This document shows, in pieces, positions 1-33,677 of a stretch of DNA of 33,677 nt. The notes beneath the pieces are model-generated. The model saw nothing but the letters and a program-made list of their open reading frames with translations, ran no database searches and had not been told where the DNA came from. This stretch comes from Myxococcota bacterium (GTDB lineage Bacteria; Myxococcota_A; UBA796; UBA2385). Position 1 is the stretch's first letter, and every line of letters starts with the position of its first letter. The translations under genes were made by a program, and so were the position numbers. The stretch is from contig JBIJDH010000044.1 of assembly GCA_044344255.1 (NCBI GenBank), forward strand, positions 1-33,677. Direction: 5' to 3'.

Positions 1-32
1 GACCGACGGCACTACGCCTTTTGCGGGGCAGT

Positions 33-81
33 CCCCCTCCGGTGCCGATGCGGCACCACCTCCCCCATCGGATGGGGGAGG
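33..81. repeat. Double-hairpin REP-like palindromic element
   Basis: Two adjacent inverted repeats: GGTGCCG-ATG-CGGCACC (41-57) and CCTCCCCCATC-G-GATGGGGGAGG (59-81), preceded by CCCCCTCC. The layout resembles intergenic REP-like elements; it could also terminate an upstream gene. Confidence 0.6.
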
Positions 82-137
82 CTGGAACCAGCGGCGCGAC
101 CAGCGTTCTCGACTTTTGGACCTGCCGGACCATCATC

Positions 138-164
138 CTCTGCGTCCTCTGCGCACTCTGCGGT
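138..164. repeat. Three tandem 9-bp units with a CTCTGCG core
   Basis: CTCTGCGTC CTCTGCGCA CTCTGCGGT read directly from the sequence upstream of the halogenase. Confidence 0.7.
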
Positions 165-221
165 GGCATTCCACGGAACCCTCTCCAACGCCGACTTTGT
201 CTGACCGAATGGAGCTCCATC

Positions 222-2006
222 ATGAGTGATTCCGCCGCTCGTCATTACGACGTCATCATCCTCGGCTCCGGCATCGGCGGCTCGATCCTGGCGTGTATCC
301 TCGCCAAAAAGGGCGTCTCCGTGCTCATGGTGGAGGAGCTCGCCCACCCGCGGTTCACCATCGGCGAGTCCCTCATCCCCGAGACGGGCATCCGCCTCCG
401 CATCCTCGCCGAGAAATACGGCGTGCCCGAGATCGGCTGGCTCGGCAACTTCTACCAGCTGCGCGACAATGTGAGCTCGAATTGCGGCGCCAAGCGCGCC
501 TTCAGCTTCATGTACCACAAAGAGGGGAGCCAGCATGTCCCCGAACAGACGAACCAGCTCCCGACGCTGACCCCGCCCTTCGGCCCAGACTCCCACCTCT
601 TCCGGCAGGACACCGACGCCTGGCTGGCCTCCGTGTCCACCCTCTATGGGGCCCACTTCCAGCAGCAGGTGAAGGTCGAGGGGCTGCGCTTCGAGGCCGA
701 CCGGGTCGTCATGAAGGCCGCCGGAGGGGTGGAGGTCTCCGCCGACTTCCTCATCGACGCGGGCGGGATGCGCAGCCATGTGTCCACCCTCTTCAACCTC
801 CGCGACACCACCCCGCGTTTTAAGACCGACACCCGCACCCTCTACACCCACTTCATCGGCCTGCCCGCCGCCGACTGCCTCCTCCCCGAGGGTGGCGCGG
901 GGCTCCCCTCTCCGCTGGGCCAGGGGACCATGCACCACGTCTTTGACGGGGGTTGGATGTGGATCATCCCCTTCAACAACCACCCGGAGGCCACGAACCC
1001 GCTCACGAGCGTCGGCGTGATGCTGGATCGGCGAAAGCACCCCAAGGCGGATGGGCCGCCGGGGGAGGAATTCCAGCGCCTCATCAGCCGCTATCCCAGC
1101 ATCGCGCGTCACTTCGCGCGGGCCACCCCGATTCGACCCTGGATCGGGAGCGGCAGGCTCCAGTATTCCTCACCCCGCACCATCGGGCCCCGCTTCATCC
1201 AGCTCCCCCACGCCGCCGCCTTTGTGGACCCGCTCTACTCGAGCGGCATGTCGGTCCTCACCGTCGCCATCGACCTCATCGCGGATGCCCTCCTCCCCGC
1301 CATCGCCGAGCGGCGCTACGACGAGGAGCGCTTCGAGCTCGTCGATACGGTCGTTCAGAAGGGCTTCGACCACTACGATCAGGTCGTGAGCCGCTCGTTT
1401 GACTCCTTCGCCGACTACGACCTCTGGAACGCCTGGAACCGAAACTGGGTGTTGGGCAATTTCCTCGGCACCTTCGGCGCCCTGTCCCTGCTCGTGAATT
1501 TCCTCTCCACCGGCGACCGATCCTGGCTCGACCGCACCACGGAGCCCCACCGGATCGGTGTGCTCGGCAGCCACCTCCCCGAGGTGGTGGCGACCATGCA
1601 CGCCAACGCGGAGGAGGTGGGGGCGGCCACCCGGGGCGAGCGGAGCCCCCGAGAGGCGAGCGATCGGATCTTCGCCCGGCTCGGCGCCCTCGACTTCTTG
1701 CCTCCGTATATGGGCTTCGGTGACCGCGACCAGCGGAGCCAGGCCGTCTTCACGCTGCCGGCGGGGGTCCGCCACGTGCTCTGGTATCGGTACAACGCGC
1801 CCCGGTCTTGGAAGGAGTATGCAGACCTGCCGCTCCTGACCTTCGCCTCGGAGACCGCCTCGTTCGTGGGCGGTGCCTGGGGAGAGGGCCTACGACGCTC
1901 CTGGTCGGTCTTTCGAGACGTCTTTTCCGCGGGCAACCGGGATTGGAGACACAACCCCGCGGCGCTCCGGGCCCATGATCTGATCGAGCCCCCGAAGGCG
2001 AAATAG
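222..2006 (+). CDS. Flavin-dependent halogenase (tryptophan halogenase family, PrnC-like)
   Basis: FAD motif GSGIGG, HPRFTIGES, candidate catalytic Lys in CGAKR, halogenase signature WMWIIP (WxWxIP) and FVDPLYSSG. ATG at 222 follows GGAG at 211-214, so it is preferred over the ORF-track start at 21. Confidence 0.9.
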   Translation: MSDSAARHYDVIILGSGIGGSILACILAKKGVSVLMVEELAHPRFTIGESLIPETGIRLRILAEKYGVPEIGWLGNFYQLRDNVSSNCGAKRAFSFMYHKEGSQHVPEQTNQLPTLTPPFGPDSHLFRQDTDAWLASVSTLYGAHFQQQVKVEGLRFEADRVVMKAAGGVEVSADFLIDAGGMRSHVSTLFNLRDTTPRFKTDTRTLYTHFIGLPAADCLLPEGGAGLPSPLGQGTMHHVFDGGWMWIIPFNNHPEATNPLTSVGVMLDRRKHPKADGPPGEEFQRLISRYPSIARHFARATPIRPWIGSGRLQYSSPRTIGPRFIQLPHAAAFVDPLYSSGMSVLTVAIDLIADALLPAIAERRYDEERFELVDTVVQKGFDHYDQVVSRSFDSFADYDLWNAWNRNWVLGNFLGTFGALSLLVNFLSTGDRSWLDRTTEPHRIGVLGSHLPEVVATMHANAEEVGAATRGERSPREASDRIFARLGALDFLPPYMGFGDRDQRSQAVFTLPAGVRHVLWYRYNAPRSWKEYADLPLLTFASETASFVGGAWGEGLRRSWSVFRDVFSAGNRDWRHNPAALRAHDLIEPPKAK

Positions 2007-2009
2007 GCC

Positions 2010-3452
2010 ATGTCTTCCACGCCCACGCCCACGCCCACGCCCACGCCCACACCTACGCCCTCAGCCCGACCCCGCTGGCATCAGGTCCATCAGGACCTGC
2101 CGCGGGAGCATGGACACGAGCCGCTGCGTGTTGAAGGGGTGGTCCCGCCCGGGCTCCGGGGCACCCTCTATCGGAACGGCCCCTCCCGCTTCCAGGTGGG
2201 CGGGGAGCCCTATGTCCACGCCTTCGATGGCGACGGCGCCATCACCGCGATCCGCCTCGGCGAGGGGCCGCCCACCGGCGCCTGCCGCCTGCTGCGCACC
2301 GACTGGTTACGGGCCGAAGAGGAGGCGGGGCACCACCTCTATCGGTCCTATGCCCAGCTCGGGGTGGGCTGGAGGCGCTGGCTGGCTCCGCCCAAGAACC
2401 AGGCGAACATCGCGGTGCTCGACTGGGGTGGCAAGACCTGGGCGCTGTGGGAGTTCGGACTCCCCGTCTCCTTCGATCCCGAGACCCTCGACTGTAAGGG
2501 CCCCGAGAACATCGGCGGGATCATCGGCTCCGCCTTCGGGGCCCACCCGCATCGTCAGGGCGGCCGTATCCTCCAGACCGGCCTCCGTTTCGGGCCACGC
2601 TTCTCGCTCGACCTCTTCGAGCTCCGCGACCGGATGCGGAAGATCGGCAACATCCCGCTCCCCTTCCCCACGCTCATCCACGACTTTGCGGCCACTGAAA
2701 AATCCATCATCCTCTTCTGTCCGCCCCGCCACCTGCATCTCCGCCCCCTCGCCCTCGGACAGCGCCCCTTCATCGAGGACCTCCGCTGGGAGCCCGAGCG
2801 GGGGACCGAGATCATCATCGTCTCCCGCGAGGACACCGACCACGTCGTACGTTTCACGGTGCCCGCCTTCTTTCTCTGGCACTTTGTCAACGCCTGGGGA
2901 GACGGGGAGGAGCTCGTCGTGGACTACATCCGCTACGACGACGACGCCACCGACGCCTGGTTCGGCCGCGCCCCTTGGGCCGTCGAGCCGGTGCCGGCCT
3001 CCCGGCTGATGCGGGCGCGTATCCACCCGGGGCGAGAGACCTTCACCGAGCGGGTGCTGAGCGACCGGCCCCTGGAATTCGGGAGCATTCACCCCGACCT
3101 CGCGGGCAAACCCTATCGGGAGTGTTTCGCGCTCTCCTGGACCGCCTCCCGGGCCGCAACCGGGGGCCCGCCACAGCTTGCCCGATACGATGTCGAGACG
3201 GGCGCGGTGGAGGCGATAGACCTCGGCCCCGACACCTTCCCCGCCGAACCCCTCCTCGCCCCCCGTGAAGGGGGCGGCGCCTGGGTGCTCAGCCTCGTCT
3301 ACGACGGGAGCGTCGACCGGAGCTACCTCGCCGTCCTCGACAGCGCGCGCTGGGGGGAGCCGCCGGTAGCGAAGCTCTGGTTCGACCACGCGATCCCGCT
3401 CACCTTCCACGGCGCCTGGGTGGGAAGTGAGCAGGCGGCGCCGGGGGCCTGA
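2010..3452 (+). CDS. Carotenoid cleavage oxygenase / lignostilbene dioxygenase family protein (RPE65 fold)
   Basis: VEGxxPxxLRGTLYRNGP and HAFDGDG motifs; four Fe-ligand His (AHP, IHDF, WHF, FHG); EP motif. Starts 3 bp after the halogenase stop. Confidence 0.92.
   Translation: MSSTPTPTPTPTPTPTPSARPRWHQVHQDLPREHGHEPLRVEGVVPPGLRGTLYRNGPSRFQVGGEPYVHAFDGDGAITAIRLGEGPPTGACRLLRTDWLRAEEEAGHHLYRSYAQLGVGWRRWLAPPKNQANIAVLDWGGKTWALWEFGLPVSFDPETLDCKGPENIGGIIGSAFGAHPHRQGGRILQTGLRFGPRFSLDLFELRDRMRKIGNIPLPFPTLIHDFAATEKSIILFCPPRHLHLRPLALGQRPFIEDLRWEPERGTEIIIVSREDTDHVVRFTVPAFFLWHFVNAWGDGEELVVDYIRYDDDATDAWFGRAPWAVEPVPASRLMRARIHPGRETFTERVLSDRPLEFGSIHPDLAGKPYRECFALSWTASRAATGGPPQLARYDVETGAVEAIDLGPDTFPAEPLLAPREGGGAWVLSLVYDGSVDRSYLAVLDSARWGEPPVAKLWFDHAIPLTFHGAWVGSEQAAPGA
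2019..2060 (+). repeat. Hexamer tandem repeat (ACGCCC)n encoding (TP)7
   Basis: Five perfect ACGCCC units, then ACACCT and ACGCCC, at the oxygenase N-terminus. Confidence 0.9.
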
Positions 3453-3491
3453 GCGGCGCGGCGGGACGGAGCCCGCCACCGCAGCCCCTCG

Positions 3492-3542
3492 GCTGTGCGC
3501 ACAGCGCCTGCGCAGCGCACGCACAGCGCCTACACAGTGCGC
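3492..3542. promoter_or_regulatory. Candidate upstream activator sequence (enhancer) for a sigma54 activator
   Basis: 14-bp perfect palindrome GCTGTGCGCACAGC (3492-3505) overlapping four 11-bp tandem units GCACAGCGCCT/GCGCAGCGCAC/GCACAGCGCCT/ACACAGTGCGC (3499-3542), about 100-150 bp upstream of the -24 box. Confidence 0.6.
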
Positions 3543-3643
3543 ACCGGGTGGGGCGCCATTACAACGGAGCGGGCGACCACCCATTGAGGCCAAACCGACG
3601 ATAAGCACCTTTTATCGGTACGCTTTCTTATCGAGCCCAGCCC

Positions 3644-3659
3644 TGGCACGCGCGTTGCA
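3644..3659 (+). promoter_or_regulatory. Sigma54 (RpoN) -24/-12 promoter
   Basis: TGGCACG-CGCG-TTGCA matches the consensus TGGCACG-N4-TTGCW exactly. It is intergenic, preceded by an AT-richer tract, about 47 bp before an RBS-bearing ATG and next to a GAFTGA activator gene. Confidence 0.9.
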
Positions 3660-3705
3660 ATGGACCTCTGCACCGGAATCCACCGGGTCCCCAACGGAGC
3701 TCATC

Positions 3706-3765
3706 ATGAAGACCAAGACCAACGTGAAGGCCGGCATCTTCGATCGTCCCAGCCTGCCCGTCTAA
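3706..3765 (+). CDS. 19-aa small peptide MKTKTNVKAGIFDRPSLPV, putative precursor or signal peptide
   Basis: GGAG at 3696-3699, ATG at 3706, TAA at 3763-3765; almost all codons end in G/C. It is the only credible ORF between the sigma54 promoter and a hairpin. Confidence 0.8.
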   Translation: MKTKTNVKAGIFDRPSLPV

Positions 3766-3781
3766 GGCGATCGTCTCTCCA

Positions 3782-3808
3782 AGGGGCGGGCGGCGACGCC
3801 CGCCCTTC
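3782..3808. terminator. GC-rich hairpin, probable terminator between convergent genes
   Basis: Stem GGGCGGGCG / CGCCCGCCC (3784-3792 / 3797-3805) with a GCGA tetraloop, 18 bp after the peptide stop. The U-tract is weak. Confidence 0.65.
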
Positions 3809-3871
3809 TGCGTTCACCCTCCATCTCCCACGCTTCACCCCGCGCTCCGCAGCACGGTTCGGGACCCGAAG

Positions 3872-6493
3872 CTACCCGAGGCGGGCGCCCAACACCGTCG
3901 AGAGCTGCCCCGGCAGCGCCGAGAGCCAGGTCGCTCGGTCCCGCTCACCGAGCGCCAGGGCGAGCTCACGGACGAGGGGCCCGTTCTCGGGGAACTCATA
4001 GAGGCGCGCACAGTATTGCGTGGGGCGGACGCGCAAGAGGTAGCCCTGGAGCCGGGCCGCGGCCGGCTCCCCGGCGCGCGCAAGGAGGGACCGCCGCAGG
4101 TGGGCGCTGAAGTCGCCCTCGCGGAAGTGAAGCACGATCGTGTTCAACAGTGCCCGCTCCTCGGGCTCCAACGCCCAGACCCGCGCCATGGGCGCCTCGG
4201 TGGGCTCTGCGGCCTCGGTCGGCACCCTGCCGGTCTCGGCCTGGACCGCGAGGCGGTCGGCGTCGGGATCGTCGAGCGCGGCGGCGTGACGGGCGCGGGC
4301 CTCGGTCCCCGCGTACACCCCGACCCGCAGCCGCCGGAGGCCCTCTCGGTCGAGCTGCACCGCCAGCTCCACCGCCTCACCGCAGCGGGTAAGCTGCCCC
4401 GCCACGAGCGCCTCTGGCTGGCCGCCCGGGCGACGGACCGTGGTGGGCGCGGAGGCGTCCGGGAGCAGGCCGACCTCGAGCCCGCTCCCCTGACGTCGGA
4501 TCGCCACCTGGACACGAGAGAGCGCAGCCTCGGTCGGGATCGAGAGGAAGGCCGGCTCTCCCGCCCCGAGGAGCGCCCGCACCCCCGCCACCCGTGCCGC
4601 GCCGCGTCGATCCTCGGGGCCGCTGTACAGGTCGTCCCAGCCCCGAGCGCGGCCAAGGACCACCACCCCGTCGGGGAAGCTGTGATCGAGGCCCTGACCC
4701 TGTTGAAGGAAGCGCACGAGGACCGACCGATCGGACGAGGGCAGCCGGTGGGGGAGGACCCGCGCCACGGCAGCCCGATCGATCGGGCCCTCGACGGCGT
4801 CGAGCAGCGCCTCCATGTCGGCGCGCAGGCCGGTCAGCTCGGCGTCCCACTCCTGCGCCTCCAGCGCTCGCAGCGCGTCGGCCCGGACCACGCGCTCTCT
4901 CGCAAAGCACCCCACCGCGTGGCGGATGGAGGAGGCGCCGCGGGCGCCCAAAGACGGCACCGCGAGGCGAACGGCCACCGGCAGATCGCAGGGGCCCTCG
5001 CTGGTGACGAAGGTAGGGCCCCTGCGGATGGTCAGTCGGTCGAGGTGCTGCGGCTCCAGGGGGCGACCGCGCTCGCTGAAGGCCGCCGCCCGCTCCATCA
5101 CCCCCCACAGCTCGCGGACGTTCCCGGGCCACGGCCAGGCCAGGAGGAGCTCCGCGGCCGCGGGAGCGAGGTGGACAGAGTCGGAGTCGCCCCGCGCGGC
5201 TTGGAGGAAGCGGCGAGCGAGGAGGAGGATGTCCTCGGGGCGCTCCCGGAGCGGGGGGATCGCCAGGATGAGGGCGTTGAGGCGGTGGAGGAGGTCGAGC
5301 CGGAAGGTGCCGCGGGCGACCATCGCCTCGAGGTTGGCGTGGGTGGCGCCGATGATCCGGACGTCGACCGCGACCCCCTTCTCGGCGCCGACCGGCCGGA
5401 CGATCCGCTCTTGGAGCACGCGGAGGAGCTTCGCCTGGACGCCGACGTCGAGGTTGCCGAGCTCGTCGAGCAGGAGCGTGCCGCCCTCCGCCCGCCGGAA
5501 GGCCCCCGGCCGCTCGGCGTTGGCCCCGGTGAAGGCGCCGCGCACGTGGCCGAAGAGCTCGCTCTCGACGAGGTCGCGGGGGATCGCGGAGAGGTCCACC
5601 GCCTCGAAGGGGCCGCGGCGGCCGCTGACGCGGTGGATCGCGCGCGCGAACACCTCCTTTCCGACGCCGGGCTCCCCGAGGAGCAGCACGGGCGCGGACG
5701 AGCGGGCGAGGCGGGCCGCGTCGGAGAGGACCCGACACAGCGCAGGGCTCTCCCCAAGGATCTCGGAGAAGGCCGGATCAGCGGGGCGCAGGGCCGCCGG
5801 CCCGGGGCGCCACGTTCGCGGAGGGGCCTCCGGGCGGAGGCGGCGGCGGAGCGCGGCGAGGTCATGCTCGTCAAGGCGAGCGGCCTCGCGGTAGAGCGCC
5901 CAGGCGTCGGGCGTGGGGGGCTGGTTGGCGGCGTCGTCGAAGGGGGCCCCGTCTCCCCGCTCCTGCCAGGCCAGGCGCACCAGCGAGGCCTTTCCCGCGC
6001 CGGCCGGGCCCGTCAACAGCACCGAGGCGCCCGCGCGGGCGTGGGCCGACAGGCTCCTTCGCACCCCGGCTAGACCGGGGTCGGTGGCCACGAGATGGAG
6101 GCCGTCGAGCTCCAGCAGCTGCCGGGCCAGACCGTCGGGGAGGGGGAGCTCCCGGGGGCCCGCGACCACGAGCCGAACGTCGGCCCCCGCGAGGGGCGAC
6201 ACCGTGGGTACATCGACCGCGGAGAAGTGAAGCCAGCCGCCCTCCGCGCGCGCGATGAGCTCGGCCAGGGCGTCACGGGGCAGCAGAGCGAGCGGCGCGG
6301 CGACCTGGACGAGCGGCCGCCACTCCTCCACGGTGGCGAGCCACCGACGGTAGAGCCAGCGGACGACCACCGCCGCAGGCACGCCGACGAGCCCCGGCAC
6401 CCGGAGCGGGCCCGGCGCCGCGAGGGCCTCGGTGAAGGCCCCCCAAACCGCGGGGGGAAGGGATGCCGCGGGATCGGGCTGCAGAGGGAACAT
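3872..6493 (-). CDS. Sigma54-dependent enhancer-binding protein with atypical multi-AAA+ and FHA-like architecture
   Basis: Intact core: GEPGVGKE, ESELFGHVRGAFTGA, LLLDELG, QAKLLRVLQE, FRLDLLHRL, WPGNVREL. Start placed at ATG 6493 behind a purine-rich GGGAAGGGA; start is uncertain. Confidence 0.88.
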   Translation of the reverse strand: MFPLQPDPAASLPPAVWGAFTEALAAPGPLRVPGLVGVPAAVVVRWLYRRWLATVEEWRPLVQVAAPLALLPRDALAELIARAEGGWLHFSAVDVPTVSPLAGADVRLVVAGPRELPLPDGLARQLLELDGLHLVATDPGLAGVRRSLSAHARAGASVLLTGPAGAGKASLVRLAWQERGDGAPFDDAANQPPTPDAWALYREAARLDEHDLAALRRRLRPEAPPRTWRPGPAALRPADPAFSEILGESPALCRVLSDAARLARSSAPVLLLGEPGVGKEVFARAIHRVSGRRGPFEAVDLSAIPRDLVESELFGHVRGAFTGANAERPGAFRRAEGGTLLLDELGNLDVGVQAKLLRVLQERIVRPVGAEKGVAVDVRIIGATHANLEAMVARGTFRLDLLHRLNALILAIPPLRERPEDILLLARRFLQAARGDSDSVHLAPAAAELLLAWPWPGNVRELWGVMERAAAFSERGRPLEPQHLDRLTIRRGPTFVTSEGPCDLPVAVRLAVPSLGARGASSIRHAVGCFARERVVRADALRALEAQEWDAELTGLRADMEALLDAVEGPIDRAAVARVLPHRLPSSDRSVLVRFLQQGQGLDHSFPDGVVVLGRARGWDDLYSGPEDRRGAARVAGVRALLGAGEPAFLSIPTEAALSRVQVAIRRQGSGLEVGLLPDASAPTTVRRPGGQPEALVAGQLTRCGEAVELAVQLDREGLRRLRVGVYAGTEARARHAAALDDPDADRLAVQAETGRVPTEAAEPTEAPMARVWALEPEERALLNTIVLHFREGDFSAHLRRSLLARAGEPAAARLQGYLLRVRPTQYCARLYEFPENGPLVRELALALGERDRATWLSALPGQLSTVLGARLG

Positions 6494-6564
6494 TCCCTTC
6501 CCTACCACGGGATGCACCCGAGCCGGGCATGCGGCAATGGGGGGCGGAGATAGGCTGTGAAGAG

Positions 6565-6594
6565 CCGGCGCGCATCGGCGCGCATCGGCGTGCA
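6565..6594. promoter_or_regulatory. Three 10-bp tandem repeats in the divergent activator/kinase intergenic region
   Basis: CCGGCGCGCA TCGGCGCGCA TCGGCGTGCA; one helical-turn periodicity. Regulatory role is inferred. Confidence 0.45.
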
Positions 6595-6618
6595 CCCCAC
6601 GCCTCCCCCATCCACCCG

Positions 6619-9600
6619 ATGTCGCACCCTCTCCATCCCGCGCCACCCGATTCGGCCCCGCCCGAGCCGGCACCGATCGAGGCGGCGCTGACCGACCTCG
6701 CTGCTCCCTCATCGCCTCGGCGGTACCAGGGGGACTCCGGGCTCGATCGGGTGATCGGGGAGGGCGCCTTCGGGAGGGTGCTCCTGGTCTTTGACGCTCA
6801 GCTCGGCCGAGAGGTCGCCTTGAAGGAGCTCCGCGCCGCGGCCGCGGCGACGTCCGATTCATCCCCCAGCGAGGACACCGTGGGGTGGGCCTCGGCGCCC
6901 GCCGAGCCGCCCCCCGAGGTCGTCGCCCGCTTCATCCGGGAGGCGCGCCTGACCGCGCGGCTGGAGCACCCCGGCATCGTGCCGGTCCACGAGATCGGCC
7001 GTCGCGGCGACGGGGCCTACTACTACACGATGAAGCCGGTGCGCGGCCGGACCCTCGCGGTCGCCCTCCAGGAGGCAGGCACGCTCCAAGGCCGCCTCGG
7101 CCTGCTCGAGGCCTTCGTCGACCTTTGCCAAGCGGTCGCCTACGCCCACAGCCGCGGGGTGATCCACCGCGACCTCAAGCCGCAGAACGTGATGGTGGGG
7201 GCCTTCGGCGAGACGGTCCTCCTCGACTGGGGGCTGGCCCTCGACCGGAGCGCGGAGCACCCCGAAGACACGGACGCGCAGGCGGGGGTGGCCGTCGGCA
7301 CGCCCTCTTACATGAGCCCCGAGCAGGCCTGGGGGCAGCACGACCTGATCGACGAGCGCTCCGACGTCTGGGGGCTGGGGGCGATCCTCTACGAGCTGCT
7401 CACCGGCAGCGCCCCCTACCGGGGCCCGACCGCCGAGGGTGTCATCGCCCAGGTGCGCCGGGGCCCTCCGCCGCCCGCCCGGGCTGCCCAATCGAGCGTC
7501 CCGGCCGAGCTCTCCGACGTCGCGGCGAAGGCGATGCAGGTCGATCCGGCGGAGCGGTACGGCGACCCCTCCGCCCTGGCCGCCGACATCCGGGCCTGGC
7601 GGGCCGGCGAGCGGGTCTCGGCGCACCACTACGGCCTCGCGGAGCGGGTCGGGCGGCAGGTCGCCCGCCACGGCGGCAGGCTCGCGGCGCTGGCGGCGGG
7701 GCTCACCCTCCTCCTCGCGGTCAGCGCGGTGCTCACCGCCCGCGTGGCGGCCCAGCGCGATCGCGCCGTGCGGGCGGAGGTGACGGCGGCCGCGAAGGGA
7801 GAGGAGGCGCGGAGGCGCCTCGCCGACGCCCTGATGGCCAAGGCGGAGGACGCCGTCGTCGCGGGCTCCTCCGCCGAGGCGCTGGTGTACGCCTCCGACG
7901 CCCTGGCGATCCGAGAGGACCCCCGAGCGCGGGGGGCGCTGATCGCCGCAGACAGCGGGCTCCTGCGGCAAGTGGTGTGGTCGGCGCGCACCGCGGGCAC
8001 CCCCACAGGCTTCACGTGGAGCCCCACCGCCGGCCTGTCCGTGCTGGAAGAGGACCGCCTGGAGCGCTGGAGCGCCGACGGCGAGCCGCTGCCGACCCTC
8101 CGGGGGATGCCGCCGGTCCAGACGGGTGGGGCCGTGCAGTGGTCTCCCACCGGCGCGCTCCTCGCGGTCGGAGGATGGGGCGGGGTGCGGGTGTTCGACC
8201 CCGACGAGCGGGTGGACGGCCCAATCCAGACGCTCCCCGCGCCGGTCACACCGCTCTCGCTGGCCTGGCTCGACGACGTCCGCCTCGTCGCGGCCGACGA
8301 CGGCGGGGTGGTCGGCGTCTGGAGCGCCCGGACGGGGGCGCGGCTGGGGGAGCGGCGGGACCAGCCGGGCGCCATTCGGGCGCTCGCGCTGGCCGGAGGC
8401 TCGGTCGTCTCGGCCTCGAACGACCACTCGATCGAGGTCTGGGACCCCTTGAGCGGCCGCCAGACGGTGCGCCTTCAGGACGAGGGCGTCGGCGCGATCG
8501 CGCTGGCGGTGACCCCGGACCACCGACAACTCGCGGCCGTGGGAGAGGTGCGCGGCGGAGATGGGCGCCTGCGGGTGTGGGACCTCGAGAGCGGCGCGCT
8601 GACGGCCTCGGTGCTCGGCCACCGGGCCGAGGCGGCCGACGTGCAGGCCTCCCCGGACGGCCGCTGGCTCGCCAGCAGCAGCATCGACGGGACGCTCCAC
8701 CTCTGGAGCCTCCCCGGCGTGACGGAGGCCGCCACGCTTCGCCTGCCGGCCGAAGGCTTCCAGCGCTGCGCCTTCTCTCCCGATGGGCGGCGCCTCGCGA
8801 CGGTGGGCAGGGCGGGGGTGCTGCGGGTGTGGGCGATCGACCCCGAGAACGGGGGGACACCGCCGATGCACCTCCCCGCCGCGGTCAACGACGTGGCCTG
8901 GTCACCCGACGACCGCGCCCTGGCGCTGGCCATAGAGACCGGCGAGCTCCGCTTGATCGACCTCGTCCGCAGATCCAGCCAGACCCTCACCTCGGGGCGC
9001 GGCTCCCTCGGCGTCGCCGCCTGGCTCGACGCCCGCTCCATCCTGGTCCACGGCGGGGAGCAGCCCCCCGAGATCGTGCGGCTCGACGGGGAGCGGCTCC
9101 CCTTGTCGCCAGAGCCGTGGTGGGCGGCGCGCAGCCTGTCTCCCAGCCGTCGCCTCCTCTTCACCACCCGCCATCGGGAGGCGCGGGCGAGCGTCATCGA
9201 GGTGGCGACCGGCGTCGGGCGGCCGCTGAACTGCCCCGCGCTGGCGCCAGAGGGGGCGTGGTTGCCCGGGGAGGCGGCGTTGCTGGTGACGGGGAAACAA
9301 GGCGAGGGCGTGTACCGAGCGGCGGCCGCGGGCGGGGCCTGCGAGCGCGTCGGCCCGGCGGAGCTGGCCTGCGACACCGTCGCGGTGAGCCCCGATGGGC
9401 AGACGATGGCCTGCGCCCGGACGGGGGAGGTCTCCCTCTATCGGCTGTCCCCCTTCACCCCGGCGGGGGCGCTGGCCTCGCCGGGGCGGGTGACCGCCGA
9501 GCTCCGCTGGACCCCCGACGGGCGCCGCATCATCGGCGTCGACTGGTCCGGCCATGCCAGCGTGTGGGCGACCGACGGCCAGCTCCTCGCGCGCTGGCAG

Positions 9601-9792
9601 GCCCACTCGAACCGCATCTGGCACCTCGCCCTGAGCGCCGACGGCCGTCGTATTGCCACGGCCTCCGCCGATCGATCGGCGCGGGTCTGGGTCCTCGACG
9701 CCCTGGACGAAGCGCGGGAGAGCGCCGCGGTGCGGGCCCTGCGGATGACCGGCCTGGAGGTCGTCGACGGTGAGCTCGTAGCGAAGCGGTGA
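6619..9792 (+). CDS. Hanks-type Ser/Thr protein kinase with transmembrane helix and C-terminal WD40 repeats
   Basis: IGEGAFG, VALK, HRDLKPQN, DWG, GTPSYMSPEQ, SDVWGLG; hydrophobic LAALAAGLTLLLAVSAVL; many WD40 units (SASNDHSIEVWD, GH...SPDGRWLASSSIDGTLHLW, ATASADRSARVW). Start uncertain. Confidence 0.93.
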   Translation: MSHPLHPAPPDSAPPEPAPIEAALTDLAAPSSPRRYQGDSGLDRVIGEGAFGRVLLVFDAQLGREVALKELRAAAAATSDSSPSEDTVGWASAPAEPPPEVVARFIREARLTARLEHPGIVPVHEIGRRGDGAYYYTMKPVRGRTLAVALQEAGTLQGRLGLLEAFVDLCQAVAYAHSRGVIHRDLKPQNVMVGAFGETVLLDWGLALDRSAEHPEDTDAQAGVAVGTPSYMSPEQAWGQHDLIDERSDVWGLGAILYELLTGSAPYRGPTAEGVIAQVRRGPPPPARAAQSSVPAELSDVAAKAMQVDPAERYGDPSALAADIRAWRAGERVSAHHYGLAERVGRQVARHGGRLAALAAGLTLLLAVSAVLTARVAAQRDRAVRAEVTAAAKGEEARRRLADALMAKAEDAVVAGSSAEALVYASDALAIREDPRARGALIAADSGLLRQVVWSARTAGTPTGFTWSPTAGLSVLEEDRLERWSADGEPLPTLRGMPPVQTGGAVQWSPTGALLAVGGWGGVRVFDPDERVDGPIQTLPAPVTPLSLAWLDDVRLVAADDGGVVGVWSARTGARLGERRDQPGAIRALALAGGSVVSASNDHSIEVWDPLSGRQTVRLQDEGVGAIALAVTPDHRQLAAVGEVRGGDGRLRVWDLESGALTASVLGHRAEAADVQASPDGRWLASSSIDGTLHLWSLPGVTEAATLRLPAEGFQRCAFSPDGRRLATVGRAGVLRVWAIDPENGGTPPMHLPAAVNDVAWSPDDRALALAIETGELRLIDLVRRSSQTLTSGRGSLGVAAWLDARSILVHGGEQPPEIVRLDGERLPLSPEPWWAARSLSPSRRLLFTTRHREARASVIEVATGVGRPLNCPALAPEGAWLPGEAALLVTGKQGEGVYRAAAAGGACERVGPAELACDTVAVSPDGQTMACARTGEVSLYRLSPFTPAGALASPGRVTAELRWTPDGRRIIGVDWSGHASVWATDGQLLARWQAHSNRIWHLALSADGRRIATASADRSARVWVLDALDEARESAAVRALRMTGLEVVDGELVAKR

Positions 9793-9973
9793 GGGCAGGG
9801 TGCGCCTCCCCGGGGAGGTTGAGCACCGCGACGTCGGGCTCCCGGTCGACGCGCAGCACCGTCGCGCTGAGCTCGGGGCCGGAGGGGCCGCGCACCTCGA
9901 CCTCCTTGGCCGAGGACTCTCCCTCCGGCGGGCGCCTCCACCGGTAGAGCCACCCGCCGGGCCTCCGCTCCGC

Positions 9974-10696
9974 CTACAGCCCCTGCTTGCCGATGCGGTC
10001 CTGCGGGCGGGCCGCGTCCGGCGCCGCTTTTACCGCGGCCTCCCGGCGCTCGGAGTACCGATCGACCAGCTCGTCGCGGTGATCTCGGGTGAGCAAGGTA
10101 AAACGATAGAGCTCCTCCATCACGTCGACGAGCCGGTCGCGGAATTCCGAGTCCTTCATTCGGCCGTCCTCGTGGAATTGCTCCCAGGCCTTGGGCACGC
10201 TCGACTGGTTGGGGATGGTGATCATCCGCATCCACCGTCCGAGCAGGCGGAGGTCATTGACCGTGTTGAAGGACTGCGATCCGCCGCTCACCTGCATCAC
10301 CGCCAGGGTGCGCCCCTGGGTGGGCCGGATGGCGCCGATCGAGAGGGGGAGCCAGTCGAGCTGGTTCTTCATCACCGCGGTGATCGCGCCGTGCTGCTCG
10401 GGGCTGCTCCAGACCTGCCCCTCCGACCAGTCGGAGAGGGCGCGCAGCTCGGCCACCTTCGGGTGGGAGTCGGGGACCGCGCCGTAGAGCGGCAGCTCGT
10501 GGGCGTGGAACCAGCGCACCTCGGCGCCGAGGCCCTCCATCAGCCGCGCGCCCTCTTCGGCGAGGAGGCGGCTGTAGGAGCGGGCCCGCAGCGAGCCGTA
10601 GAGGAAGAGGAAGCGCGGCGGGTGCTCGCTCGGGCGCGGGTTGTGGAGGGGGGTGACGGTGAGCGGGGGCGGATCACCCCGGTGGTAGGCGGCCAT
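9974..10696 (-). CDS. arsH: ArsH-family NADPH-dependent FMN oxidoreductase
   Basis: [67 protein letters not shown] 10696 has a purine-rich upstream region. Confidence 0.92.
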
Positions 10697-10784
10697 GGTT
10701 CTCTCGGGTCCTCTCGACGGCGGCGAGCGGGTGGGCGGGGACGCGGGGCGGCCCCGACCGGGTAAGGGGGTGGGTCGAGGTAAC

Positions 10785-11378
10785 ATGCCGCCCGCGTCGC
10801 CCTATCACCCCGTCCTCCTCCTCCCCGCCGGGGCGCCGGTGCTCGATCTCCGCGCGGGGTACGGCGAGCCCGCCCCGGGGGCGCCGCCCAGCCCCTGGTC
10901 GATCGGCCGCTACGATGAGGACCGCGGCGTCTACACCACCGCCCTCTTCACCGCCGGCCCGGCGCCGCGCACGGTGCACATGGGCATCGACCTCGGCGGC
11001 CCCGTGGGGGAGCCCGTCCACGCCTTCGGAGACGGCGAGGTGCTCTTCGCGGGCGTGAACCCGGCGCCCGGTGATTATGGCGCCGTGATCGTGCTCGCCC
11101 ACACCTTCGAGGGGCGGCCGCTCTACGCCCTCTATGGCCACCTCTCTCACGCCAGCCTGCGGCAGAGCCCGGTCGGCCGCTGTGTGCGAGGCGGCGACAC
11201 CCTCGGCTGGCTCGGAGACCCGGACGAGAACGGCGGCTGGCCGCCCCACGTCCACCTCCAGCTCTCCTGGGCGCGGCCCGCCACCCACGATCTCCCCGGC
11301 GCGGTGAGCCGGGCGGACCGTGAGGAGGCCCTCCGCCTCTATCCAGACCCTCGCCTCGTGCTGGGAGCGCTCTACTGA
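10785..11378 (+). CDS. M23-family metallopeptidase
   Basis: Zn motifs HMGID (HxxxD), LYGHL and PPHVHLQ (HxH); GAGG RBS before ATG 10785; no signal peptide evident. Confidence 0.88.
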
Positions 11379-11379
11379 C

Positions 11380-12477
11380 ATGCTCATCTTCGCCCTGCTC
11401 GCCCTCCTCTCCTGTCGCCCGCCGGCCTCCATCCCCGCCTTGGACCCTTGGCTCTGTCGCCCCGGCCGGAATGACGCCTGCGCCCTCCCCCTGCCCATCC
11501 TCCGCTGGGAGCCGGACGGCCGCCTCGTCCAGGCTGACCTCCCGCCCCCGGCGGCGGCGCCGACGGTGGACTGCTTCTACGTCTATCCCACCGTCGATCA
11601 CCGCCTGCGCGTCGGCAACCACACCGACCTCAGCGACCTCGACACCGAGCGCGCCGTCACCCGCGCCCAGGCCGCCGCCCTGTCGACGGTCTGCAATGTG
11701 TGGACCCCGGTCTATCGGCAGGTCACCATCGGCTCCTACCTGCGCCCCGACCAGGCGCTCGGGGCCTTCACCCTCGCCTGGAGCGACGTGCGAGCGGCCT
11801 GGGACCGCTTCCAGTCCGAGGCCGACCCCGGCCACGACCTCGTGCTCATCGGCCACTCTCAGGGGGCCCAGTGGGTGACGAAGCTGCTCGCCGAGGTGGT
11901 GGAGCCGGACCCCGCCCTGTCCGCCCGCCTCGTCGCCGCCTATCCGATCGGCTGGGGCGTGGGCACCGCGGCCGGCTCTACGACCGGGGGCTCCTTCACC
12001 CGCCTCCCCCTCTGTTCGGATCGGAGCGCCCGCGGCTGCGTGATGGCCTATCGCAGCTACGCCGACGGGCACGACCTCCCCGCCCGCGGCGGTGTGGTGA
12101 AGCAGGGCGACACGCTCGCCTGCGTCAACCCGGTGGAGCCATCACCCATCGGCGCCGAAGACGCCGCCTGGCCCATCCGAGCCGCCCAGCTCGGCAGCGG
12201 CGGCCGATTGACCGACCTCCCGCCCGGGCTGCCGGAGGGCTGGCGCGGCTTCATCCTGGTCGAGGGCGCCTATCAGGCCCGCTGCGTACGCGGCTCCGAC
12301 GGCAACGCCGGCCTCGCCGTCCGCTGGGCCCCCGCCGAGGGCGACCGCCGCACCGACCTCGCCGAGCTCGCCACCGGCCGCTACGACGGCCCGATGGGGG
12401 CCCACGTGCTCGACCTCCAGTTCGGGCTCTGGGACATCGTCGAGGACATCCGAGCCCGCTCAGCCATCCCCCGCTGA
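11380..12477 (+). CDS. DUF3089-like alpha/beta hydrolase lipoprotein
   Basis: Lipobox-like LALLSC; VDCFYVYPT, PVYRQ, nucleophile elbow GHSQG, CVNP and a C-terminal HVLD. Starts 1 bp after the M23 stop. Confidence 0.82.
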   Translation: MLIFALLALLSCRPPASIPALDPWLCRPGRNDACALPLPILRWEPDGRLVQADLPPPAAAPTVDCFYVYPTVDHRLRVGNHTDLSDLDTERAVTRAQAAALSTVCNVWTPVYRQVTIGSYLRPDQALGAFTLAWSDVRAAWDRFQSEADPGHDLVLIGHSQGAQWVTKLLAEVVEPDPALSARLVAAYPIGWGVGTAAGSTTGGSFTRLPLCSDRSARGCVMAYRSYADGHDLPARGGVVKQGDTLACVNPVEPSPIGAEDAAWPIRAAQLGSGGRLTDLPPGLPEGWRGFILVEGAYQARCVRGSDGNAGLAVRWAPAEGDRRTDLAELATGRYDGPMGAHVLDLQFGLWDIVEDIRARSAIPR

Positions 12478-13722
12478 GCCGGGTCCCGCCGGGACGCCCG
12501 CCACGGTGAGCGCCGGCACGATGGGCCGGGTCAGCCACCAGTGGGCGATGAGCAAGGGGGAGAGGGCCGGCAGCGGAAGGCTCTCCCCGAGCTCCCCCAC
12601 CTCGACGATGAGGAGCGCGAGGTGATGATAGGCGAGGAGGGCGCCCACATGCACCTTCTCGCCCCGCGTGTATCCACGCCAACCGGCGAGCATGAGCCCG
12701 AGGCCGACGAGCGTGGGCAGCATGTCGTAGTGGTGCAGGTGCGGGTTGATAAAGGTGGAGACCGCGAGGCCGAGGCCAAGCGCGGGGGCGGTGGGGAGCC
12801 GCCGCCCCCGCCAGACGCTCACCGCGACGAGCAGGCCGGCGGTGATCCAGCCCTGAACATCGGCGCGGGTGCCAATCCCGAAGGCCCGGCGAAAGACGCT
12901 CAGCCCGTCGAACTGCAGGTGGAGTGGATAATCCGGCAGCGTGTCGAGCCGCCCGAGCTGCGGCATCAGGCGCAGCCAGTCCAGCCACACCCCGGGCCCG
13001 GTGAAGGGCAGGCTCAGGAGGAGCGTGCTGGCCGCGCCGATCGCCATCCCGAGCGCCATCCGCCAGCCCCCGACGAGCAGCGGGAGCCAGGCCACCGCGA
13101 CCAGCCAGCTCGGCTTGACCGCGAGCAGGCCGAACAAGAGCCCGCCGAGGACAGACCACCGTCGGGCCAGCGCCAGCCCCCCGAGGAGCAAGACAACCAG
13201 CGTGGCGACGCCGTTCTGGCCCAAGACATAGCTATAGAAGAAGGGCGGGAAGAGCAGGATGAGCAGGCTGCTCGCGAAGAAGCCGGGCCCGCCGAGCCGC
13301 TTCAGCAGGGCGGCGGCGCCGAGCGCGAGGGTGGTGTTCAGCAGGGCCTGAAATCCCGCCGCGAAGGGGAGGAGGAAGGAGCCGAGGCCTGAATAGAGCA
13401 GGGCCGCCGAGGGCGGATAGAAGAAGACCCCGATCAGGTAATTCCGGGACGCCCAGAGCGAGGGGGGGACGCCGAGGGGAAAGGCCCGCGCCAGCACCTC
13501 GGACTGAGCCGTCACGTCGTAGAGCTCCGCCCAGCGCCCCTCGCTCGCCAGCCGGCCCCCGATCCAGAGGTGCACGAAGTCGCCGTTCCGCTGCGCCGCG
13601 ATGACCGTGCAGAAGGCGTAGGCCACCACCACCGCCACGAAGAGCGCGAAGATGGGGATCGAGGGCCCGCCTGCGACCGCGCTCCCCGCAGGCTCAGTAG
13701 CGGGGGAGGCGGGGGTCGACAT
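12460..13722 (-). CDS. Glycosyltransferase family 87 (DUF2029) membrane protein
   Basis: GDF..LW..G, FFYPP, LGQN, LAVKP and PHLHHYD motifs with many hydrophobic helices. Confidence 0.8.
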   Translation of the reverse strand: MSTPASPATEPAGSAVAGGPSIPIFALFVAVVVAYAFCTVIAAQRNGDFVHLWIGGRLASEGRWAELYDVTAQSEVLARAFPLGVPPSLWASRNYLIGVFFYPPSAALLYSGLGSFLLPFAAGFQALLNTTLALGAAALLKRLGGPGFFASSLLILLFPPFFYSYVLGQNGVATLVVLLLGGLALARRWSVLGGLLFGLLAVKPSWLVAVAWLPLLVGGWRMALGMAIGAASTLLLSLPFTGPGVWLDWLRLMPQLGRLDTLPDYPLHLQFDGLSVFRRAFGIGTRADVQGWITAGLLVAVSVWRGRRLPTAPALGLGLAVSTFINPHLHHYDMLPTLVGLGLMLAGWRGYTRGEKVHVGALLAYHHLALLIVEVGELGESLPLPALSPLLIAHWWLTRPIVPALTVAGVPAGPGSAGDG

Positions 13723-14029
13723 CGAGGCTGTACCGGTCGATGCCGCCGGCGAGGTTGTAGAGCTCGTCGAAGCCCTGGTCGGCGAGGAAGCGGGCGGCGC
13801 TCATCGAGCGAACGCCGTGGTGGCAGATGCAGACCGTGGGCCGATCGGGGTCGAGCTCCCCCACCCGTCGCGCCAGGGCGTGCAGGGGGATGTGGGTGAT
13901 TCCCGGGAGCGCGGCGAGCTCGATCTCCACGTCTTCGCGGACATCGAGCAGCACGAGGGGCCGGCCCGCGGCGAGGGCGGCCTGGAGGGCGGCGGGGAGG
14001 GCGACGGGGGAGAGCTGCTGGATGGCCAT
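13694..14029 (-). CDS. Single-domain rhodanese (sulfurtransferase)
   Basis: LLDVRE, active loop CHHGVRS, NLAGGID and a C-terminal VDPRLPRY. GGAG before ATG 14029. It is the C-terminal part of ORF 13694..15358. Confidence 0.9.
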   Translation of the reverse strand: MAIQQLSPVALPAALQAALAAGRPLVLLDVREDVEIELAALPGITHIPLHALARRVGELDPDRPTVCICHHGVRSMSAARFLADQGFDELYNLAGGIDRYSLDVDPRLPRY

Positions 14030-14122
14030 GGGGCTCCAAGGGGCGGTCCTGCCCGGCCCCCGTCCACATCGAGCGGACGGGCGGGCGCCCCCTGCGCTAA
14101 CCTCTCCCGCTCCGGAGTCCGC

Positions 14123-14971
14123 ATGTTGTCCCCTCCCCTCCCGCCGGGCCGCGCACCCCGCCTCTGGGTCGCCGCCGCGACGCGCCTCGTCGGTCTGGGG
14201 CTCGCGCTCGTCCTGCCCGCGCGGGCGGCCCCGCTCACCGACCCCGGCGAGTCCGTCGTACAGGGCGCGCTGCCCGCCGCGACGGTGCTCCAGTCCCTGT
14301 CCGCTATCGCCCCCACCCTGGCCACCTGCTACCGATTCAGCCGGGAGAAGGCCCCGGCGGCGGCCGGCCAGCTCGTGATCCAGCTCCAGATCGAGCCCAG
14401 CGGTCGGGTCGCGCCGCCCGTGCTCCAGCTCAGCCCCAGCCTCGACGTCGCGGGCTTTCGGGGCTGCGCGGCCGGCGCCGCGGCGAACGCCCGCTTCCCC
14501 GCCGCCAGCGGGCCCACCACCGTGCGCTGGGCCCTCTCGATGGAGCCGGACGCCGGGCAGCCGCCCTTGGAGGCCCTCCCCGAGGCGGTCGGGCCGAAGG
14601 GCCCGCCGCAGCAGAGCCTCGTGCCCACCGCCGAGCAGCTCAAGCCCGAGGTGCGGGGCGAGCTCGACCCCGCGTTGATCCGCACGGTGATGGCCCGCAA
14701 CATGAACGGGATCCGGTACTGCTACGGGCGTGCGCTGATGGCCGATCCCACCCTCCAGGGCAAGGTCACCGTGTCCTTCGTCATCGGCACGAGCGGCACC
14801 GTCGTCTCGGCGAGCGTGCGCGAGAGCACCTTCCCCGACCCCGCCGTCCCCTCCTGCCTGAGCGCGCGGATCCTGCGGCTGAGCTTCCCGCCGCCGAAGG
14901 GGGGCATCGTGGTGGTCGACTGGCCCTTCACCTTCGCGCCCGGCGCGTCCAACCCGCGGGGGCCCGGGTGA
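14123..14971 (+). CDS. Exported protein with two AgmX/PglI (TonB C-terminal-like) domains
   Basis: Signal-like N-terminus ending in ARA; two units of the form CY...G.V...F.I...G.V...C......FP (e.g. IRYCYGRALMADPTLQGKVTVSFVI...FPPPKGGIVVVDWPFTF); GGAG RBS. Confidence 0.82.
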   Translation: MLSPPLPPGRAPRLWVAAATRLVGLGLALVLPARAAPLTDPGESVVQGALPAATVLQSLSAIAPTLATCYRFSREKAPAAAGQLVIQLQIEPSGRVAPPVLQLSPSLDVAGFRGCAAGAAANARFPAASGPTTVRWALSMEPDAGQPPLEALPEAVGPKGPPQQSLVPTAEQLKPEVRGELDPALIRTVMARNMNGIRYCYGRALMADPTLQGKVTVSFVIGTSGTVVSASVRESTFPDPAVPSCLSARILRLSFPPPKGGIVVVDWPFTFAPGASNPRGPG

Positions 14972-15019
14972 TGGCCACGGAAAAAGGCTGGCTCGAGGAC
15001 CCCGCGTTACGCGCCCCCG

Positions 15020-16441
15020 ATGCAGATCCCGAGCGAAGACACCTGGACCGCCCTCTTCCGCGCCTTGGATCCAATGCGGCCGCTGCCCCTCGGCGAGCCC
15101 CTGCGGGAGCAGTTTGTGGAGCCGGAGTACAGCCCCGTTCGAAAGGTGGGCGCGGTGCTCGCAGGCTGGGAGCGCGCCGCCCGCAGCGGTGAAGCCGGGG
15201 CCCCACCCAAGATCCTGTTTTGCGGCGCGCGGGGGAGCGGCAAGTCCACCCACCTCCGGCGGATGGTCCTCGACCTTCGCGAAAATTGGCAGGTGGTCTT
15301 CGCAGACCTCGCCCCCGTCCTGCCTCCCCGCATCGCGACCGTCCAGCTCGTCGCCCACATCGGCCTGCTCCTCCTCGCCGAGCTCTCACTCTGGGCGCCC
15401 GAGGCGTCGCGCAAGGCGGAGGTCGACGAGGCCGCGCGGGACTCCGGCTTTCAAGAGAGCCTCGCCCGCTTCGCGGACGCCTTGGGCCCCCTGGACGAGC
15501 TCGTGGAGGCGGCCCTCCCGCTGCTCGTCACCGCGTCGATCGCCGGTCCGCAGGCGGTCGCCGCGGCGGCCGGCGTGAAGGCGGGCGCGAGCGTCCTCGG
15601 AAGGGCCTGGGACCTCGGCGCGCGATTGCTCCCCTTAAAGAAGCTCAGCCTCTCGAAGAAGCTGGCCGGGCGGCTCGGCGGCGACCAGGAGAGGGACGCC
15701 CAAGACCTGGTCGGGTCGGTGAACCAGCTCGCCCGAACGCTCAGCGCCAAGACCGAAAAGCGAGTGTTTGTCGCGCTGGACGGGCTGGATCGCATGCGCA
15801 GCGCCGAGGAGGCGACCGCCGCCTTCGACGACGTGGAGCTCCTCGGCGACCTCGACCTCGCGCTCGCGATCTCCGGGCCCACCTCCCTCCGCCACGATCC
15901 TCGTTTCGCCTCCCTCCGAACGGACATCGTGGTCACGCCTCTGTTCAACTTTCCCGTCGTGACCCGCGATGGAGAGCCGGATGAGCGCGGGATCCTCGCG
16001 ATGCGCAGCCTCGTCGAGAAGCGCCTCGGTCCGAAGCTGTTCCCGCTCCTGGACGAAGACGCGCTGCGCCTCGCGATCCGCAGCAGCTCGGGAAACCCCC
16101 GCGAGCTGCTCGGGATCCTCCGCGACGCACAGGGCCACGCCGAGCGGGATGGACGGGCCACCGTCTCGCTGGCCCAGGTAGAGCGGGCATGCAAGGAGAT
16201 CCGACTCACGATCCAACAGCCCATCAACCGGGCGGACTATGCGCTGCTGGGGCAAGTCTTGGAGAGCCAGCAGCCCGGCCCGAGCCCCCGGGACGGCGAG
16301 CTGCTCTATGCCAACCTCATCGTCTGCTACCCGAACGAAAACAGCTGGTGTCGGCCGAATGAGCTGCTCGTGCCCGGCATCCGACAGCACATCCAGCTCG
16401 AGCGGCGACTGACCCAGGCCCGGGATCGGGAGAATGAGTAG
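15020..16441 (+). CDS. P-loop ATPase (AAA/STAND-related)
   Basis: Walker A GARGSGKST, Walker B VALDGLDR, sensor-like SSGNPRELL. Confidence 0.85.
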   Translation: MQIPSEDTWTALFRALDPMRPLPLGEPLREQFVEPEYSPVRKVGAVLAGWERAARSGEAGAPPKILFCGARGSGKSTHLRRMVLDLRENWQVVFADLAPVLPPRIATVQLVAHIGLLLLAELSLWAPEASRKAEVDEAARDSGFQESLARFADALGPLDELVEAALPLLVTASIAGPQAVAAAAGVKAGASVLGRAWDLGARLLPLKKLSLSKKLAGRLGGDQERDAQDLVGSVNQLARTLSAKTEKRVFVALDGLDRMRSAEEATAAFDDVELLGDLDLALAISGPTSLRHDPRFASLRTDIVVTPLFNFPVVTRDGEPDERGILAMRSLVEKRLGPKLFPLLDEDALRLAIRSSSGNPRELLGILRDAQGHAERDGRATVSLAQVERACKEIRLTIQQPINRADYALLGQVLESQQPGPSPRDGELLYANLIVCYPNENSWCRPNELLVPGIRQHIQLERRLTQARDRENE

Positions 16442-18779
16442 AGACGTCGGCGCGCCCAACCCTGCCGGACCGGTCGGGCTCGACCCGAAGCGGTGCGCGG
16501 AGGAGGGCGGCCCCATTCGAGACCTGCCCACGCTCCTCCAACGACTGTCGCGTGATCTGTCCCGCTCGGAGCGCGCGCTCATCGCCCGGGGGCGCGCCGA
16601 CGCGGCCGTGCTCCCTGCGCTGCTCGAGGGCCTCCGCGGGATCGGCCTCTCGGAGGCGGACATCGAGCTCTGCCTCTGGACCGATGACCCGCAGAGCCGC
16701 GAGACGGTCACCGGCCTCAACGCAGAGCGGGACCTCCTCCTCGCGAGGCGCCGCCTGGTCCTCCTCGTCTCACCAACGGAGGAGGGCTTACGAGACCTCC
16801 ATCGCCAAGCCCCCGATCTGCTGAGCCGTGTCGATCTGTCCTTCGACCTTCGCCCGGCCCCCGGGGCGAACGACCGCGAGCGCCTCCGCGCCGCGCTCCT
16901 CGAGCGCGCGCGGTCTCAGAGCTCGGAGGTGGACCTCTCCGGGCTGGTGCCCTCGGACACCGGCCGCTCCCGCTTCAGCGTCGCGGACCTCTTCATCAAC
17001 CTCGTCCGACTGCCCCGCACCGCGACAGATCCGCCGCCTCCGCTCACGCGCCTGCTCGTCCTCGGTCAGCCCGGCAGCGGAAAGACCCTCTTCCTTCGCC
17101 AGCTCGCGCTCGACTACGCCACCGGGGGCGGAGATCTCCTGCGCCTCGGGCCGAGCCCGGCCCCCCTCCCGCTCTTCGCCTCCCTGCCCGCCTACGCCCG
17201 GGCGCGAGAGCTCCGAAGCGCGGCGCTCGGCCTCGACGACCACATCCGAGACCTCCTCGTCGAAGAGGGCCACCCGAGCGCGGGCGCCCTCCCCGAGGTC
17301 TGGCCGGACCTCCTCCTCCTCCTCGACGGCCTCGACGAGGTCCGCACCGTCGAGGAGCGTCGAGCCGTTATGAAGGAGGTGGCCCGGGTCGCCTCCACCT
17401 GCCGGGCGGTCGTGGTCACCGGTCGCTCGATCGTCCTCGAGGACTTGACCGACGAGCTCCTTCGCCCCTTCCAGCGCGCGCGGCCGAGCCCCCCGAACAC
17501 CCAGCAGGTTCGAGAGATCCTCCTTCGGTTCTTCCGCGCCCGGCGTCAGCCCGACCCCGACAAGGCCGCGCGGGAGGCCGTAGAGGGCATCGAGCGCTCG
17601 CCCGATCTCGGGGCGCTCTCCCGGGTGCCCCTGCTGCTCGTGCTCCTCGGCATCCTCCACGACCAGGACGGCCGCTTCCCCGAGCGCCGCTCGGCCATCT
17701 ACCATCGCGTGACAGAGCTCCTCCTCGACCGCTGGGAGCGCGCCCGCGCCCGCGCCCGGGGCTCGACGGTGTCCCGCGCGCAGGGCCTCGGCGACACCCT
17801 TCGGGTCGTCGGGACGCTCGCCTGGTGGCTGCTCGAGAAGGGCCAGTTCGAAGCGACAGATGAGGAGCTGTTCACCGAGCTTCGCCGAATTGAGGTGGCG
17901 CGGGGGGAGAGCGATGAGGACGCGGGCCGCAGGGCCACGGCGCTCGTCGAGCTCCTCCGGAATCAGAGCGCGCTGCTGGTCCACGCGGGGCCCCACCGCT
18001 GGCGATTCGTTCACGCGACCCTCGGGGAGTACCTGGCCGGCGTCGATCTCGCCCGCGGCGGTCCTCGGTGGAAGGTGGTCCTCCAGGACCTCTTTCGGGT
18101 GGACTGGTTCGAGGTCGTCGCCTTCGCCGCGGGCGAGCTCGGCCGAAGGGCGGACGACGAGCGCATCGCCGAGCTCGTTCGGTCGGCGCTCTACAGGCGC
18201 AAAGGCCGGTATCCCGCCACCTATGCCCTGCTGATCGGCAGCATCCTCGAGGAGGACCCCGGGATGCCCCCATCGGCCCAACGGAGCCTCGTCGACCGGC
18301 TCCTCGAGCTGTCATGGGACAAGGTCTACTATTCGCGCTCCGTCGAAGCAGTGGCCCAGAACCTCGTGAAGCTGGTGATCATCCATGGCGAACGGAGCTG
18401 GGGGGAGCACTTCGCGAACAGCCTGATGGACCGGCTCCTCCGCCCCGGCCCCAACGGCTGGAGCGACCAACACCAGAGCCTCGCGGGGGTGGCGAGGGAG
18501 CTCTGCCTCCACCTCGCCCATCCGGAGACGGAGCGGGTCCGGTGGTACATGGACGGCTCCGAGAGCGAGGCCGTCCGACTGGCGGCCCTCCGTTGGAAGA
18601 TCCAAGACGCCGGGCCCGACGAGCGCGAGGCCATCGTCGCGGAGGGGCTGCGCCGCCACCCCAAGCTGAACCGATACCAGCTCACGGGTGACCTGAGCGA
18701 TGTACGGAAGGACCCAGCCTACGGCTGGACGCCCAACGAGCCCTCCAGCGACATCGAACCGAAATATCTCCCATTCTGA
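16434..18779 (+). CDS. NACHT-domain (NLR-related STAND) protein
   Basis: LLVLGQPGSGKT, LLLLDGLDEV, VVTGR, PLLL and winged-helix FVHATLGEYLAG. Start overlaps the ATPase stop (ATGAGTAG). Confidence 0.9.
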   Translation: MSRDVGAPNPAGPVGLDPKRCAEEGGPIRDLPTLLQRLSRDLSRSERALIARGRADAAVLPALLEGLRGIGLSEADIELCLWTDDPQSRETVTGLNAERDLLLARRRLVLLVSPTEEGLRDLHRQAPDLLSRVDLSFDLRPAPGANDRERLRAALLERARSQSSEVDLSGLVPSDTGRSRFSVADLFINLVRLPRTATDPPPPLTRLLVLGQPGSGKTLFLRQLALDYATGGGDLLRLGPSPAPLPLFASLPAYARARELRSAALGLDDHIRDLLVEEGHPSAGALPEVWPDLLLLLDGLDEVRTVEERRAVMKEVARVASTCRAVVVTGRSIVLEDLTDELLRPFQRARPSPPNTQQVREILLRFFRARRQPDPDKAAREAVEGIERSPDLGALSRVPLLLVLLGILHDQDGRFPERRSAIYHRVTELLLDRWERARARARGSTVSRAQGLGDTLRVVGTLAWWLLEKGQFEATDEELFTELRRIEVARGESDEDAGRRATALVELLRNQSALLVHAGPHRWRFVHATLGEYLAGVDLARGGPRWKVVLQDLFRVDWFEVVAFAAGELGRRADDERIAELVRSALYRRKGRYPATYALLIGSILEEDPGMPPSAQRSLVDRLLELSWDKVYYSRSVEAVAQNLVKLVIIHGERSWGEHFANSLMDRLLRPGPNGWSDQHQSLAGVARELCLHLAHPETERVRWYMDGSESEAVRLAALRWKIQDAGPDEREAIVAEGLRRHPKLNRYQLTGDLSDVRKDPAYGWTPNEPSSDIEPKYLPF

Positions 18780-18823
18780 TAGGCCTTCGCCGAGGGGTCG
18801 TCGAACCAACCCGCGTGGGCCGC

Positions 18824-19453
18824 TCAGGTGAGCCACGCCCAGAGCCCGAGGGTGAGCAGCCCGAGGGGCGCGAGCTCGACGACGGCCAGGGCGAGCGCGA
18901 CCCCGAGCCAGCCGACGAGGGCCAGCGCGCCGCCGCCGTCGAGCGGCCCGCCCTCGGCCTCGAGGCCCAGCGCCACGCGCACCTCTGACACTGGCCGGGA
19001 GAGCAGGGCCGGCCCGAAGGCCTCGGCGTAGAGGTTGGTAGACCGGCGGCCGCGGGAGAAGGCGCGGAGCGTGCCGACCGGATCGAGCACGAGGCCGATC
19101 AGCAGCCCGTTCAGGTTGAGCACCCAGGCCGCCCAGTGGTCACGGCAGCCGGTGGCCAGCTCCCAGGCGCTGATCCGGCCCTCGCCCGGCCAGTCGGTCT
19201 GGTAGCCGGTGAGCACGTGGTGGAGGTCGTGAAAGCGCACGGCCCGCTTGCGGCTCTCGGTGTTGGGCAGGTTGAAGACATGAAAGCGGCCGAGCACCAC
19301 CACGGGGATGGTGGGGGCCTCGTAGCCGCCGTCGGCGGGGATGCCCTGCTCGGCGAAGAAGCGGCCGCGGGCCTCGAGGAGGGAGAGGCCGTCATACCGA
19401 CGGGCGGCGGCGAGGGGGGCGAGATCGGCCGTGACGATGCTGCGGGGCGTCAT
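18824..19453 (-). CDS. Hypothetical membrane protein with Coq4-like HDxxH metal motif
   Basis: HDLHHVLTGYQTDWPGE...WE; hydrophobic C-terminus; GGAGG before ATG 19453. Confidence 0.7.
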   Translation of the reverse strand: MTPRSIVTADLAPLAAARRYDGLSLLEARGRFFAEQGIPADGGYEAPTIPVVVLGRFHVFNLPNTESRKRAVRFHDLHHVLTGYQTDWPGEGRISAWELATGCRDHWAAWVLNLNGLLIGLVLDPVGTLRAFSRGRRSTNLYAEAFGPALLSRPVSEVRVALGLEAEGGPLDGGGALALVGWLGVALALAVVELAPLGLLTLGLWAWLT

Positions 19454-19544
19454 GGGGCCTCCGGGTTCGCGGGGAGGGGCGGCGCGGCTTGCGCCGAAGA
19501 GGTTGACGCTGAGCAGCGAGGCCGGTGGAGACCCCGAGACCCGC

Positions 19545-20543
19545 CTACTTGGACTCCTGGGCCACATAGGCCTTGAGCAGCTCGTTCACATCGAGCTTCT
19601 GGACGCCGATACCGCCCGCACCGCCGGGGAGCACGACGATACGCTTGCCGGCCAGCGACTCGGCGATCTTCCGCTTCACCATCACCCGCCCGCCCGCGCC
19701 GGCCAGGGCCAGGTTCATCTCCCGGATGCCCTGGGCCTTGGCCGACTGCTCGGCGAGGATGGCCTCGGCGTCCTTCTGGCGGGTCACGTAGTAGGCATCG
19801 GCCTCCAGCGCGTTCTGCTGGGCCTGGCCGTTGGCCGTCGCAATGGCGCGTTCTACCTCCCCCTTCTTCGCCTCCAGCTTGGCCTCCCACTCCCGCTGCA
19901 CGTTCTCCGCCGCGCTCTTGAGTGTGTTCACCTGCTGGTCGTACTCCTTACGGTCGTTGATCGCCTTCTGGTAGCCAGTGTGGAAGCGGTGATCTCCGAG
20001 GATGACGTTGTCGCAGCGGAGCCCATAGGGCTGGAGCTCCCGGTCGAGCACGGTCTTCGCCTGCTCCGCCGCTGTGAACTTCTTGCCGGCATAGATGTCC
20101 TCGCTGGAGAGCTCGTTCAGGACGTCGCGGACGATAGAGCGGGCCATCGGGCGGACGATGAATTCTTTCAGGCTCTCGTCGTCGGGCGCCACCGACTGGA
20201 GCACCCGCGGCGCCTCCTTGGGGTCGAGGCGGTAGATGATGGTGACATCGACGCCCACGTCATTGCCGTCGCGGGTCTTGAATTCCAGGTCATCCTTGCC
20301 GACCCGGTCGCCTGCACTCGCGTCGGCCACCATGGACAGCGTCTGGGCCTGGGTGGAGAAGGTGTACCAGTCTGTGAAGGCGGCCATGAAGTAGGTGCCG
20401 CCGGGGGCATAGACCTCTTCGTCCATGCCGGAGAAGAGGCTGACCTTCACGCCCACCTCGTTGGCCTCGGTGGTGCGGACGGCACAGCCGGAGAGCAGGA
20501 GCGCGGCGGTAGACAGGAGGGAGAGGATGGGGTGGGGACGCAT
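19545..20543 (-). CDS. SPFH/band-7 (prohibitin-like) protein with lipoprotein-type signal
   Basis: LLLSGC lipobox; EVGV, KTRDGNDVGVDVTIIYRLDP, PMARSIVRD; coiled-coil A/E-rich tail. Confidence 0.85.
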   Translation of the reverse strand: MRPHPILSLLSTAALLLSGCAVRTTEANEVGVKVSLFSGMDEEVYAPGGTYFMAAFTDWYTFSTQAQTLSMVADASAGDRVGKDDLEFKTRDGNDVGVDVTIIYRLDPKEAPRVLQSVAPDDESLKEFIVRPMARSIVRDVLNELSSEDIYAGKKFTAAEQAKTVLDRELQPYGLRCDNVILGDHRFHTGYQKAINDRKEYDQQVNTLKSAAENVQREWEAKLEAKKGEVERAIATANGQAQQNALEADAYYVTRQKDAEAILAEQSAKAQGIREMNLALAGAGGRVMVKRKIAESLAGKRIVVLPGGAGGIGVQKLDVNELLKAYVAQESK

Positions 20544-20544
20544 T

Positions 20545-21609
20545 CTAGTTCCCTCCGACGTCAAACATACGCAGCGTCTGGTTGAGGTCGAGGACGTTGG
20601 TACCGCCCGGCCCCCCCTCTACGAAGATCACGTCGATGCCTTGCAGCACCCCGGCCATCTCCATGCCGACGAGGTTGTCCGAGCCGGCGCCGCTCTTATA
20701 GGCCGCGTTCTCGAGGACGGTCCCCTGGGCCTCTGCGAGGGCCACGAGGAGGTCCCCCTCAGCCTTCTTCTTTCGGCTGTAGAGGTCGGCCTCCGCTTCG
20801 ATCTTCTTCACCTCGGAGTCGCCGCGCTGCTGCTCGACGTTCACCGCCGCCTGCCCCTCGGCGTCGATCTTCTGGCGCGACGCCTCCATCCGGGCCGCCT
20901 CGGTCATGGACTGGTTCGTGAAGATGAGCTGATCCTGGACCTTACGGTCCTCGATCTGCTTCTGGTAACCACCGAGGTAGGTGTACTGGCGAATCAGCAC
21001 ATGGTCGATCTGCAGGCCGAGCCCGGAGAGCTGCTGGTTGAGGAGGCGCTTCGCCTCCGTCGTCGCCTGGATCCGCAGGGTCTCGCTGTAGAAGTCCTCG
21101 GCCTTGAGCGCGCCGAGCGACTGCTTCAAGGCCTGAGAGGCCTTCGGGATGATCGCGTTGTCCTCGAAGAGCCGACCGGGGCCGATCTGACTCATGACGG
21201 CGTAGGGGTCGGTGATTCGGTAGAGGATCGAGGCGTCGATGGTGATCTTCGAGCCGTCGGAGGAGTCGACCTCGAGGGAGGCGATGGTGCGGCTGTAGCG
21301 GCCCTCGGTCGCGGACTCGGCCGGGCCCGAGTTCATCGTCAGCGTCTGGACTACGGAGGGGAAGCGGTGGAAGGTGACGCCGGGGCCCGTGAAAAAGAAG
21401 CCGGGGCCCGCGTAAGCCACCGTGTCGAGCCCACCGCCGTACCGGGACTGTTTGACCGCCGACTCGTAGGGCGGGATGTACTCGGTGAAGGCCGCGCTCA
21501 AGGCATACAGGCCGACAGCGCCCACCACCAGCGCCGCGCCGCCGATGATGAGGCGTCGCCGCCGAGGCGAAGGGGTGTCCGCTTGATTCAACAGATCGAG
21601 GCGTGCCAT
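20545..21609 (-). CDS. SPFH/band-7 protein with N-terminal transmembrane anchor
   Basis: N-terminal hydrophobic helix; SSDGSKITIDASILYRITDP; AE-rich coiled coil; GGGAGGG RBS. Stop lies 1 bp before the next SPFH gene start. Confidence 0.85.
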   Translation of the reverse strand: MARLDLLNQADTPSPRRRRLIIGGAALVVGAVGLYALSAAFTEYIPPYESAVKQSRYGGGLDTVAYAGPGFFFTGPGVTFHRFPSVVQTLTMNSGPAESATEGRYSRTIASLEVDSSDGSKITIDASILYRITDPYAVMSQIGPGRLFEDNAIIPKASQALKQSLGALKAEDFYSETLRIQATTEAKRLLNQQLSGLGLQIDHVLIRQYTYLGGYQKQIEDRKVQDQLIFTNQSMTEAARMEASRQKIDAEGQAAVNVEQQRGDSEVKKIEAEADLYSRKKKAEGDLLVALAEAQGTVLENAAYKSGAGSDNLVGMEMAGVLQGIDVIFVEGGPGGTNVLDLNQTLRMFDVGGN

Positions 21610-21623
21610 GTATGCCCTCCCGG

Positions 21624-22919
21624 CTAGCCGAGGTTGTCGATCTCTGTCTGGTGCGAGACGAGCTCCCGCATCATCACCCGCAGGGCGGGCAGGGTGCCCG
21701 GGAGCAGGCGCGGCAGGAAGCCGCCGACCATGGTGAACACGATGATCATCAACGGCAAGTCGATCCCCGGCGGAAAAGGAGAGACGAGCGCGGAGATCAC
21801 CGAGAGGGGCAAGGTCGCGATCCCGGTCGCGATCGCGGCCGCCCAGGGGGTGTCCAGCACCCGGACGAGGAAGGTCCCCTCCCAGCGCTGGCGGGCTGTC
21901 GCGTACCGCGCGTAGTCCCGCACGAGCCGACCCTCGCAGAAGCGCCGCAGGAGCTGGAAGTTGGCTTCGGAGCGCCCGACCTCCACCGCGTGGGGCTCGA
22001 TCTCGTCGAGGTAGGCGTGGACCACCGGCCGGAGCTCGTCTTCGCGGGTCCGGCCGGCGCCCCGGGTGTTCTCCAGGATGGGCAGGAGGTCCTCCACGAC
22101 CGCGTCGAGGCGGAGATCGGCCGCGGTCCAGGGCTCGCTGGAGGTGAGGCGCTCGATTCGGGCCTGCTCGCCCGCGAGGTTCTCCGCGGTATCGCGGAGC
22201 GGCTGGGCGATCTGCCGGAGCCAGGCCGGATGCACGAGGAAGGCGCCGAGCAGGCCGAGCACGACACAGAGGATGGGCGTCGAGAGCGGGACGGGGAAGC
22301 TCAGGAGGCCGACGCAGGCGATCAGCAGCGCCAGGGCGAAGGGGCTGCGGAGCAGCGGACCGGTGAAGGCGCCGTCCTCCACCGCGTTCACCCGCCGGGC
22401 CGCATTCACATAGGCGGGGACGAAGCGGTCGCGCACCGCCTCCTCGACGTGATCCCTCCAGCGGTGCTCCTCCTCGCTGCGCGGCGGCGCGTTGCGGCGA
22501 TAGAGCTCGAGCGTGGCCTCGGCGGCGTCGCGGAGGGCGTCGGCGGCCGCGTTGGGGTCGGCGATGCGCACCGCTTCGACCTGGGCCAGCAGCACCGTGG
22601 AGAGGCCTGGCAGGTCGCGCACCCCCACCTCGGGCAGCTCCCTCGGCGGGCGGCTGGCGAGCTGCCGGGCCCGCTCCCCGAGCGCGAGGACGGCCGTCTT
22701 CACCGCCTCCGCAGCGGACCAGTCGAGCCCTGTGGCCCGGCCGAGGGCCTGGAGACCGGGGTCGGCGGGCGGGGCGTCCTCCCGGGCCTGCTGACGGGCC
22801 TCGAGGAGGAGGATGAGCTCGCTGACCTCGTCGGGGTTGCGAAGGGAGGTCACGTACTCGCGGAGGGCGGTCTCCGGGGCGGAGCGCGGCGAGGGGTGCT
22901 GCGGAGTCTCGACGGACAT
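21624..22919 (-). CDS. Hypothetical membrane protein (helical N-terminus, two TM hairpins)
   Basis: 431-aa ORF with high GC3 and two pairs of hydrophobic segments; ends 14 bp before the first SPFH gene. No family recognised. Confidence 0.7.
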   Translation of the reverse strand: MSVETPQHPSPRSAPETALREYVTSLRNPDEVSELILLLEARQQAREDAPPADPGLQALGRATGLDWSAAEAVKTAVLALGERARQLASRPPRELPEVGVRDLPGLSTVLLAQVEAVRIADPNAAADALRDAAEATLELYRRNAPPRSEEEHRWRDHVEEAVRDRFVPAYVNAARRVNAVEDGAFTGPLLRSPFALALLIACVGLLSFPVPLSTPILCVVLGLLGAFLVHPAWLRQIAQPLRDTAENLAGEQARIERLTSSEPWTAADLRLDAVVEDLLPILENTRGAGRTREDELRPVVHAYLDEIEPHAVEVGRSEANFQLLRRFCEGRLVRDYARYATARQRWEGTFLVRVLDTPWAAAIATGIATLPLSVISALVSPFPPGIDLPLMIIVFTMVGGFLPRLLPGTLPALRVMMRELVSHQTEIDNLG

Positions 22920-23125
22920 CGCGAAGCTTTATGCTGATCCTGAGCTCCCCGCTCGGCCGGGCCGAAGCACACAGGGACTCTCGCCGCCACCCCTTCCGCT
23001 ATCCGTATCGGGCTGAGCCACCCGATAGGCAGGCCCGATGCGCGCGCTCCGCCTCGGGCCCAGGGGCCCCATCCTCACCGACAAGGCCCTGACGCGCGCC
23101 GCGGCGACAGGCTCGGGGACCCCGC

Positions 23126-24196
23126 CTACAGGGTCGGGTAGTCGGTGTAGCCGGCCTCCCCGCCGCCGTAGAAGGTGGTGTAGTCGGGCGGGTTGAGCGC
23201 CGCGCCGAGCTCGAAGCGCCGCGGGAGGTCGGGGTTGGCGATGTAGGGCACGCCGTAGGCGACGAGGTCGGCCTCGCCCGCGGCGACCGCGGCGTTGCCC
23301 GTCTCGCGGCTGTGGCCGCCGTTGGTGATGTAGGTGCCCGAGAACCGTGGGCGGAGCAGCGGCCCCCAGCGCTTGCCCGCGGCGGGCCCGGCGACCGGGT
23401 CAATGACGTGGAGGTAGCCCGCCTTACGCTCCGACAGGGCCACGGTGACCGCGCTGAAGAGGGCGTCCGGATCGCTGTCGGACATCTCGTTGAAGGAGCC
23501 CCCAGGGGAGAGGCGCACGCCGATGCGCGCGACGGGGAAGACCTCGGCGACCGCGTCAAAGACCTCGAGCAGCAGGCGCATGCGGTTCTCGATTGAGCCG
23601 CCGTAGGCGTCGGTGCGGTGATTGGAGCCATCGCGGAGGAACTGGTCGAGGAGGTAGCCGTTGGCGGCGTGCAGCTCGACCCCGTCAAAGCCGGCGGCGA
23701 GGGCCACGCGGGCCCCCTGGGCGTAGGCCGCGACCACGCCCGGGAGCTCACCCAACTCGAGCGCGCGGGGCACCGAGTAGGCGACCTTGCCCACGGGCGT
23801 CCAGGCCTCCCCCGAGATGCCGATCGCCGAGGCCGACACCGGGGCGGCGCCGCCCGGCTGAAAGGAGGTGTGCGACACCCGCCCGACGTGCCAGAGCTGC
23901 GCGAAGATGCGCCCGCCCGCGGCGTGGACGGCCTCGACCACCGCGCGCCAGCCCGCCTCCTGCTCGGGGCTGTAGATGCCCGGGGTGCTGATGTAGCCCT
24001 GTCCCTCGGGGCAGACCTGGGTGGCCTCGGTGATGAGCAGGCCGCCGCTCGCGCGCTGGGCGTAGTAGGTCGCGGTGAGCGGGGTGACCACGCCCCCGGC
24101 GCCGGCCCGCGAGCGGGTCATCGGCGCGAGGGCGATCCGGTTGGGGAGCGAGAGCCCGCCGAGGTCGTAGGGGGTGAGCAGGGGCTGAGTCGTCAT
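23126..24196 (-). CDS. Old Yellow Enzyme / NemA-type alkene reductase
   Basis: NRIALAPMTRSRA, YYAQRAS, QLWHVGR, GFDGVELHAANGYLLDQFL, RTDAYGGSIENR, FYGGG..GYTDYP; GGAG before ATG 24196. Confidence 0.93.
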   Translation of the reverse strand: MTTQPLLTPYDLGGLSLPNRIALAPMTRSRAGAGGVVTPLTATYYAQRASGGLLITEATQVCPEGQGYISTPGIYSPEQEAGWRAVVEAVHAAGGRIFAQLWHVGRVSHTSFQPGGAAPVSASAIGISGEAWTPVGKVAYSVPRALELGELPGVVAAYAQGARVALAAGFDGVELHAANGYLLDQFLRDGSNHRTDAYGGSIENRMRLLLEVFDAVAEVFPVARIGVRLSPGGSFNEMSDSDPDALFSAVTVALSERKAGYLHVIDPVAGPAAGKRWGPLLRPRFSGTYITNGGHSRETGNAAVAAGEADLVAYGVPYIANPDLPRRFELGAALNPPDYTTFYGGGEAGYTDYPTL

Positions 24197-24222
24197 CGGA
24201 GCTCCGAGGTCGAGGGCGCATC

Positions 24223-24239
24223 GCTTCCAAAAGGGAAGC
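24223..24239. promoter_or_regulatory. Candidate operator (inverted repeat) for the HxlR-family regulator
   Basis: GCTTCC-AAAAG-GGAAGC, 27-43 bp upstream of the OYE start in the divergent intergenic region. Confidence 0.5.
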
Positions 24240-24360
24240 AACTGGGCGCTCGTAAGTAGCCGCCGCCTCGCCCGCGTCAAGGCGCCGCGGGCGGGGAGCG
24301 AGCGATAGGGTTGGAGCCGCCCCAGGCGGCGGGCGCGGAGCCGAGGGTTAAGGACCCTGT

Positions 24361-24741
24361 ATGGCCCTGGATCCTCCCGATGTCCCGCCCCCGCTGCACC
24401 ACACCCCGTCGCAGTGCGCCGCCTTCCGCGCGGCGATGAAGGTGCTCGGCAAGCCCTGGAACGGCATGCTGCTCCGTGAGCTGGAGGCCGGCTCACTGCG
24501 CTTCTCGGCCCTCGCCGAGCGCCTCGCCCCCATCGGAGATCGGATGTTGTCCCTGCGACTGAAGGAGCTCGAGGCCGCGGGCCTCGTGTCCCGCGAGGTC
24601 GAGCCCGGGCCGCCGGTGCGGGTCTCCTACGCCCTCACCCCCGCCGGCCGCGGCATCGGCGAGGTGACCCAAGCGGTGACCGGCTGGGGCCACCAGGTGC
24701 TGGAGGCGGCGAAGGGCGAGGCGGTCCCCGAGGGGAGCTGA
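24361..24741 (+). CDS. HxlR/DUF24-family winged-helix transcriptional regulator
   Basis: N-terminal Cys, LGKPW..LL, LRFS.L, MLSLRLKELE, PPVRVSYALTPAG; divergent from the OYE gene. Confidence 0.9.
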   Translation: MALDPPDVPPPLHHTPSQCAAFRAAMKVLGKPWNGMLLRELEAGSLRFSALAERLAPIGDRMLSLRLKELEAAGLVSREVEPGPPVRVSYALTPAGRGIGEVTQAVTGWGHQVLEAAKGEAVPEGS

Positions 24742-24943
24742 GCCCCCGCGGTTCGGCGTGGGGACGCGGCAGGACCGACCGACGGTGGCTGCCTGCGGTG
24801 CGGGGGTACGGCGGCGCGCCGGTGCTCCGCCCTTGCGCGGCCGGCGGCTCCACTTGCGCCCGCTTTTCCTCGCTGCCACCGCTTCCCCGGAGAGCATAAA
24901 CGGATAGGGGCCTGCGACACCACTCATCCTCCGAGGAGAGCCC

Positions 24944-25645
24944 ATGTTCCGCTCGATGCTGTCCGCTTCCCTGCTGATGCTGTCCCTTGCCTGCCAGTCT
25001 GACCCCAAAGGGGGCGGCACCGACGAAGGGAGCAGCGGGGAAGGCGAGGGCGAGGGCGAGGGCGAGGGCGAGGGCGAGGGTGAGGGCGAGGGTGAGGGTG
25101 AGGGTGAGGGTGAGGGCGAGGGCGAGGCTGGCCCCCCCACCTTCGATGGTGCCTTCCAGGTCGTGTCCGTGACCCGCGCCAGCCCCTGCGACGGTGAGCC
25201 GACCGACATCACCGAGGGCGCCACCCGAGACGACAGCGCCTACGTTCAGGGCGTGCGCTCCAGCTCGGGGAGGTCCTTCTCCTACTACACCTGCGCCAAC
25301 ACCGCCGACTGCGCCGAGCTGGCCGCGGCCGCCGCCAGCCACGACTCTTTCAGCTACAACGTGTCTTGGGACTTCTCAGAGGTGGACGACACCGAGATGA
25401 GCGGCGGCACACAGTGGACCGGCACCTGGGAGGAGGACGGGACCTGCTCCGAACCGGAGCGTGACGACGTGACCGCCACGCTGGATGCGTCCACCGGGCA
25501 GGTCGTGCTGACCATGGCGATCACCATCGGGGAGAGCCACCCGCAGGACGAGGACGGCTACTGCACGACGGCCGACGCCGCCGCCGCCTGCGACGCCGCA
25601 GAGTGCACGAGCGTGGAGACCTGGACCGTCACTCCGGTCGAGTGA
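24944..25645 (+). CDS. Acidic, Cys-rich lipoprotein with (GE)15 linker
   Basis: GAGGAG RBS; lipobox LSLAC; GE repeat; Asp/Glu/Thr-rich domain with several Cys. Confidence 0.85.
   Translation: MFRSMLSASLLMLSLACQSDPKGGGTDEGSSGEGEGEGEGEGEGEGEGEGEGEGEGEGEGEAGPPTFDGAFQVVSVTRASPCDGEPTDITEGATRDDSAYVQGVRSSSGRSFSYYTCANTADCAELAAAAASHDSFSYNVSWDFSEVDDTEMSGGTQWTGTWEEDGTCSEPERDDVTATLDASTGQVVLTMAITIGESHPQDEDGYCTTADAAAACDAAECTSVETWTVTPVE
25037..25126 (+). repeat. Hexamer repeat (GGYGAG)n encoding (GE)15
   Basis: 15 in-frame units counted from the sequence; first is GGGGAA, the rest GGCGAG or GGTGAG. Confidence 0.92.
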
Positions 25646-25708
25646 AGGCGCACCCGCGTCGGCTTCCCGCACCGCCCACCGCCCGCCGCGGCGCGGCCTC
25701 GTGGCCGC

Positions 25709-26479
25709 TCACCACCGGTTCTTCGCCTCCCGCCAGGCGGTGAAGACGGCGTCGGCGTCGGCGGCATCGGCCCCCAAACGCGCGGCGGCGGCGGCCACGG
25801 CGGGCGCGGCCCATCGGAGGAAGGGGTTGGTCTCAAGCTCGACCGACAGGGGCTCGCCCATGGTGTGGGCCCCCGCGGCCCGGCGCGCGCGGACAGACCG
25901 CAGGCGGGCCTCGACGGCGGGCTCGGGCGCGAGCTCGAGCGCGAATTCGAGGTTCTTGACCGTGTACTCGTGGCCCGACCAGACGCGCAGGGCCCCGTCC
26001 AAGGCGGCGAGGCGGGCGAGGCTCTGCCGCATCATCGGCATCGTACCCTCGAAGACGCGCCCGCAGCCGCCGGCGAAGAGGGTGTCGCCGGTGAAGAGGT
26101 GCCCCTCGAGCTCAAAGGCGACCGCACCGAGCGTGTGGCCGGGGATGCTGTGCACGCGGGCCTCAAAGGGGCCGGTGCGGAGGACCTCTCCGTCGGAGAC
26201 CCCCTGGCTCTGCCCCTCGATGAGCCCGCGGTCGAGGTCAACCCGACTGCCGACCACCGGGGCGCCGAAGCGGGCCGCCAGAGCCTGGACCCCGCCGATG
26301 TGATCCCAGTGGTGGTGGGTGCACCAGACGCCCACGAGGCGGCGGCCGTCGAGGGCCCGGAGCACGGGCTCCTCCTCGGAGGGGTCGATGACGAGGGCCT
26401 CATCGCCGAGGCAGAGCAGGTAGGCGTAGTTGTCGGAGAGGCAGGGGACGGCGAGCACGGAGAGGGGGTCGAGGCTCAC
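25709..26479 (-). CDS. gloB: Hydroxyacylglutathione hydrolase (glyoxalase II)
   Basis: DNYAYL, THHHWDHIGG, PGHT, FTGDTLFAGGCGR.FEG, GHEYT..N, E.ETNPFLR. GTG start overlaps the upstream stop. Confidence 0.92.
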   Translation of the reverse strand: MSLDPLSVLAVPCLSDNYAYLLCLGDEALVIDPSEEEPVLRALDGRRLVGVWCTHHHWDHIGGVQALAARFGAPVVGSRVDLDRGLIEGQSQGVSDGEVLRTGPFEARVHSIPGHTLGAVAFELEGHLFTGDTLFAGGCGRVFEGTMPMMRQSLARLAALDGALRVWSGHEYTVKNLEFALELAPEPAVEARLRSVRARRAAGAHTMGEPLSVELETNPFLRWAAPAVAAAAARLGADAADADAVFTAWREAKNRW

Positions 26480-27147
26480 TGGGGCGTCCGTCGGCCCACC
26501 TCACCGGCGATGTCGGCGAGGTTGGTGGGCAGGGTGCGGGTGGCGGCGAACTCACCGGCCCAGGAGGGCAGCGAGCCGCCGGCGTTGGTGCAGATCCGGT
26601 AGCGGATCTTGGTCTGCCCCGCGCCGGCGGGGCTGAAGGTCCAGTCGCCCACGTTGACGCTCGGCACGACGGCGCCGCTGTACTTCGTGGTGACCTCGGC
26701 GTAGGCCTCTGGATAGGCGGTGGCGCCGTCGATGGGCTCCCAGCGAAAGCCGCGGTCGGCGCCGTTCGAGAACTGGGTGCCGCGGAGGAACCAGTAGCGG
26801 TCGGAGACCGGCGCGGGGTTGTCGAGCACCTGCACGTAGTCAAAGGAGCTCGTGCCGTTCGAGAGCTTCTTCGAGTACGGCACCTTCCAGGTAGACCAGC
26901 CGCCCTGGTGGTTGATGTCCATCGAGGCCGCGACGTAGGTGTCGACCGCGCCGCGGGCGGTGGCGGTGCCCTCGAGGCAGTCCTCGCCGGCCACCTTCTT
27001 GTGGCGGACGACGACCTCGCCCACATGGTCGAGCTTCTTGCGGTCGACCTCCTCCCAGCCCGAGGCCGACTCGAGGCCGGCGCGGAGGGTGGCGTTGTCA
27101 GCCGAGTGGGCGGGGAGGGCCAGCGTGAGGGCGAGGGCGGTGAGCAT
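26476..27147 (-). CDS. Exported protein, possibly START/SRPBCC fold
   Basis: Signal peptide MLTALALTLALPAHSA; P.PVSDRY and T..GGSLPSW resemble START-domain motifs. Confidence 0.65.
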   Translation of the reverse strand: MLTALALTLALPAHSADNATLRAGLESASGWEEVDRKKLDHVGEVVVRHKKVAGEDCLEGTATARGAVDTYVAASMDINHQGGWSTWKVPYSKKLSNGTSSFDYVQVLDNPAPVSDRYWFLRGTQFSNGADRGFRWEPIDGATAYPEAYAEVTTKYSGAVVPSVNVGDWTFSPAGAGQTKIRYRICTNAGGSLPSWAGEFAATRTLPTNLADIAGEVGRRTPQ

Positions 27148-27203
27148 GGGGCAGTGTGTCCGGGCGGAGGGGCGACGGCAAGGCGGGCCCGCGGGGTTCG
27201 GGC

Positions 27204-28859
27204 TCAGGGGCTGAAACGCGCCCAGGCCGCGGCGCGTTCCCTGGGGTCGGCGGCGCTGGGCGAGGCGGGGATCGCGGCCGCCACCACCCGCTCGCCGCCG
27301 TCGGTGCGGACGAGGGCCGCGGGGTCGAGCGCCGCGAGCGCGGGGGAGAGGCGGGCGAGGTCGCCCTCGCTGAAGACGTCTGTGTGGACGACGAGGGTGG
27401 TGAAGCCGAGCTCGCCCAGGCCGAGGCGGAGGCCCTCGGCGTCACCCGCGAAGAGCCGCGAGAGCGCCCAGCGGCCGAGCACCACCCGGGGGCTCGGCAC
27501 GCCCGGGCTGGCGACGCAGAGGTCGGCGATCGGGCGGTGGTGGACGGCCTGGTAGGCGCAGCCGAGGTTGGTGGTGCGCAGCTCCCAGCCGGGGGCGGCC
27601 TCGACGTTCTCCGGCCAGAGGTCGAGCACGGGGCCCTCGGCCTCCGCGTAGACCGACGGGGCGAGGGCGAGGGTCTCGCGCTGTCGAATCGGCATGCGGG
27701 GGAGGAGGAAGGCGTCGCCGAGCGCAAAGACGACGAGGCCCCAGGCGGCGCGGGGCTGGCGGTCGGCGAGGGCGGTGGCCACCCGCGCCCCGACCGCCCC
27801 GGCGCAGAGGAGGAAGGTCCAGCCGAGGCGCTCGGGGAAACGCTGGAGCGAGGCGGTGAGCACGGAGAGGAGGCCATCCGGCACGAGCGCGCCCAGGGCC
27901 GGGAGCAGCGTCAGGGCGAGGGCGGCGAGCCCGGTGCCGGCCACGCCGCGCCAGCCGCGCTCCCCCCGGAGCACGACCGGCGCCACGGCGAGGAGGGCGA
28001 GGCTGAGGCCGGGGAGCACGGCGGTCTGCGAATTCCCGGAGACGTCCACGGAGGGGAGCGCGGCGGCGAGGCGGACCAGGGTGCCGAGCAGCGCCGCCGA
28101 GGGCCCGCCGGCGTGACGGAGCGCCTCCTCGCCGCCGCCGCCGCCCTGGGCGAAGGCGCGGAGGTAGAGCGCGAGCGGCGCGGCCACCGTGAGCAGGGCG
28201 GCCAGGGCCGGTTGCCAGGGCAGGCGGCGACCGAGGCGGAGCGCGCCGGCGGCGCCGAGGCCCAGCAGGAGCACCAGCGCCGCGAGCCCGAGCCAGGCCG
28301 TGCTGAGCAGGCAGAGGAGGAAGGTGAGGGCGACGGCCACGCCGTGCGCGGCCCGCCCGTCGGGGGCCGTGGCGCGGAGGAGGGCGAGGCCGAGCAGGGG
28401 GAGCCAAGGGTCGAGGGTGTGGTAGGCGTAGCCCTCGAGCAGGGCCGTGCTGCCGAGGCCCGAGCAGGCGAAGGCGAGGCCGGCGAGCAGCGACCAGGGG
28501 GCGCGGGCGCCGAGCGCGCGGGCGAAGGCCTCCGCCGCCCAGGCCGAGGCCCACACCCCGACGAGGCCGAGCAGGGCGTGCAGGCGAGCGGCGCTGACCA
28601 GGGCCGTGAGCGGCGAGAGGGCCATCAGCAAGTAGCTGTCCGGCCGCCCGTAGGTGGCGCCGACCGGCCAGCCGGTGAGCGGATCGGCGCCACCGATCAG
28701 GCGGCCCCCCGCTGAGATGAACCAGACCGTGCCGGGGGCGTCCGGGTTGTGGCCAAGGATGCCCGGGGAGACGAGGGCGGGCCAGGTCCACACCGCCGCG
28801 ACGAGGGCGAGCAGGAGCGGGGTCCAGCGGCCCCACCCGCCGGGGGGCGGGCCGCTCAT
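27204..28859 (-). CDS. Polytopic membrane protein, GT-C/YfhO-like
   Basis: WTWP after the first TM, an acidic residue in the first loop, about 12 hydrophobic helices, RFPER, YQAVHHRPI. ATG overlaps the upstream TGA. It is the C-terminal part of ORF 27204..29762. Confidence 0.65.
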   Translation of the reverse strand: MSGPPPGGWGRWTPLLLALVAAVWTWPALVSPGILGHNPDAPGTVWFISAGGRLIGGADPLTGWPVGATYGRPDSYLLMALSPLTALVSAARLHALLGLVGVWASAWAAEAFARALGARAPWSLLAGLAFACSGLGSTALLEGYAYHTLDPWLPLLGLALLRATAPDGRAAHGVAVALTFLLCLLSTAWLGLAALVLLLGLGAAGALRLGRRLPWQPALAALLTVAAPLALYLRAFAQGGGGGEEALRHAGGPSAALLGTLVRLAAALPSVDVSGNSQTAVLPGLSLALLAVAPVVLRGERGWRGVAGTGLAALALTLLPALGALVPDGLLSVLTASLQRFPERLGWTFLLCAGAVGARVATALADRQPRAAWGLVVFALGDAFLLPRMPIRQRETLALAPSVYAEAEGPVLDLWPENVEAAPGWELRTTNLGCAYQAVHHRPIADLCVASPGVPSPRVVLGRWALSRLFAGDAEGLRLGLGELGFTTLVVHTDVFSEGDLARLSPALAALDPAALVRTDGGERVVAAAIPASPSAADPRERAAAWARFSP

Positions 28860-29440
28860 CGGGCCGACCGGGGCCGGCCCTTCTCGGCGGGTCGGGTGAC
28901 GAGGAAGGCCACGTAGGCGAAGGCGAGCAGCATCCAGCCGAGGGAGGCCACCACGCCGGCCTCGTCGGAGATCGCGGAGGAGCGGCCGGGCAAGGGGGCG
29001 GCCGTCCGCCGGGCCCGCGGGGGCCGGCCGCCCTCGTCGGCCTCGAGGACCCAGACGAGGCGGTCGTCGCCGAGGGCCAGGGTCTCGGTCGAGGCGGCGA
29101 GCTCGACACGCTCCTCCCCGGGGGCGCGGGCGTAGAGCCGGAGCGCGAGCTGACGCACCGGGAGCCCGGTCCACTCGGCGCTGTAGAGGCCATCCCCGGG
29201 GCGGCCATCGGCCCCGCGCCCGTCGTCCTGGAGCTCGACGCGGCGGGCCTCTCCGAGCCAGACCGTCTCCGCCTCGAGGCGCAGCCCCGCCGGGGCGCCC
29301 TCGGCCCGGAGCTCGAGCCGCACCCGCTGCGCCGGCGACTCGTCGGCCCGCGCGCCCGAGCTCCCCGCACCGCCCAAGGCAAAGGCCAGGGCGAGCGCCC
29401 GCGGCCGGGCCCAGGTTCGGGAGGGGGCGGACAGGGCCAT
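28856..29440 (-). CDS. Exported protein with choice-of-anchor X-like motif and C-terminal TM anchor
   Basis: Signal peptide; LQDDGRGADGRPGDGLYSAEW (L.DDG...D....DG.YS); C-terminal hydrophobic helix followed by a basic tail. Confidence 0.7.
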   Translation of the reverse strand: MALSAPSRTWARPRALALAFALGGAGSSGARADESPAQRVRLELRAEGAPAGLRLEAETVWLGEARRVELQDDGRGADGRPGDGLYSAEWTGLPVRQLALRLYARAPGEERVELAASTETLALGDDRLVWVLEADEGGRPPRARRTAAPLPGRSSAISDEAGVVASLGWMLLAFAYVAFLVTRPAEKGRPRSAR

Positions 29441-29716
29441 GGGTCGACGCTACCACGCTTCCCGCCGGAGGGCCCGACGAGACGCTGGTGTAGAGTCTTG
29501 CGGACCTTCGTCCGATGAACAAAGGGCGCTGGACGACGCAACTCGAGCGATCGCGCCCTACGGGGTCCCGTCCTCTGGGGCTGATCCAGCGAGTACGATC
29601 TGTATCGCAAAACCGCGGCGAGGGACTCTCCCCGTCCGCGCCGCTCGTGTAGGCCCATGATACGGCGCGCCGGGACCACGTCCTGGCGACCGCCCCCTCC
29701 TCCGGGCTGCAGCGAC

Positions 29717-31216
29717 ATGGTCTTCTCCTCTCCGGTCTTCCTCTTCCTGTTCCTCCCCGCATGCTTGCTCTGCATGGTGGTCGCCTCGCTGCTCGATCGC
29801 GCGTTCGCCCCCCGTCTCTCCGTTTTCTCCGCCGTGGGTCGCGCGCTCGGTCGCCACCCCGTGGCCAACATCGCGCTCGTGCTGTTCTCGCTCGGCTTCT
29901 ACTTCTACGGGGCCGGCCCCGAGACGCTGGTGCTGCTCGCTTCCATCGCGATCAGCTGGCTGTGCGGGATGCTGATCGGCGGGAACCCGGACCGCCCCGA
30001 CCTGCAGAGGCTCGGCCTCGTCCTCTCCGTCGGGGGGCAGCTCGCGGCGCTCGGCTACTACAAGTACGCCAACTTCTTCATCGACCAGCTCAACGTCATC
30101 CTCGAGCTCGCGCAGGCCCGACAGATCCGCAGCGTCTCCGCCACCCTCCCCGCCGGCATCTCCTTCTTTGTCTTCCACGGGATCTCGTACACCATCGACA
30201 TCCACCGGCGACAGGCAAAGCAGCTCCGCAGCCCGCTCGACGTCGCCTTGTACCTGACGATGTTCCCGCAGCTCATCGCGGGCCCGATCATCCGCTTCGC
30301 CTCCATCTCCGCGCAGCTCCATGACCGCAGGGTCCGCGTCGAGGACGTCTCGAAGGGGATCGTCCGCTTCGTCTACGGCCTCGCAAAGAAGGTGATCTTC
30401 GCCGACGCGCTCGGTCAGGTGACCGACGCCATCTTCGGCCTCCCCACGGCGGAGCTGACCACGGCGGCCGCCCTCCTCGGCACGCTCTCCTACACGCTGC
30501 AGATCTACTTCGACTTCTCGGCCTATTCGGACATGGCGGTGGGCCTCGGGCGGGTCTTCGGCTTCCGCTTCCCGGAGAATTTCAAGCGCCCGCTGTCGGC
30601 GACGTCCATCACCGACTTCTGGCGCCGCTGGCACATCACGCTGTCCTTCTGGTTCCGGGACTACGTGTACAAGCCGCTCGGCGGCTCCCGCACCTCCTTC
30701 TGGCGGACCGGCTTCAACCTCGGCACCGTCTTCCTCCTCTCCGGCCTCTGGCACGGCGCCACCTGGACCTTCGTGGCCTGGGGGGCCTACCACGGCCTCT
30801 GGCTCACCCTCGAGCGCGCCTTCCGCACGGAGGGCAAGGCCCTGGAGCCCACCACCTGGCTCCCGCTCCGTCGGGCCCGCACCTTCCTCATCGTGGCGCT
30901 GGGCTTCATGCTGTTTCGCGCCGAAGGCTTCGACCAGGCGCTGGCCTTCGGCGAGCAGATGCTGCGCCCCACCCGGTGGGACCTCCCCTTCGATGTGCTG
31001 CTGACGCTCACGCATCGGAACCTGCTCGTCCTCACCCTGGCCGCGGCCTCCGTCCTCTTCCCCTCCTCCTTCGCCTTCGGACCGTGGCTGGAGGGCGAGA
31101 CGAGGGGATGGACGATCTCCGCTGCTCGCCTCGGCCTGATGACCGTCGGGCTCGTCTGGATCAGCCTCGTGATCTCGAGCAACCACTTCTCTCCCTTCAT
31201 TTATTTCCGGTTCTGA
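29717..31216 (+). CDS. MBOAT O-acyltransferase (AlgI/PatA/DltB family)
   Basis: MVFSS..FLFLFLP, LPAGISFF, FPQLIAGPI, QIYFDFSAYSDMA, FWRRWHITLS, LSGLWHGA (catalytic His), FIYFRF. Confidence 0.95.
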   Translation: MVFSSPVFLFLFLPACLLCMVVASLLDRAFAPRLSVFSAVGRALGRHPVANIALVLFSLGFYFYGAGPETLVLLASIAISWLCGMLIGGNPDRPDLQRLGLVLSVGGQLAALGYYKYANFFIDQLNVILELAQARQIRSVSATLPAGISFFVFHGISYTIDIHRRQAKQLRSPLDVALYLTMFPQLIAGPIIRFASISAQLHDRRVRVEDVSKGIVRFVYGLAKKVIFADALGQVTDAIFGLPTAELTTAAALLGTLSYTLQIYFDFSAYSDMAVGLGRVFGFRFPENFKRPLSATSITDFWRRWHITLSFWFRDYVYKPLGGSRTSFWRTGFNLGTVFLLSGLWHGATWTFVAWGAYHGLWLTLERAFRTEGKALEPTTWLPLRRARTFLIVALGFMLFRAEGFDQALAFGEQMLRPTRWDLPFDVLLTLTHRNLLVLTLAAASVLFPSSFAFGPWLEGETRGWTISAARLGLMTVGLVWISLVISSNHFSPFIYFRF

Positions 31217-31217
31217 A

Positions 31218-32429
31218 ATGAAGGACCCCACCGGCCTCGTCTGCATCGCCCTCTTCCTGGCCTGGCTCTCCGCCCCGGGCCTGGCCGTGCTGGCCGGCGT
31301 CCCCGGCGGCGGGGGCGAGCTGGAGAACCGGACCACCCATCCCTTCCCGGAGCTGCGGGCCCGAAAGGTCTGGAAGGGGAGCTGGGCGGCACAGTTCAGC
31401 GACTACGTCTGGGACCGCATCCCCTTCCGCGGGGAGCTCACCCGCCTCGAGCACGCCCTCTCGGCGGAGGTCTTCGGCGACTCGCCGGTCCCCGGGACCA
31501 TCATCGTCGGGGAGGGCGACTTTCAGTATGTTCGTGATCGGAGCCTCGGATCGAGGGGAGGATACGTCGACGCCGAACGACTGTTCACCGCCATCGACAC
31601 CATCGAGGCCGCCTTCGACGCGGCCCAGGTCCCGCTCGTCCTCGTGGTCACTCCGACCAAGGCCGTCGCGCACCCAGAATTCATGCCGCCCGAGATGCGC
31701 GCGGTGTTCGACACCACGGTGCAAGCCGTCAGCGACCAGCTCGAAGACCGCGCGCGGACCGATCCGCACATGCTCTCGATGTGGCCCATCCTGCGAGCCG
31801 AGAAGGAGAGGCTGCGGAGCGCCGCCCTCCCCGACGAGCGCCTGCGCACCCTCTTCCGCGCGCACGACCTCCACTGGAACGTGGAGACCGGCCTCCTGCA
31901 GGCCCGCGCCATCGTCGACCACCTGTCGCCCGGGCGCTGGGACCCGCGCTGCGCCCCCCGCCTCGAAGGCGCCTTCGTCGAGCTCGATCCCGAGCTGAAG
32001 AAGATCTACACGAAGCTCGGCCCGACAGAGCCCTATCAGGCCCTCCGCCTGAGCCCGGAGGTTCAGCAGGGCCGCCGTCGGCTCGACCCGAGCACCGTGG
32101 AGCTCCGCACCCGCTCTACCTGCGCGCCCGATCCGCGCGCCCTCGGCGTGCTCCGGGACTCCTTCCTCGACAGCGTCGAGTCCGGGCCGGCCGCGGCCCA
32201 GAATGGAAGCGTGGAGTCCATCGCCTCCTTCTTCGCCGAGTCCCGGTTCCTGCACTGGGACGCGGTCATCGAGAAGGCAGAGGCGGCCAACGTCCTCGAG
32301 GGCAGTGAGGTGGTGGTCATCCAGGTCGTGCAGAGCAACCTCGGCAACCTCATTGGCCAACAGGAGGCCCTGGTGGCCCTGGCCGCCCGGATCGGCGCGC
32401 GCCGAGCGACGCCCGCCCCGGCGCCCTGA
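31218..32429 (+). CDS. AlgJ/AlgX/PatB-like periplasmic O-acetyltransferase
   Basis: N-terminal TM then ENR...FP, D..PFR, P.K, DLHWN (DxH) and LRDSF (Ser nucleophile). Starts 1 bp after the MBOAT gene. Confidence 0.8.
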   Translation: MKDPTGLVCIALFLAWLSAPGLAVLAGVPGGGGELENRTTHPFPELRARKVWKGSWAAQFSDYVWDRIPFRGELTRLEHALSAEVFGDSPVPGTIIVGEGDFQYVRDRSLGSRGGYVDAERLFTAIDTIEAAFDAAQVPLVLVVTPTKAVAHPEFMPPEMRAVFDTTVQAVSDQLEDRARTDPHMLSMWPILRAEKERLRSAALPDERLRTLFRAHDLHWNVETGLLQARAIVDHLSPGRWDPRCAPRLEGAFVELDPELKKIYTKLGPTEPYQALRLSPEVQQGRRRLDPSTVELRTRSTCAPDPRALGVLRDSFLDSVESGPAAAQNGSVESIASFFAESRFLHWDAVIEKAEAANVLEGSEVVVIQVVQSNLGNLIGQQEALVALAARIGARRATPAPAP

Positions 32430-32449
32430 CCGGTGGTAGGGTGGCCGAC

Positions 32450-33677
32450 ATGGCCCGCCCCCGCACCGCCGCAGCGCGAAAGCCCAGCCCAGGCGGGCCG
32501 GGTCGCGGCCTGCTCGTGGGCCTCACCCTCCTCGGCTTGGGCTTCGTCGGCGTCGGCCTCTGGCGGTCCAGCCGCGCGCCCGCCGACGCGCCGCCCGCCG
32601 AGGCCACCGACGGGAGCGTTGCCCCCACCCTCGGCGGCGCCGACCCTGCCGCCGCAGCGGCATCGGGCCCGCCGATGGGCGGGGTCGCCCCCGGGGTGGT
32701 GCACATCGACGAGCCGGCGCCCACCGAGCAGAGCGCCCCGCGGGAGGGCGCCGTCTGTCCCGGCTGTGACGTGGTGCTGATCACCGTCTGCTCGCTCCGC
32801 CGTGACCACGTCTCGGCCTATGGCGAGCACCCCGGCCTGACGCCGGCCATCGACTCCATCGAGGCCGGCGGCTACCGCTTCGACAACGCCTACGCCGCCT
32901 CCAACTTCACGCTGGCCAGCCTCACGGCCATCCTCACGGGGCGCTACGGCAGCAGCACCGGCGTGCTCGGCTGGGACAAGGGCCTCGTCTCCGACGTGCC
33001 CACCCTGCCCGAGGTCCTCGGCTACTACGGCTACCGCACGGGGGCCTTCACCGTAGACGCCCCCTCCGGCTTTCGGCCGGACTACGGCCTCCACCGGGGC
33101 TTCCAGCGGATGGAGGTGATCCCCTCCCCGCGCAGCACCCCCGATGGCCGCTTCCGCGGCGGGGCGCCCGGACCGGCGGGTGAGAGCGCGATCCCCGTCT
33201 CGGAGTGGATCGCCGCGCAGCCCACCAACCGCCCGATCTTCGCGATGTTCCACTCCCGGTCTGCCCATTTTCCTTTCGTCATCGACGATGACCCCGCAGG
33301 CACCGACCCCTCCGGCATCCACCAGCTCCTCTGGGAGGCCGGCATGGTCGACGCGCGGCAGCGGGGCCAGGCGATGCCGGGGATGGCGGGGGGCACCGCG
33401 CAGCAGGGCGTGGTGCAGATCACCCAGGATCCCCTCCAGGTCGCGGTGCAGGCCGCGGGCGCACCTGCGGTGGAGAGCTGGCGGGCCCGCTACGCCGAGG
33501 CCGTCCACCGCATGGACGCCGACGTCGCCGCCGTGCTCGACGCGCTCCGGGCCCGCGGGACGCTCGACCGCACCGTGATCCTGCTCGTGGCGGACCACGG
33601 GGAGTCCCTCTACGACCACGAAGAGCTCCTCCACGGCGACGCCTATTGGGACTCCGTGATCAACGTGCCCCTGCTGA
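32450..33677 (+). CDS. Sulfatase/alkaline-phosphatase superfamily protein, truncated by window end
   Basis: Not in the ORF track; translated by hand. N-terminal TM, then CPGCDVVLITVCSLRRDHVSAYG...TPAID...FDNAYAASNFTLASLTAILTGRY...LLVADHGESL...HG......INVPLL. Confidence 0.88.
   Translation, partial: MARPRTAAARKPSPGGPGRGLLVGLTLLGLGFVGVGLWRSSRAPADAPPAEATDGSVAPTLGGADPAAAAASGPPMGGVAPGVVHIDEPAPTEQSAPREGAVCPGCDVVLITVCSLRRDHVSAYGEHPGLTPAIDSIEAGGYRFDNAYAASNFTLASLTAILTGRYGSSTGVLGWDKGLVSDVPTLPEVLGYYGYRTGAFTVDAPSGFRPDYGLHRGFQRMEVIPSPRSTPDGRFRGGAPGPAGESAIPVSEWIAAQPTNRPIFAMFHSRSAHFPFVIDDDPAGTDPSGIHQLLWEAGMVDARQRGQAMPGMAGGTAQQGVVQITQDPLQVAVQAAGAPAVESWRARYAEAVHRMDADVAAVLDALRARGTLDRTVILLVADHGESLYDHEELLHGDAYWDSVINVPLL

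Follow-up and report, generated by a model that had tools for sequence, protein, structure and literature searches.

What switches on a gene of only 19 codons, and what could its product do? The question was raised by positions 3492-9792 of the window, the whole stretch of 33,677 nucleotides that was analysed here from a Myxococcota bacterium. In this unit, an upstream element, a promoter, a ribosome-binding site, a 19-codon ORF and a hairpin converge on the gene of a sigma-54 activator, and a kinase gene is divergent from that of the activator. The original prediction had described such a unit, with repeats, a sigma-54 promoter, an RBS, the short ORF, a hairpin, a GAFTGA activator and a divergent kinase, and all of these elements were present. 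We consider it likely that the convergent FHA-fold activator turns on the 19-codon gene and that the activator would in turn be under the control of the divergent receptor Ser/Thr kinase, and give this reading a probability of roughly 0.55.

The candidate upstream activating element (3493..3544, + strand) contained two GTGCGCAC palindromes, at 3495 and 3537, inside repeats of an 11-nt period, and preceded the promoter by about 100-150 nt. Pairs of GTGCGCAC spaced 10-60 nt occurred genome-wide only here and upstream of a paralogous peptide gene on C69, and the 17-mer starting at 3493 was likewise found at two genome sites only, here and at the C69 peptide locus. The element was shared by the two IFDRPS copies and was absent elsewhere in the genome. 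In the alignment of the peptide loci, the element, the promoter and the 5'UTR were conserved in patches. The sigma-54 (-24/-12) promoter TGGCAC-GCGCG-TTGCA (3644..3659, + strand) matched TGGCAC-N5-TTGC(A/T) exactly and with fixed spacing, and a scan of 3300-4000 for sigma-70-like sites gave none. It had been predicted as a consensus promoter and is kept at the paralogues; the 8.18 Mb genome has 51 exact TGGCAC-N5-TTGC sites in all, both strands counted, and this is one of them. Three of the four family peptide genes of this genome carried an exact site 62-99 nt upstream, and with only 51 such sites genome-wide the linkage of promoter and peptide gene was more than chance. By chance alone, a span of 16.6 kb should hold about 0.1 exact promoters. 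Moreover, rpoN was present in the host, as shown by a Sigma54_DBD match on C36 of 208 bits, over the cut-off.

The RBS GGAG (3696..3699, + strand) was located 6 nt before the ATG, and the surrounding GGAGCTCA(T/C)CATGAAG was conserved in the C69 and C5 paralogues. The ORF, MKTKTNVKAGIFDRPSLPV (3706..3765 with the stop included, + strand), consists of a conserved 10-residue leader and a 9-residue core. Its third codon positions were G or C in 16 of 18 cases, compared with a proportion of 0.82-0.94 in the called genes. A GC-rich hairpin with an 11-bp stem (3782..3807) lay between the convergent peptide and activator genes, with a dG of -25.6 kcal/mol and a z of -2.36 relative to shuffled sequences. 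A consensus terminator scan did not call this hairpin because its U-tract is weak; it is a possible two-way terminator for both convergent genes.

Judged from its sequence relatives, the ORF is a genuine gene, and the family to which it belongs is widespread but un-annotated so far. The hallmark of the family is the N-terminal MKTKTxVKAG, followed by C-terminal cores that vary, in peptides of 14-45 residues. Its members occurred in Myxococcota, Acidobacteriota (Bryobacterales loci included) and other phyla, frequently in tandem arrays; the window has one copy. The C69 and C5 paralogues, as well as copies in relatives, were recovered by DNA similarity alone, and a fourth copy of the own genome was found on C51. 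The leader-pattern search retrieved 43 genome loci and 79 metagenome loci, while the control with the pattern read backwards gave 0 matches in 154 genomes. The conservation of the leader among these loci is partly by construction; the loci are also phylogenetically non-independent, and several of the metagenome loci are near-duplicates. The core FNPQPDPPG was common to the C5 copy and Minicystis rosea, where it occurred four times, so that cores are kept across genera. Pfam and NCBIfam gave no over-cut-off match for 11 family members (21-367 aa, longer relatives included), and no Rfam family matched the locus.

The neighbourhoods of the family were then compared. Among 48 family loci, a kinase lay within 6 kb in 16, and within 300 bp in 8, while sigma-54 AAA+, C39 and HlyD genes were each found in 9. 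In the metagenome set, 31 loci had a length of 5 kb or more; a kinase was found in 10 of them, AAA+ in 5 and C39 in 9. Proximity of C39 means within 6 kb in the genome set and within a fetched flank of up to 7 kb in the metagenome set. In other phyla, too, family peptides recurred next to receptor kinases, activators with FHA domains and sigma-54 promoters. Clustering of the neighbours placed kinases, activators, ABC exporters and HlyD in the top clusters. One locus (L170) showed the same triad as the window: five peptide genes accompanied by a kinase with PD40 and by an activator of the order FHA-GAF-AAA+-HTH_8 in convergent orientation. Each single partner was missing at most family loci: 32 of the 48 had no kinase within 6 kb, 22 had none of kinase, activator and C39, and a sigma-54-like site as defined by the search pattern was absent at 38.

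No C39 peptidase ABC transporter was found in the window, in agreement with the original prediction that it holds no exporter. The own genome encodes a single C39 peptidase ABC exporter. It is accompanied by HlyD, lies on contig C54 and adjoins large repeat proteins, not peptides. Its C39 domain was 63% identical to an array-linked acidobacterial one. This C39 type was present in 23 of 154 genomes, including all 5 genomes of the order in which a peptide was seen.

A conserved leader, a variable core, tandem copies and a C39 exporter are typical of RiPP and bacteriocin precursors (PMC3140520). The peptide could thus be a RiPP precursor or a small antagonistic peptide, the production of which is regulated by the kinase and activator in response to another cue and which the producer does not sense. 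In favour of this explanation, a KAGG-core-NHNQT unit is repeated in some relatives, which makes them multi-cassette precursors, and Cys was found in 7 of 64 unique cores. However, no recurrent modifying enzyme appeared in the neighbour clusters of the family loci, and most cores had 4-10 residues and no Cys. In addition, 12 of 14 peptide-linked kinases carried TPR, WD40 or PD40 repeats behind a single membrane segment, and such ligand-binding domains after the membrane segment of array-linked kinases argue against a product that is not sensed. We regard this explanation as unlikely, though it survives best among the alternatives.

The kinase gene of the window (about 6619..9792, + strand, start codon uncertain) encodes a receptor-type Hanks Ser/Thr kinase with a WD40 region of ~680 aa (Pkinase E 3.7e-36, WD40 E 2.3e-33). 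One hydrophobic 19-mer, at residues 355-373 counted from the ATG at 6619, followed the kinase domain, and the WD40 region is predicted to be periplasmic or extracytoplasmic. The earlier description of a membrane Ser/Thr kinase with WD40 agrees with these predicted features. Between the kinase and activator genes, the divergent intergenic region (6494..6618) carries GCGCGCATCG-type repeats.

The activator is an 873-aa sigma-54 enhancer-binding protein (3872..6493, - strand, start ATG at 6493) with a Sigma54_activat match (PF00158, E 6.9e-61) and the GAFTGA motif. In the predicted model (pLDDT 86), an N-terminal P-loop-like domain with weak AAA+ resemblance was followed by the AAA+ domain with GAFTGA, a lid, an FHA-fold domain and a C-terminal helical domain. 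VIA on the predicted structure gave Z 9.0-10.0 and an rmsd of 2.0-2.9 A over 97-108 residues for the FHA fold, with matches to MDC1, CT664, EmbR, DgcB and Rad53; the FHA domain of EmbR was among the best (Z 9.8, rmsd 2.0 A, 97 residues). Foldseek also found the FHA fold and listed IRF/SMAD MH2 as well, and the FHA leads from the Atlas stayed below its bar. The Pfam FHA model PF00498 had no match to the activator at E <= 0.01. The FHA-like character that had been predicted for this protein was thus recovered as a fold by structure prediction, C-terminal to the ATPase, but not as a domain call by Pfam. Across 21 activator homologues, GR was invariant, and in SR the R was invariant and the S nearly so, while the window activator has Gln in place of the His of the SxxH motif. 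The GR and Ser-x-x-His loops belong to the phosphothreonine pocket of FHA domains, and the domain appears to retain the Arg and Ser of this pocket.

Since FHA domains or FHA folds and kinases are the commonest neighbours of the family and the window itself is without an exporter, the peptide may alternatively stay inside the cell, where the kinase would phosphorylate Thr3 and Thr5 and the FHA-fold domain would recognise them. The peptide would then be a small phospho-adaptor or competitor within the pathway of kinase and activator. Positions 3 and 5 were always Thr or Ser in the 79 retrieved peptides, which is partly due to the construction of the pattern. On the other hand, C39 peptidase exporters with HlyD stand beside the arrays at 9 of the 48 and 9 of the 31 loci, conserved residues give way to variable ones precisely at Ala-Gly, where position -4 is hydrophobic as in a leader cleavage site, and the variable C-terminus would have no obvious role. 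An intracellular adaptor therefore appears improbable.

The linkage of activator and kinase was also examined beyond the window. Among the activator paralogues of the own genome, 4 of 5 lay no more than 12 kb from a Ser/Thr kinase, and for three of these the distance was at most about 3 kb, against a kinase background of ~0.16 per locus, which was calculated from 49 kinase matches and applies to the own genome only. In related genomes, a kinase was found at 8 of 20 loci of activator homologues, and the family peptide at 0 of 20. Of the synteny that had been expected for activator homologues, the link to a kinase thus stood in paralogues and relatives, whereas the link to a family peptide did not extend to the relatives. 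One own-genome activator paralogue drives another ORF, as do the homologues of relatives whose first ORF was read, and these are mostly larger ORFs. The output of the activator family is not always a peptide.

These observations bear on whether the adjacency in the window is fortuitous, in which case another activator would drive the peptide gene and the kinase-activator pair would control other genes. On C69, the paralogous peptide gene shares the upstream element but has no activator or kinase nearby, and the genome holds 22-32 AAA+ activator matches. Furthermore, neither HTH_8 nor another HTH was detected in the window activator by Pfam, and a PDB profile search, in which the C-terminal helical domain was part of a longer query, matched the lid only. 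No DNA-binding domain was recognised, so binding of the upstream element by this protein is unsupported by domain evidence. Against a fortuitous adjacency, 8 of the 20 loci of homologues and 3 of the 5 paralogues in the own genome had a sigma-54-like promoter close to the activator gene, a paralogue on C52 repeats the layout with a convergent sigma-54 target and a divergent kinase, and an exact promoter is rarely expected by chance in such a span. Mere coincidence is accordingly a poor explanation, and the chain from kinase through activator to peptide is supported by context. It is very improbable that the ORF is untranslated and yields a short non-coding or antisense RNA that targets the convergent activator gene at its 3' end. 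A short transcript, ending at the hairpin 106 nt from the activator stop, would be expected, and Rfam gave no match, but it is the protein that is conserved across phyla (in-frame stops, an invariant leader, a good RBS) and third-position G/C is near that of called genes.

For the preferred reading, four steps are proposed. The activator would bind the paired GTGCGCAC palindromes and activate sigma-54 RNA polymerase at 3644-3659. Its FHA-fold domain may read a phosphothreonine of the kinase, which would gate the ATPase of the activator. The leader MKTKTNVKAG could be cut after Ala-Gly by the C39 exporter of C54, releasing IFDRPSLPV outside the cell. Finally, the peptide might act as a signal, possibly sensed by the predicted periplasmic WD40 region of the kinase, which would close a positive loop; this is the least supported of the four steps. 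We infer export, Ala-Gly cleavage and WD40 sensing of the peptide, and the window gene likely encodes a secreted signal. More tentatively, and with the odds against it, the MKTKTxVKAG peptides as a whole might be autoinducers of a cross-phylum system of signalling between cells, in which a peptide of 4-10 residues would be exported by C39 transporters and bound by the periplasmic TPR or beta-propeller domain of a Hanks receptor kinase; an FHA-bearing sigma-54 activator, recruited by phosphothreonine, would then induce the peptide gene.

If this autoinducer reading were true, it would represent peptide quorum sensing without histidine kinases in diderm soil and freshwater bacteria. To our knowledge, peptide signalling in diderm bacteria is poorly documented, and few ligands are known for the many Hanks kinases that Myxococcota and Acidobacteriota have. 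The family, with genes of 14-45 codons that are covered by no curated model, offers a testable case in which receptor kinases and FHA-type sigma-54 activators are paired with tiny peptides predicted to be secreted. In their predicted mature form the peptides could readily be synthesised, being so short, and cultured hosts exist (Nannocystis, Minicystis).

Among known systems, the family resembles the double-glycine peptides exported by C39 transporters (class II bacteriocins, competence pheromones, NHLP/N11P) in its conserved leader, variable core and tandem genes. The boundary is likewise marked by two small residues, and position -4 is hydrophobic: V-K-A-G fits the double-glycine consensus at -4 and -1, with Ala at -2, and residue 11 was Gly in 28 of 79 peptides, making A-G-G. 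Comparable to the three-gene exporter of NHLP systems, genes for C39-ABC, a second ABC and HlyD are found next to family arrays in other genomes. In PMC3140520, the double-glycine leader consensus is M(R/K)ELX3E(I/L)X2 upstream, ending in (I/V)-X-G-(G/A), and the upstream part of the consensus as given there was not matched by MKTKTxVKAG. The family leader differs in being basic and 10 residues long, with no acidic/hydrophobic helix and with an invariant Ala-Gly. Its cores are far shorter than those of bacteriocins, and the exporter is unlinked from the window. The family-linked exporters best matched TIGR03794/03796/03797, below the curated cut-offs of these NHLP-type models (183-193 bits versus 853 for TIGR03796, and 27-50 versus 156).

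Peptide signalling with a dedicated exporter and receptor is textbook knowledge in Gram-positive bacteria, as in the autoinducer circuits ComC/ComAB/ComDE and Agr. The parts shared with these circuits would be a small precursor, a peptidase/exporter, a membrane receptor kinase and an activator that would induce the precursor. In place of their histidine kinase there is a Hanks Ser/Thr kinase with WD40, TPR or PD40 domains, in place of the response regulator an FHA-type sigma-54 enhancer-binding protein, and the hosts are diderm Myxococcota and Acidobacteriota. A Ser/Thr kinase paired with an FHA-bearing transcription factor is known from PknH-EmbR of M. tuberculosis, and FHA enhancer-binding proteins are known from Myxococcus xanthus. 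In contrast, the FHA-fold domain of the window activator follows the AAA+ domain instead of preceding it, and the 873-aa protein has an extra N-terminal P-loop-like domain and escapes the Pfam FHA model. The acidobacterial array-linked activators, unlike that of the window, have the usual FHA-GAF-AAA+-HTH_8 order. As in PknH-EmbR, an activator with an FHA fold is encoded here beside a Hanks kinase.

All elements that the original prediction had listed for 3492-9792 were present in the sequence. In the window, whose source genome comprises 8.18 Mb in 83 contigs at 71% GC, an upstream element of repeats and palindromes (3493-3544, with GTGCGCAC palindromes at 3495 and 3537) was followed by a sigma-54 promoter, TGGCAC-GCGCG-TTGCA (3644-3659), an RBS, GGAG (3696-3699), the 19-codon ORF MKTKTNVKAGIFDRPSLPV (3706-3765) and an 11-bp GC hairpin (3782-3807, -25.6 kcal/mol, z -2.36), which was not called by a simple terminator scan. 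Four DNA runs showed seven differences over 3400-3900, all in one strain variant and too few for a selection test; the ORF, the promoter hexamers and the GTGCGCAC palindromes carried none of them. No RNA run was found for 3300-6700. Directly upstream, at 3-3452, a gene resembling flavin-dependent halogenases (Trp_halogenase, E 3.3e-11) and then an RPE65-family carotenoid oxygenase gene (E 4.4e-99) were found, and no tie of this pair to the peptide was seen at other family loci. Elsewhere in the window, two STAND-type NTPase genes (AAA_16, NACHT) lie side by side at 14972-18779, and 27441-28856 has 77-78% GC, strong AT and GC skew and no long ORF by a codon-bias gene caller.

Judged from its sequence, the ORF is a true gene and belongs to an unannotated peptide family with the leader MKTKTxVKAG. 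Two paralogues in the own genome, on contigs C69 (MKSKTNLKAGIFDRPSYQG) and C5 (MKTRTNLKSGFNPQPDPPGRH), and copies in related genomes were found by DNA similarity alone; a fourth own-genome copy lies on contig C51. Among the related genomes, G005 carries four family genes in tandem and G031 carries MKTKTNVHAGPIFMKYEGIKG. A degenerate leader pattern matched in 4 of the 154 genomes of the order, and the reversed pattern, used as control, in 0/154. A GC-biased leader pattern retrieved 43 stretches from one-genome-per-species contigs and 79 from metagenome contigs; leader invariance among these pattern-retrieved loci is partly by construction. The hosts of the 43 were Nannocystis, Minicystis and Polyangiaceae, together with Bryobacterales, Vicinamibacterales, Terriglobia, Thermoanaerobaculia and Pyrinomonadaceae, and one record each came from Chloroflexia, Acidimicrobiia, Planctomycetota and Eisenbacteria. 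No family member tested had a Pfam or NCBIfam match above cut-off. A degenerate IFDRP-core pattern gave 0 stretches in the metagenome contigs, a set that possibly lacks the own-genome records. Locus L065 was rejected as a family member, since Pfam shows its leader match to be a Biotin_lipoyl C-terminus; the metagenome loci L137, L141, L150-L152 and L195 look like this C-terminus and are, by resemblance only, probably false.

Of the 79 peptides in the 48-locus genome set, 75 had 14-45 residues (median 18), and at least two copies were present at 17/48 loci. The remaining 4/79 were longer multi-cassette forms with a repeated KAGG-core-NHNQT unit. Multi-cassette relatives of up to 367 aa occurred at loci L058, L068, L078, L081, L084 and L086, the unit being K-T-x-V-K-A-G-G, a short core and then N-H-N-Q-T-L-V-G; the repeated NHNQ motif suggests a second processing step there. 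Peptide cores are kept across genera. The core FNPQPDPPG is common to the C5 paralogue (one copy, G000:C5:33967) and the Minicystis rosea locus L093 (four in tandem), both with sigma-54-like promoters, and an ABC ATPase gene follows the C5 copy. Moreover, the core GLNVSGL was found at five Nannocystis or Nannocystaceae loci.

Exact TGGCAC-N5-TTGC sites occurred 51 times genome-wide on both strands. Such a site lay 62-99 nt upstream of three of the four own-genome peptide genes, against about 0.001 per gene expected by chance, and rpoN is present on contig C36. Pairs of GTGCGCAC 10-60 nt apart were found at only two places in the genome, the window and the C69 locus, and across the whole genome the 17-mer at 3493 was confined to the same two places. 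This common element would fit one dedicated activator for both IFDRPS genes. The stretch between element and promoter had diverged between the two loci in the alignment, and the common element could partly be a relic of duplication. Beyond the own genome, a sigma-54-like site preceded the peptides at 10/48 genome loci and 8/79 metagenome loci, which indicated that, by the pattern used, sigma-54 control is recurrent but not universal.

A GAFTGA activator convergent on the peptide unit, and a membrane Ser/Thr kinase with WD40 propellers divergent from that activator, had been noted originally, and both were recovered. The activator gene (3872-6493, minus strand, ATG start at 6493, 873 aa) is convergent with the peptide gene and encodes a Sigma54_activat domain (E 6.9e-61) with GAFTGA and an AAA lid. 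A conserved module makes up its last 387 residues and recurs in 26 of the order's 154 genomes as well as in five own-genome paralogues. In a model from 21 homologues (pLDDT 86), the AAA lid is followed by a beta-sandwich at residues 100-245 and then by a helical end. The sandwich had the FHA fold in VIA comparisons with MDC1, CT664, EmbR, DgcB and Rad53 (Z 9.0-10.0, rmsd 2.0-2.9 A, 97-108 aligned residues), and its Foldseek matches included IRF/SMAD MH2 domains. GR and SR motifs are kept through the activator family, and the family His is Gln in the window protein. The FHA-like character noted originally was upheld by the modelled fold; the Pfam FHA model did not match. No HTH or DNA-binding domain was identified in the activator by Pfam and profile search. 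A conserved GPxGxGK lies within the N-terminal 245 residues, whose resemblance to AAA+ is weak (Foldseek E 0.009-0.1).

The kinase gene, at about 6619-9792 and divergent from the activator gene, codes for a Pkinase domain (E 3.7e-36), a single hydrophobic segment and a WD40-repeat region of about 680 residues. The intergenic region between activator and kinase (6494-6618) contains GCGCGCATCG-type direct repeats as candidate autoregulatory sites; they are akin to GC-rich motifs that precede the C5 peptide promoter. A kinase domain was found within 12 kb of 4/5 own-genome activator paralogues: divergent in the window and on C52, directly downstream on C70, and about 2 kb upstream on C19. Because the genome has 49 kinase-domain matches, about 0.16 kinases were expected per locus, a background derived from the own genome alone. 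The C52 unit (G000:C52:70588-76146, outside the window) has the window's layout, with a sigma-54 promoter at 76146 on the minus strand, two convergent ORFs and a divergent kinase across the activator. These ORFs, of about 177 and 170 codons and driven by that promoter, have hydrophobic signal-peptide-like starts and run toward the activator gene. A second sigma-54-like site lies at C52 71718, upstream of the paralogous activator itself. Conserved synteny of activator homologues with kinase, promoter and peptide had been proposed as a check. At 20 homologue loci in related genomes, a kinase was in the fetched flank of 8 and a sigma-54-like site near the activator at 8, but a family peptide at none. 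The paralogue and homologue loci indicated that members of the activator family typically come with a kinase and a sigma-54 target nearby; in the window, this target appears to be the peptide gene.

To survey the family peptides elsewhere, all ORFs within 6 kb of the peptides at the 48 genome loci were clustered. Kinases ranked first and activators second, followed by ABC exporters and HlyD. Kinases were found at 16/48 loci (8 within 300 bp), sigma-54 AAA+ proteins at 9/48 (6 within 300 bp), FHA at 4/48, and C39 and HlyD at 9/48 each; any of kinase, AAA+ and C39 was present at 26/48. Of the metagenome loci, 31 spanned 5 kb or more, several of them near-duplicates, and the respective counts there were 10, 5, 5, 9 and 9, and 18 for any of the three. 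The loci behind all these counts are not phylogenetically independent. The neighbouring kinases carry TPR_12/TPR_10, WD40 or PD40 repeats, and a single membrane segment after the kinase domain in 12 of the 14 examined indicated a receptor-kinase topology. The array-linked activators were FHA-GAF-AAA+-HTH_8 (L068, L073, L074 and L170), FHA-AAA+-HTH_8 (L090), or GAF and AAA+ with no FHA or HTH_8 match (L086). At L170, the triad of the window recurs, made up of a PD40 kinase, five peptide genes and an FHA activator in convergent orientation. The metagenome locus L133 (1-14029) has seven peptide genes alternating with two TPR kinases, beside a HlyD and C39 exporter. It also carries a TrwC relaxase gene at 11317-14028, so the peptide/kinase/exporter system may sit on a mobile element. 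Another propeller-type sensor, a hybrid histidine kinase of 1500 aa that combines Reg_prop/Y_Y_Y propellers with an AraC HTH, adjoins four tandem family peptides and a C39 exporter at L012 (G005:C15, 4905-9410).

No exporter was found in the window by domain search, as had been noted originally. Only one C39 ABC exporter was present in the own genome, at C54:9610-15761 together with HlyD and a second ABC gene. Its neighbours are large repeat proteins, and its C39 domain has 63% identity to that of an acidobacterial exporter linked to an array. Within the order, 23 of 154 genomes had C39 domains of this type, among them all five where a family peptide was seen, and in G052 MRTKSRVRAGGDAWAG lies <1.5 kb from a C39 domain. 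In PMC3140520, the double-glycine leader consensus ends (I/V)-X-G-(G/A), which the family's conserved/variable boundary V-K-A-G matches in part only.

What is observed comprises the peptide gene with its family, its promoter and the element shared with the paralogue, the AAA+/GAFTGA core and FHA fold of the activator, the domains of the kinase and the recurrent linkage. We propose that the kinase would gate the activator via phosphothreonine and the FHA fold, that the activator would act at the 3644-3659 promoter, and that the C54 exporter would cut the leader after Ala-Gly, releasing IFDRPSLPV. This chain from kinase to activator to peptide, plus export, is given a probability of about 0.55. 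The peptide would then serve as a signal, with the WD40 domain of the kinase as its possible sensor; the closed autoinducing loop proposed originally is a tentative extension.

A RiPP or antagonistic peptide under control of the same kinase-activator pair is rather unlikely; it would share the exporter linkage, and no modifying enzyme was found in common near the orphan peptide loci (Nannocystis, Minicystis, own C5 and C69), whose neighbours are heterogeneous. An intracellular phospho-adaptor is improbable: it would suit a window free of exporters, and C39 genes recur beside the family. Chance adjacency of the peptide gene and the kinase-activator pair is equally improbable, given the sigma-54-like sites near the activator at 8/20 homologue loci and the layout of the C52 unit. 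A non-coding transcript is hardly credible, as the family is conserved across phyla as protein. No Rfam family matched anywhere in the window.

The literature searched described neither the MKTKTxVKAG family nor a sigma-54 circuit made of peptide, Hanks kinase and FHA activator; the accessible part of PMC12316311 mentions neither Acidobacteri, FHA, threonine kinase nor small peptide. The component parts of the proposed chain are already known kinds. Double-glycine-type precursors with C39 exporters are the known counterpart of the family peptides and their proposed exporters. The NHLP three-gene export system resembles these C39 exporters, but they score far under the NHLP cut-offs. Myxococcus has FHA-bearing enhancer-binding proteins, and pairs of a Hanks kinase and an FHA transcription factor are known, such as PknH-EmbR. 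The FHA domain of EmbR was among the top structural matches to the FHA fold of the activator in the VIA comparison.
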